Positions 1 through 64,000 of a stretch of DNA of 64,000 bases are shown piece by piece (within the stretch, counting starts at the first letter, position 1; every line of letters begins with the position of its first letter). A model generated the notes under the pieces. The model was given only the letters and a program-made list of their open reading frames with translations. It did no database searches and was not told the origin of the DNA. The stretch lies in NCBI GenBank assembly GCA_032718475.1, contig JAUCBJ010008330.1, positions 1-64,000 on the forward strand, given 5' to 3'. The translations under genes were made by a program, and so were the position numbers. This stretch comes from Nemertoderma westbladi. Taxonomy: Eukaryota > Animalia > Xenacoelomorpha.

Positions 1-2874
1 TAGTATTACAGACTAGGTTTAGTCACATAATACCGGTATATAATTTCAGCCTAGATTCATATAAATATATATAATAAGCCTACCTTAAATACCGGTATAC
101 AGCATACACTTATAGTATATATAAGTATGATTATATACTAGAATTAATTACAGAATACCGGTATATAATTTCAGCATAAATTTATATAAATAAATATAAT
201 AAGCCTACTATAAATACCGGCAATGTCAATTATTTTATAATAACTGAATTTCTGAATTTTAAAAGTTACTTTTCTTTACTTTATTACCGTTATCAAGAAG
301 TAGCCTAACTGATATTAAGAGCTAGTTGAGGTATAACAGGCCTACTATTTTATAAATCGGTTGGAGTTGATTTATAATATATTTGTACCCGTACAAGGGT
401 TTTTTGCCAATATTTGAAACAAATGTTATTGTTTCTGGTTGAGGGGGTCACTACACAAAAGCTAAACACTCTCAGTGGAGTGCTACCTGTTGGACACTAA
501 AACAAATAATTCTACTTGACTAAGTTACTTATTACTACAAATTACTTACAATTATTGTGTGAGATTACAATCTCTAAATAAACACCAAAAGGTTACACGT
601 ACAAATTTTAGGGTAATTTTACAGGGAATCTACAAACCAGTCTAACAGGGAGTTAGAATTTCTGGTTATTACAAATGGACAGGATACTACGGTATTTGAA
701 AATAATAAAGCAGTAGTAAATACACCGTGTTGTCTAGATAAGAAAATACCACCGTCTGACGACTTATAGTCTTTTTGCTATACAGCACTATAAGTACTAC
801 GTTATGTACCCGGAGTGTCCTTACCTAGAAGTTAATTACCGCAGCCTACCAGAGCTAACGTGCCTATTAACCACTTTAAAACACAAATATACTGTCTACA
901 AACTAAATTACTTTCGGAAAGCACTGTACACTAAACCCTAAATTAGGTACAAGTACTTACATAACAAATAACCAGCAGTTAAATATACTTGAACAGCTAA
1001 AAGAACCACGGCATCTGCTGGAGTGACTAGGGCATAAAATCACCAGTCTTTACCTACGCCAAGCAGCCCTGATGTAGTACCGGGGTTAATTTAACTATAA
1101 CGGTATGTATAACAAGCACAATTACTGTAGGAATAAACTTTGGGTAGTGTAGGTTGCGACTACTTGCATAAACTCTGAATAATAAATAATACGCTACCCG
1201 TGCAGACTATACAAACAAAATGCAAACCAAATGCTGGCAGACTACTGTCAAGCCCAAATAAACTACAGTATATGCAGACTCCGAAATGGTTAGTTAGTAT
1301 GCGTTCTAACCGAGTAGTACAACTTATTCTTTCGGGGGGGGGGGGGGGGGGGATTTACCTTACAACTCAAGATGCCCCTACTTTCCTAACTAGTACTTTA
1401 TCGGACCTACACTCTACACACACTGCAATCTCTTCAAACTTAACAACAGCTAGACAACATCCAGCCTACAAATTATTTATACAATCTGAGCAGGCTTATA
1501 CGACCTCTGCTCAATATTACACTTACAGATAAATAAAACTGACAGAAATAAGTAAACCATACAAAGGAGTAAGGGGTGATCAATCCCTAATCCCCGAACA
1601 GCCTACAATATACAATATTTCACAATCGAACTAATACTGGTACCCGCAAGTACCGGTTTGGGTGGTTGGGCAGTTAGGCCTACAGGTTACCGTCCGACCG
1701 GTACATTCGAATTTATTGTCTACGTGCAATAAAGAAGTATAAACTATTACTGTTCGCGCTTTTAGACTTTTAGCAGTTTAACCCGCCAATTTTAGGTGTC
1801 TTCTAATTTATAAATCGACTTTAGCCTACGACAATTTATTATTACTGAAATAACATTAGCCGAAGCCAGTCTATGCGCGACCATTCACCCACTGTTAAGG
1901 GAGATTGGATTCGGATGCTTTGACTTATTATTGCGTTGTAGACCTACTGTATTACTCGATTGATCGTTACTATATAATCTCTGACAATATATTTACTTTC
2001 GGGGAAATATTAACAGTTCCTTTAGGACGTGGCGCTTTAAGTATAAAACAGAGTTATGACTTATACTAATCACAACTAGATGTCTATTGATTTACATAAA
2101 AGGCGCATTCATTAGGAGATGCTTTATTACCAGTCACATCACCGCACACAACTTCACACTGCTTCACACTGATCTGCTGACAGTTACTGAATTTGATCAT
2201 ATATAAGGAAGATAGCAGCTGACACCTGTAGGGATTATGAAATATCATTTAATTCACACAAAACCCACTATAATGTAAGTCGCAATTGCTACTGGTAACC
2301 TGTCCTCTAACCTTCAGTAATCAATAAGATTGGGGTTTTTTGGGTTCTTTATCGGTATTCTCCAAATATAACAATATATCCATCAACAGATATAACCATT
2401 AATAACAGACAGTAAAATAATGCAGTATGTAGTAAGATGATAAGTAAGTGAGCATTGTGAGCATTGTTGGTTTGGTAATAGTTTATGTTTCGATAATCAA
2501 AGGCATCTAATGTTCTGGCCAAAGTCTGAAACTTCTACAGAAGTACAGAAGAATCCTAAGCCGGTGTTCTGGCTTAGAAAAGATAAACACAACTACTACT
2601 GACATACACAGACTTGCTCGGTTTACATAGCTCTTTTCCAAGAAAAATGAAAATCGCTCTGATTGGCTGAGCCTAGCTGAGCCGAACAAAGAACACAGAG
2701 AACAAGGGAAAGTTCCACGTCAGCAAATCAGCTGGTAGATGTCGTCATCTGAGCTCCTCCAGCCTTTAGAGTATTTAAGCGCCTTGCGGAGAAAGTTGCT
2801 TGTTACGTCCGCCAAAGCACACATGCAGACATAGCAAAGAAAAATGGCTTTTTATGTCCGCAAAAGCTTTTACA
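1..2874 (-). mobile_element. BEL/Pao LTR retrotransposon copy A: 5' LTR plus non-coding leader; coding part lies left of the window
   Basis: Colinear with the leader and 5' LTR of copies B (30298-33726) and C (53713-56993); inverted homologue of copy D. Confidence 0.9.
1751..2874 (-). repeat. 5' LTR of copy A (~1124 bp)
   Basis: Plus strand starts TGTTCGCGC and ends CTTTTACA, like the TSD-defined LTRs of B and C; shares their conserved internal blocks. Confidence 0.88.
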
Positions 2875-2913
2875 AGACAGCCATAATTTTATTTTGCAGA
2901 TATACATACACGG

Positions 2914-2930
2914 TACTACTACTACTACTG

Positions 2931-2969
<39 letters not shown>

Positions 2970-3970
2970 GGATCGGCATGCTGCAAAGCAGCTGCATTAT
3001 ATAAAGAATGCTGTGCCAGCTTGTCCAGAAAATTGCGCCGCCACAACTCCTTACCACCCATGACATTTGCTAGATCATTTGCATCTTCTAGGACAGTGTC
3101 CTTTAAGATGCGTCTCAAGAAAATCATGGGCTACCCAGCCCATCATGCTTATTCACTCCATGAGACTGCCAAATCACGGCGAAAGCAATGTCCTGCAAAG
3201 CGGTGGCGGCTTTGTTCTAGTGTCAAGCTTGGGGGAACCTATGAGACACCTCCAATGTTTTATAGTGTCTGTTTTGAGAGGTGTGCATTGCACTTGACAC
3301 AGTGAACCCGGCGTAGCATTCTTATGAATGTGCCATCCAGAGATTTGGTATCCTCAGCAATTAGAGCCCAGCATGGACTCCCATAGAGGAGTACTGGAAC
3401 TATTGCTGCTCTAAATAATCGGACCTTAAGATTCCTATGAATTTTATGTGACTTCCAAATACGGGCAAGCCTATTCAAGGCTGCCCATGCCTTTCCCTTA
3501 CGTATTAGAAGAAATGACTTCCGGATCCATTATCCAAGGTAATAGAAGTCATCCACATGCTCAAGCATAACATCCTTTGAGCTTATGCTCATCCGGACAG
3601 AGACTTGTTGAGGACTTTCAAGGTTAACTGTCAAAATGTTGGTTTTTTGGTGTTAATAAATAGACCAACACTAGAAGCAGCCTGTTAGCGCTGTGTGCCT
3701 AGAGAACTTTTTAATTAATTTTAATAGGCGCTGATAAATAAATATATTATTATTATTATTATTATTATGAGCTGAGGAGCCGTTGGGCCCACTCTGGTGA
3801 TTCTGAGAGTACTCGTAAGTCATCAGCAAAGTCTAGATCAGTTAGGTACTTGGCAGGATTTCCTCGACTTCTGGAGCCAGTAGGTGGAGTTATCATCACC
3901 CCATCATCATTATGATGATCTAAGGGCATGCGTAGAACATAGTCAACCACAATTATGAACAAGAATGGTG
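2914..3970 (-). mobile_element. 5'-truncated, degenerate RTE-clade LINE with (TAG)n 3' tail
   Basis: Fragments translate to LTDLDFADD and VLLYGSPCWAL; near-identical to the RTE at 12949-14606; (TAC)n tract at 2914-2970 on plus. Confidence 0.9.
3687..3766 (+). mobile_element. Short 3'-end fragment of a LINE/SINE inserted in the RTE
   Basis: 80 bp absent from the homologous RTE copies; ends GCGCTGATAAATAAA..(ATT)n. Confidence 0.5.
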
Positions 3971-4538
3971 TTAAAGCTTCTGTACCCTAAAATGCATATT
4001 TTTGTAGCGAGAAGCTTAAGTCTACTCCAAACTCTATAAAATGTCATATCTATACGTCCAATTCTGTAGGATGTATGTATATATCCATACGCCCCGAAGT
4101 GTTCGATTTCAGTACACATCAGTCAGTAAGTTACACATCTGGGTTATAACAGTCAATGGAATCTATTGTTTATTTTCATAGCTGTGGGCTAATCTTATTT
4201 GGAGCAAATGGCAATGCCGCATGGCGACTTTCTATTGGAAGTTGACCAGCAACTGGCTGTGCCGTCATGATTCTGAGAATTCCTTACCCTCGATCAGCTA
4301 GGCAAGATTCATTCTGCAGTTTTGCTGATAGTAAAAGGATGTTTTTGCCGTTAACATCTAGGCCTACCGCATGGCTGTATACTCACAATGGCTGAAACTG
4401 CATATGGCTGACTATGCTTAATATACTAAATAACTGAATTGCACTGATTTACTGCTTGTTTATAATATTTGTTGGTTAACTTGTGCAAATATTGTGATGA
4501 TATATGGAGATAGCACTGAATTAATTACTCTTACTGTA

Positions 4539-5140
4539 GTTTGTGGAAGTTACTGTAGTAAGTTCTATAGAGGTATTTAAGTACAACAGTTTAAATAAAT
4601 TAGTTATTGCCGACAGCCGTTAGTTACATTTATCTTCACTGCCCTGCAGTTATAAATTTGTATACCTGTAAATTTTATTTTAGCAATAAATTTTAATATA
4701 CTGTAATTTAGCCATGAAGAAACCTGTGGGGGTGGAACGGCTGTCGGCAATAACTAATTTATTTAAACCGTGGTACTTAAAGATCTCTATAGAACTTACT
4801 ATACAGTAAAGCCCCGTTCACATCCAACGGTGCACAGGTGCGTGAGCAGTCAAGTAGTCTGGCGGTATTGAAGCAGTAAGCCAGCAGCGGTACACTACCC
4901 GGAGCCCGTTCACACCCAACGGTACCGTTACGGTAACTGATTGTCTATCTTTGGACTGTGAATTCAACAGGAAATTACATTAATTGTTTTAACATTGTTT
5001 AAATGGGCTGCGGTAAACCGCGCGGTTTAGCTCACAACTACCTGTTGGGTCGTTCACAGTCAACTCTGTACCGCTGGCCCTGCGGTACACTGCACGGTGT
5101 ACTGTTCCGTTGGATGTGAACGGGCCTTTACTTCCACAAA
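4539..5140. repeat. Foldback element with ~95-bp inverted arms; right arm interrupted by a MITE
   Basis: ~4539-4630 is the reverse complement of 4737-4809 plus 5131-5140. Confidence 0.7.
4810..5127. mobile_element. PIF/Harbinger-like MITE
   Basis: TIRs AG(C/G)CCCGTTCACATCCAACGG; flanks TAA/TTA (3-bp TWA site, one mismatch); the empty site is visible in the opposite foldback arm. Confidence 0.7.
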
Positions 5141-5342
5141 TTATAATGGCCTTGTCACGGAGGACGTCATTCCGCAATATCCGTAAACTTAAATTACTCT
5201 TAGTAGTACTGTAGTAGTATATTACAGTATTGACAAACCATACAAATATATCAACGGGTCAGTCCATTATTCTAACATAATTAACACCGTAAATAATAAT
5301 ATAGAGAAAACCAACAAAAGAGAGAAAGAATACAGAGATAAC

Positions 5343-6496
5343 TGTAAAAGCTTTTGCAGACATGCGGACAAGTCATTTTTCCCGCAATGCGCAGTGTAGG
5401 TGCTTTTGCGGACATAACAATTCATTTTTTCCGCAATGCGCAGAATACTCTAAAATAGCCCTAAATGTATTCAACGCCGTGACGGGAAGGAATCAGAGCC
5501 CCGATGACGAAATCTATCAGCTGATTCTCTGTGGACATGGAATTTTTCTTTGTTCTTCCTAGTCAGCCAATCAGAGCGATTTTCCCCCTTATGTCGAACA
5601 GAGGCCTATGGAAACCCGTGCAATTGTTTACCTTTTTCTGAGCCTCAGAACCGGCTTGGAATCTTCTGTACTTCTGTTGTGGAAGTTTCAGACTTTGGCC
5701 TAAACATCAAATGGCTTTGATTACAAGAACGTAGAACTATTAACAATTCAACTACCTTACTTGGATACACATTTCATAACTGCATTATGTAACACATACT
5801 GACTGTTCACCACATTATTTTACTTCTGTCATTAATTGTTGTTATGTTAATGGATATTGCTGTTATATTTGGAGAATACCGATAAATAATCATAAAACCC
5901 CCAATCTTCTTGATTACTGAAGGTGAGAGGAACAGGTTTACCGGTAGCAACTGCGACTTACATTATAGTGTTTTTGTGTGAATTAAATGCTATTTCATAA
6001 TCCCTACATGTGTCAGTTGCGATCTTCCTTATATATGATCAAATTCAGTGACGGTCGGCAGATCAGTGCGAAGTAGTGTGAAGTAGTGTGAAGTCGTGTG
6101 AAGTAGTGTGAAGGTTAATAAAGCATCTCCTAAAGAATGCGCTTTTTACGAAACTCTGTGGCCATCTAGTTGTGATTAGCATAAGTCATAACTCTGTTTT
6201 TATACTTAAAGCGCCACGTCCTAAAGGAACTGTTAATATTTCCCCGAAAGTAAATATATTGTCAGAGATTATATATTAACGATCAATCCAATAATACAGT
6301 AGGTCTACACTGCAATCACTATCAAAGCATCCGAATCCAGTCTCCCTTAACTGTGGGTGAAAGGTCACGCACAGACTGGCTTCGGCTGATGTAACTTCAG
6401 TACATTAAATAATTGATATAGGCTAAAGTCGATTTATAAACAAAAGGACAACTAAAATTGGCAGGTTAAACTGCTAAAGGTCTAAAAGCGCGAATA
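5343..6496 (+). repeat. 5' LTR of copy D (~1154 bp)
   Basis: Starts TGTAAAAG; ends GCGCGAATA (mutated from GCGCGAACA); CCAAT box near 5566. Confidence 0.88.
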
Positions 6497-8253
6497 TTAA
6501 TAGTTTTAAACTCTTGATTGCACAGTAGACAATAAATATATTTGTCTAATGTTCTGGTAAGAACAATAATAGATTTTATAGTTTCTTTAATGCACTGTAG
6601 GCAATAAAGTCGAATGTACTGGTCGGACGGTAAACTGTAGGCCTAACTACCTAACCACCCGAACCGGTACTTACCGGTACTAGTATTATTTCGATTGTGA
6701 TATATTGTATATTGGTAGGCTATTTAAGAGAGTAGGGACTGTACACCCCTTATTTCTTTTAGAGCTTATTTAAAACTGTCAATTTTATTTATCTGTAAGT
6801 GTAATATTGAGCAGAAGGCGGGTAAGCCTGCTCAGATTGTATAAATAATTTGTAGGCCGGATTGTTGTCTAACTGTTGTTAGGTCTGAAGCGATTGCAGT
6901 GTGTGTAGAGTGTCTGTCCGAAAAAGTGCTAGTTAGGAAGGTGGGGGCATCCAGTGTTGTAAGGTAAATCCCCCCCGAAAGAATAAGTCATACTACTCGG
7001 TTAGAACGCCTACTAACTAACCATTTCGGAGTCTGCATATACTGTAGTTTATTTAGGCTTGACAGTAGTCTGCCAGCATTTGGTCTGTATTTTATTTAAA
7101 TAGTCTGCACGGGTAGCGTAATATTTATTATTCAGTGTCTATGGAAGTATTCCAACCACCAACTCCCCAAGTTTATTCCTACATTAATTGTGCTTGTTAT
7201 ACATACCAATATAGTTAAATTAACCCCTGTACTACATCAGGGCTGCTTGGCGTAGGTAAAGACTAGTGATTTTGTGCTCCGGTCACTCCAGCAGATGATA
7301 CCGTGGTTCTTTTGGCTGTTCAAGTATATTTAACTGCTGGTTATTTGTTTTATAAGTACTTGTACCTAATTTAGGGTTTAGCGTACAGTGCTTTCCTAAA
7401 GTAATTTAGTGTGTAGGCAGTATATTTGTGTTATAACGTGGTTAATAGGCACGTTAGCTCTGGTTGGCTTCGGTAATTAACCTCTAGGTAAGGACACTCC
7501 GGGTACATAACGTAGTACTTATAGAGCTAAGACTATAAGTCGTCAGACGGTGGTATTTTCTTATCTGGACAACGCAACTTACTTACTACTACTTTATTGT
7601 TTTTCCAATACTGTAGTTTCCTGTCAGTTTGTAAGATCCAGAAATTCTAACTCCTTGTTAGACTGGTTTGTAGATTTCTTGTAAAATTACCCTATAAATT
7701 GTACGTGTAACTTTTAGTGTTTATTTAGAGATTGTAATCTCAAACTGTAATTGTAAGTAATTTGTAGTGATAAGTAACTTAGTAAAGAAGAATTATCTGT
7801 GTAGTGACTCCTTAACCAGAAATAATAACATTTATTTCAAACATTGTCAAAACCCATTGTACGGGTATATATATATTTATAAATCAACTCTCAATCAGAT
7901 TTATAAAATAGTAGGCCTGTTATACATCAATTAGGTCTTAATATCAGTTGGATTACTGCTTAATAACAGTAATAAAGTAAAGGGAAGTAACCCTAAAATT
8001 AAGAAATTCAGTTATTATAAAATAATTGACATTACCGGTATTTACGGTAGGCTTATTATATATATTTATATAAATTTAGGCTGAAATTATATACCGGTAT
8101 TCTGTGACTAATCCTAGTCTATAATAATACTTATATATACTATGGGTGTATACCGGTATTTACGGTAGGCTTATTATATATATTTATATAAATTTAGGCT
8201 GAAATTATATACCGGTATTCTGTGACTAATCCTAGTCTATAATAATACTTATA

Positions 8254-9706
8254 CAGGGTGATCCAAAAGTTTCTGACCCGGGGGTCAGAAACTTTCGGAC
8301 CGTGGCTATAATTATAGTTTTGTAGTTCTAGTAAACTAGCAGAGTAGACAGTTGTAGGTGCACAGTTGTAGGTTATGGAAGTTTAAGTAGCCTACAGCAG
8401 TACTCTGCACTTTTGGTTCACAATTTTGGTCATTGCTTCAGCTCATAACAACAGTATGGCACCAACTAATCGTGAGAAAAAGAGGATTGAAATTCAAACC
8501 TTATTTTTACGTGGAGATGGGATAAAGAAAATTTCTAGGGATCTCAAAATTTCGGTTAACACTGTTAGAAAGTGGGTCAGAACAAATTCTGGAACAATTA
8601 AAGACTCTAAACGCTCTGGAAGACCAACGAAAATGACACCTGATTCAAAGAAACAGATAACAAAAATGACTAAGGATCAGTTCATTGGCATTCGGAAAGT
8701 GACGAAGAAGATCAACTTCAGCGATTTTTACAAGAATAGAGGAAAGTCCGTTGGTGCCACTACAGTTCGGAGGATGGTTAAATCAACTGAGTGGGGTAAA
8801 ACAGCATATAAACAGACAGTTAAACCAATGCTGTCGGCAAAGAATGTCAATGATCGCTTGACATTTGCGAACAAGATGATCAAAGATGGCTTTGCTAACA
8901 ATTCTCGTCCTGCACGAATGAAGCTCAGCCATATTTTGTTTAGAGATGAGTCCCCAGTTGTTCTCAACCCTAAGCCAAACAAGCAGAATCGCAGAATTCG
9001 AACAAGCGATCCTGGGACGATACCAGCCATTGTGGTTCCTAAGTTTCCACTGAAAATTATGGTGGCTGGAGGAATAAGCCGATATGGCCGGTCTGAACTT
9101 TACATTGTCCCACAGAACACAACTGTGGATGGAGCACTATATAGGGAACAGATATTGCCAGTTTATCATAGAGCTTTGGATGATAAGAAGTTATTTCCTC
9201 GCTCTGAGTTAAGGATTCTTCAACAGGATGGTGCCAAACCGCATACAGCTAAACAATCCATTGCTCAGATTAAGGCGAAGTTCGGAAATTTTGGAGTGGT
9301 ATGGGAAACTTGGCCGGGCAATTCTCCTGACCTTAATCCCATAGAGCATGTCTGGGCAGAGCTCCAGGATTCGATATTCATTGAACCTAGACCACGTAAT
9401 CGTCAGCAGCTCATTGATAGAGTTAAGGAGACATGGGTTGGTCTGGATCAGAACTGGCTTTCAGATCTTGCTCTGTCATTTCCACGCCGGATCCATGAGG
9501 TGATCAAGGAGAATGGAAGGAACACCAAGTATTAGCTAATTGATGATGGACTCTAGGCCCAGGTGGTATCATTTGTAACTTTTTTGATAGAAAAATATAT
9601 GCCCTTTGGTTGTGTGAATTGGAAATATATACAATTTTATTCGTTTATCCAAAACATTACTTTGAGTAAGATATACTGGGGGGTCAGAAACTTTCGGATC
9701 ACCCTG
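8254..9706 (+). mobile_element. Intact IS630/Tc1/mariner-superfamily DNA transposon (1453 bp)
   Basis: 26-bp TIRs CAGGGTGATCC(A/G)AAAGTTTCTGACCC; TA duplication at 8252-8253 and 9707-9708; sits in the leader tandem repeat of copy D. Confidence 0.97.
8456..9535 (+). CDS. Tc1-like DDE transposase, 359 aa, DD38E spacing
   Basis: N-terminal HTH with RSGRP; catalytic motifs LFRDES, QQDGAKPH, WPGNSPDLNPIEHVW; uninterrupted ORF from ATG 8456. Confidence 0.95.
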   Translation: MAPTNREKKRIEIQTLFLRGDGIKKISRDLKISVNTVRKWVRTNSGTIKDSKRSGRPTKMTPDSKKQITKMTKDQFIGIRKVTKKINFSDFYKNRGKSVGATTVRRMVKSTEWGKTAYKQTVKPMLSAKNVNDRLTFANKMIKDGFANNSRPARMKLSHILFRDESPVVLNPKPNKQNRRIRTSDPGTIPAIVVPKFPLKIMVAGGISRYGRSELYIVPQNTTVDGALYREQILPVYHRALDDKKLFPRSELRILQQDGAKPHTAKQSIAQIKAKFGNFGVVWETWPGNSPDLNPIEHVWAELQDSIFIEPRPRNRQQLIDRVKETWVGLDQNWLSDLALSFPRRIHEVIKENGRNTKY

Positions 9707-12700
9707 TATATACTATAGGTGTATACCGGTATTTACGGTAGGCTTATTATATATATTTATATAAATTTAGGCTGAAATTATATACCGGTATTCTGTGACT
9801 AATCCTAGTCTGTAATAATACTTATATATACTATAGGTATATACCGGTATTTATGGTAGGCTTATTATATATATTTATATAAATTTAGGCTGAAATTATA
9901 TACCGGTATTCTGTGACTAATCCTAGTCTGTAACAATACTTATATATATACTATAAGTGTATACCGGTATTTTAATATCACACATATATCACGTTACATT
10001 GAGTAACGGTATCGGTAATCAATTACTAGGCTTACAGTTGATACTGAATTAATAGACTTGCTTTAACTGTCGTTATAGTAGTAGGCATTCAACTGTAAAA
10101 TAAATCATGGCTGACACAAAGCAAACCCTGTCAGATAGTTTCCTAGAAAGAACAGTCTGTGACTCAGATAAGAGTATAGAACATCTGAGACCGAAGTCCA
10201 AGTCCCCTCCTACTGTAAGAAAGGTCATCCCTACAGTAGTAGTATCAGACCCTAGGCTAGTAAAGCACCATAGGTCTATTATAGGCACTAGGGCTCAAGT
10301 TAAGCGGGACCTAGAAGCAGCTGTTAAACAGCAGCAGCACCCGAGCCGAGAAATATTACTCAACAGCACGATAACTTTAGTAGTTCAGATACTTTAGAGT
10401 TGACGTCCGAGATCGGAGCAAGGATGGCAGAAGCGGTTTATCCAGACCCACTTCTAATTCTTCCTGGAGCCTTACTCACTAGAGTGTTGATCGCTGTGGA
10501 AGAACATCAAATTGATTGGGCAAGAAGTAAGCGATCGACCAGGGACAGTTATGCAGGATACACGATGGAGGAATTAAGGTCTATTGTCGAGGCGCAATGG
10601 AACTTCCCCGGACCCGGACTCCCGTTTAACTTATCGGAAGCTGCCTGGGAGGACTTATATAGGATGGGAGTAGTAAGGGACACTCGAGATCCAGCTGTGT
10701 GGAAGAGGTCAGCAGCAGGATATGTCCAGGGATTCTTCAGCTCTTTGGAGCGATTAGAGGAACACCTGTTTCAACAACGTCAAGGACCTCAAGAGCAGGG
10801 AGAGCAGCTTTATCAAGTGCGAGAACGAATTTTACGGATCAGACTAATGCTTTCGGCCTTTGAGGAAGCCTCGAAGAGGAGCCAAGACACTTCATTGCAA
10901 GTGGCCATAAAAACTTGGTTCCAACGGGTGAGTCTTAAAGTCCAGGGAACGACACAATGGAAAGCTCAGCTAACCGAGCGCATGACCCACGGAGAATCAA
11001 CAGATGCTACCTTTTCTCAGGTGGAAGGCGAAGTTACATCCGAGAAACCTCAGAAGAAGGATGCTATTGACATCTATCTGTCGGACTATCAACGATTTAT
11101 AGGTGACAAAGAGTTAAGGAGACGGCTAGCTGGACTTCACCCTAATAGTGAGGCAGCCAAATTTGTGTTGGACTCGTTAGATGCGGAAATATTAGCCGCG
11201 GAACAGGCTAAATTTGATGAAAGCATCCTCATCGCTATGGACCAAGAAGAGCAGCTAAAGAAAAAGCAAATAGAAGACTGAAGGGCAGCGGTCGCGGCAG
11301 CATCTAAAAGGAAAATGGCAGAGGCTGAAAGAAAAGTGGCAGTGGTCGCGGCAGAATCTGAAAGGAAAGCTGCAGAGGCGGAAAGAAAAGCGGCAGCGGT
11401 CGCGGCAGAATCTGAAAGGAAAGTGGCAGAGACTGAAAGAAAGGCGGCAGCGGCAGCGGCAGAATCTGAAAGAAAAGCGGCAGTGGCTGAAGCAGAAAGA
11501 CGAGCATCTGAAGAGGCAACCCAACTAGAGTTGGAAATCTTCAAGCGAAGCAAGATTACTTAAATAAACAGAGAACAGCTACTCAGATGCAGCTGCTAAG
11601 TCGATCTACTCCCCGGAGACAGGGATTTACCGGGCGATACAACAGATTCTGAAGGTAGAGGAAATAAATCTCGTTCCAGCGGACGTAGAAGAATGCCACA
11701 CCGTCAGAAATTGCCTAATTTGCCTCCAGCTGTGAGAAGGCAACTAGCTAGTGTAGATTTAAGTAATCCTGAGCCTACAGACCAAATTATTAGAGTAGAA
11801 AGACTCCCTACTATAGTAGATGAGCCCGAAATAATTAGGCCTGTCATTGAAGTCACTCCAGTGCTAGAGACCCCTGTACTTATAGAACCTAACTCTAAAT
11901 TCCCTTTGCACAGTACTAAACTATCTGTGCCCAATAGACTAGCCCCTGAATCACTCCCGTTTCTGGACGCCGAGCAAGACATAAATGAATTGTCTCCCGT
12001 CGTCCCCACGCGTCACCCGGCTACCACGTTGGCAGCTCCCGCGGCAGCGGTTGAGTGGGTAGACAAGGGACGGCGGGGGATGGATCGCCTGCTCGGGCAG
12101 CTGGAAAAACATAAACTACGTTCTTCCCAGCAGGTCCGAGAGTTGGAAGGGACTGTTCAGCAGTTAAAGGGAACAGTAAGAGAGAGTAGGTTAGAGTTAC
12201 AAGAAGTACAACAGAGTATCGCTTTAGAGCGCGATAAATTAGTAAATATACAAATGGGTATACCACCACCCCCTGTAACAATGTGTCAACCTGTTAGGTC
12301 TGAAGTATTTCATGCACAAGGTGTGGAGCCTACACGCATATATACTGCTAGTGAAGTAGAAACTCCTATAGTAAACCCTATCAAGGGTAATTATAAACCC
12401 TTTGATAATGATATTCCATACAGATCTGATCATAATCCGTGAAATCTATATACCGATAACTCGATATTAAATAATACGGTGGCTCAAGAAAATTTTACAC
12501 GTCAAATGGCTAGAACTGAAGCCCGTCAAGTGGTAAAGGTAGGAGAGGTCGTCAAGTTCAATGGAGATGAGATGAAATGGTTACCTTTTAATGAATATTA
12601 TAAAGATAACATACAGAACTCTGTACTATCCAACAGAGAGAAACTTAGATTCCTCATCGAGTGCTTGGAAGGATCTCCCAAGTTAATTGCGTTAAAGTTT

Positions 12701-12948
12701 ATTGGACATCCAGATGGATTAAGACAAGTTTGGGATACACTGAACATCAGGTATGGTAATAGGACTAACATAGCTAGGTATTTGTATGCGAAATTAGTAG
12801 CGCCCCGAAAGTTTCTTAGCAGCGGGATTATCGATAGGCTAGGTAAGTCTCAGGAATATCAAAGTTCTATGGTTGTTGGAGCCGTAGCATCTACTTTGCC
12901 AAAAGGTGGAGTAGGTACGCGTTGGGACAACAAGGTTCTCTATATGAT

Positions 12949-14606
12949 ACTACTAGGATCGGCATGCTGCATTGCAGCTGCATTTTTAAGAATGCTGTGC
13001 CGGCTTGTCAACAAAATTGCACCGCCACAACTCCCTATCACCCATGACATTTGCTAGATCATCCGCATCTTTAAGGCCAGTGTCCTTTAAGATGCGTCTC
13101 AAGAAAGTCATGGGCTGTCCACCATGCTTATTCACTCCATGAGGCTGCCAAAGTACAAGATTATGCACTGGCTGGTCCTCACGGCGAAAGCAATGTCCTG
13201 CAAAGCGGAGGCGATTTTGTTCTAGTGTCAAGCTTGGGGGAACCAATGAGACACCTCCAATGTTATATAGTGTCTGGTTGGAGATGTGTGCATATTACTT
13301 GACACAATGAACCCGGCGTAGCATTCTTGTGAATGTGCCATCCAGAGATTTGGTGTCCTCAGCAGTTAGAGCCCAGCATGGACTCCCGTAGAGGAGTACT
13401 GGAACTACTGCTGCTCTAAATAATCGGACCTTAAGTTTCCGATTAATTCTCGGTGACTTCCAAATCCTGGAAAGCCTATTCAAGGCTGCCCATGCCTTTC
13501 CCTTACGTATTCGAAGGTCCTCACCTGACTTCCGGATCCATGATCCCAGGTAACAAAAGTCATCGACATGCTCAAGCATACCATCCTTTGAGCTTATGCT
13601 CATCCGATCAGAGACTTGCTGAGGACTTTCAAAGTTAACTGTCAGAATTTTGGTCTTTCTGGAGTTAATAAAAAGACCAACACTAGAAGCAGCATGTTCT
13701 AATGAGCTGAGGAGCCGTTGGGCTCCCTCTAATGATTCTGAGAGTACTCCTAAGTCATCAGCAAAGTCTAGATCAGTTAGGTACTTGGCAGGATTTCTTC
13801 GACTTCTGGAGCCAGTAGGTGGAGTTATCATCACCCCATCATCATTATGATGATCTAAGGACATGCGTAGAACATAGTCAACCACAATAATGAATAAGAA
13901 TGGTGCAAGTGTGTCTCCTTGGAGGACGCCCCATAACACTTCAAATGGTTCTGTGTCACCGTCAACAGTAGACACAAATGTTGTCGAACCATCGTATACT
14001 GATCTGATTGCTGCTATAATTTCATCAGGAATCCCATATAATGAAAGTATGCTGAACATACGTGAGCGAGAGACTGAATCAAAGGCCTTGAAGAAGTCAA
14101 CAAAGATAACAGCCAGATGCCTGTCTTTCTTTTTTGATAATTCTTCAATTATCCTTCTAAGTGCCAAAATGGGCTCCATGGTCCCACGACCTTTACGAAA
14201 CCCATTCTGATTTCCACGGAGCAGTCTCTCAATGGGATCCCTGATGCGATTTAATAGAATCCTATTGTATAGCTTTGCAGCAATCGAGATCAATGAGATT
14301 CCCCGAAAAGAACCATAGAGTGTTAGGTTGCCCTTCTTGGGAACTGGCACCAACTTATTTGTTTTCATTTCTTGGGGGACTCTTGTTGTACGGTACATGT
14401 CTACTATGATGGGATAGATGAGCTTTAAACACTCAGGTATTTTAAAGACCTCAGGGGGAACACCATCTACTCCACTGGCACGATTGGTCTTAATGCTCTT
14501 TGCAGCAGCCTTCACTTCTGCAAAGGAGATATCGCCAATGGGAATATCTGGGAGTACAGACTCAGACACCTTTACTTCTATAAAGTTATCAGGCAATCTA
14601 TATACG
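12949..14606 (-). mobile_element. 5'-truncated RTE-clade LINE inserted antisense in gag of D
   Basis: 11-bp TSD CTCTATATGAT (12938-12948, 14607-14617); short TAG tail; RT ORF. Confidence 0.95.
13295..14596 (-). pseudogene. RTE reverse transcriptase domain (433-aa open stretch, frameshifted C-terminus, endonuclease missing)
   Basis: FRGISL, QNGFR, FVDFFKAFDSV, GVLQGDTLAPFLF and DFADD motifs; continues in another frame (LRFAGHCFR). Confidence 0.93.
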
Positions 14607-15149
14607 CTCTATATGATGGACCAGCAACAAAGGGACCCTACCATGGCTGATCTCATGTCATTCTATAATACTGTAGTACCCCTATACAAACAGCACAGGG
14701 CTTACCGGATTATTAACAAACTGTAAAGTTTAATGTTCCGTTGTTTTAATATTCGTTAATTAATATTTTAATATTTCGTTAATATTCTGCTCTACTGTTA
14801 CTGTATAATAGTACCGGTTGTATGCAAATAATATAATAGTAAATAAAAAATAAATTATAAATTATATTTTCTTCAATCTTAAACCTTTTTTATCTTCAAT
14901 ACGTGTTTTCTAACCTGAACTTAATTTATTTTATTTTTATTTTACATGCGGCATGCGGCGTGTAGATTTTAGTTGCTTGTCAATTTTATTTTATTACCGG
15001 TACCGGTAAATAAATACATATAAAATGTAATAATATATTCTAAAGTATTTACCTGTATTTATCTTTCAATCAATCTTTGTATATTATTCAGAAATTTGAT
15101 TATTAAATATCCAACTTTATTCGATATTTATAAATATAATCTTGCAAAT

Positions 15150-15705
15150 AATGCAATAATTTGGCGACAATGCAGTAATTGGTTGAAGGACTTCAAAGTA
15201 TGGCCGGACGAGTGCTGGGATACCAGGGACGCATTCGGTCTGGCTCACGATCTCAGGGACGGCGTGTTGCTATGCCAACTGGCTAACGTACTCATGCCTG
15301 GGTGCATTAGCACTCAGGACTACAATGTGTTCCCAAGGCGTTCGACGTTTCTATGCACTCGAAACATAAGAGGTTAAACTGTTCGAAGGTCGTCCAGATG
15401 GCACCTTCCTCGTACGGAGAACCCTCAAGGACGGCGCCTACGAGTTCAAGTTGGACGTCATGTGCTCCACTCTGCAGCACAATATCATATACGTCGACAA
15501 CCGCTCCCACAACGCGCCCTGTTGCTTCCTCACCCCCAAGGTCGTGTTCCCCAACGTCAACCAGTTGGTTTCCTATTAAACGCAGCATTCTCTAGAAGAG
15601 AGTTTTTACGCTATGCGCACGCAACTCTTGTATCCCATCAGAGCGCACAATGGCTCCAATAGAAGGCTTTCAAGATTACCCGCTGACGGTTTAGTTTGTC
15701 AATAA
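15150..15705 (+). pseudogene. Vav-like fragment: calponin-homology domain joined out of frame to an SH2 domain
   Basis: WRQCSNWL...LRDGVLLCQLAN...FLCTRNIR resembles the Vav CH domain. The frame from 15373 reads RPDGTFLVRR...FPNVNQLVSY*TQHSLEESF...LLYP, resembling Vav SH2. Premature TAA at 15577. Confidence 0.85.
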
Positions 15706-17032
15706 AACAGTATCATAAATGCAATTAAGGTTCTTCTGTCTAACTTTACCTTATGGTACATGCAATGTTTTACTTCGTATTATTTTTGTGGTATTTTTTC
15801 ATATATTGTTGTTCAGCCTTTTTATTTTCTAGTGATTCATTCTTCCCCAACTTCACAGTGTTAAGTGTGTTGTGAATGTGTCTTCCACCATTCGGATATG
15901 TAACTGTAGGTTCGTTTATGAACCCTCACTTATTTATATACCGTCGTACTTATTTGTTAATTTAAGTAAAAAAAAAAGCTTTAAAATAATTATTCTTTTT
16001 TCTAAAGTTTATTCTTAGAGAAATATCTGCGGCGATTTAATGGATTTGGAAATATCCTGACGTATTTCTTCCCACGTACAAATACTGCACCATTCATTAT
16101 ATACAACCACCCAGGTTGCGGGCCTTACTAACCAACACAATTTATTTCCGTTTTAATTAATATTCACAGTAATTAATTCAGACTTACTATCATATTATAG
16201 GTAAAAGATATTCGTATTTTAGGTAATGTACGAATAATTAAAATAAAAAATTGTAAAATTTCAGAATAATGTTTGTTCCTCCTTATTTTTTTCATATCGA
16301 CCGTCACTTTGTCCAACTTAAAGATTTAGTCATAAACTTCGTGTTCAAAGTGAACAATATATTGTAAACCGGGGGTTTTAAATTCTTTTTCTATCATTTT
16401 AATAAAGGTATTTGCACTTATAATTTTGTAGGTTTCTTCTATTTAACCTAATGATTCATTACCTATTAGGGTTTTAAACAGCAGTTAATTTTGGGTGATT
16501 TTGGAATTAGTATTTCAGTCTTGGCAGCTTACGTGTTGCGTACGGCGACCCTCGTTTTCTTTATTGCACTCGCTCGGCTCACTAGTGAACGAAAATCACT
16601 CATGGCCGTAACGCAGCCAAGTGCTACGTAACCCCCAATATTGGCCATCAATAATTAAAATATTGTGATTCAGTATGTGTTCGTTATGCCAATATAGTAT
16701 ACTTAATAACATAATATATAAATTACTTATTATGAACTTGTGATTTTGGTGTTGGGTTGTTTAAAGTTATTTCACTTATTAAGAGTAGTCGGTCACCAGT
16801 GTGCTAAGTGGTTCAGTCTTTAGTACTGTGGTATACAGCCCCGAGTGTGCTAAGAGCTAAGTGTACCGTAGTTGTAGTATTTGTAATGTGTTATTTACTG
16901 TTTTGAAGTTGTATTTTTCCATTTAAAATATTGATTGAGTAATAATTATTAAAACTAATTGGATTTTGAACACCGTTAACTTGATTTCTGTTGTTCACAA
17001 AAACTTTACCAAACAGAGTTCCCAAACGGTGT

Positions 17033-17336
17033 TGCCATCACCCCATCTTTATTAAGACGGTCTAAGGACATGCGTAGAACATAATCGACAACAGTTACGA
17101 ATAAGAATGGTGCAAGTGTGTCACCCTGAAGGACTTCGAATGGATCTGTGTCACCCACAGCAGTGGACACAAATGTGGTGGAACCATCATGCAGTGATCT
17201 GTTAGCTGCAATAATTTCCTCAGGCATCCCATATGCTGCCAGTATGCTAAACATACGTGGTCAAGAGACTTAGTCGAAGGCTTTAAAAAAGTCTTGTCTT
17301 TCTTTCTTTATTGATAACTCTTAGATTATCCTTCTG
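17033..17336 (-). mobile_element. Degenerate RTE RT fragment, the insertion target of copy B (continues at 33727-33755)
   Basis: LQGDTLAPFLF motif; sequence resumes after B as AGTGCCAGAATAGGCTCCATGGTC, matching the RTE at ~14160. Confidence 0.85.
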
Positions 17337-18542
17337 TGTACGCGCTTTTGAAGACCTTTAGCAGTTTAACCTGCCAAAATTTATATGTCTTTTGGTTTAT
17401 AAATAGACTTTAACATATGACAAGTATTTAATACCAATAAACACAACATTAGCCGAAGCCAGCCTAGTGCGCGTCCATTCACCCGCTGGATATACCCGGG
17501 AGACTGGATTCGGAGGGCTTAGATTGTTATTGCAGTGTAAGCTTACTGTATTATTCGATTGATCGTTAATAAATAATTTCTGACCAATATTATTCACTTT
17601 CGGGAAATATTAACAGTTCCTTTAGGACGTGGCGCTCTATCTAGGTAAACAGAGATATGACTTATACTAAACACAACGGTAAGTCAGTAAGGCTTATGAT
17701 TCACGTATGAGGCGCATTCTTTAGGAAATGCTTAGTTATCAGTCAAAATCATGCACACTACCGGTAACGCACAATACTGCACACTAATCTGCCGACCGTC
17801 AATGAATTTTATCATACATAAAGAGAACAGTAATTGACTCATGTAGTGCTTATCAAATAGCATTAAATTCACTACAAACCACGATAATATAAGTCGCAAT
17901 CGCTATATGTAACCTGTCTCTCTAACCTGTAGTGTATCAAGAAATTGGGAAATTTGGGTTATTTATCGATGTTCTCCAAATAATAATATTCAACCAACTG
18001 ATACAAATAATAACAACAGTAAAAAGCATTAAGACGGTAGGTTAAGATTATAACAATATAAGATTGTACCGCTGCGCTACTGCGCTGATAAGACTGATAA
18101 GACTGATAACAGTTATACGCTCTATAATCTAAGCCTACTAATGTTTCTTCTAAAGTCTGAAACGAATTGACTCTAGAGCCGGTGTTCTTGGCCTAGATAG
18201 AAACAACAAAACTATAACACAGAAAACTATAAGACTGAACACTCCTAGCACGATCTGTAGAATATCTCCACATCGACAGTAAAAATCGCCCTGATTGGCT
18301 GTTAAGCTAAACAAAGAACCATGTGTCCAACGGCCATTTCCATGCCAGCAACCAGCTGTTAGATGTCGTAATCTGAATCATCAAGGCTACACTGTGCTAG
18401 AGGATTTGACGCATTGCGGGTTTTGTGCCTTGCCATGTCCGCCAAAGCACACATATAGAAGAATGACTTTTATGTCCGTTAAAACACCTACAACGGTACT
18501 TTGCGGGCAAGGGGACTGATTATATCCGCAAAAGCTTTTACA
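17337..18542 (-). repeat. 3' LTR of copy B
   Basis: Direct repeat of 32521-33726 with about 9 substitutions counted by eye. Confidence 0.97.
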
Positions 18543-18620
18543 CCGCTCCCAGAAAATGGGATTCAAGTCTATAAATATACAAAAATCACAGTTTCTAATA
18601 TACGTAAATACTCTAAACAG

Positions 18621-20213
18621 TTAGTCTTTCTTGCGCGGATGGCGTTTAAGCAGTTTTTTAAAGCTGGCCAGAGTCTTTTTCTCTTTGGGGCGAGCCACTT
18701 TACAAGGAGGGCTATAACTCCTGGGTGAAGGGTGCAACATGATTGCATCAGAGGGTGTAGGATTATGGTCGGTGTATCCGCCAGTCAAAGTGCCGGGTTG
18801 ATTGACATCAACGTCGGGGGAGAGGGGTCTAACGGCCTTGAGAGCGCGTTTTAGGACAGCCGCTCTTACGGGTCCTTTACGAGTGGTCTGAACGAGAGCC
18901 GTGGGTGGACCATAGGCAGTCAGAAACTTCCTGGGTTTAATGGTTCTTTCTAACTCGCGTTCGCGGGCTCGGTATTCGTAAGGCCGTCGATATACTTCCT
19001 GTAACTCGGGGTGTGAGTTAACAAATAAGTCTCCATAGTCCGGATCCTGACGGATAAAATTGATTAGGTTATATGAATGAAGGTCGCTAGGATTAACACT
19101 CCTGAGAAATTTGCGTACGAATTTGGTTGAAATACATTCTCCGACGCGCTTCAGTAGTTCGTAACTCGATATGCGTGATTTCTGTTCGACAGAAGCGAAT
19201 AGATAAGGATGGAACGCATAAACTCCTTCGTAAGCGCGTCCAGGATAATAACGATGGCGCGAATCACAATGTAAATCAGCGTTCGCTTCCCAAGCTCTGA
19301 TGTAACGTAGTGTGATCATTTCATCTACGCTTTCCAAATCGTGATTAAAAGGGCAATCGAAACTGGCGTGTCCCTTTAGTTGACAATGGTGACATTGAGT
19401 CATAAATTGAGGGCAAACCGCAAAAATGTGCAAGTTATTGAGTCTGCAATACGCGCAATAAATTTCCATCGCCGGTTGTTCGTGGAAATAGGAACAGCGG
19501 ACGTTTGTGTCCTTCAGTTTGTTGGTTGGGTCTAGGGCATTCGTCACAATAACACCAAAGACGTACGTCCTGTAGAGGAAACGCGGGTGATCGTTCTCCA
19601 GCTTCGCAATATTCTTCCATTTGTTCAAAACTATCCGGGATAACAGGTAGTGGACGATCGGCGGTAAGATACATCATAGTGAAATAGAGCCGTTTGAGTT
19701 CTACCATGGGGTCATGATGTATACCTTGAGGATATAGAGTCTCGAGGTTCTGCTGACTGGCGATGTTGAGATAGGTTTCTCCCAAAATTCCAGGTAGTCG
19801 TTGAAGTCGATGCGTTTATCCGGTTCATCAACGTTTTCTCTTTCCAGTCTGTTACGAATAGAATTTTCGTGTTCTATTCTAGGTTTATCGTTACGACTCC
19901 GCTGGGTATGATATTTAAATAGAACCATTTCCCTTTCGGTGTCTACATCGTCCGTATCATGTAAATCGATAGGATGGCCGGTAGTTAAGAAGTCCATACA
20001 CGTACCATTACGATGCATATAGCGAGCGGTGAATTTTCGATAGTCCAATTCACGCGTAAGTTGCTCTTGGGACATCGGCGGTTCGATATAACGACCATCG
20101 TCCTCCATAATGGTTGGATCGGCTTCACCGCGTATCAAGCTATCCACAAATGCTTGTAAAGGTAGAGTATATCGCTCCCTGATACCAAGATCATCTTCTA
20201 TCAACTCCGTCAT
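18621..20213 (-). pseudogene. Extra ORF3 of copy B (env position), frameshifted, with two CCHC zinc knuckles
   Basis: Overlapping frames 20213-19701, 19785-19435 and 19628-18621; CAYCRLNNLHIFAVC and CHHCQLKGHASFDC; homologue in copy C. Confidence 0.8.
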
Positions 20214-21832
20214 ATCTGCTATCTGAGTTTATTAATATCAAAATGAGTTTATGTTTAGGCTAGCGGGCGTCGCTGCCTACCTCTCGTTGCCCCCGGACAG
20301 TGGGATTCTCAGCGCCGATGTACCGTCGTCGCGGTGTTTACGCCAACATGTAGCAACAGCACGCCAACGATAACCGACACAAGTCACTCCACTGTCCGTC
20401 CCAAAGGCTTGGATCCACTTTAGGTTCTTTCTATAGGAGAGTTGGGCTACTTTTACAATTGCGACTAGCTACTGTAAACATACTTTAGCAGTAACATTCA
20501 CCTATAAACACACAAATTCCAACACAACTGTCACCAATTGTACACATACAGGCCATTTGTCCGTCAGTCAGTGCCTTCCAGAATGTCACGTTATTACTGT
20601 GTATCCTTGGATACTAACAGTGTGCTATGTATTCTCTATGCTATGCAATGGGACAAGCTTTCTATTGTTCTTTTAACTTGCTTCTAATTCTAGCGTGGGT
20701 GTTGCTATGGTGACATTATGGAAAGCTAGCGGTAGAATTAGGGTAATTCTCATGCATACAGATCTGGAATGCTATTTAATAGTAATTCTTTAATTGTCAA
20801 TATCCTCTTTATGCATGATTTTATTAATTTTATCGGCTATTGACTATATGTTGGAGATTCTCGCACTCTAATACGCTCAATAGGATGAATCTCCGCTCCC
20901 ATGATCTATTAATTAATGGAATTTTGGGAATGTTATAAATTGCACAAAATGACAATTTATGAAATTCATTTAAGATATGAATTTAAATTTATTCCCGTGA
21001 ATTTTATTATTTGATGGTAAAATTGACACAATTTTATTCCAGAGCATGTCTGGGGACCTAGGATCCTTAATTCTATAAAATTGTCTTTTAAGAGTATCGG
21101 TAAGCGCTGCGATATCTTAATTGACTAGAAATTTTAAAGGATCTGAATTTTACAGATTTTAATAAATATTAAATTAATATTTAAGATAGGCACCGATTTA
21201 TTCCAGAACTTGTCTGGGGACGTTAACCACTGATTCTAAAATTTGTCTTTCAAGTATATCGGTGGGTGCAGCGATATCTTAATCGACTAAAATTACAGAT
21301 GGTCAAAAGGTTTAACAGATTTATTTGCGTTTTACGCTACTGTTATAGGGACATCACGCTACTATATGTATTATTTAATATAAAGTAGAAGAGCAATATC
21401 GCACGAAGCAATGTCAGTGTGAAGAGGCAAGTCGTTTCCAAGGTCTACCCAGAGCTTGGTTTAGCCGAGACACGAGGATCTGAACTTTGCATTCCTAATA
21501 CTCTGCCTACCAATAATACTTAAATATAGTAGGAGCTTTATTGTACTTTAATAAGTACTGACATGTCATCTTACATGTAGTCTCGTATTTATAATATAAT
21601 ACGGACAGTAAGGAAAAGAAAGAATTATTTCTCGCCGTCATATTAAATATATATTATATGTAATTACGTAATAAACACTAATATATTGCACTAATCTACC
21701 AAATAATCTAAAATAACCTTCTACTAAATAAAATTGAATAAAAACGATTATAATAAAGTACATAATAATGTTCACATATAAAATATAATAAAATAGATAA
21801 AATAATATAGTCATGCGCCCACTCCAGACGTA

Positions 21833-24800
21833 TCACGTTGGGGAGTCCCTAGATGTTTGAGGAATTAGGGAGGTGGTCGTGGGAAGAGTGTCTTGCCTTC
21901 CATAGTTTCCGGAGAGTTCTCTGTCTCTTTCCAGTAAACATAAACGACCAACTGGGCGGTTGAGTTGTTGCGTCTCAAAGATTATGCCTGGCTTCTTGAA
22001 GTTACGCCGCATGACGACGAGTTCTACCGAGCGTACTAAACCATCATCCGAGATGTGAGTCTCGATGATACGACCTGTCTGCCACCGTTTACGTGGAAGG
22101 TCTGAATCTACAATAAGCACCATATCTCCGGCGCTGACGTTTTCTTGCTGCGCAAACCACTTAGTTCGAAGTTGTAGCGTGGGCAGATAATGTTTCTCGA
22201 AATGGTCAGCGAAACGCTGGGATAGCAACTGCATAAGTTGCCAAGTTTGACGGCAGTATTCGTCTCCGTCGGCAATCTCCGATCGTGGGAGCATGGCTAC
22301 AGGTTTCTTCAGTAGGAAGTGCGCGGGTGTTAGCGCTTCCAGGGAATCGGGACTCGATGAGACTGGCATAAGCGGTCTCTCGTTGAGATAGGCAGCTATT
22401 TCCTCCATTAATGTCCGCAAAAGTTCGTCGGTGAGATACGCGCGGCATGGCACTATAAAGTGAAATGCGGTCTTGACACTTCTAATTAATCTCTCCCAAC
22501 TTCCTCCCCACCAAGGGGCGTCGGCGGCGTTGAAGGTCCAGCTAGACGCTGTTATCCTTAGCTGATCGTCCACCTGTCTTTGGTTCCAGTCCTTCACGTA
22601 AGCCTGGATTTCGTTGTTGGCACCAATGAAGTTCGTTCCCTTATCCGATCTCATGGTATTACTCGTCCCGAAGCGAGCGATCTGTCGGCGTAAACTTAAG
22701 ATGAAGCTGTTGATAGATAGATCGTTCACCATATCGAGATGGATGGCTCTACAAGTCATGCATACGAAGATGACACACCATCTCTTGACTATAGTCCTAG
22801 CACGATATACTTCAATAGGGCCAAATAAATCTACACCAGTATTAGTAAAAGGTGGTTCATAGAAGCTTACTCGTTCCCTAGGTAATTCTGCCTCTCGCTG
22901 TGTTAAAGGCCTACTGAATGCTTTCCTACAGGGTATGCAGTTCCTAAGAACTTGGTTCAGAGCTCTACGGGGTTTATCAAAATAATAGCGAGTTCGAATT
23001 TCGCTAAGAACTCGTTCTCTACCAGCATGATAAAGTTTACTGTGAACATCTACAATCATCTTGATTTGTACTTCAAGATTTCTAATGAGTATGGGGAATT
23101 TAGTGTCAAAGGATAATGGCGCATTGGTGAGCCTTCCTCCAACACGTATTAACCCATCTATCATTGTGCTAGAGAAGCGATCCCTTAAGCGCATCTGCGG
23201 ATTTCTCAACAACAGGAAATACTTATCGGAATCCTCATAGCATTGCAGGAGCCTCAGTGTCTGCTTATTGGTTTCTTCATGCTCCTGGTAACTGATTTTC
23301 TCCTTTAGAAACCGGTCGGATGTCTTATATTTGGGTAAATTTTTAATAACATGAACTTGCGCAGATGTCAATGGAGCGGTATCACTAATGGTCTTCGTCC
23401 TGGAGTAGTGATGATGAAAACATCGCCTTAAATATGTGACGGCTTTACAGAGCCGATTCCAGGAACTGTAGTGATGCATTGCTCTCTGCAGCAGGGGTGA
23501 GATTCCTTGCGAGACGTCTGGTATTCCAGATTTCCAATCTCTATCTCTAATTTCCACGACAGCCTTATTTGTGGCGAGGGATTGTGGATCCGCAGCATCG
23601 TTTCCGGAAGTATGTAATACAGATAGATCGATCGTCGGTTTAAATAACTTCGATTTACTCGCCCGGGTTTTAGGTTTGACTTTCTCCGCTCCCTTGGCTT
23701 GTCTAATCTCCGCCGTAGTAAGGTGAGGAGGCCATTCATCCTCTTCCTTGCTCAGGAAGTCGGGTCCACCCAACCAGTCTGAGTATCTATCAGTTCCTGT
23801 GGAGTTGCTCCCCTGGAGGCGATATCGGCTGGATTAATCGTACCAGGGCAATGTCTCCATTGATCTATCTTTGTGCGACTAAGAATAATAGCTACCCTGT
23901 TAGTAACAAAAACGCTGAACTGACAGACTTCATTGGTTATATACTCCAACACGAGTAAAGCGTCGGTCCAATAAACAGTTTTCTCCAGTGGATAGTCGAT
24001 TTGTTCTGTTACGTTCCGGCCGATGGCTGTAGCGTATAAAGCTGCCTTTAACTCCGCTCGAGGAACCTTTAACTTGTTGTTAATCAATGCCTTAGAGGTA
24101 ACCAAGGCGACTTTGATTCCATCCGGAGTTTTGACTCGCAGATATGCTACTATACCTATTCCCATGTCGCTGGCGTCTCCAAACACATGGAGTTGATAGG
24201 AATATGTAGGAAGAACATGACCAAAATATGCACGGGAAATTATAAAGCTCTCGATGGCAGGTAGAGAATCTTCCCATTTCATCCACTTCTTTAACAGTTC
24301 ACCCTTAAGGGGGGGGTACACCATTTTGGTCCAAAATATGTCGAAATTTTTTTTATGGTCTATTATAATGCACCATTGAATGGTGTTTCCAAATCTGAAA
24401 ACCGCTATTTAATAGCTCTTTTAGTTTTTAAGTTATGTAAATTTCCTTTTAGGGAATCCTATTGAAATTACTATTACTATGTATAATGAAAGGTCGATTA
24501 TCTCCAAATATTTTTTTCATGAAATTGTCAACTTCAAAACCCTACTACTTCTACAATTTTTGAGTAATTAGTCTGAAACTTCCTGTGAGTGTCTAGATAG
24601 CCACCCTGCATAAAAGTATCAGGCAACTTTTCGAAATTTTTTGTTAATAAAATTTAATACTATTTATAAAAAACCTAAAAATTTGCATAAATTTGAAGCG
24701 CCACCTAGCGGTGCAGAATTATTTTAACAAAATTTCGCCTGATAGTTATGTTGCCCCATCTTTGATCTATCATATAAAACAACTTTCATGTGATTAGATT

Positions 24801-26998
24801 CAAAACTGTAAAAGCCTTAGGGTTTTAAGCGCAACCAAGTTTTTTTTATTGTTAACTAGTATTAACTAATATTAAATAGCGGAAAAATTTTTTTTTCTGA
24901 CCTGTCATGTAGAATAGCATCTTAGGCACCTATATGCTAAATTTTAGCCAAAACCAAACAATTTTGAAACGCTGAGAGTGATAAATCGAAGAGTTGTCCG
25001 AAAATGGTGTACCCCCCCCTTAAGTGGATCGTCCCATGAGTGGTTTTCAAGCCACATTTGTTGTACTAAACTCCGAGCAATCAATATAACTGGGCTAATA
25101 AATCCCAATGGGTCGAAATAAGTGCTCAGGATACTTAAACAAATACGTTTGGTCCGAACTGGATTATCTCGCTGTTTTAGCAGAAAAAACAGGATATCTC
25201 TTTCGGTGTCCCACTTCAAGCCAAGCGTCTTGGTTTCTGGAAGATCGTCCTTTATTAAGTCTAGATCTTTCGTTCCTCGGTCTTCTACCGGTATCGCTTC
25301 CAGAAACTCACGGGAGTTGCTGGTGAATTTCGTCAGTCGAAATCCGCCTCTTTTCAAACACTCTACCGTTCTTTTCGCGACATCAATGGCTTCTTCTACT
25401 GATGGAAGGGACCTTAAATTGTCGTCCATGTATATATTACGCTTGATGTTGTCTATCACCTCTTTTGAGAAGGCGTCTCGGTTGTCATTCGCAGTGGTCC
25501 GCACCACGGAGCAGGCGTTGGAAGGGCTTGATATGATCCCAAAAGCCTGGATGGTCATCCAGTACTCTACCGGTTTCTGGTTGAGATCTCCTTCAGGCCA
25601 CCACAGAAATCTCAGGCTGTCTCTATCTCTATCCAGCGCCTTGACTTGTAAGAACATTCCTTCTATATCGGAGGCGAACGCGATGGAATATTGTCTTAAT
25701 CTTAAAAGTATTCCCAACAAAGATTGGAGTAAGTTGGGTCCTGGTAACAACTCGGAATTGAGGGATTGGCCCATATATAGAGTGGAGCCATCGAATACGA
25801 CTCGTACTTCATGGGGTTTACCAGGGTTGGGAACGTAATGATGTGTTAAGTAATACGTTCTCTCAGTCACTGGTGTTCCTTCCGGTACTCGCTCCGTGTA
25901 TCCCTTTGTAATAAATTTCTTCAACTGAGTTTGGTACATTTCTTTAGCTGAAGCATTAGCCGTATGGCGTCGATGTAATTGAGCGATTCTTTTCTCTGCC
26001 AAGGGTCTGTTATTTATAAATCTAGGTTCTCGTTTTCGAAATGGTAGGCCGATTTCATATCTACCTTGGTCCTTTAAAATACGTGTAGTTGTTTCCTGGA
26101 TTTGCTTGGCTCTTTCTTCTTCTATCGATAGGGCCTTATCATATGAATTGGGCTCTACCAATTCTTGAGTAAAGAATCGTACGGCGAGTTCGTCCCGAGT
26201 TCTAGCGTTGTAGCGCTCTATCTCATCATTGAGTTCGTCATTGTAATCAATGGGTCCCGATGGGCGAATCAGTTGACATAGGTTCACCTGGTTTTTCCAA
26301 GTTTTGTTTTCTGTAAGTAGGTCGATTGTGTTTTCTTCATCGAAGAGTTGGTAGATGTCGTCATTATCTGAGGAGTATGGTGTTCCCTCAGTTAGTTCGT
26401 CCACCTCACTGCTCTCCACTTCCCAATCATGTACTTGGTATATTCGTTCTTGTGGCATTCTCTCTTCGAGAGTTCTGTGGGAAGGGCCAGTAAAGTACCA
26501 ACCTACTCTAGTTCTTACCGCATAGGTTTGCAGTGGCTGTGGTTGAGCAGGCCGTTTCTCCAATGTCTCGAGCGCCTCATGCGCGTTTTGGCCGATGAGT
26601 ATTTGCACTCCAGGATAATCTGTCTGGAATCGAGGTATCTTAAGCTGTTGGATGCTCTCATCCTCGTCCCAATTATAAAGTTCTGCTTGAGTAGTAGCGA
26701 AGTTCTTTATAGCCACCATTTTTACCGACCTTATACCTTGTGCTCCTAATTTATCCTGGGGGGTGGACAACACACCTACATAGTAATCTGCCGTTAGGGT
26801 AGATTTCCAAACCTGCATAATTCCTGACATATTCAATTTAGTCCGGAATTTGGGTTGTCCAGCAAAGATATCTTCGGCTAGTTCTTGATCGATGAATGTT
26901 CCTGTGCTGCCGGAGTCAAGGAGGGCGTTCACTATGTAACTTTTGTTAGCACTACAGGAAATTCTCTGATTCCTACGTTGGAAGTTGGAGCTTTCCAA
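21833..26998 (-). pseudogene. pol: pol of copy B (protease, RT, RNase H, integrase), split by a MITE and a frameshift
   Basis: LLDSGS, IYMDD, LHVFGDAS, HSKLYHAG..CIPC, GVDLFGP, SDKGTNF, WGGSWERL. Confidence 0.96.
24309..25019. mobile_element. Non-autonomous Kolobok-like DNA transposon (711 bp) in pol of B
   Basis: 19-bp perfect TIR GGGGGGGGTACACCATTTT; TTAA duplicated (24305-24308, 25020-25023); empty site CCCTTAAGTGG in copy C at ~47962. Purine termini favour Kolobok over piggyBac. Confidence 0.85.
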
Positions 26999-29900
26999 GA
27001 TGGTTGTCTGGCAAAAGTAGTTGGGGGGAACTCATTGTCGGTGTCCTTTTCATTAGTAAGTGCTCGATACACCGCGGTATTGATTAGGTAACAGGATTCG
27101 TTGGCGTCGGAGAATTCGTCAGTATAGAATCCTTCCATCTCAGACTCTTGATCAGTGTCATTTACATCACTGAATTGGACATGTAGTTCGGGCTCACTTA
27201 CCTGACTCAGGTTGTCTCGTTCGAACTCACTGTGTAACAGGATGTGATGTTTCGCGCCACACTTTGCACACTTTACGTCGGAGTAACAGGTTCGCCATTG
27301 GTGTCCTGATCTGAGGCAATTATAGCATAACTGCTTATCCCACATGACTTTACGTCTGTCTACCAGGGATTTCTTTAGGAATTCAGCACATGCACTCAAA
27401 CGGTGGGTCCCGTCGCACAGAGCACAGTTTGGTTTGATGTTACTCACTTTACCTTGGGTAACTTGATGCACTCTCGTTCTTTCTTCGGGCTTTCTTCCGT
27501 GCATTCTGTTAGGAGACTGAGGAGGAGTCTTGGCAACCTGTTCTCTCCTATCTTTGGTTCGAGCCTTGTATTTACTTACGTCCTTTGAGGTTTTGTTAAC
27601 GTAGTAAAATCGGTCAGTGTCTTTCCCGCTGTCCTCTTCTTGAGAAGCTTGGCTTTCGCCGTCGTCAGTGTAACACACTGGTGTTACTCTTCTCCTAGAA
27701 ACGGATTTCTCACTTACCTTATTTTCCGATGTTTTCTCTCTGGACTGCTTGATGAGTTGTAGTTTTACTTCACCATCTAAGAAGGCCATGAGATCAGCCA
27801 TGGTAGGGCTTCGTCGTTGCTGCTCATTCATATACAACACTTTCTTGTCCCAGCGTGTACATACTCCACCATTTGGTAAAGTAGAGACTACTGCTCCAAT
27901 AACCATGGAACTCTGATATTCATGAGACTTACCTAACCAGTCCAATTGTCTACAGATCTCCTGAATCTCATCGGAAAACTCTATAATCCCGCTACTAAGG
28001 AAGTTTCGGGGGGCTACTAATTTTGCATACAAATACTTAGCTATGTTATCCTTGTTACCATACCTGATGTTTAATGTATCCCAAACTTGTCTTAATCCAT
28101 CTGGATGTCCAATAAACTTTAACGCCATTAACTTGGGAGGTCCTTCCAAGCACTTGATGAGGAATCTAAGTTTCTCTCCGTTAGATAGTACAGAGTTCTG
28201 TATGCTATCTTTGTAATATTCATTGAAAGGTAACCATTTCATCTCATCTCCATTGAATTTGACGATCTCTCCCACTTTGACCGCTTGGCGGGCTTCTGTT
28301 CTAGCCATCTGACGCGTAAAGCTTTCTTGGGCCATCGTGTTATTTAATATCGAATTATCGGTATATAAATTTCTCGGATTATTATCAAGTCTATAGGGAA
28401 TATCATTAACAACAGGTTTATAATCACCCTTAATAGGGTTTGGTAAAGGAGTTTCTACTTCACTAGCAGTATAGATGCGTGTAGGCTCCACACCTTGCGC
28501 ATGTAATACTTCAGACCTAACAGGTTGACACAATGTTACAGGGGGTATTGGTATACCCTTTTGTATATTGACTAATTTGTCGCGTTCCAGCGCGATACTT
28601 TGCTGCACTTCTTGCAATTCTACCCTACTTTCCCTTACTGTTCCCTTGAGTTGGTGGACAGTCCCTTCTAAATCTCGGATCTGCTGTGAGGAACATTCTC
28701 GGTGCTCTCTCAGCTGCCCGAGCAAGAGACTCATCTCCCGCCTTCCCTCATCAACCCACTCAACCGCCGAAGCGGGAGTCGCCAACATAGTAGCGGGCCG
28801 ACGTGGGACGACGGGAGACAAATCTTGGATTTCTCTCTCGGCGTCAAGAACCGGGACATTCTCTGGGACTGCTCCACCGGGTGCAAACAGTTTCGTACTG
28901 TGTAAAGGAAATTTGGTTGTAGGTTCGGGAAGTACAGGGGCCTCTCTCACCGAAGGGGTGTTTTCGATAACAGGCTTAACTATTTCAGGCTCATCTACTA
29001 TTGTAGGGAGTCTTTTGACCTTAATAATTTGGTCTGTGGGTTCTGTACTACCTAAGTCTGTGTTAGCTAGTTGTCTTCTAACAGCTGGGGGCAAATCAGG
29101 CAATTTGTGACGATGAGATGTTTTTCTACGCCTGCTTAGACGAGATCTATTTCCTCCGCCTTCAGGATCGGTGGTCTCGCCTTCCTCCGATGATGTGTAT
29201 CCTTGGCGCTTGGGAGTAGATCGACTCATCATCTGCATTTGACTAGCAGTTAACTGTTTATTTATGCAGTCTTGCGTCTCTTGAAGATTTTCCAACTCCA
29301 GTTGGGTGGTCTCTTCCGACGCTCTCTGTTCTGCTTCTGCCAATGCCATTGCCTCTTGCCTCATTGCCTCTTCGCTTTCCACTTGAGAGAAAGTGGCATT
29401 GGTTGATTCTTCATAGATTGGTCGCTCTGCCAGCTGGTATTTCCACTGGGCCGTTTCTTGTACTTTGAGACCTACCCGCTGGAACCAAGTCTTGACAGCA
29501 ACTTGCAGCGACGTGTCCTGTCTTCTTTTGGAAGTTTCCTCAAAGGCTGATAGGATTAGTCTAATGAGTAGGGTTCTTTCGCATACTTGATATAGCAGCT
29601 CTTCCTGCTCTTGAGGTCCTTGGGGTTGTCGAATCAGTTGTTCTTCTAATCGCTCTAAGGAGCCGAAGAATCCCTGCACATATCCTGCTGCCGACCTCTT
29701 CCAAACAGCTGGATCCATCATATCTTTAGCCACTCCCATCCTGTGTATGTCTTCCCAAGTAGCTTCGGACAAATCTAACGGGAGTCCGGGTCCGGGAAAG
29801 TTCCATTGTGACTCGACAATAGACCTCAATTCTTCCCTGGCGTATCCCGCATAACTATCTTGGGTCGCTCGCTTACTTCTCGCCCAATCGGCTTGGTGTT

Positions 29901-30297
29901 CCTCCACCGCAATCAATATCGTAGTTAATACTGCGGCAGGAAGAGTGAGAAGGGGATCCGAATAGGCTGTATCCGCCATCTTCACTCCGCGTTCGGGGGT
30001 CAGCTCTACAGTATCCGAACTACTGGAGCTATTGGGTTGCTGGGAACGAGTTTCTTGACGAGGATGTTGCTGCTGTTGGACAGCTGCTTCTTGGTTCCAT
30101 TTGACCTGGGCCCGAGTGCCGATGATAGACCTATGGTGTTGGATTAGCCTAGGGTCTGATACTACTACTGGAGGGATGACCTTTCTTTCAGTAGGAGGTG
30201 AGCTGAACCCCTTTCTTAATCGCTCCACACTCCTATCTGTGTCACAGATGGTTGTATCGATTAGACTGTCTGACAGGTTTTGCTTAGTGTCAGACAT
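26932..30297 (-). CDS. gag: Gag of copy B (1121 aa), uncoupled from pol by a small deletion
   Basis: KFNGDEMKWLPF...EKLRFL core; knuckles CALCDGTHRLSAC, CYNCLRSGHQWRTC, CAKCGAKHHILLH typical of BEL/Pao; copy C reads through into protease. Confidence 0.93.
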   Translation of the reverse strand: MSDTKQNLSDSLIDTTICDTDRSVERLRKGFSSPPTERKVIPPVVVSDPRLIQHHRSIIGTRAQVKWNQEAAVQQQQHPRQETRSQQPNSSSSSDTVELTPERGVKMADTAYSDPLLTLPAAVLTTILIAVEEHQADWARSKRATQDSYAGYAREELRSIVESQWNFPGPGLPLDLSEATWEDIHRMGVAKDMMDPAVWKRSAAGYVQGFFGSLERLEEQLIRQPQGPQEQEELLYQVCERTLLIRLILSAFEETSKRRQDTSLQVAVKTWFQRVGLKVQETAQWKYQLAERPIYEESTNATFSQVESEEAMRQEAMALAEAEQRASEETTQLELENLQETQDCINKQLTASQMQMMSRSTPKRQGYTSSEEGETTDPEGGGNRSRLSRRRKTSHRHKLPDLPPAVRRQLANTDLGSTEPTDQIIKVKRLPTIVDEPEIVKPVIENTPSVREAPVLPEPTTKFPLHSTKLFAPGGAVPENVPVLDAEREIQDLSPVVPRRPATMLATPASAVEWVDEGRREMSLLLGQLREHRECSSQQIRDLEGTVHQLKGTVRESRVELQEVQQSIALERDKLVNIQKGIPIPPVTLCQPVRSEVLHAQGVEPTRIYTASEVETPLPNPIKGDYKPVVNDIPYRLDNNPRNLYTDNSILNNTMAQESFTRQMARTEARQAVKVGEIVKFNGDEMKWLPFNEYYKDSIQNSVLSNGEKLRFLIKCLEGPPKLMALKFIGHPDGLRQVWDTLNIRYGNKDNIAKYLYAKLVAPRNFLSSGIIEFSDEIQEICRQLDWLGKSHEYQSSMVIGAVVSTLPNGGVCTRWDKKVLYMNEQQRRSPTMADLMAFLDGEVKLQLIKQSREKTSENKVSEKSVSRRRVTPVCYTDDGESQASQEEDSGKDTDRFYYVNKTSKDVSKYKARTKDRREQVAKTPPQSPNRMHGRKPEERTRVHQVTQGKVSNIKPNCALCDGTHRLSACAEFLKKSLVDRRKVMWDKQLCYNCLRSGHQWRTCYSDVKCAKCGAKHHILLHSEFERDNLSQVSEPELHVQFSDVNDTDQESEMEGFYTDEFSDANESCYLINTAVYRALTNEKDTDNEFPPTTFARQPSWKAPTSNVGIREFPVVLTKVT

Positions 30298-32520
30298 ACT
30301 TAGCTATACAGTTGAATGCTTACTGCTATAGTTACAGTTAAAGCAAGTCTAGTAATTCAGTATTGACCGTAATTTATTACAGTATATTAGAATACCGGTA
30401 TACACTTATAGTATATATAAGTATGGTAGACTAGGTTTGTCGCAGAATACCGGTATATAAATTTTAGCACAAATATATATACATATAATAGGCCTATCGT
30501 GAATACCGGTATGCAGTTTACACTTATAGTATATATAAGTATAATTATGAACTAGAATTAATTACAGAATACCGGTATGTTTTCAGCCCAAATTTATAGA
30601 AATAAATATAATAAGCCTATGGTAAATACCGGTATGTCATTTATTTTAGAATAATTGAATTTCTGAAGTTTTAGGGTTACTTGGTTACTTTAACTTACTT
30701 TATTACCGTTATTTAAGCAGTAGCCCAACTGATATTGAGACCTAATTGTTGTATGGCAGGCCTACTATTTATAAATCGTTTGAGTTGATTTATAATATAT
30801 ATATACCCGTTTAAAATGGGTTTTGTCAATATTTGAAATAAATGTTATTATTTCTGGGGGGAGTCACTATACAGAAGCTGTGCGCTCTCAGTGAAGTGCT
30901 ACTTATTGGACACTAAAACAGATAATTCTAATTTACCTAAGTTACTTAATACTACAAATTACTTACGATACGGGTGAGATTAATTCTCTAATTAAACACA
31001 ACAAAAATATTACGTACGAAATTTTAGGGTAATTTTACAGGGAAACTACAAACCAGTCTAACAAAGGGTTAGAACTTCTGGTTATTACAACAGACAGGGT
31101 ACTACGGTATTTGAAAATAATAAGTAGTAGTAAATATATTGTGCTGTCCAGATAGGAAAATACCACCGTCTGACGACCTATAGCCGTATCGCTATAGGTA
31201 CTACATTATGTATCATGGAGTGTTCCTACCTGGAAGTTAATTACCGCGGACTACCAGATCCAACATGCCTATTAACCACTTTACAACACAATACACTGCC
31301 CGCACACTAATTACTTTCGGAAAGCACTGTACACCAAACCCTAAATTAGGTACAAGTACTTATTAAAAACAGATAACCAGCAGATAAATATACTTGAACA
31401 GTTAAAAGAACCACGGCATCTGCTGGAGTGACTGGAGCACAAAGTCACCAGTCTTTACCTACGCCAAGCAGCCCGTGTAGTACCGGGGTTAATTTAACTA
31501 TAACGGTATGTGTAACAAGCACAATTACTGTAGGAATAAACTTGGGGACATGAATGTTGCGAATAATCGCATAAACTCTGAATAATAAATATTACGCTAC
31601 CCGTACAGAATACTCAAACAAAATACAAACCAAACGCTGGCAGACTACTACCAAGCCTAAATAAACTACAGTATGTGCAGATTCCGAAATGGTTAGTTAG
31701 TATGCGTTCTAACACGGTAGTACGACTTATTCTTTAGGAGGGGATTGACCTTACAGCTCTGGCTGCCCCAACTTACTAACTGGCACTTTATCAGACAAAC
31801 TCTACACACGCAGCAATCTCTTCAGACCTAATAATAGCTAGACAACAATCCAGCCTACAAAATATCTGAGTAATAACTATTACGGTACCTGAACAGACCA
31901 CACAAACAAACACAGACTAAAACGCTGGCAGACTACTATCAAGCCTAAATAAACTACAGTATGTGCAGATTCCAAAATGGTTAGTTAGTATGCGTTCTAA
32001 CACGGTAGTACGACTTATTCTTTAAGAGGGGATTGACCTTACAGCTCTGGCTGCCCCAACTTACTAACTGGCACTTTATCGGACAAACTCCACACACGCC
32101 GCAATCTCTCCAGACCCAACAACAGTCAGACAACAGTCCAGCCTACAATTATCTGAACAATCTGAGCAGACTTACACGTCTTCAGCTCAATATTAACTTA
32201 CATGTAAATAAAACCGACAGAAATAAGTAAAATCTCAATAAAAAACCAGGGCTGCAGTCCCTGATTAAATACTAAGACCTACCGGTATACAATAATCAAA
32301 ATCGAATAATACTAATGTACTTATACTGGAAGTACCGGTTAGGACAGTTGGGCCTACAGACCTACAGCAGTACCGGTTCAGACAGTTAGGCCTACGGACC
32401 TACAGCAGTACCGGTTCTGGCAGTTGGGCCTACGGACCTACAGCAGTACCGGTTCAGGTTTACCGGTCGACCGGTACTTTCAACTTTATTGCTTACTGCA
32501 ATAAAGATAATAACTGTTAT

Positions 32521-33726
32521 TGTACGCGCTTTTGAAGACCTTTAGCAGTTTAACCTGCCAAAATTTATATGTCTTTTGGTTTATAAATAGACTTTAACAT
32601 ATGACAAGTATTTAATACCAATAAACACAACATTAGCCGATGCCAGCCTAGTGCGCGTCCATTCACCCGCTGGATATACGCAGGAGACTGGATTCGGAGG
32701 GCTTAGATTGTTATTGCAGTGTAAGCTTACTGTATTATTCGATTGATCGTTAATAAATAATTTCTGACCAATATTATTCACTTTCGGGAAATATTAACAG
32801 TTCCTTTAGGACGTGGCGCTCTATCTAGGTAAACAGAGATATGACTTATACTAAACACAACGGTAAGTCGGTAAGGCTTATGATTCACGTATGAGGCGCA
32901 TTCTTTAGGAAATGCTTAGTTATCAGTCAAAATCATGCACACTACCGGTAACGCACAATACTGCACACTAATCTGCCGACCGTCAATGAATTTTATCATA
33001 CATAAAGAGAACAGCAATTGACTCATGTAGTGCTTATCAAATAGCATTAAATTCACTACAAACCACGATAATATAAGTCGCAATCGCTATATGTAACCTG
33101 TCTCTCTAACCTGTAGTGTATCAAGAAATTGGGAAATTTGGGTTATTTATCGATGTTCTCCAAATAATAATATTCAACCAACTGATACAAATAATAACAA
33201 CAGTAAAAAGCATTAAGACGGTAGGTTAAGATTATAACAATATAAGATTGTACCGCTGCGCTACTGCGCTGATAAAACTGATAAGACTGATAACAGTTAT
33301 ACGCTCTATAATCTAAGCCTACTAATGTTTCTTCTAAAGTCTGAAACGAATTGACTCTAGAGCCAGTGTTCTTGGCCTAGATAGAAACAACAAAACTATA
33401 ACACAGAAAACTATAAGACTGAACACTCCTAGCACGATCTGTAGAATATCTCCACATCGACAGTAAAAATCGCCCTGATTGGCTGTTAAGCTAAACAAAG
33501 AACCATGTGTCCAACGGCCGTTTCCATGCCAGCAACCAGCTGTTAGATGTCGTAATCTGAATCATCAAGGCTACACTGTGCTAGAGGATTTGACGCATAG
33601 CGGGTTTTGTGCCTTGCCATGTCCGCCAAAGCACACATATAGAAGAATGACTTTTATGTCCGTTAAAACACCTACAACGGTACTTTGCGGGCAAGGGGAC
33701 TGATTATATCCGCAAAAGCTTTTACA
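32521..33726 (-). repeat. 5' LTR of copy B
   Basis: TG..CA ends; direct repeat of 17337-18542; followed by the TSD. Confidence 0.97.
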
Positions 33727-36700
33727 TTCTGAGTGCCAGAATAGGCTCCATGGTCAGGTTACAGTGGCTCAATATTCTAAACAAAACAATAATCAAAAGT
33801 CAATAGAAAATAGAACAGGGTTATTAAGTTTTATTTTTGGAAGTAATCAGCTGTTATTTGCGTCTATTTTCCCCTGGAGAGGGATGAATATTATTTGCAT
33901 CCAAAGCCTCTCCTATCTGTTGTTAAAATAATAAATTCCACTACAATTTAATTTGTTCAAGATAATAAATTTAACTTAACACTATTTATAGCTTTTCTTT
34001 TCGAGGATAATATACATTTTAGTCAGGTCGCTTAGCAAGTTAATGTGGACGTTCTGGACAAACTTCCCATAATTGGCACAGGAGTAGATAATTACCATAC
34101 CTTTAATTTTTTGTGGGGAACCAACTTTGCAACATTATTTATCGGTCCCATATTACCATGACAACAGGAGGTCATTTACAAAAGTCCACTTTCCAGTAAA
34201 CCTTTTCAGTCTTCTAACCTTGACCTACCCCCCACATATCAGCATCAGAGATTCCATTGACATCATTTGAAACAGAGTGGAAGGGTTTACTATGGAAGAT
34301 CACCCATGGTGGTGAACAGGCATTCCTTGGCTAACGAGCCTAAAAGATTCTCCTATTCTATTGACATCATTTGTAAAACCCGGTTGCCATGGCAACTGTT
34401 TCAAAAACGTGTTTCAAACGCCGATTTTCAGTAAATATCCGAAAAATATAAAACCACTGATTAATAATTGTTCCTCATTTGGAAAAATAATCTAACATTA
34501 TAAACTTATTATCCCTGAGACCCTCCTGATTTCTAGTAGTGGACCAATTTAAATGGACCTGTGGTAGTCCTGTTACCATGGTGACAAGTCACTAAATATA
34601 TTCTGCCAAATTTAATATAGTTCTTTTTTAAACTTAATTTTTTTAAATTTAATAAACTCCTAATGCTGCTTTACTCAATGTTAAATAATTTAGTGTTCTC
34701 GAATATTTATTACGTAACTAGAGAGCCGCTTAACAACATAAACCAATATTGGATATTGAGTTCCGTTTAGGAGCACGCCGTGCAGACACAAAATTTCGAT
34801 AACTTTTCAGTGTGTGAATGGATTTTGCTCAAATTACGTGCAAACCTATTTTACGTCAATGTTCTTTCAACACATGTAATAAAATTCAAGAAATTCCACC
34901 AAAAATGTTTTAATTTACTTTTTTTTCGCCTTAAAAAAAAGTAAAATCAATGCAATCCTATGGGTTACAATATTTCCCTAGGGAAAAAAGTGAAACATTT
35001 TCTCCCGATTTTGGGGTACCCCCTATATACGAGCGAAAAACCATTTAAGAATAAAAATATTTTTTTATTATTTTTAATATGAATGAATGAATGAATGCAA
35101 CACTGCAATAAACAAGTCCTATTATTATAGCATTTTTTGCTTATCAAACACGTTCAATTTAAAAAAAAATGGTTTAAGTGGTATCAATATCTAAAATATT
35201 GATTCTAATAGTGTACCCTATGCGGTGGAGTTTATGTGCAAGAACCTGTAGATGCCAATTATTGCTTTCTTATAAAAGTGCGAAGGATTTATTGCAACAA
35301 AAACAAGTTAAAGATATTAAAATTGATACTTTTAAAATTTAAATTTTTTTATTTTGCAGGTGGAAATCCCGGCTCTGAAGAAGAACGAACTCAATTTCCG
35401 CAACTGATATATTACGTTACCATGGTAACATGTTACATGTAGGAAACGTTGTGGGTCCTTCGCGCAGCACGAGAGCCTATATAAGAAAGTGCACTAATCA
35501 CTATTTGAGATACGAAAACCGTCATTCCCAAAATATCAATAAGTGATGCTTTCAGTTTGCGTTTAACTTTCTGTAAAAAAACAGAAGTCCATTTCAGTTT
35601 GCCCTTACACGCTTTAACTGTCATTATGTAAACCTAATAACTAGGGTTATTCAAGTTAAGAATTACAATTTTAGTTTTACCATACTCGTATCCTTCATTA
35701 GCCTCGTTGCACTCGTCCTGTTTTGTCTGCAATTCTTCCTTAAACCCAGACTGACGACCTTTACAACTATTCAAAGTTTCAAAACTGTGCGAGAAAATTG
35801 CTGATTTATGGCAGAAGAATACTCGCCTCGCATCCACTGTAAAATTCATTACGTTCGTCCTGTACAACCTGATCACCTTACAACATTCCATTATTACTAT
35901 TGGATAACATGACATATTGTCCAATATGCTAAACCAGGTTGTTTAGGAGTATATAGTCAAAACAATACTCGTCTCCTTCATTAGCCTCGTGTTGTGCTCG
36001 TCGTGAAGACCCCACGCAAATTCAATTTCCAAAATTTGTAAACTTTTACCAAACAACATTTCTACCAAGTTTGGTGAGATTTCATGAAGGATTAGCTGAG
36101 TTATTAACGTTTAAAAACTCGGATCAACAGAATGACAGATGTACAGACATACCGATTGAGATATTGGTACCCGTATGCTTAGTTCGCTAACTTTCGTGGC
36201 TCGCCCCACTATATCTATAATACAATTTTTTTATGTTATATGGTTTTGTCGGGTAGAGTCCCAGAAGGCATATCTAATGTAATAAAAATGTTCCTAATCA
36301 TATGTCATATTTATTTCAATTTATTAACATAAGAGTAAACTGTACGCGTCTCACACTTCCCTATATCCCATGGTGTTCAATTCATGAATGTCCACAAACT
36401 GCTGATACAAATCATTGCATCTCACTCATTGACGTTTTATAGAATATGAATTATGGTAGGGATTTTTAGTGGGCTTGTGATGGATGACCTTATTATAATA
36501 TTCATAATATACAACACGCAATATATCAGTAGGGCCTACATTGGGCCTATTGGCCTTCACACAGTTTATATACAATGTATAGAAGTTGGGAACGAGGGAA
36601 GTACCTAATATCTCAATCCTAAATTACTTAATCCAATTGGCATTAATACGACGGATATAGATTTATTGATAAGCCCATTACTATACACTCTTATATTATT

Positions 36701-37277
36701 ATCACGAGGATAAACTTTAACAATTTCAGTTAAACTACTTTAAATATAACAGTAATACTGCGTTAGTTGTTTTTGTTTAACTATTTACAAACTTTTGTAA
36801 AATAAGAAGGAGCGCTTTTCAGCTTTCTGTTCCGGAGGGTGTATTACACGAGCAAAAGCGATTACGTTGGAAAAACCTGGAGTCAGAAATTCTTTGTGCT
36901 TTACAGTTCACCTTATGTAAGAACTCCTACAGCCTTTACCCAACCAAAGATCTAACGGATCCCATAGACTAGACGATTGATTTTATTTTATTCAACGTTT
37001 CGTATATGCTGATTTAGAGGATATTGAAAGATATCCAGGTGGAGAGCGCAAATGGAGCATTTGCGCCGTGCGAGCGCATGGCCGACGGCGTTGGCCATGT
37101 GGTATTGTTCTAGAATATTACAGTATTATTAATCCCATGTAAAGTTAAAAGTTAAAGCCCATATTGCTGATAGAAAATAACAAATGCCTACCTTGATTTT
37201 GTTAAGGTCAGTTTTGTTTATACTTGAAGGCTTACATATATAAGTATACATGGGCATAATATTCCAAATACTTTTGT

Positions 37278-37311
37278 TGCGCCTGTCGATTCGTATGAAT
37301 CGACAGGCGCA
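37278..37311. repeat. Perfect 15-bp stem hairpin
   Basis: TGCGCCTGTCGATTC-GTAT-GAATCGACAGGCGCA. Confidence 0.8.
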
Positions 37312-37363
37312 TAGACCCCCCCAATTTATATTACTTGCGCATGTACATTAGTAGGCCTACAGA

Positions 37364-39160
37364 AGTACTTGGGTATTCCTGTATTCACAATATTCAACTA
37401 CCATATATGAAGATAGGGTACGTTTTGACTAAAATTCTGCATCTGATGTAACGTTTTGACTAGGCCTATCTGCCAAAAGAACCTCCACTATATCTGCCCT
37501 ACATGTAGGCCTACCATATTATTAAATTATTATTTATACTTCAAAAATTTGTGGCACGAAACACATCACACGAAATGGAATTACAATAAAAGCAGGCCAT
37601 TTAAAACCATCTTCAATCAATTAATTCAGCACCTTGGAAAACCTAATAAAAAAAATTATTCAAATTTGTTGAATTGACAAAGGTGGTTCTGAATTAACGA
37701 GACGAGGGTGGACCCAGAGCTATCGGGGTGGTCCCTGAATTAACGAGTGAGGACCCAGAGTTAATAGGGATATTCCCTGGATTAATAAAAAATAATTAAT
37801 ACCAAAACTAATAACAAAAAAAACACCCAAAATATAATACCAGCAAATACAGAAATATACTCATATTAACAAATAACACAAAAATAATTATCTAATAAAA
37901 AATTTAATATTGAACTTTTAAAGCTCTAAAATCATAAAGAAAACCCATGAAGGTGTATTCCAATTACAATTGTTCAACCCCAGTGATTTTAAAATACACC
38001 AGACATGTCAGAGAGCATTGTAAGTATTATTTCCTTTGTGCAAAAATTAATTCTTCTTGATATATTATATGCAAAATTTTCATGCATATTCAAACAATCA
38101 AAAGCGTGAAACTGGTAGTCATACAGCAATTGGATGTCTTTAGTAGGATCGGAAACACTCTAGAGAACATTTAAAATAAACTTCATCATTCCAAAGTGAA
38201 TACTTCTTGAGATATAGCCTTTCAAAAAATTAACCAATCATAGACCACGTAGCAAAACCCGACAATCCAACAGCTATAAAACATCGTCAGTGAGTTAGGG
38301 CATACTCCAGAGAATATTATTAGCTTTCAAACTTCATCCCAAAGTGAAGCAAACTCGAGTTATCGTCGTTCAAATCATTAGCCAATCAGGCGCCGTATCT
38401 GATGACCACGGTATGGGGGTGACTTGGGACCTCAACGCGAGATTCAGAACACCATCCAAAACATATTCGCATAAAATCTTATCACTAATTGTCAAGGCCT
38501 AGGTAAGTTTTCAGCGTTTGAATATTTGAGCCAATCAGGTGCCAGATACAGTGACCACGGTACGCGCGTGACCTGAGACCCCAATGGAAGGTTCAGAGTA
38601 CTGGCCAAAACATTTTCGCATCAAATTGTACTGTAAAATGTTACTGCATATCAGCAAAGTCACCTACCGGTATTTGATCAGCAAAAGATCAGGTCTGACT
38701 GTGTGATTTGGGTCTGATCATATTTTCCTTTGCATGCATAAGAAGCCCTTCAATGGTCACTATCCGCTACATTGATCTAATCCATATCGTCAGATAGCCC
38801 GTGTTGCTGTTATAAGATTTATTTTGATTTGGTGCGATTTGGGTAATTTTAGTTTTTTTGGGGTAAACTATGGTATTAATAACTTCCAGTAAAATCCCAA
38901 CGTTAAGAACATTGCTAGAAACGTCAATCATCTATAGCCTACACACTAAGGGTAACTATCAGCCAGTTACTGTACATGGGCAGATGGGTATACTAAGTAC
39001 AGGAGTACCCAGTACTTGGATATTCCTGTATTGACAATACTCAACTATATGAAGATAGGGTACGTTTTGACTAAAATACGGCATCTGATGTAACGTTTTG
39101 ACTAGGCCTATCTGCCAAAAGAACCTCCACTAAATATGCCATACATGTAGGCCTACCATA
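37364..39160. repeat. ~155-bp direct repeat pair (37364-37518 and ~39011-39160) flanking degenerate repeats
   Basis: Shared GAAGATAGGGTACGTTTTGACTAAAAT..GCATCTGATGTAACGTTTTGACTAGGCCTATCTGCCAAAAGAACCTCCAC. Confidence 0.8.
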
Positions 39161-40345
39161 CCTGCACCGGTGCTCACTACAGACTGTGGAGATAGCTACC
39201 GGCAAGAGGTGCTTGGTATATAGTTTTAGTCAGTAATGGCATACAGCAACTACTGACTTTATGATTTCATCAAGTTCATCAAACCAGGCTGACGACTCAG
39301 CTGTTTAATTAATTGCAGCTGGAGTGGATAAATTATTAATTAATTTGGGGAACTTTACTAATTAGTAAAATCGTTAATTAGTTCGATTCAAAAGATTTTA
39401 GAGTAATTATCATTTGTAAAATAGTAAACCGCTTTGATACACCTTGTGAATAAGGATTTGGGGGACGGGGGGGCAAAGCCCCCCCGCCAATTAGGTAATT
39501 AAGTAATTAGTTAATTACTAATTAACGGTAGGAGATACGGCATCGGCGCCAGAGACTTTTTTGTGTAGAATAAAATTCCGAACAACTTTGTGATGTTACG
39601 TTTTTTCATAGCTCTTAGTGTTTTCGAGTTACGACGCTAATTAGTTTTCGGCTAATTAGTACTAATTAACAGTAATAGGAGGGCCATAGCGATGACTGAA
39701 CTTTTTTTAGATCTTACCGAGATGAACAAAAAAAAACACCGTTGCTAGGGGAAAAACCAAATACTTTTCGAGATAAATCAATTAGAAATCTTTAATCGCT
39801 AATTACTAATTAATTAATTAACAGATTTTTTCCACAAAAACTCCTAGCTATCGCGCTAGGGCCATCTACCAGATCGCGCAAACAGAATCGTTCTAGCTTT
39901 CGCCGTTCTCCTGGAAAAATCCTTTAAAAATCGACCTAAAAAAGATCAAAGCAAAGTGCCTACTTGATAGGTAGGTCTCTAGACTGTATAAATTATGAGG
40001 TTTGAAGTTGGTGTTGATGGTGGGTTCTATGTTCCGTTAAATAGGCTGCAGTATCTATGCCTCATAATTCTCTGTCGAGCCTTTGGCTCTCCGGTTGCAG
40101 CCAGACCATCGAGACATGAATAATATCGAGAGAGAAAAAAGCGTGTTGAAAAATATATCGAGAGTAAAAATAATGAGACTAAAAATAATGAGAGTAAACA
40201 TATCGCGAGTAAAAATATTGTGAGTAAAATCAGCTATAACTTTTGGAATAAAAACACTAGCTTCAATGAACGGTGATTTATTTAAAAAAAATAAAGATTT
40301 TTAAAACTATAGTTTTTGTAAAAACACTTGCTATCACCAATAAAA

Positions 40346-41109
40346 CTAGCTACCAACAATAAAACTAGCCACCAAGGAAAACACTAGCTACCTTCAAATA
40401 CACAAGCTACCAACAATAATACTAGCTACCAAGGAAAACACTAGCTACCTTCAAATACACAAGCTACCAACAATGATACTAGCTACCAAGGAAAACACTA
40501 GCTACCTTCAAATACACTAGCTACCAACAATAATAATAGCTACCAAGGAAAGCCCTAGCTACCTTCAATTACACTAGCCACCAACAATAATACTAGCTAC
40601 CAAGGAAAACCCTAGCTGCCTTCAATTACACTAGCTACCAAGAATAATACTAGCCACCAAGGAAAGCCCTAGCTACCTTCAATTACACTAGCTACCAACA
40701 ATAATACTAGCTACCAAGGAAAACACTAGCTACCTTCAATTACACTAGCTACCAACAATAATACTAACTACCAAGGAAAAGCCTTACCTTCAAATACACT
40801 TAAGCTATCAATAATAATACTAGCCACCAAGGAAAACCCTAGCTACCTTCAAATACACTAGCTACCAACAATAATACTAGCTACCAAGGAAAACCCTAGC
40901 TACCTTCAAATACACTAGCTACCCACAATAATACTAGCTACCAAGGAAAACCCTAGCTACCTTCAAATACACTAGCTACCAACAATAATACTAGCTACCA
41001 AGAAAAGCCCTAGCTACCTTCAAACACACTATCTACCAACAATAATACTAGCTACCAAGGAAAACCCTAGCTACCTTCAATTACACTAGCTACCAAGAAT
41101 AATACTAGC
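40346..41109. repeat. 57-bp tandem satellite (3 x 19-bp subunits starting CTAGCTACC), left part
   Basis: Unit CTAGCTACCAACAATAATA-CTAGCTACCAAGGAAAACC-CTAGCTACCTTCAATTACA; resumes in register at 56994. Confidence 0.95.
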
Positions 41110-42246
41110 TGTTCGCGCTTTCAGACCTTTAGCAGTTTAACCTGCCAAATTAGGATGTCTTCTAGATAATAGATAGTCTTTAGCCTACGACAAATATTTG
41201 ATACACTACATTAGCCGAAACCAGTCCATGCGCGATCATTCACCCGCTGGATATACCCGGGAGACTGGATTCGGAAGCCTAATCGTATTGCGGGATAGAC
41301 CTACTGTATTATTCGACTGATCGTAATATATATAATCTCTGACAATATTATTCACTTTCGGGAAATATTAACAGTTCCTTTAGGACGTGGCGCTCTAAAT
41401 ATATAAACAGAGTTATGACTTAAACCAGACGCAACGGGATGGCTATAGATTCACGTATATGGCGCATTCTTTAGGAGATGCTTCGTTATCAATCACAATC
41501 ATACACAATACTGCACAATGCTGCACACTAATCTGCCGACCTTCACTAATTTTAGTCACATATAAGGAGAACAACAGACAATACGTGTAGGGCCTATAAA
41601 ATAGCATTAGATTCACTTCAAACCACTTAATGTAAGTCGCAATCGTTATATGTATCCGGTCTCTCTAACCTTTAGTATATCAAGAAGATTGGGGTGTCTG
41701 ATTGTTTATCAGTATTCCAAATATAATGTTCCATCAACAAATATAATGAATAGCCGACAGCAAAAGCAGTAATGTTAAGGTATGAATGATTAAGTTATGG
41801 ATAGATAACGGATATACGTTCTATAATTAAGCCTACTAATGTTAAGCTAAAGACTGAAACACGGAGGTTCCACGCCGGTGTTGTAGGCTGTGGAAAAATC
41901 ACATACTGACTCACTTCCCTAGTTTCTATATACCATCTCCAACACAGAGGCAAAAAACGCTCTGATTGGTCGACCGAACAAAGAGAGAACAAAGAACAAA
42001 GAGATGTTCTACGTGGCAATATCAGCTGTTAGCCGTCGTCATGGTATCTACACTGTTTCAAGAGGATCCGGCTTATTGCGTCATAGAATTGCTAATCATG
42101 TCCGCTAAAGTACACATACAGAAGAAATGGCTTTTATGTCCTCTAAAACAACAATACAGTAAGGACACGGCCTTTTATGCCGGTTAAACCAACTACAGAG
42201 TACTTTACGGGGAACATAACCGGCTAATTACGCAAAAGCCTTTACA
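41110..42246 (-). repeat. 3' LTR of copy C
   Basis: Direct repeat of 55857-56993 with about 5 substitutions counted by eye. Confidence 0.97.
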
Positions 42247-42324
42247 CCGCTCCCAGAAAATGCGATTTAAGTCTATAAAATATAACAAATCACAGTTTCT
42301 AAAATATAAAGATACTCTAAACAG

Positions 42325-43846
42325 TTAGTCTTTCTTACGCAGACGGCGTTTACGCAGTTTTTTGAGGCTAGCAAGAGTCCTTTTCTCTTTGGGGGGAGCC
42401 ACTTTACTAGGAGGGCCATAACTCCTGGGTGAAGGGTGCAATATGATTGCATCAGAAGGTGTAGGATTATGGTCGAGGTATCTGCCGTTTCGATATGCTT
42501 CTCCTTGAGCTGATTTTCCTCCGCTCGTAGCTGGATACGTTCATCCAAAAACTCTCGCAGAGAATAAGATCGTCCAAGTTCGATAACTTCTTAGAGATTC
42601 TGGATTTCCCGATCGAACTGAGATATAGTTACTTTGTTTACCGCTTGGACTTGCTAGTGCAATTTACGTTTATCTGAACAAGCGTAAGTTCCTTTTCTGA
42701 TCTTTGTAGAATAGCGTCTAACTCATTTGGTACAACGCTCTCCGCCACTTTGGTGACAGGTTATATCGTGTTAAGCCGGGACAATGGTAAGGGTTAAACA
42801 GCGATATTAAATGTCCGCGTCCCAATCCGGCTAGGTAGGATGGGCTAATATCTAGGAAGCCCACAACCGGGGTGCCACCGACTAATTGTTCAGGTAACAC
42901 TAGATCTTTGAGCAGTGAGTACAGCTCGGGAGGATCCGTCATACTAATAGGATCAAGAGTCTGAGGTCTCACTAGGGAATGAGGAGGTCTGATCGAGTAT
43001 TCCGAAACTCTGATCATTGGTTTATTTAAGGATCGTCTGAGTCGAACGAGCGTAGGTGATACATCGAACAAGTTTCGTTCGAAACTCCCGTAAATATAGC
43101 GAGTAAAACCGTGTTTAAAGCAACATCTCCGCGGATGTTTATGTCTTTCCGTTTGTTTGTTGGGTCTTGGGCATTCATCGCAATAATACCAAAAACGCAC
43201 GTCTTGTAGGGGAAACGCGAGTGATCTTTCTCCAGCTTACAATATTCCTCCATCCGTTCGAAGCTATCCGGTACAACAGGTAGCGATCGATCGGCGGTAA
43301 GATACATCATAGTGGGATAGAGCCGTTTGAGTTCTACCATGCGGTCATGATGTATACCTTGAGGATATCGAGTTTCTAGATTCTGTTGACTGGTAATATC
43401 GAGATAGGTTTCTCTCAAGAATTCCAGGTATTTGGTGAAGTCGCTGCGTTTATCCGGCTCTTCGACATCTTCACTTTCGAGTCGGTTTCGAATAGAATTT
43501 TCGTGTTCGAGTCTCAGTTTATCGTTCCGCTTCGGCTGGGTATGATATTTAAATAAACCATTTCCCTTTTGGTGTCTATATCGTTCGTATTGTGTAGGTC
43601 GATAGGATGACCAGTAGTTAAGAAGTCCATATACGTACCATTACGATGCGTATAGCGAGCGGTGAATTTTCTACAGTCCAACCCACGCGCAAGTTGCTCC
43701 CGGGACATTGGCGGTTAGATATAACGACCATCGTCCTCCGTAGTAGTTGGACCAGCGTCGCCGCGTATCAAGCTATCAACAAACGCTTGCAAAGGTAGAG
43801 TATATCGCTCCCTGATACCAAGATCATCTTCTATCAACTCAATCAT
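42325..43846 (-). pseudogene. Extra ORF3 of copy C, degraded; middle differs from B
   Basis: N-terminal (FTARY..DFLTTGHPIDLH, MVELKRLY..YLTADR) and C-terminal DNA align with B ORF3; ~42500-43130 has no counterpart in B. Confidence 0.75.
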
Positions 43847-45491
43847 ATCTGCTATATAAGTTTATCCATATTATAATGAGTTTATATTTAGGCGAGCGGG
43901 CGTCGCTGCCTACCCCTCTCTGCCCCCGGTCAGTGCGAGATCCTCAGCGCTGGTGTACTTTCGCCGATGTGCCTATCGCCAACGTCGTAGCTGCACAACG
44001 ACTACAACAACCAGCACAAGTCACTCCACCGTCCGTCCCAAAGGCTTAGATATACTTCAGGTTCTTACTGGAGAGTTAGGGCTACTTTCACAATTGCGAC
44101 TCGCTACTGTAAACACACCTTAGTAGTAACATTCACCTACAAACGCACAAATTCCACGTAACTGTCACAAATGGTACACATTCTATCACACATTTGGGTC
44201 ATTTGTCCGTTAGTCAAGTGCCTTCCAGAATGTCACGTTGTTATTATGTATCCTTGGATACTAGCGGTGTGCTATTTATTCCGTATGCTATTCAATGCGC
44301 AAGCCCTTTATTGTTCTTTTAACTCACTTCTAATTCTAGCGTGGTTGTTGCCATGGTGACATTATGGAAAGCTAGCGGTAGAATTAGGGTAATTCTCATG
44401 CATACAGATCTGGGATGCTATTTAATAGTAATTCTTTAATTGTCAATATCCTCTCTATATATGATTTTATGAATTTTATCGGCTATTGACTATATAGTGG
44501 AGATTCTCGCACACAAATACACCCAACAGAGTGAATCTCCGCTCCCATGATCTATTAATTAATGGAATTTTGGGAATATTATAAATTGTATAAAATGACA
44601 ATTTATTAAATTCATTGAAATAATATGAATTTAAATTTATTCCCGTAAATTTTATTATTTAATGTTAAATAGACGTAATTTTATTCCAGAACGTGTCTGG
44701 GGACTGGGATCCTTGATTCTAGGAATTTTGTCTTTTTAAGAGTATCGGTAAGTGCTACGATATCTTAATCGACTAGAATGTTAAAGGATCTAAAATTTGA
44801 CAGATTTTGTAAATATTAATAATTAATATTTAGGATGGGCACCAGTTTATTCCAGAACTTGTCTGGGGACGTAACCACTGATTCTAGAATTTTGTCTTTC
44901 AAGTATATCGGTGGGTGCCGCGATATCTTAATCGACTAGAATTGCAGATGGTCAAAGGGTTTAACAGATTTATTTTGCGTTATACGCTACTGTTAAAGGG
45001 ACATCACGCTACTATATGTATTATTTAATATACGGTATGAGAGCAATATCGCACGAAGCAATGTCAGTGTGAAGAGGCAAGTCGTTTCCAAGGTCTACCC
45101 AGAGCTTGGTTTAGCCGAGACACGAGGATCTGAACTTTGCATTCCTAATACTCTGCCTACCAATAATACTTAAATATAGTAGTGGCTTTATTGTACTTTA
45201 ATAAGTACGGACATTTCATCTTACTGTAGTTACGTATTCGTAATGTAATACGGGCAGTAAGGAAAGAGAAAAAGAATTATTTCTCGCCGTCGCACTAAAT
45301 ATATAATATGTAAGTAATTAAGTAATAAACGCGAATATATATTGCACTAATCTACTAAATAATCGCTAAAATAACATTCTACTAAATAAAATTAAAGAAA
45401 ATGATTATAATAAAATTACATAATAATATATACATAAATATAAAAGAATAAAACAAATACAAATATAGTCATACACCCACTCCAGCCGTTG

Positions 45492-48400
45492 TTAAGTTGG
45501 GGAGTCCCTAGATGTTTGTTGGATTAGGGAGGTGGTCGTGGGAAGAGTATCTTGCCTCCCATAGTTTCCGGAGAGTTCTCTGTCTCTTTCCAGTAAACAT
45601 AAGCGACCAACTGGGCGATTGAGCTGCTGCGTCTCGAAGACAATTCCCAGTTTCTTGAAGTTACGTCGCATGACGACGAGTTCTACCGATCGCACCAAAC
45701 CGTCATCCGAGATGTGAGTCTCGATGATACGACCTGTCTGCCACCGCTTACGTGGAAGATCTACATCCACAATAAGAACCATGTCTCCAGCGCTGACATT
45801 TTCTTGCTGCGCAAACCACTTAGTACGAAGTTGTAGCGTGGGCAGATAATGTTTTTCAAAATGATCAGCGAAACGACGGGATAACAACTGCATGAGTTGC
45901 CAAGTTTGCCGGCATTATTCGTCTCCGTCTGTGATTTCCGATTGTGGGAGCATGGCTACAGGTTTCTTTAGTAGGAAATGCGCGGGTGTTAGCGCTTCCA
46001 GGGAATCGGGACTCGATGAGACTGGCATAAGCGGTCTCTCGTTGAGATAGGCGGCGATTTCCTCCATTAACGTCCGCAAAAGTTCGTCGGTGAGATACGC
46101 GCGGCAAGGCACTATAAAGTGAAATGCTGTCTTCACACTTCTTATTAATCTCTCCCAACTTCCTCCCCACCAAGGGGCGTCGGCGGCGTTGAAGGTCCAG
46201 CTAGACGCTGTTACTCGTAGCTGATCGTCCACCTGTCTTTGGTTCCAATCTTTGACGTAAGCTTTGATTTCATTGTTGGCACCAATGAAGTTTGTTCCCT
46301 TATCAGATCTCATCGTGTTACTAGTGCCAAAGCGAGCGATCTGTCGTCGTAAACTTAATAGAAAGCTGTTGGTAGATAAATCGTTCACCATGTCGAGATG
46401 GATAGCCCTACAAGTCATACAAACAAAGATGACACACCATCTCTTGACTATAGTCCTAGCACGATATACTTCAATAGGGCCAAATAAATCCACACCGGTA
46501 TTAGTAAAGGGTGGTTCATAGAAGCTTACTCGTTCCCTAGGTAATTCTGCCTCTCGCTGTGTTAAAGGCCTACTGAATGCTTTCCTACAGGGTATGCAGT
46601 TCCTAAGAACTTGGTTCAGAGCTCTACGGGGTTTATAAAAATAATAGCGAGTTCGAATTTCGCTAAGAACTCGTTCCCTACCAGCATGATAAAGTTTGCT
46701 GTGAACGTCTACAATCATCTTGACTTGTATTTCAAGATTTCTAATGAGTATGGGAAACTTAGTGTCAAAGGATAGTGGAGCATTCGTTAATCTTCCTCCA
46801 ACACGTATCAACCCATCTATCATTGTGCTAGAGAAACGATCCCTTAAGCGCATCTGTGGATTTCTCAACAACAGGAAATACTTATCGGAATCCTCATAGC
46901 ATTGCAGGAGTCTCGGCATCTGCTTGTTGGTTTCTTCATGCTCCTGATAACTAATCTTCTCCTTCAGAAACCTGTCGGGTATCTTATATTTGGGAAGATC
47001 TTTAATAACATGGACCTGCACTGATGTTATTGGAGCGGTATCACTTTTGGTCTTCATCCCGGAGTAGTGATGGTGAAAACATCTCTTTAAATATGTAACG
47101 GCCTTACAGAGCCGATTCCAGGAACTGTAGTGATGTATCGCTCTCTGCAGAAGAGGTGAGAGTCCTTGCGAGACGTCTGGTATTCCAGATTTCCAATCCT
47201 TCTCACGGATTTCCACAACAAGTTTATTGGTGGCTGTGGGTTTCTGATCCAAAGCGTCGTCTCTGGAAATATGTAGTACAGACAGATCTACCATGGGTTT
47301 GAATAACTTCGATTTACTCGCCCGAGTTTTAGGTTTGACTTTCTCCACTCCCTTGGCCTGTCTAATCTCTGCTGTAGTAAGATGAGGAGGCCATTCTTCT
47401 TCTTCTTTGTAGAGGAAGTCGGGTCCACCTAGCCAGTCTGGAGTATCTACCAGTTCTTGTGGAGTTGCTCCCCTGGAGGCGATGTCTGCTGGATTAATCG
47501 TTCCGGGGCAATGTCTCCGTTGATCCATCGTTGTGCGACTGAGTATAATGGCTACTCTGTTGGTAACGAAGACGCTGAACTGACAGACTTCATTGGTTAT
47601 ATACTCCAACACGAGTAAAGCGTCGGTCCAATAGACAGTTTTCTCCAGGGGATAGTCGATCTGTTCTGTTACATTCCGGCCGATGGCTGTAGCGTATAGA
47701 GCCGCTTTTAACTCCGCTCGAGGAACTTTCAACTTATTGTTTATCAATGCCTTAGAAGTAACCAAGGCGACTTTGATTCCGTCCGGAGTTTCCACCCTTA
47801 GGTAGGCTACTATACCTATTCCCATATCGCTGGCGTCTCCAAATACATGGAGTTGATAGGAATACGTAGGGAGAACATGACCAAAATATGAACGGGAAAT
47901 TATAAAGTTCTCGATGGCTGGTAGAGAATCTTCCCATTTCATCCACTTCTTTAATAATTCTCCCTTAAGTGGATCGTCCCATGAGTGGTTTTCAAGCCAC
48001 ATTTGTTGTACTAAACTCCGAGCAATCAATATAACTGGGCTAATAAATCCCAATGGATCGAAATAAGTGCTCAGGATACTTAAACAAATCCGTTTAGTCC
48101 GAACTGGATTATCTCGCTGTTTTAGTTGGAAAAACAGGATATCTCTTTCGGTGTCCCATTTCAAACCAAGGGTCTTAGTTTCTGGGAGATCATCCTTTAT
48201 TAGATCCAGGTCTTTTGCTCCTCGATCTTCTACCGGGATCGACTCCAGAAACTCACGGGAGTTGCTGGTGAATTTAGTTAATCGAAATCCACCTCTTTTT
48301 AAGCACTCTACCGTTCCTTTAGCGACATCGATGGCTTCTTCGACTGATGGAAGGGACTTTAGATTGTCGTCCATGTATATATCCCGCTTAATGTTGTCAA

Positions 48401-51400
48401 TCACCTCTTTAGAGAAGGCGTCTCGGTTGTCATCCGCAGTGGTGCGCACCACGGAACAGGCGTTTGAAGGGCTCGAGATTATCCCAAAAGCCTGGATGGT
48501 CATCCAGTACTCCACCGGTTTCTGATTGAGGTCTCCTTCAGGCCACCACAGAAATCGTAGGCAGTCTCGATCCCTATCCAGCGCTTTGACTTGTAAGAAC
48601 ATGCCTTCTATATCTGAGGCGAAAGCAATGGAATATTGTCTTAATCTTAAAAGTATTCCCAACAATGATTGGAGTAAGTTGGGTCCGGGTAGCAATTCAG
48701 AATTAAGGGATTGGCCCATATAGAGGGCGGAGCCGTCAAACACCACTCGTACCTCATGTGGTTTACCGGGTTTGGGAACGTAATGGTGAGTTAAATAATA
48801 CGTTCTCTCAGTTATAGGTGTTTCTTCCGGTACTAGCTCCGCATATCCCTTGCTAATAAACTTCTTCAACTGCGTTTGATACATTTCTTTAGCTGAAGAA
48901 TTTGCCGTAAGGCGTCGATGTAGTTGAGCAATTCTTTTCTCCGCCAAGGGTCTGTTGTTTACGAACTTTGGTTCTCGCTTTCGGAAAGGTAGACCGATCT
49001 CATATCTACCTTGATCTTTAAGAAAACGTGTAGTTGTCTCTTGGATCTGCTTGGCTATTTCTTCCTCTACCGATATGGGCCTTATCGTAGGAATTGGGCT
49101 CTACAGCCTCTTGAGTAAAGAATCGTACGGCATGTTCATCCCGAGTCTTGGCATTATATCGTTCAATGACGTCATTAAGTTCGTCGTTATAGTCGTCTCG
49201 TTCTGATGGAAGAAGGAGCTGACATAAGTTCACTTGGTTTTGCCAAGTCTCGTTTTCCTTAAGGAGATCGATGGTATTCTCCTCATCGAAAAGTTGGTGG
49301 ACATCGTCATTATCTGAGGAGTATGGTGTTCCCTCAGTTAGATCATCTAACTCACTGCCCTCGACTTCCCATTCTCTCACTTGACATACCTGGTCTTTCG
49401 GTAATCTTTCCATGAGAGTTCTACGGGAAGGGCCAGTAAAGTACCAACCCACTCTAGTTCTTCCCGCATAAGCTTGTAGTGGTCGCGGTTGAGCGGGCCG
49501 TTTCTCCAATGTCTCGAGCGCTTCATGCGCGTTTTGACCGATGAGTATTTGCACTCCAGGGTAATCGATGTTGAATCTAGGTATTTCCAGCTGCTGGGTG
49601 AAATCGTCCTCATCCCAGTTATAAGGTTCTACTTGAGTGGTAGCGAAGTTCTTTATCGCCACCATTTTTACTGACCTTATGCTATGTTCTCCTAGTTCAT
49701 CCTGGGGGGTGGACAACGCTCCTACATAATAATCCGCGATTACTGTAGATTTCCAAACCTGCATAATTCCTGACATGTTTAGCTTAGTTCGGAACTTGGG
49801 TTGTCCAGCAAAGATGTCTTCGGCTAGTTCTTTGTCGATGAATGTTCCTGTACTACCGGAGTCAAGGAGGGCGTTCACTACATAACTCCTTTTAGGTCCG
49901 TGGACCCTTACCTGTACTACAGGAAATTCTCGGATTCCTACATTGGAAGATGGCGCTTTCCAAGATGGTTGTCGATCAGAAGTAGTTAGGGTGAGGTCGC
50001 TGTCTGTATCTTTTTCATACGTGAGTGCTCGATACACTGCGGTATTTATCATGTAACAGGATTCGTTTTCGTCGGAGAACTCGTCCGTATAGAATCCTTC
50101 CATCTCAGATTGATCAGTGTCGTTCACATCACTGAATTGGACATGTAGTTCGGAATCACTTACCTGACTCGGACTATTTCGCTCGAATTCAGTGTGCAAC
50201 AAGATATGATGTTTCGCACCGCACTTTGCACACCTTGTGTCGGAGTAACAGGTTCGCCGTTGGTGTCCTTGTCTGAGGCAATTATAACACAACCGCTTAT
50301 CCCACATGACTTCCCGTCTCTCCGCTAATGATTTCTTCAGGAATTCATCACACATATTTAAACGGTGAGTCCCGTCACATAGCGCACATTTCGGTTTGAT
50401 GTTACTTACCTTATTTTGAATAACATTGTGCACACTCGTTCTTTCTTCGGGCTTTCTCACCTGAATTATCTTGGGAGACGTAGGAGGAGTTTTTCTTACC
50501 TGTTCTCTCCTGTCATTGGTTCGAGACTTGAATTTACTTACCGGTTCTTTAGGCGTTTTATTGACATAATAAGATCTTTCAGTGTCTTTCCCGCTATCCT
50601 CTCCTTGAGAAGTCTGGCTTTCGCCGTCGTCTGTATAACACACTGGTGTTACCTTTCTCCTAGAGACGGGTTTCTCACTTACCTTGTTTTCCGGTGTCTT
50701 CTCTCTGGACTGCTTTATGAGCTGTAATTTCACTTCGCCATCCAAGAATGACATGAGATCAGCCATGGTAGGGTCTCGTTGTTGTTGTTCCATCATATAT
50801 AACACTTTCTTGTCCCAGCGTGTACCTACTCCACCCTTCGGTAAAGTAGAAGCCACTGCTCTAATAACCATAGCACTCTGATATTCATGAGACTTACCTA
50901 GCCAATCTAATTGTCTGCAGATCTCCTGAATCTCATCGTAAAACTCTATAATCCCGCTGCTAATAAACTTTCGGGGCACTACCAACTTTGCATACAAATA
51001 CCCAGCTATGTTATTCCTATTACCATACCTGATGTTTAGTGTATCCCAAACTTGTCTTAATCCGTCTGGATGTCCAATAAACTTTAACGCCATTAGCTTG
51101 GGAGATCCTTCCAAGCACTCGATGAGGAATCTAAGTTTCTCTCCATTAGATAGTACAGAGTTCTGTATGTTATCTTTGTAATATTCATTAAAAGGTAACC
51201 ATTTCATCTCATCTCCATTGAACTTGACGATCTCTCCCACCTTTACCGCTTGCCGGGCTTCGGTTCTAGCCATTTGACGCGTAAAACTTTCTTGGGCCAT
51301 CGTGTTATTCAATATCGAGTTATCGGTATATAAATTTCTCGGATTATGATCAGGTCTATAGGGAATATCATTATCAACAGGTCTATAATTACCCTTAATA

Positions 51401-53712
51401 GGGTTCACTATAGGAGTTTCTACTTCGCTAGCAGTATATATGCGTGTAGGCTCCACACCTTGCGCATGAGATACTTCAGACCTAACAGGTTGACACATTG
51501 TTACCGGGGGTGGTGGTATACCCTTTTGTAAATTTACTAATTTATCGCGTTCTAGCGCGATACTTTGCTGCACTTCTTGCAACTCTAACCTACTTTCCTT
51601 TACGGTTCCCTTTAACTGTTGAACAGTCCCTTCTAACTCTCGGACCTGTTGGGAGGAGCGCACTCGATTCTCCTCCATCTTTCCGAGGAGAATATCCATC
51701 CCCCGCCGTCTCTCGTCTACCCAATCAACCGCCGAAGCGGGATCCGCCAACGACGTAGCGGGCAGACGAGGGACTACGGGCGATATATCCTTTATATTTC
51801 GCTCGGAGTCCAGGACCGACACTGTTTCAGGGGCTGTTCCTATAGGCACAGATAATTTGGTGCTGTGTAAAGGGAATTTAAAGGTAGGTTCTGGGAGTAC
51901 AGGTGTCTCTATCACCGAAGGGGTGATTTCAAGAACAGGCCTAATTATTTCAGGCTCATCTACTATAGTAGGGAGTCTTTCTATTTTAATTATTTGGTCT
52001 GTGGGTTCTGTACTACCTAAGTTTGTGTTATTTAGTTGCCTTCTAACAGCTAGAGGCAAATCAGGCAATTTCTGATGGTGGGACATTCTTTTACGTCTAC
52101 TTAGACGAGATCTATTTCCTCCGCCTTCAGGATCGGTGGTATCGCCTTCCTCAGATGATGTATAACCTTGTCTTTTGGGAGTAGATCGATTCATCATCTG
52201 CATATTACTAGCTGTTAACTGTTTATTAAAGTTATCTTGCCTCTCTTGAAGATTTTCCAATTCTAGTTGGGCAGTCTCTTCAGACGCCTTTCGTTCTGCT
52301 TCTGCCACTGCAGCTGCCAAAGCCGCTTTTCTTTCTGCTTCTGCCACTGCAGCTGCCAAGGCCGCTTTTCTTTCTACCTCTGCCACTGCAGCCTTTCTTT
52401 CTGCTTCTGCCACTGCTGCTGCCGCTGCTTTTCTTTCTGCTTCTGCCACTGCAGCTGCCAAGGCCGCTTTTCTTTCTGCCTCTGCCACTGCCGCTTTTCT
52501 TTCTGCTTCTGCCACTGCTGCTGCCGCTGCTGCTATCTTTCTGTCTTCTATACGTTTTTTCTTTACTTGTTCTTCTTGAACCTTAGTGAGGCGGATGCTT
52601 TCATCAAATTTAGCTTGGTTCGCAGCTCTCATATCCACATCGATGGCGTCCAACACACGCTGGGCTGCTTCACTATTAGGGCTAAGTCCCTCTAGCCTTC
52701 TCCTCAGCTCTTCATCACCTACAAAACGTTGATAGTCCGACAGATAGATATCAATAGCATCCCTCTTATGCGGTTTCTCTGCCGTCGCTTCACTCTCCAC
52801 TTGGGAAAATGTAGCATCTGTTGATTCTCCATGGGTTGAGCGCTCATCTAGCTGGGCTTTCCACTGAGCCGTTCCTTGAACCTGGAGACTCACCCTTTGA
52901 AACCAAGTCTTTACAGCAACTTGCAACGACGTGTCTTGTCTTCTTTTAGAAGCCTCCTCAAAGGCTGATAAGATTAGCCTGATTCGTAGAATTCTTTCTC
53001 TAACTTGATAAAGCAGTTGTCCCTGCTCTTGAGGTCCTTGGGGTTGTTGAAACAGTTGTTTTTCTACTCGCTCCATAGAGCTTACGAATCCCTGTACTTA
53101 TCCGGCTGCGGACCTCTTCCACACAGCTGGATCGACGGTTTCCTTGGTTACTCCCATCCTGTGTATATCTTCCCAGGCAGCTTCTGATAAATCAAACGGG
53201 AGTCCGGGTCCGGGGAAGTTCCATTGCGACTCGACAATAGACTTCAGTTCTTCCCTTGTATATCCCGCATAACTATCTTTAGTCGATCGCTTAATTCTCG
53301 CCCAATCTATCTGGTGTTCTTCCACCGCAATCAATAACCTAGTGAGTATGGCTGCAGGAAGGATGAGAAGGGGATCCGAATAAACCGCATTCGTCATCTT
53401 TGCTCCGCGCTCGGGTGTCAGCTCTACAGTATCCTCACTACTGGAGCTGTCGGGCCGTTGAGAAATAAGTTCTTGGCTCGCGGGTTGTTGTTGTTCCGCT
53501 GCTTCTTGGTCCCGCTTGACCTGAGCTCGAGTGCCTATGATAGACCTACGGTGTTGGACCAGCCTAGGTTCTGATATTACTACTGGGGGAATGATCTTTC
53601 TTACAGTAGGAGGTGAGTTGAACTTCGGTCCTACACGTTCCACACTCCTGTCTGGGTCACATATGGTTGTATCTAGGAGACTGTCTGACAGGTTTTGCTT
53701 TGTGTCAGACAT
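45492..53712 (-). pseudogene. gag-pol polyprotein of copy C: one ancestral ORF now broken by two frameshifts and one stop
   Basis: Pieces 53712-53098, 53076-49018, 48947-45915 and 45893-45492 carry gag knuckles, LLDSGS, YMDD, RNase H and integrase motifs. Confidence 0.96.
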
Positions 53713-55839
53713 GTTGGTTTGTACAGTTGAATGCCTACTGCTATATTACAGTTTAAGCAAGTCTAGTAATTCAGTATCACTGTTAGCCTAGTAATTAATT
53801 ACCGATACTGCTACTCAGTGTAGCGTGATATCTATATAATATATTAGAATACCGGTATGCTTATAGTATATATATAAGTATTATTACAGACTAGAATTAA
53901 TTACAGAATACCGGTATAATTTCAGCCTAAATTTATAGAAATAAATATAATAAGCCTATGGTAAATACCGGTATGTCAATTATTTTAAATAATTGAATTT
54001 CTGAATTTTAAGGGTTACTTGGTTACTTTAACTTACTTTATTACCGTTATTTGAGCAGTAGTCCAACTGATATTGAGACCTAATTGTTGTATGGCAGGCC
54101 TACTTATTTATAAATCGTTTGAGTTGATTTATAATATATATATATACCCGTTTAATGGGTTTTGTCAATATTTGAAATAAATGTTATTATTTCTGGGGGA
54201 GCCACTACACAGAAGCTGTGCGCTCTCAGTGGAGTGCTACTTGTTGGACACTAAAACAAATAATTCTAATTTACCTAAGTTACTTAATACTATAAATTAC
54301 GTACAATTCGGGTTGAGATTACAATCTCTAAATAAACACAAAAAAATTACAAATACACAAATACGAATTTTTTAGGGTAATTTTACAAGAAGTCTACTAA
54401 CCAGCCTAACAAAGGGTTAGAATATCTGGTTATTACAACGGACAGAGTACTACGGTATTTGAAAATAATAAGTAGTAGAAAATATACTGCGTTGTCCAGA
54501 TAGAAAAATACCACCGTCTGACGACTTATAGCCGTATCCCTATAAGTACTACGTTATGTATCACGGAGTGTTCCTACCTAGAAGTTAATTACCGCGGTCT
54601 ACCAGAACCAACGTGCCTATTAACCACTTTACAACACAAATATACTGCTTACACACTAATCACCTTCGGAAAGCACTGTACACTAAACCTTAAATTAGGT
54701 ACTAGTACTTGTACAACAAATAATCAGTAGTTAAAAATACTTGAACAGCTAAAAGAACCACGGTATCTGCCGGAGTGACCAAAGCACAAAATCTCCAGTC
54801 TTTACCTACGCCGAGCAGCCCTGATGTAGTACCGGGGTTAGTTTAACTGTAACGGTATATATAACAAGCACAATTACTATAGGAATAAACTTGGGGATAT
54901 GAATGTTGCGAATAATCGCATAAACTCTGAATAATAAATATTACGCTACGCGCACAGACTACTCAAACAAAATGCAGACCAAATACTGACAGACTACTAT
55001 CAAGCCTAAACAAACTACGGTATATGCAGACTCCGAAATGGTTAGTTAGTATGCGTTCTAACCTAGTAGTACGACTTATTCTTTCAGAGGGGGTTTACCT
55101 CACAGCACTGGAAGCCCCTACGTTCCCAACTGGCACTTTATCGGACATACACTCTACACACACCGAAATTTCCTCAGACCTAAGAACAGCCAGACAACTA
55201 TCCAGCCTACAAATTATCTAAATAAGAATTATACGCTACCTGTACAGACTACACAAACAAAGTACAGACCAAACGATGGCAGACTACTATCAAGCCTAAA
55301 TAAACTACAGTATATGCAGACTCCGAAATGATTAGTTAGTATGCGTTCTAACCTAGTAGTACGACTTATTCTTTCAAAGGGGGTTTACCTCACAGCACTT
55401 GAAGCCCCTACGTTCCTAACTAGCACTTTATCGGACAGATGCTCTACACACACTGCAATCCGTTCAGACTTAACAACAGTTAGACAACAGTCCAGCCTAC
55501 AAATTATCTGTACAATCTGAGCAGGCTTACACGCCTTCTGCTCAATATTGGTCTATAAATAAATAAAACTTGACAGAAATAAGTAAAATCTCAATAAAAA
55601 ACCAGGGCGGCCGTCCCTGATTAATTATTAAGGCCTACCGGTATATAATTATCAAAATCGAATAATACTGCTGTACCTGTACTGCTGTAGGTACCGGTCC
55701 GGGTGGTTAGGTAGTCAGGCCTACTGGGTACCGGTTGCCGGTACTTCAGCTTTATTGCCTACTGCAATACAGAAGCTATATCCGTTATTGTTCTTACCAG
55801 AACAATATTAAACTGTATTTATTGCCTACCCTGCAATCC

Positions 55840-55856
55840 GAACGTATATCCGTTAT
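55840..55856 (-). other. Non-tRNA primer-binding site of copy C, complementary to LTR 56552-56568
   Basis: 17-nt exact inverted match abutting the LTR end; equivalents at 1739-1750 (A), 6497-6508 (D) and 32510-32520 (B). Confidence 0.8.
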
Positions 55857-56993
55857 TGTTCGCGCTTTCAGACCTTTAGCAGTTTAACCTGCCAAATTAG
55901 GATGTCTTCTAGATAATAGATAGTCTTTAGCCTACGACAAATATTTGATACACTACATTAGCCGAAACCAGTCTATGCGCGATCATTCACCCGCTGGATA
56001 TACCCGGGAGACTGGATTCGGAAGCCTAATCGTATTGCGGGATAGACCTACTGTATTATTCGACTGATCTTAATATATATAATCTCTGACAATATTATTC
56101 ACTTTCGGGAAATATTAACAGTTCCTTTAGGACGTGGCGCTCTAAATATATAAACAGAGTTATGACTTAAACCAGACGCAACGGGATGGCTATAGATTCA
56201 CGTATATGGCGCATTCTTTAGGAGATGCTTCGTTATCAATCACAATCATACACAATACTGCACAATGCTGCACACTAATCTGCCGACCTTCACTAATTTT
56301 AGTCACATATAAGGAGAACAACAGACAATACGTGAAGGGCCTATAAAATAGCATTAGATTCACTTCAAACCACTTAATGTAAGTCGCAATCGTTATATGT
56401 ATCCGGTCTCTCTAACCTTTAGTATATCAAGAAGATTGGGGTGTCTGATTGTTTATCAGTATTCCGAATATAATGTTCCATCAACAAATATAATGAATAG
56501 CCGACAGCAAAAGCAGTAATGTTAAGGTATGAATGATTAAGTTATGGATAGATAACGGATATACGTTCTATAATTAAGCCTACTAATGTTAAGCTAAAGA
56601 CTGAAACACGGAGGTTCCACGCCGGTGTTGTAGGCTGTGGAAAAATCACATACTGACTCACTTCCCTAGTTTCTATATACCATCTCCAACACAGAGGCAA
56701 AAAACGCTCTGATTGGTCGACCGAACAAAGAGAGAACAAAGAACAAAGAGATGTTCTACGTGGCAATATCAGCTGTTAGCCGTCGTCATGGTATCTACAC
56801 TGTTTCAAGAGGATCCGGCTTATTGCGTCATAGAATTGCTAATCATGTCCGCTAAAGTACACATACAGAAGAAATGGCTTTTATGTCCTCTAAAACAACA
56901 ATACAGTAAGGACACGGCCTTTTATGCCGGTTAAACCAACTACAGAGTACTTTACGGGGAAAATAACCGGCTAATTACGCAAAAGCCTTTACA
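55857..56993 (-). repeat. 5' LTR of copy C
   Basis: TG..CA ends; direct repeat of 41110-42246. Confidence 0.97.
56652..56716 (-). promoter_or_regulatory. Predicted LTR core promoter: CCAAT box, TATA-like box, TCAGT initiator
   Basis: Sense CCAATC (56716-56711), GTATATAGAA (56680-56671), TCAGT (56656-56652). CCAAT and TCAGT lie at equivalent positions in A (~2600) and B (~33420). TATA-to-initiator spacing is short; unverified. Confidence 0.55.
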
Positions 56994-57232
56994 CTAGCCA
57001 CCAAGGAAAACCCTAGCTACCTTCAATTACACTAGCTACCAACAATAATACTAGCTACCAAGGAAAAGCCTTACCTTCAATTACACTTAAGCTATCAATA
57101 ATAATACTAGCCACCAAGGAAAACCCTAGCTACCTTCAATTACACTAGCTACCAACAATAATACTAGCCACCAAGGAAAACCCTAGCTACCTTCAATTAC
57201 ACTAGCTACCAACAATAATACTAGCTTCCAGG
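56994..57232. repeat. 57-bp satellite, right part
   Basis: Same unit as 40346-41109. Confidence 0.95.
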
Positions 57233-57352
57233 AAAATTAATTTCACCCCCGATATTTCGTTGCAAGCGAAATTTTCACTCTCGATATTTTTACGGGTTTA
57301 TAGAGGTATCGATTAAACTAAATTAAGAGTAGGCCTATTAATAATAACTATT

Positions 57353-57490
57353 TACATACTTGTGTGTAAAGTAGCACTTTACAGTGTGATGATCCGAGTG
57401 GCTTTGTTATACAAACGAACGTTAATGAGTGAGTGAAAATAAAGCAACGAGGATCAGAACACTGTAAAGTAATTTTGCAACAAGTATGTA
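57353..57490. repeat. Small imperfect foldback (MITE-like)
   Basis: TACATACTTGT..ACTTTACAGTGT..TGATCC versus GGATCA..ACACTGTAAAGT..ACAAGTATGTA. Confidence 0.55.
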
Positions 57491-58490
57491 TGTAGTTTTA
57501 ATCCAAAGTTTTGACATTACGAAATGATTGTACATATACATTATAAGTGTTAGAAACTGCACGAATTATATTAGTTGCTGTATAAATAAATGTAAAAATG
57601 ACATAAATTATGTTATAAATAAGTTAGCTTATATTTATGGTGGCGTTTTTGAGCCATGTTATATTAATATAGCTAGGCCCTACTGGTTATTAATAGCTAT
57701 ACCCCGCCTACCGGTAGGTAATGCAGTAGGCCTATCTGGCTGTCAGTCAAATTTGCATCTATTGTTTACGTGGTATCCAATGACGGTGTTAAGTAATGTC
57801 CCCTTAGTGGACATAACTAACGCCGTCATGTATTATCACGTAAACAATAACACCAAATACAATACTAAATGTACATGCCAATACAATGCTGTAATGTCCT
57901 CTAAAGTTGTAAAGGGCTAAATTACAACTCGCTGTTAATACTAATGGCGTTGAGTAATGTTTCAATTTTGCAATAAAAATTAATTAGTATATATATGAAT
58001 AAATAATACTGTACAGTACAGTACATTAATTATTAAGGTGTAATGATGATGGCAGGAAACGGACAGACTATAGGCAAGGCACGATAGTGTGTGGAAGCTG
58101 TGGACATACTGTACCTAGGATAGGCCGTAGAATGTACACGTACTGTAGGGCCTACACTTCATTCCGTACATTCGGGTGCGAGTGAGTGTAAGATGTCTTG
58201 GACCACGGGTGGATAAACCGGGTGGTGGTCATATTATACTGTATGAAACACAATGTAATAATAATATGTTTGTATAATTATTGTAGTCTCATGTCGAGGT
58301 ATCAGACTCAGACACCGCTATATTTATTTAGGCGTACTACAGTATTCCAGTAAAACTCTTTATCATTTACATTTTTATTACACATGTAGCCATGGTGGAT
58401 ATGAGACATATTAAGAGGCGAGAAACCATGCAGATACTGTTGTTAACTAAGATACTCCCACACTCCCCTACGCCTAGGTCCCGTACACAA

Positions 58491-59899
58491 TAGGGCGGTG
58501 CGTTTTTTACTTTTTTTCGATTTCATTGTTCTACCGGTGCACAAAAGTTGCCAAATGGTAAAAAAATAAGGCAAAAAAAATTTCTTTCAATTTCATCTAT
58601 ATCTTCACGGATCCCAAGAGGGTTGAAATTTTGTGCCATCGCGATGCACCATAATGAAATGTATAACAATATAACACATTGATGAAAGATCATTGACTCA
58701 AAAAAGAACTTCCTGCATGCATCAAATGTCATCAAATGGGTCCAAACTTAGTTAGATACCAAAATTTTAACTTTTGGGTCAAGGGAACTAGTGCCACAGG
58801 CACATGGCCAGAACCTACCATTTGGCACAAGTGATGATTATTCTCAATTTTCGCGATGGCCAACTTTGAATTCTCCTACTGCATTCATATTATGCTCATT
58901 AGAACCGCAATGGCCGATTTAGTGGGGGTAGACACCTTCAAAACAAACGTAGAGCGAATAGTTCTTGAGATATCGCAGAAAATATGAAGTACGGCACAAG
59001 TCTATATTACCGCCTTGATGTGATATGGACAAATACACAATAAATGATATTTTGAATTATCTCAAGGAATCAAAAAATAGACACATCACAGAAATGATCG
59101 ATATAGTGGGTGAAGACACCTTCAAAATAAGAGTAGAGTCATTAGTTCTTGAGTTATTTTACAAAATGTCAAGACTACGTCCACCAATTACTACTTGATA
59201 TTGAGTTGACCCATTCCACACATTTTGTACAAAAACTATAGTGAATTATGTACTATTCTTTAATTTTGAAGGTCTCTGTATAAACTAAATCAATTTGTTG
59301 CAGTGATGTGTATATTTTTGATGCCTTAAGATAATTAGAAGTAACATTTTTGTGTATTTGTCCATATCGCATCAAGGCGGTAGTGTAGACTTGTGCCGCA
59401 CTTAACATTTTCTGTAATATCTCAAGAACTATTCGCTCTATGCTTGTTTTGATGGTGTCTACCCCCACTAAGTCGGTCATTGCGGTTCTAATGAGCATAA
59501 TAATAATGCCGTAGGAGAACTAAAAGTTGTCCATCACCAAAATTGAGAATAGTCATCACTTGCGCCAAAGAGTAGGTTCTGGTCATGTGCCTGTGGCACA
59601 ACTTCCCTTGATCCAAAAATTAAAATTTTGGTATCTAACTAAGTTTGGACCCATTTGATGACATTTGATGCATGCAGGAAGTTCTTTTTTGAGTCATTGA
59701 TGTTTCATCAATGTGTTATATTGTTATAAATTTCATTATGGTGCATCGCAATGGCACAAAATTTCAACCCTCTTGGGATCCGTGAAGATATAGACGAAAT
59801 TTAAAGAAATTTTTTTTGCTTTATTTTTGTACCGTTTGGCAACTTTTGTGCACTGGTAGAACAATGAAATCGAAAAAAAGTAAAAAACGCACCGCCCTA
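58491..59899. mobile_element. hAT-like foldback MITE (1409 bp, ~650-bp inverted arms)
   Basis: Termini TAGGGCGGTGCG...CGCACCGCCCTA; 8-bp TSD GTACACAA (58483-58490, 59900-59907). Confidence 0.92.
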
Positions 59900-59968
59900 G
59901 TACACAATTGAAATCGCCACCGATAATTGTGCGGGGGGGGGGGGGGGGGGTTGTGTTTGGAGCGGTCG

Positions 59969-60310
59969 CATGCTCAAGCATAACATCCTTTGAGCTTATG
60001 CTCAACCGGCCAGAGACTTGCTGAGGACTTTCAAAGTTAACTGTCAAAATTTTGGTTTTTTGGTGTTAATAAAAAGACCAACACCAGAAGCAGCCTGTTC
60101 TATGTAATGAGCTGAGGAGCCGTTGGGCTCACTCTGGTGATTCTGAGAGTACTCGTAAGTCATCAGCAAAGTCTAGATCAGTTAGGTACTTGGCAGGATT
60201 TCCTCGACTTCTGGAGCCAGTAGGTGGAGTTACCATTACCCCATCATCATTATGATGATCTAAGGACATGCGTAGACCATAGTCAACAACAATTATGAAC
60301 AAGAATGGTG
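59969..60310 (-). mobile_element. RTE RT fragment, duplicate of ~3557-3970
   Basis: Near-identical sequence including the same truncation junction. Confidence 0.85.
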
Positions 60311-60314
60311 TTAA

Positions 60315-60621
60315 AGCTTCTGTACCCTAAAATGCACATTTTTGTAGCGAGATTTTTGCAGCGTATGCTGGTTCCAAAAAATGTGGTATCGAAAAATTAA
60401 AATGGTAAATAACGGAGGAGTAGTCTTTTTGGCGAAATTTTTTAAATTTTACGCCAGCCGATAGGGGGCGCTAAAATTTTTTTTTTTTTCACATTTTTAT
60501 TTTCTTTAGTTCATTCATGTTTCTATGGTATATAGTTTTCTGCGCATTCTTCAACCATATTGGAGATATAAACAAATTTAAAAAAACACCAGGGGGGGGT
60601 ACCCCCCCCCCCCCCCCCCCC
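60315..60621. mobile_element. Possible Kolobok-like non-autonomous element
   Basis: TTAA on both sides; imperfect ends sharing GTACCC; right end resembles the MITE at 24309-25019. Confidence 0.4.
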
Positions 60622-60656
60622 TTAACTAAGAAGCTTCCACACTCCCCTACGCCTAG

Positions 60657-61800
60657 GTGGTGTCGTCGCGTTACGGCTAATGTTGCGTTACGGCTAATTT
60701 TTTGAGAGATTAGCCGTAACGCGACTTTCAAAAGTAGCGGTACGGCTACTCTAAAAGTCGCGTTACGGCTAATTGTCGCGTTATGGCTAATCTATTGTCT
60801 TGGTTTTACATAGGGAATCATTATCAATATTATTCTATGGTGTTTACGTGCAGATGAGGTCCGACAAATGTAATGTAATGATGTTTTACAGCATATGAGT
60901 CTCCGGGGGGGGGGGGGTATTTTACCGTCTTTCATACTGTATGTTCTTCGACAACCTCACATTCAATATAATATTGTATTCTATGGTATTCTTAGTCACA
61001 GCCTCAAGCACAGATACGGATTACAGCCAATAATAGCAGTCGAAGAAGCAATGAGTGGTTTTGTGGAACATATTCCAAGACTTCATATCGATGTTGTTAA
61101 CCAACGCCTGGCTCGCTACCTGGACCATATGGCGTTCTGTTTGGGGACTGACAAGCAGGCAATGGCCGTCCTTCCAGCCGCCGATCACCCAGTTGAAAGT
61201 CCAGCTGCATTGGGAGGGGGTGGTGATCCCGACTGGCATGTTGGTGTAGTGAACCACCCCTTCGCGGTGAACTATTTCTTCCCAACCCAACCCCGACCAC
61301 CCCTCCGTGGCCGAACCATTCCAACCCACCCCACCACCGAACCAAATGCCATACGCGGGGCATGACTGGCTAATTCAAGAGCTTTAGTTTTAGATATTTT
61401 TGAATTGATTAATAAATTCAAAGTGCAATATTTCGGCAATATACTGATATACTTTCGACCAATTTACCTATATGGTACTGTGTACTGTGGTACTCAATAC
61501 AACAAAATTAATATAATAATTAAAGTTTTTTTAGTTAAATTCCCCCCCCCCCCCCCCTGGATACTCCCATGCTGTAAAACATTATTACATTAAAATTTTC
61601 GAACCTTTCTCATGTGTACGTAAACACCATAGAATAATATTGATAATGATTCCCTATGTAAAACCAAGACAATAGATTAGCCGTAACGCGACTTTTTGAG
61701 TAGCCGTACCGCGACATCAAATGTCGCATTACGGCTACTCTGAAAATTAGCCATAATGCGACTTTCCGTAACGCGACATTAGCCGTACCGCCACTGCGCC
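60657..61800. mobile_element. Non-autonomous TIR element with ~260-bp arms and GTCGCGTTACGGCTA subterminal repeats, possibly Mutator-like
   Basis: 60657-60917 is inverted to ~61542-61800; no TSD found; internal VNQRLARYLDHMAFCL is only weakly transposase-like. Confidence 0.6.
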
Positions 61801-61940
61801 GATTGTGCGGGGGGGGGGGGGGGGTTGTGTTTGGATCGGTGGCGGTATAGATGAGGGACTCGTAGATAATTCTTAATTATCGATATCGTTAAGTCTCGAC
61901 ATTTTTCATAAATCCAGGTGTATAAAATTGGAAACAGAAG

Positions 61941-64000
61941 ATGTCCAATGCTGATTTATTACATAATATTCACCCTGAAGTTAGAAAACTAATTATAAAG
62001 GCAATAGATGAAAGATGGGAGTACATTCCTGATATGTGGCCAAAGTCGGATGCGGCGAATCCACGTGAATATTATAATCTATATGATGTTTTAAACAGCA
62101 ACATCGATCAGAGACTCTGCAATCAGGGAGAAACAGCAGGATGTAAAACTGAGTATGAGATAATCGAAAGTCTACTTTTGTCAGAAATTCAATGTCTCGC
62201 AGAAACATATCAAGACGGCGGATGTATGCAAGAAATCCACTTGTGGTTATTCATGATAATATTTTTATATGATGCATCAACTTCTAAGTTATACTTGACA
62301 GAATTTTATGAAAGAATGAGAAAAATGTTTTCATTAGTAGAAGACTATGATTGTCATATTCCCAGCCAGTTAATATGTTTGGCAAATATGGGATTCTCAA
62401 CCATAGAGGGAACGGGGAATTATGAAATACTTAAATTTGTGAAATACCCCAAGTTTTTTTTAAATAGACTTAGCAAAGAATTTGACCCTGAAACTAAACA
62501 TGATGACCCCGCCCAGAGAGAATATAAAGAACGGATATTGAACCATGGCCAGTCATTTGATTTAGTCGTTTCAATGGAAACAGAATGCAATCCAATTGAC
62601 CATATTGAAAGAATTATACAGATTTTGCCTATAATGACATCTTTTAGTGATACTTGCGTTCGCGAGTATGTTTATGTTTTAGCACAAAGTTATAAGCCTA
62701 TTCTCCGTTGTTTAGTTGAATTTCGAAGTGCAGATAAGATCAATCCAACCACTACAGACAATATCATAAAGTCATTACAAAATTCAACCGCAGAGTTACT
62801 CTTTGATATGTTATACAAATGTCTCAATTTACCTTTTCTAACCAATCCAGAATATGACGAACTTGCAAAATTAACCTACGAATTTTCATTAAAAGCTACA
62901 ATGTCATTGATTTTGATTAAAGATGTCCCGCAATTGCGACTGATCTATTTTTGGTTATGTTCTCATCGATATTTAGAAGAAGAAAAATACTTGACCTCCG
63001 AGAAATTACCCCCAAAGCCATTGACACCAATGCATCGAAGATGGTACTCACTCATCTACACCTTTCGAGATTTCTATCACATTTTTAAGACTTTTAACAA
63101 TTCAGATAAAACAGAGCGATTACTGAAAGTTTTGTGTTTCTGTACTGATATGGTATGGAATCTGAATGAGAGTAATACATTTGTTCATCGTTCATATTGC
63201 TATATACTACAATGTTACACTGAATTACATAAGTGTATAAGCGATATATATGAACTAATCCACCCCTGGTTAAAAGACCTGATTATGAGTAATAGGCAGT
63301 CTGAAATTTCACACAGTTTATACAGCTTTGAATCCCTTAAGAAATGGGATGAATCCTTTGATAAGATCACTGATTATTTGGATTCATGGCAGTTCATTTC
63401 AAACTACTCGCCTATTGTCCAAACAGCAAAATATCTGTATATTGGCGCTTCGGGACAAACAATTGAGTCGGATTACATTATTAATATCGGGAATGAAGTC
63501 AAAACTGAAACTAAAGGTAGCCAGAGGATACCTTTTTGGGTTAATGCATTAAGCTTAACAGTGGCGGATGATATTGAAGAAACCATCATTGGAAAGACAT
63601 TTAAATCTAAACACATGGATTGTAGAGATATCCAACAATGTAAAAAGATGTACCTAGATGAAGTCGCATCTCAACGAACTGCAAATAATTATGCTATACA
63701 AATGTCATTCCAGTCTATCAAGTTAAATATTCAACAAACTAAAGTTACGAAGTTTCATTTTTTGAAAGTTAAATGTCTTCAATTAGATTTTCCTTGTAAG
63801 TCGATAAAAACGAACTTTATAAATATTGAAAAGTATAACTCATTTGATTATAGGAAATTGTCAAATAATTTTAATTTCTTAGATAAATCACAATATGGTG
63901 AATTTGGAGCATGTTTTTCTCACTTTACTTATGTAATATCAGGAGGCAAAGAAATCGTTACGGATATTCAAGGATTTTGCTACCCAAATATCAAGTTTAT
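61941..64000 (+). CDS. Alpha-kinase, ALPK1-like, >=686 aa, open at the window edge
   Basis: Manual translation from ATG 61941 (MSNADLLHNIHPEV...) shows no stop to 64000. C-terminal KGSQRIPFW, IIGKTFK, EVASQRTANNY, IEKY..RKLSNN and FSHFTYVISGGKEIVTDIQG match eEF2K/ALPK-family motifs. Confidence 0.88.
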   Translation, partial: MSNADLLHNIHPEVRKLIIKAIDERWEYIPDMWPKSDAANPREYYNLYDVLNSNIDQRLCNQGETAGCKTEYEIIESLLLSEIQCLAETYQDGGCMQEIHLWLFMIIFLYDASTSKLYLTEFYERMRKMFSLVEDYDCHIPSQLICLANMGFSTIEGTGNYEILKFVKYPKFFLNRLSKEFDPETKHDDPAQREYKERILNHGQSFDLVVSMETECNPIDHIERIIQILPIMTSFSDTCVREYVYVLAQSYKPILRCLVEFRSADKINPTTTDNIIKSLQNSTAELLFDMLYKCLNLPFLTNPEYDELAKLTYEFSLKATMSLILIKDVPQLRLIYFWLCSHRYLEEEKYLTSEKLPPKPLTPMHRRWYSLIYTFRDFYHIFKTFNNSDKTERLLKVLCFCTDMVWNLNESNTFVHRSYCYILQCYTELHKCISDIYELIHPWLKDLIMSNRQSEISHSLYSFESLKKWDESFDKITDYLDSWQFISNYSPIVQTAKYLYIGASGQTIESDYIINIGNEVKTETKGSQRIPFWVNALSLTVADDIEETIIGKTFKSKHMDCRDIQQCKKMYLDEVASQRTANNYAIQMSFQSIKLNIQQTKVTKFHFLKVKCLQLDFPCKSIKTNFINIEKYNSFDYRKLSNNFNFLDKSQYGEFGACFSHFTYVISGGKEIVTDIQGFCYPNIKF

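Follow-up and report, generated by a model that had tools for sequence, protein, structure and literature searches.

Self-primed reverse transcription is described for Tf1 and Tf2 of S. pombe, for Tj1 and for the Tf1/sushi group of Ty3/gypsy, and in Tf1 an RNA structure surrounding the primer-PBS duplex is required (PMC4600332, which cites Levin 1995 and 1996 and Lin & Levin 1997 and 1998). In HIV-1, initiation is tuned by a short motif that is either free or base-paired elsewhere in the leader (PMC1865047). Retrozymes and other retroelements carry hammerhead or HDV-like ribozymes (PMC5680766, PMC7229834). Among the excerpts covered by a full-text literature search, self-priming is described for the Tf1/sushi branch of Ty3/gypsy only, and none is described for BEL/Pao.

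The window, i.e. the whole 64-kb stretch of Nemertoderma westbladi DNA analysed here, contains a BEL/Pao retrotransposon family with four elements (A to D) and six LTRs of about 1.15 to 1.2 kb each. The 5' LTR of D lies on the plus strand (5343..6496), starts with TG and has an end decayed to ..AATA. The remaining LTRs are on the minus strand and comprise that of A (2874-1751, from self-BLAST and alignment) and the pairs of B (33726-32521 and 18542-17337) and C (56993-55857 and about 42247-41110), which are 99.25% and 99.56% identical, respectively, by self-BLAST. Apart from the decayed end of D, LTR termini are TG...CA, and 5-bp target duplications, CAGAA for B and GCTAG for C, can be read from the sequence, as is typical of BEL/Pao. 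Pfam DUF1759, Peptidase_A17, Integrase_H2C2 and DUF5641 are matched on the element strand, all on one strand between the LTRs, and RVT_1 stays below threshold in the ORFs scanned of the BEL/Pao elements. The best database relatives, at 33-42% identity, carry PF00078 together with PF05380, PF17921 and PF18701. Judged by sequence, the R-U5 stretch, the conserved non-coding 3' part of the D LTR (5865..6496, plus strand; 632 bases, the downstream two thirds of the LTR), is part of the LTR of a BEL/Pao (Belpaoviridae) retrotransposon. Family sequence is present in five DNA-contig runs of one organism from 3 studies, and the pol has no relative in viral contigs. The longest ATG-initiated ORFs in the homologous R-U5 part have 43 codons (B) and 54 codons (C). 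A coding reading, a uORF of 29-56 codons from a conserved ATG, was rejected because A and C differ at about half of the residues, the frame ends early in B and D, and the 10-nt repeats disrupt it.

As in Tf1, the PBS beside the 5' LTR has its complement farther upstream in the RNA of the element itself and apparently not in a tRNA. In D the PBS (6497..6508, plus strand) is the complement of a likely self-primer at 5735..5743 (plus strand; 9 nt exact, or 12 nt with G-U from 5732). Homologous primer sites are found on the minus strand in A (2486-2475), B (33300-33290) and C (56568-56552), with their PBS homologues at 1750-1739, 32520-32510 and 55856-55840, respectively. Counted from the first base after the LTR, the primer complements extend over 12, 11, 17 and 9 nt in A, B, C and D, and shuffled LTRs matched the PBS as well in 2, 6, 0 and 138 of 2000 trials. 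The primer sequence is contiguous in all four elements, for which reason a primer assembled by splicing was rejected, and it co-varies with the PBS in each. Among the 9 pairs of primer with PBS, 4 are compensatory, with both sides changed among relatives, and 100% of cells are paired, vs 22-54% when the partner is slid. Non-tRNA status is judged from the lack of an initial TGG (0/4 sites), and no tRNA genes are present in the 64-kb window. An upstream LTR segment is thus the likely self-primer of the element, a reading drawn from the co-varying letters, and the proposal of the earlier note that the R-U5 stretch lies between a putative primer and the PBS is borne out by this co-varying primer. 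For annotation, such a site would explain LTR elements "without a PBS".

The primer-PBS duplex of 9-17 bp is likewise comparable to that of Tf1, which has 11 bp. Several features set the locus apart from Tf1. The element belongs to the BEL/Pao superfamily, and the primer sits 695-769 nt upstream of the LTR end, a primer-PBS separation that differs from that of Tf1. The RNA probably does not begin with the primer, another difference from Tf1, since about 45 nt ahead of it are conserved and pair with U5. Furthermore, an extra U5 site pairs across the primer 3' end, and RNase H cleavage is a proposed step here.

Sequence conservation within the R-U5 stretch is uneven. Divergence between B and C is 0.183 in this stretch. 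The corresponding values are 0.141 for the 2.2-kb leader, 0.349 for U3 and 0.196-0.275 for third codon positions. The stretch is conserved about as the rest of the element is, and the outlier is U3. The earlier note had described some 650 nt of conserved RNA; of this description, the strong divergence of U3 and one exceptional invariant run stand, and the overall value is near the element average. Conserved U5 beside fast-changing U3 is thus not in itself a sign of structured RNA. The exceptional run is the 41-nt block at 6211..6251 (plus strand), confirmed in the sequence as invariant except for one C, with a 24-nt core in 6/6 LTRs (0 expected) and a run of 35 invariant columns that was reached in 0/20,000 column shuffles; a 1-nt indel falls inside this most conserved block among elements. 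The 24-nt core has 0 loci in metagenome contigs and 0 in genome contigs. Complements of the block elsewhere in the elements, 2 (B) and 3 (C) matches of 9 nt, are about as frequent as estimated by chance and were dropped. The 10-bp tandem repeat noticed earlier is also found (6065..6113, plus strand; period 10, 4.9 copies), with a copy number that varies among elements. CTAAAG does occur four times as counted before, a frequency not above chance, as a 6-mer occurs at least four times in 622/2000 shuffles. Between the primer and the conserved part lies a hypervariable spacer (5745..5864, plus strand), with a B vs C divergence of 0.39 and low contig depth. For the initial ~250 nt of the stretch, as for the invariant block, other cis signals are likely, the candidates being packaging, dimerisation, 3'-end formation and transcription control. 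Splice-like motifs can be seen by eye: AAG|GTTAGAG, which in D reads GTGAGAG, is located near D 5922, and an AAAG preceded by pyrimidines comes just before the invariant block; these motifs create no PBS complementarity.

Predicted RNA stability is likewise confined to a part of the stretch. Folded as a whole and compared with shuffles, the stretch gives a z of -1.02 for the sense and +0.97 for the antisense strand. In 120-nt windows, z is near 0 or positive over the first ~400 nt, where covariation is limited to one 7-bp site. Across the last ~280 nt most windows are negative, with values of -0.7 to -3.7 and a single exception of +0.2 in C. A single large fold of ~650 nt, as had been suggested, is not upheld by these values, with covariation present in few arms. 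The individual helices listed earlier all have their arms where they were placed, including GACTTA/TAAGTC (5955-5960/6182-6187), and on 4 sequences they show together one compensatory pair, in the helix between LTR end and internal loop, besides single G-U variants and 3 unpaired cells; pairs otherwise never vary or have a G-U variant. The 4 pairs of the GCAT/ATGC hairpin (6123..6140, plus strand; arms 6123-6126/6137-6140) never vary and thus give no evidence either way, and the 4 pairs of GCAG/CTGC (6461..6474, plus strand; arms 6461-6464/6471-6474) include 1 G-U variant (A). The 55-nt hairpin CCGAATCCAGTCT / AGACTGGCTTCGG (6331..6385, plus strand; arms 6331-6343/6373-6385) has 12 pairs, none of them compensatory, with 1 G-U variant and 2 unpaired cells; the minimum-energy folds of B, C and D contain this hairpin and that of A does not.

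Beyond these helices, alignment of the four elements revealed five new long-range helices with compensatory changes. With four independent sequences, each helix rests on 1-4 compensatory events, and the column shuffles used for comparison take no account of relatedness or of the way variable columns cluster. A shuffle yields on average about one single stem with 2 compensatory pairs; the global scan gave 5 stems with a score of at least 4 vs 0.42 expected. One of these 5 stems (extended-alignment columns 756-761 with 801-806) was dropped because the compensatory A in the 5' LTR of B is missing in its 3' LTR. Also set aside were an isolated stem at 291-295/475-479 of the A2 alignment, of a kind that shuffles give about once per trial, and RNAalifold long-range helices closing the spacer with U5, which have several broken pairs in a poorly aligned part and are not claimed.

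The arrangement around the PBS resembles the retroviral PBS domain, in that U5 pairs with the leader 3' of the PBS, the PBS lies in a closed domain, and a helix ends on its 5' side. Avian retroviruses offer examples of such U5-leader and U5-IR stems. In D the 5' arms of two stacked U5-leader stems are at 6303..6318 (plus strand; GTCTAC 6303-6308 and GCAATCA 6312-6318), and the 3' arms, outside the LTR, are at 6515..6530 (plus strand; TGATTGC 6515-6521 and GTAGAC 6525-6530). The stems comprise 13 pairs, 4 of them compensatory, with changes in lineages B, C and D; two stacked stems with at least 2 compensatory pairs each were obtained in 0/150 and 0/1500 column shuffles. They close the minimum-energy fold of the PBS domain in 4/4 elements, and in the full-length minimum-energy fold they appear in A, partly in C, and in no others. 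The domain enclosed is ~200 nt and holds the 55-nt hairpin, a small hairpin, the LTR-end helix and the PBS. In the LTR-end helix, GCGCGA at 6488..6493 (plus strand), which is U5-IR-like and likely also part of the integrase end site, pairs with 6365-6370 in the internal loop of the 55-nt hairpin (6 pairs, 1 compensatory in B, 1 unpaired cell in D). The co-variation reported for this helix is seen again, with TCGCGC/GCGCGA in A and C, ACGCGC/GCGCGT in B (32658-32653/32529-32524) and a mismatch in D (TCACGC), and its location next to the primer duplex is supported, as it is among the pairings that touch the primer or flank the PBS. The domain differs from its retroviral counterparts in that the primer there is a tRNA, the sequences are unrelated, and a ~200-nt domain with a 55-nt hairpin is present here. 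If real, it shows a retroviral U5-leader architecture in a distant lineage that does not depend on a tRNA.

A further set of pairings involves the primer itself and the conserved segment 5' of it. P1 joins GACTTTGG in that segment (5691..5698, plus strand) with CTAAAGTC, the third CTAAAG (6423..6430, plus strand), through 8 pairs that hold in every cell and include 1 compensatory change, in C, and 2 G-U variants. P1b (plus strand; 5704..5710 with 6386..6392, ACATCAA and CTGATGT in D) has 7 pairs, 1 compensatory change (D) and 1 unpaired cell. In P2 the last 6 nt of the primer and the next base (5738..5744, plus strand) pair with 6114..6120 (plus strand), a PBS mimic with the same letters as the first 5-6 nt of the element's own PBS; 3 of its 7 pairs are compensatory, and the helix measures 7 bp in D, 7 (+3) bp in C, 8 bp in A and 10 bp in B. 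When folding is unconstrained, the minimum-energy structures of A, C and D include P2 (pair probability 0.66-0.95) and that of B does not (0.11), and P1 is in the minimum-energy fold of D only. Together P1, P1b and P2 have 22 pairs, 97.7% of cells paired and 5 compensatory changes, vs 18-48% paired in slid controls. On four of five measures, 0-2 of 500 shuffles reach the observed values, and 113 reach the further-pair-type count; with the primer columns, or the columns 5' of the primer, held fixed, 9/1000 shuffles give a partner this good. The G-U pairs in P1 and in stem 1 favour a sense-strand RNA.

P1 and P1b cross the U5-leader stems, and the primer-PBS duplex crosses both, so that no single nested fold holds all pairings. 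All alternative folds are within 0-15 kcal/mol of the minimum, and we infer that the modelled RNA would alternate between two folds. The transcript would start upstream of the primer, perhaps at an Inr-like TCAGA/TCAGT near D 5690. In the resting fold, the mimic would hold the primer 3' end through P2, and P1 and P1b would hold the 5' segment. Refolding, probably Gag-aided, would bring the primer to the PBS within the domain that the U5-leader stems close. As in Tf1, the RNase H of the element would cut at the primer end to leave a 3'-OH. A start ~50 nt upstream of the primer implies that plus-strand synthesis would copy more than the PBS, a difficulty for this model. P2 would be a mask comparable by analogy to that of the HIV-1 primer activation signal, with the difference that the masked motif there is on the template and contacts the tRNA, and here the primer itself would be masked.

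Matching changes among the four copies in pairings with the primer and leader point to a fold that probably holds the primer, and not to a large ribozyme or IRES. These sequences are best read as a self-priming leader like that of Tf1, combined with a PBS domain of retroviral type and a helix that holds the primer. That parts of the R-U5 RNA pair with the likely primer of the element itself and with leader sequence past the PBS, and would hold and then present the primer, we consider somewhat probable from the compensatory changes. The fuller proposal is made tentatively and is itself rather doubtful: BEL/Pao would prime with an internal piece of its own RNA under a two-state leader, in which the mimic grips the primer 3' end on both sides of the later cut and U5 clamps the 5' segment, until cutting within the mimic duplex or release from it hands the primer to the true PBS ~700 nt away in the U5-leader domain. 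If true, self-priming would here go beyond that of Tf1 and include a built-in switch. In either form, the pairings give a concrete, testable map of how the element might unite primer and PBS over ~700 nt. Of the earlier suggestion that the RNA positions or cleaves the primer, positioning is thus retained, through pairings that touch the primer or flank the PBS, and cleavage by a ribozyme is not.

The self-cleaving and IRES readings are very improbable. What speaks for them is only the general argument that priming requires a free end and that the element has a long 5' UTR. Rfam gave 0 matches at gathering score over the whole window, so that no known RNA class can be assigned, as was already said in the earlier note, and none of the self-cleaving families in Rfam 15 (hammerhead, HDV-like, twister and others) is matched; up to E = 10, the two LTRs searched gave one unrelated weak match each, sR33 in U3 (E 2.4) and TCL6_3 (E 2.1), both put down to chance. 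Like retrozymes, the element would have a functional folded RNA within a retroelement RNA, with the difference that it matches no ribozyme family. Cleavage by known small ribozymes yields a 2',3'-cyclic phosphate and not the 3'-OH that a primer needs, and most of the stretch has no stability signal. An IRES would be expected just upstream of a start codon; in B the LTR ends at 32521 and the first long ORF runs from 30297, i.e. ~2.2 kb downstream, and this distance to the gag start argues against an IRES.

An unlikely alternative, though a less unlikely one than these, is that the stretch is an ordinary LTR tail, conserved by descent and with a few short signals (an integrase end site, 3'-end formation, perhaps a packaging site), in which priming depends on no fold and the helices are fortuitous matches within AT-rich sequence. 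The divergence of 0.183, near that of third codon positions (0.196-0.275), and the whole-stretch z of -1.0 agree with this, as do the single stems that arise once per shuffle, the invariance of most helices first listed and the chance frequency of CTAAAG; it does not, however, account for the stacked stems (0/1500 shuffles), the primer-region partners (9/1000 each), the 5 stems vs 0.42 expected, the invariant run (0/20,000) or the changes in three lineages. Improbable, too, is that the mimic is a second, alternative or ancestral PBS whose match is kept by copying of the primer and which would give copies with shorter LTRs. The mimic does share 5-6 letters with the PBS of each element, and C and D show tandem duplication of the PBS unit, but similarity between mimic and PBS unit does not extend beyond the core (scores reached by 455, 447, 82 and 343 of 500 shuffles), P2 runs 1-5 nt past the primer end, which a PBS copy would not need, and all six LTRs end at the distal site. 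The lack of extended similarity was also the ground for rejecting the mimic as the remnant of a PBS-unit duplication. The 5' UTRs of some insect LTR elements have binding sites for host transcription factors or an insulator, and the conserved islands, above all the invariant block and the 10-bp repeats, could be host factor sites or an insulator acting at the DNA level downstream of the start. An invariant block suggests that primary sequence is what is kept, and repeat number varies in a part that has no stability signal; as this leaves the co-varying pairs unexplained, we give it a similarly low probability as an account of the whole, and it can coexist with the primer-holding fold for the parts left over.

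Additional information on the primer-holding fold and its surroundings comes from genomic contigs of ~70-160 nt, which cover thousands of copies and are too short to link helix arms. Depth peaks on the invariant block, the 55-nt hairpin and the LTR end, the highest value in the LTR being on the invariant block (bin 56105-56149), and drops in U3, the spacer and the PBS 3' half, which has the lowest depth of the region. The P1 3' arm lies in a low-depth part genome-wide, and the 5' arms of the U5-leader stems are at the edge of the region examined for depth. Among the 40 variant rows listed of 194, primer position 56557 reads T in 87-95% of depth; its PBS partner 55851 stays G in about 90%, giving a G-U pair and not strict covariation. 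In the arms of the 55-nt hairpin, the only variants at 5% or more across thousands of contigs are a C-to-T change that keeps a G-U pair and a terminal G-to-A, whereas the 1x1 loop base varies in 71-83% of depth.

The stretch at 5865-6496 forms the 3' two thirds of the 5' LTR of element D, with its 3' boundary exactly at the LTR end, and D is one of four related LTR retrotransposons (A-D) in the window. Two of these, B (minus strand, LTRs 33726-32521 and 18542-17337, 99.25% identical) and C (minus strand, LTRs 56993-55857 and ~42247-41110, 99.56% identical), are full-length and bordered by 5-bp target duplications. Element A (minus strand, 5' LTR 2874-1751) continues past the window edge, and D (plus strand, 5' LTR 5343-6496) contains an interrupting Tc1/mariner-like ORF and is truncated beyond it. 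Element-strand ORFs carry DUF1759, Peptidase_A17, Integrase_H2C2 and DUF5641 domains, and the closest among 845 database relatives are animal BEL/Pao polyproteins at 33-42% identity. The family's Pol (P0001, 45915-48947, minus strand) is just 33-42% identical to the best of these 845, the named ones being mainly from marine invertebrates and fish.

Coordinates and letter strings reported in the earlier note are all correct on re-checking. The stretch had been described as conserved, and strongly constrained islands are indeed present, but on average it changes only slightly more slowly than near-neutral sites. Divergence between B and C is 18.3% of sites in the stretch, 19.6-27.5% at third codon positions of three ORFs, 14.1% in the 2.2-kb leader, 34.9% in U3 (the upstream part of the LTR) and 38.8% in the spacer following the primer. 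The true outliers in conservation are U3, the spacer and the primer-binding site (PBS). The same picture emerges from three DNA studies of a single organism, in which contig depth is highest at the invariant block (D 6211-6251), the hairpin at D 6331-6385 and the LTR end and is 10-100 times lower across portions of U3, across the spacer and across the PBS 3' half. The block itself stands as claimed: its 24-nt core is present in 6/6 LTRs, and its run of 35 invariant columns across the four elements was equalled in 0 of 20,000 column shuffles (mean longest run 12). The four copies of CTAAAG are likewise present, but their recurrence is unexceptional, some 6-mer occurring at least four times in 622 of 2000 shuffles.

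A coding reading of the stretch is excluded, the longest element-strand ATG ORFs in the homologous part reaching 43 codons in B and 54 codons in C; a 1-nt indel within the block and a 10-nt repeat varying in copy number also speak against it. A conserved ATG inside U5 does open a short uORF of 29-56 codons (B 33047-32916 and C 56354-56190, both minus strand, with homologues in A and D), the protein sequence of which is not kept.

The proposal of a single large folded RNA is not borne out, the whole stretch being no more stable than its shuffles (z = -1.02 sense and +0.97 antisense, from 20 shuffles per strand). When 120-nt windows are folded, the first ~400 nt give z values around zero or above in all four elements, and it is only in the last ~280 nt that they become mostly negative (-0.7 to -3.7, with one C window at +0.2). 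Rfam returned no family match, and the block and the first ~250 nt have no pairing assigned. The individual helices proposed earlier meet nothing contradictory among the four distinct sequences, though structural support for them is thin: GACTTA/TAAGTC and GCAT/ATGC do not vary, a single G-U variant is seen in GCAG/CTGC, the 12-bp hairpin shows another along with two cells that do not pair, and the LTR-end helix (D 6488-6493 with 6365-6370) is compensated once, in B, and fails to pair in one cell, in D. The proposed large structured RNA reduces to a PBS-proximal domain and a few long-range contacts, and these contacts bear directly on primer handling.

The PBS-proximal domain emerges from an unbiased scan of every possible stem in the four-sequence alignment. 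Two stacked stems, GTCTAC/GTAGAC and GCAATCA/TGATTGC (D 6303-6318 with 6515-6530), link U5 with the leader immediately 3' of the PBS and carry four compensatory pairs across lineages B, C and D. No comparable stacked pair arose in 1500 shuffles, and five stems scored at least 4 against 0.42 expected, figures that come from four sequences and from column shuffles that ignore relatedness. One of the five was dropped because its compensatory base is carried by just one of B's two LTRs. When the domain is folded in isolation, the U5-leader stems close the minimum-energy fold in 4/4 elements.

In each element the bases directly following the 5' LTR (PBS, D 6497-6508) find their complement within the LTR itself, 695-769 nt upstream, in the candidate self-primer (D 5735-5743). 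This match runs to 12, 11, 17 and 9 nt in A, B, C and D, and was equalled by 2, 6, 0 and 138 of 2000 shuffled LTRs, respectively. The primer is contiguous in 4/4 elements; four of nine aligned primer-PBS pairs have changes on both sides, with 100% of cells paired. Among contigs, T accounts for 87-95% of depth at primer position 56557, whereas the PBS base opposite is still G in about 90%, a wobble pair rather than strict co-variation.

A partner search with the primer region held fixed finds further contacts. Helix P2 pairs the primer's final 6 nt, together with the base(s) that follow, with a site in U5 (D 6114-6120) where each element repeats the opening letters of its own PBS; the helix is 8, 10, 7(+3) and 7 bp long in A, B, C and D and includes three compensatory pairs. 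Helices P1 (D 5691-5698 with 6423-6430) and P1b (D 5704-5710 with 6386-6392) tie the conserved sequence preceding the primer to U5; each has a single compensatory change, the two falling in different lineages, and G-U variants besides; the 3' arm of P1 lies in a region that is variable genome-wide. Equally good partners for the primer or for the 5' segment were found in 9/1000 shuffles each. Without constraints, the minimum-energy folds of A, C and D include P2 (pair probability 0.66-0.95), and that of B lacks it (0.11). Enforcing P1+P1b+P2, the primer-PBS duplex or the U5-leader stems costs 0-15 kcal/mol above the minimum, and the minimum-energy folds of the full-length sequence do not all include the helices.

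From these observed complementarities and their co-variation we infer a likely mechanism. Within the domain that the U5-leader stems close lie the D 6331-6385 hairpin, a small hairpin at GGCAG, the LTR-end helix and also the PBS; the primer-PBS duplex would have the LTR-end helix on one side and the inner leader stem on the other. Because the U5-leader stems are crossed by P1/P1b, and both sets by the primer-PBS duplex, the data are read as either two alternative states or a pseudoknotted assembly. In the first state the primer 3' end and the 5' segment of the RNA would be held on U5; in the second the primer would be seated on the PBS. The element's RNase H may cut at the primer end, as in Tf1, to give a 3'-OH, and this cut could even fall within the P2 duplex, which spans the primer end. 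Conservation restarts sharply at GTTTCAG(A/T)C (D 5685-5693 and homologues), past a CCAAT box (D 5568-5579), and the TCAGA/TCAGT within this motif is initiator-like; taking its A as +1 would put the P1 arm at +2 to +9 and the end of the primer at +54. With a primer fragment of ~54 nt, plus-strand transfer would become more complicated.

The proposed mechanism resembles self-priming of the Tf1/Tj1 kind joined to a PBS domain like that of retroviruses, although the element, being BEL/Pao, falls outside the Tf1/sushi group. The layout of a U5-IR and a U5-leader stem is shared with the retroviral PBS domain, and structure in the PBS region is of the kind that Tf1 needs for self-priming, as indicated by PMC4600332, PMC1865047 and the title of Lin and Levin 1998. 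A search of full texts outside subscription journals listed no report of self-priming in BEL/Pao.

Downstream of the PBS, C (55770-55856, minus strand) and D (6497-6600) carry a ~74-nt tandem duplication directly after the LTR, its unit reading ..GAACA, a PBS-like sequence and then TTGCA..GTAGGCAATAAA; A and B have one unit. The second copy in C pairs even better with the U5 arm (8/8 pairs). Priming at the distal copy would lengthen U5, a possible route to the present long U5. Some 45 nt after the PBS lies a palindrome or hairpin, TACCGG TCGA CCGGTA in B (32461-32476, minus strand) and GTACCGG CAA CCGGTAC in C, with homologous sites also in A and D; its position resembles that of the retroviral dimer-initiation hairpin. 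The leader from PBS to first long ORF spans ~2.2 kb (B 30298-32520, C 53077-55856, A 1-1750), is more conserved than U5 (B-C divergence 14%), contains ~290-nt tandem repeats (31476-32060, 54825-55411 and 1073-1369) and, in B, has no element-strand ATG ORF of at least 40 codons. In the region preceding the 3' LTR (alignment positions 14201-15000) B and C are only 48-64% identical, a divergence on par with U3.

Elsewhere in the window, the ORF inserted in D (8426-9535, plus strand) encodes a Tc1/mariner-type transposase with DDE_3 and HTH domains and is bordered by ~220-nt repeats (7915-8253 and 9606-10062). An RVT_1 ORF of a different retroelement (13295-14596, minus strand) adjoins D's truncation point, with repeats in common with 2962-4012 and 60107-60352. 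A 335-codon ORF without a Pfam match lies downstream of B's pol (18621-19628, minus strand). The host site of C is a 19/57-nt satellite array (40177-41110 and 56993-57236), with target duplication GCTAG.

Follow-up and report, generated by a model that had tools for sequence, protein, structure and literature searches.

The window, a stretch of 64,000 nucleotides from Nemertoderma westbladi contig JAUCBJ010008330.1, holds four copies (A-D) of a single BEL/Pao family. Copies B (33726-17337) and C (56993-41110) are full length and lie on the minus strand, the full-length elements spanning 15.9-16.4 kb, and copies A and D are partial, with one LTR each that was positioned by alignment. Copy C is bounded by a 5' LTR of 1137 bp (55857..56993, minus strand), which begins with TG and ends with CA, and by a 3' LTR (41110..42246, minus strand) that differs from it at 5 positions in 1137, or 0.4%; the two LTRs of copy B (5', 32521..33726; 3', 17337..18542; both minus strand) show 9 differences in 1206, or 0.7%. 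In a preliminary description of this DNA, the LTR ends of B and C were placed by means of target-site duplications (TSDs), and for both copies an LTR pair and a 5-bp TSD were indeed found. The 5' LTR of copy D (5343..6496, plus strand), which was placed by alignment, ends with TA rather than CA. A short purine-rich run precedes the 3' LTR, and the LTR length and TSD fit those of Belpaoviridae (0.2-1.2 kb, polypurine tract, TSD).

Two coding frames were identified in copy C, namely a gag-protease frame (49018..53097, minus strand) with DUF1759, Cys/His knuckles and a protease motif, and an RT-RNase H-integrase frame (45915..49100, minus strand) with the Pfam domains Peptidase_A17 and Integrase_H2C2. 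The domain order DUF1759, Peptidase_A17 (the Pao RNase H region), Integrase_H2C2 (a zinc finger) and DUF5641 is that of Belpaoviridae, and PF05380 occurs in all 120 homologs among the matches listed. By sequence inspection, the four acidic residues of RNase H are present in B and C. The gag-pol region is broken in both of these copies at different places, and a programmed frameshift between protease and RT was therefore rejected. The nearest proteins among the matches listed are 33-43% identical and belong, where a source is named, to various animals, most of them marine; the RNase H region had no match in a sequence search of the PDB. The family is abundant in contigs of one organism, and a search of metagenome contigs for an exact 23-nt U5 motif returned no matches.

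Several further features accompany these copies. A region of about 3.3 kb between the integrase and the 3' LTR (42247-45490 in C; 18543-21830 in B) is conserved between B and C, with up to 89% identity; it holds broken frames, of which the two longest are without a Pfam match and one has Cys/His-rich stretches, and it is read as a putative extra gene. The leader of about 2 kb contains a 290-bp tandem repeat in C and B (54926-55509 and 31577-32156, respectively). Copy C itself sits inside a 19/57-bp tandem array (40177-41109; 56993-57236). A Tc1-like transposase frame within copy D and a separate RT frame (RVT_1, DUF6451) were also found (8387-9535, 13295-14608).

Pairing between the PBS and the LTR

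The term PBS is used here for the first bases after the 5' LTR, and P denotes the LTR partner segment that is homologous across the copies. The preliminary description held that no copy carries TGG after its 5' LTR, that each PBS is the reverse complement of a segment of its own LTR, and that the base just 3' of that segment is C; all three observations were reproduced in all four copies. The PBS of A (1739..1750, minus strand) pairs with P at 2475..2486 (minus strand) over 12 bp, and that of B (32510..32520, minus strand) with P at 33290..33300 (minus strand) over 11 bp. In copy C the PBS (55840..55856, with a core at 55846-55856, minus strand) adjoins the LTR and pairs over 17 bp with P at 56552..56568 (minus strand), so that the predicted 3' end of the primer lies at 56552. 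The PBS of D (6497..6508, plus strand) pairs with P at 5732..5743 (plus strand) through 9 Watson-Crick pairs, one G-U and 2 more pairs. The longest Watson-Crick run that a PBS forms with its own LTR, counting from the base next to that LTR, is thus 12 in A, 11 in B, 17 in C and 9 in D (12 with one G-U); with the other three LTRs the runs reach only 5-7. Within the own LTR the best match always falls on the homologous segment, which lies 695-769 nt upstream of the LTR end. A control with shuffled sequences, as the preliminary description had suggested, was run: dinucleotide-shuffled LTRs reached the Watson-Crick run in 2 (A), 19 (B), 0 (C) and 271 (D) of 20000 cases, and with G-U allowed in 940, 697, 0 and 828 of 20000, respectively. 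No tRNA genes were found in the window.

Past the perfect helix, copies A, B and D have an internal loop of 2-3 nt and then 3-6 further in-register pairs. The 17 bp of copy C overstate the primer signal, because pairing at positions 15-17 is common to all four copies, strong variation among genomic copies affects positions 12-14, and a second PBS in the same copy pairs for 12 nt only. This second PBS (55777..55788, minus strand) is a 12-nt match to P that follows a spacer ending like the LTR, and a diverged second PBS-like sequence is present in D (6566..6577, plus strand). The whole unit of PBS plus hairpin is doubled in C (55745-55856) and D (6497-6610) and single in A and B. The doubled units of C and D are split by a common spacer with the LTR-like end; the second unit of C has kept its match to its own P, and that of D has drifted. 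One explanation of the doubling would be that priming alternates between the two sites. The spacer and the sequence just downstream have similar contig depth, a comparison that does not amount to a copy number.

Variation in the genome was read from unphased contigs, none of which span P to PBS. Several alternative letters and small indels occur at PBS positions 12-14, and two variants (at positions 6 and 8) are listed for positions 2-11. This ragged edge fits re-copying of about 11-12 nt, whether the primer is short or long. At position 6 the share of the non-C letter does not match between the two sites, being 87-95% at the partner and 9-12% at the PBS, and this comparison is not decisive either way, because the denominators of the tallies differ, the PBS set being biased to C-like contigs and the partner set including 3' and solo LTRs. 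In the preliminary description, re-copying of the PBS from its primer was given as the origin of the co-variation. The ragged edge is compatible with that account, but co-variation alone does not prove it, since P also co-varies with an internal partner, PBS* (described below), that is not re-copied.

Related loci (107) were fetched with a pol alignment, and 40 of these had a flanking direct repeat. The 5' LTR end was resolved in 20 of the 40, which were kept, the other 20 being cut by contig ends or unclear. TGG lies within 1 nt of the LTR end in 8 of the 20 (two families), these tRNA-using relatives retaining a near-constant TGG site, and it is lacking in 12. A contiguous self-match of at least 10 nt was found in none of the 20 resolved relatives. 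In four of the 12 relatives without TGG (L029, L036, L043 and L089, representing three families), the PBS matches a GT-AG junction inside the own LTR for 10-11 nt, a result reached by 0 of 300 shuffled PBSs in each case, and in these three distant families the splice-junction partners begin at pyrimidine|A. L072 and L075 may resemble them at offset 1. In L033, L039, L041, L073, L074 and L100 the LTR end is resolved and neither TGG nor a spliced or contiguous self-match (8 nt at most) is seen. A profile of the LTR/leader alignment had no matches in the 107 related loci. In a crude tree of 88 out of 109 rows (21 rows with less than 70% coverage were left out), which contains no named reference elements of the Belpaoviridae clades (Pao, BEL, Tas, Suzu, Sinbad, Sparrow, Surcouf, Dan and Flow), the window family forms a long branch without close relatives. 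Sites without a tRNA match are therefore not peculiar to the window: they are widespread among these BEL/Pao elements, and the multi-helix architecture described below is seen only in the window family. Of separate note are 38 contigs (L070-L107) in bacterial or archaeal genome records that encode BEL/Pao polyproteins and probably represent host DNA in the assemblies.

Co-varying helices and the putative junction around P

All column pairs of the four-copy LTR/leader alignment (A3) were scanned for helices of at least 6 pairs kept in at least 3 copies, which yielded 147 candidates. The scoring was devised after the data had been seen, and the null consisted of 200 shuffles of columns within 40-column blocks. 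P:PBS ranks first and a helix termed M1:M1' second among the 147, and neither score was reached in the 200 shuffles. Six helices with co-variation score at least 26, compared with a mean of 0.39 and a maximum of 2 in the 200 shuffles. The remaining high-ranking helices join PBS* to P (with the C that follows it), U5 to the leader (a stem in two halves), U5 to M2, and the second part of PBS* to the 5' half of P. As single helices, their scores were reached in 117 of 200 shuffles for M2, in 34 and 61 for the U5-leader halves, and in 9 and 171 for PBS*, and none of these helices stands singly above the best shuffled one. In the five helices that were named, pairing holds in 97.5% of 163 cells, and double changes occur at 12 of 41 pairs (5 of the 11 aligned pairs in P:PBS), against 26-45% pairing and 0-2 double changes in controls slid by 1-3 columns. 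The four copies fall into two close pairs, and the number of independent compensatory events is therefore small.

Three segments upstream of P pair with U5 (coordinates are those of copy C, minus strand). M1 (56592..56601) forms 10 pairs with M1' in distal U5 (55923..55932), with 2 double changes; M2 (56583..56589) forms 7 pairs with M2' in U5 (55955..55961), with 1 double change, in D; and M3 with its linker (56569..56582) forms duplexes of 8-11 bp with M3' in U5 (56021..56036). M3 is out of register in A3 and was excluded from the five-helix cell count; tested pairwise, its own U5 partner is the best in 3 of the 4 copies. The M1-M3 segments lie 18-58 nt upstream of the end of P, with M1 ending about 40 nt before it. 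When the M1-M3 block was paired with distal U5, shuffles did as well in 7 (A), 0 (B), 0 (C) and 0 (D) of 300, and the block binds its own element best in 3 of the 4 copies. The U5-leader stem comprises a 5' arm (56032..56047), with M3' right after it, and a 3' arm (55824..55839) directly after the PBS, and has 13 pairs with 4 double changes. The preliminary proposal of a longer structured primer is supported independently by these three co-varying helices upstream of P.

The terminal 25 nt of the LTR were rejected as the partner of M1, since they form a local hairpin and the compensatory change sits in a segment 63-79 nt from the LTR end. Individual folds of A and D predict a hairpin upstream of M1, which is weak in the consensus fold. 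A short CTAAAG-like motif that is complementary to M1 occurs about five times in the U5 of C (55857-56460), and these repeats may bind protein or offer alternative pairing. The final LTR bases (55860-55865 in C) can pair with an internal loop of U5 (55977-55982); this helix has a double change in B, is interrupted in D, and may form a pseudoknot where copying would begin.

PBS* (56200..56237, minus strand) is an internal second partner of P, which pairs with its parts at 56231-56237 and 56200-56207, and a conserved hairpin (56211-56228) lies between the two parts. PBS* has 3+3 co-varying columns, and its pairing with the P of the same element is the best in 4 of 4 copies. The helix spans the predicted cut site P|C and includes an invariant C-G pair just after the cut. 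The P:PBS* and P:PBS duplexes are mutually exclusive, as P cannot pair with both at once. The predicted strengths of the two are similar, which together with the position of the PBS* helix across the predicted cut site suggests that PBS* may serve as a storage state for P.

The spacing of these elements in C is tight, with 1 nt between the stem arm and M3', 0 nt between the PBS and the other arm, and about 4 nt between M3 and P. In the resulting model, M3:M3', P:PBS and the U5-leader stem would form a compact three-way junction, and M3 and P would therefore have to share one strand. With M2 and M1, the strand that carries P would reach at least 57 nt upstream of its end, and the modelled junction would favour a primer of at least 57 nt over an 11-mer of the Tf1 type. 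Whole-leader folding came out without P:PBS, for which 11 of 12 folds gave a pair probability of at most 0.14; the model contains pseudoknots, which the folding programs used cannot represent.

The putative transcript ends can be placed relative to P. A CCAAT box (56709-56716 in C) is conserved, and the predicted initiator TCAGT (56652..56656, minus strand) follows 60 nt after it. The distance from CCAAT to TCAGT is 60, 64 and 60 nt in C, A and B, and that from CCAAT to P varies from 164 to 192 nt; TATA-like motifs are weak. An initiator about 103-131 nt before the primer end, as first proposed, is thus borne out approximately in C (104 nt), A (127 nt) and B (132 nt), but has no counterpart in D, in which TCAGT is absent. 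P itself starts at pyrimidine|A, 11-12 nt from its own end, in all four copies (the A is 56562 in C). On the 3' side, a candidate poly(A) signal, GATAAA (56452..56457 in C, minus strand), is followed by CA 15-17 nt later and by a U-rich tract, as judged from sequence alone, and this set recurs 95-139 nt after P in all four copies. Given the position of GATAAA, the R region would run downstream of the cut.

The preliminary description left two options for the release of the primer, cleavage or a separate short transcript. The second has lost ground: a separate Pol III transcript ending at P is unlikely, because no T-run follows P in three of the four copies (A, C and D). Spliceosomal cleavage at P was rejected, as the next base is C rather than GT. 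A splice-junction primer, as in some relatives, is unneeded because P is contiguous, and copy A also lacks AG.

Source of the primer

The adjoining position of the PBS, the lack of a CCA complement and the double changes in P:PBS make a self-encoded primer the best reading, as was first proposed, and in some form such a primer appears very probable. For the more specific proposal that a long 5' fragment of the element's own RNA would prime reverse transcription in place of a tRNA, the chances are judged to be about even. Under this long-fragment reading, transcription would start about 100-130 nt before the end of P. PBS* would hold P at first, while M1-M3 zip onto distal U5 and the U5-leader stem closes around the PBS. 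Inside the particle, P would shift from PBS* to PBS to give the three-way junction, and the RNase H of RT would cut at P|C, as in Tf1, leaving a 3'-OH flush with the LTR end. The minus-strand strong-stop DNA of about 700-770 nt would jump via the R region, which would extend as far as a poly(A) site located some 110-160 nt past P. The minus-strand copy of the 3' LTR would then hybridise to the primer, RNase H would trim the latter to the 11-12 nt shielded by PBS RNA, and plus-strand synthesis would re-copy only these trimmed 11-12 nt, with a ragged edge at positions 12-14.

The same pairings can be accommodated by a short self-primer like that of Tf1, in which transcription would start at the A located 11-12 nt before the end of P, so that the mRNA would supply its first 11-12 nt as the primer. 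In copies A (12) and B (11) the perfect pairing ends at that A, the pyrimidine|A step recurs there in all four copies and at the start of the 10-11-nt splice-junction partners of the three distant BEL/Pao families, and M1 and M2 keep a fixed distance from it, as core-promoter elements would. The ragged PBS edge at 12-14 would fit run-off at a capped 5' end, and the addition of untemplated bases by Tf1 RT is described in the available text of PMC11042837. With this start site M1-M3 would belong to U3 and would pair with U5 only from the 3' LTR copy, a cyclisation like that of Ty1, in which the long-range CYC5-CYC3 pairing is needed for reverse transcription (PMC3681743, available in part). However, M3 and P would have to lie on the same strand for the three helices of the junction to meet, the PBS* helix takes in bases upstream of that A, no TATA box is seen at -30, and the CCAAT spacing points to the upstream TCAGT, so that a short primer of this type is considered rather unlikely. 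A different route to the same helices and junction would use the 3' LTR copy of M1-M3-P as the primer, the 3' end of the genomic RNA being cut or trimmed to P and tethered to U5, with R upstream of P. Two features could be read in its favour, each present in three of the four copies: a weak hexamer resembling a poly(A) signal, located about 23 nt before the end of P, and CA after P. However, the hexamer is missing in A, no conserved GU-rich element follows P, and a better-spaced candidate poly(A) signal lies downstream in all four copies. The LTRs leave no deciding footprint, because P is identical within the B pair and within the C pair, and priming from the 3' LTR copy appears improbable.

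The location of the cut site inside a co-varying helix, with an invariant pair just after it, together with the invariant long stretches and many conserved helices of U5, raises the question of whether the conserved RNA that follows P, some 550-700 nt long, catalyses the cut itself, cleaving P|C while PBS* holds P and then passing P to the PBS. Such a cut would leave a 3'-OH, like the cuts made by group I/II introns and RNase P. On the other hand, Rfam gave no match in any LTR at E up to 1 (one weak miRNA match lies elsewhere in the window), and no hammerhead or group I/II core was recognisable by eye, the likenesses to a hammerhead, a group I P7 and a group II domain V that were noticed not being conserved in all four copies. 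The RNase H residues are intact and cutting by RNase H has precedent, and the conservation could stem from packaging or translation; a catalytic origin of the cut is accordingly held to be very improbable, and the fuller picture of the LTR as a folded RNA of about 900 nt that would make its own tRNA-substitute primer, with a protein-free cut, decoy storage and a three-helix U5 clamp, is equally doubtful. If true, this self-cutting LTR RNA would represent a large ribozyme of a new kind, whose task is to prime reverse transcription. It is also conceivable, although very unlikely, that P:PBS is only structural or regulatory and that the true primer is a host tRNA fragment or other small RNA. The co-variation of P with PBS* implies that structural selection alone can give co-variation, and half-tRNA primers without TGG occur in Ty1/copia (PMC6317226, available in part). 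Against a host primer, the four PBSs differ at 7 of 12 positions, the first base included, which is difficult to reconcile with it because one primer re-copied in each cycle would erase such differences; the PBSs are also 73-92% A+T, and relatives that do use tRNA retain their near-constant TGG site.

Comparison with known elements and implications

The closest functional parallel is the Tf1/sushi group of Ty3/gypsy (Metaviridae), in which Tf1, Tf2 and Tj1 have, as in the window, a PBS that adjoins the LTR without a tRNA complement and pairs over about 11 nt with R-region sequence of the same element. Tf1 self-priming requires a U5 stem structure around the PBS, and the window family has such a stem between U5 and the leader. 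These three elements are described in PMC7175516, PMC4600332, PMC5341516 and PMC11042837 (available in part), the first three of which report that RNase H cuts out the self-primer. The first five bases of the PBS in B and C are those reported for Tf1 in the available part of PMC11042837, possibly by chance. The window elements differ from the Tf1 group in belonging to Belpaoviridae, with a polyprotein that is not that of a Ty3/gypsy chromovirus, and in the location of P, which is 695-769 nt from the LTR end. Moreover, the Tf1 primer is the first 11 nt of the mRNA, whereas the M1-M3 helices of the model point to at least 57 nt, and P of the window family has an internal second partner, with a tandem second PBS in C and D. 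The window family thus probably works like Tf1 self-priming without membership in the Tf1 group, with a longer multi-helix primer and a decoy site.

According to ICTV, BEL/Pao elements have an 18-nt PBS for tRNA-Arg or tRNA-Gly and genomes of 4.2-10 kb, and their replication is described as tRNA-primed and poorly understood (PMC8742986). The window elements share with Belpaoviridae the DUF1759 Gag, protease, RT, Pao-type RNase H, DUF5641 integrase, TG...CA LTRs and 5-bp TSD, but they are without a tRNA site, are 15.9-16.4 kb long and encode proteins 33-43% identical to the nearest ones. The departure concerns the priming statement, and the protein domains still place the elements in BEL/Pao. 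Self-priming is listed for Tf1/sushi, Tcn1 and the copia TAR lineage in the available part of PMC6317226, where for Ty1/copia TAR (Houba, Osr-1) and the plant Tcn1 it is deduced from LTR complementarity of at least 10 bp located 0-5 bp after the LTR. All four window copies show this degree of complementarity if the G-U pair of D is allowed; TAR and Tcn1 belong to other superfamilies, however, and the available text describes no extended primer-template helices or alternative partner for them. Osser, Bryco and Bianca are half-tRNA-primed Ty1/copia elements, and the variability of the window PBSs argues against membership in this class. Fungal GalEa elements, as described in the available part of PMC5445492, are PBS-less, with a hairpin and no self-match, and PMC3601003 and PMC5443660 (available in part) provide general context.

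A further likeness is to the Ty1 initiation complex, in that the primer region would be held by more than the PBS helix. The tRNA primer of Ty1 makes extended contacts beyond the PBS. In the window family, by contrast, the proposed primer is element-encoded and the extra contacts are in U5, brought beside the PBS by the U5-leader stem. No report of BEL/Pao self-priming was found in the literature searched, most subscription papers, Repbase notes and supplements lying outside that search, and a term search of PMC3118150, PMC554778, PMC6238403 and PMC12440569 revealed no discussion of PBS or priming; Repbase entries or PBS tables in supplements could already note non-tRNA sites in BEL/Pao. New here are the six co-varying helices of the four-copy scan, the internal second partner PBS* and the modelled three-way junction.

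A long, helix-clamped and decoy-parked primer would give the element its own equivalent of the tRNA-template initiation complex, and the compensatory changes already name the base pairs of interest. Annotation tools that seek a tRNA-complementary PBS would miss such elements or misplace their ends. A self-encoded primer, if true, would extend tRNA-free priming to a third LTR superfamily and would free these elements from the host tRNA supply and, presumably, from PBS-directed silencing by tRNA fragments. As 12 of the 20 resolved distant relatives also lack TGG, self-encoded priming may be common.
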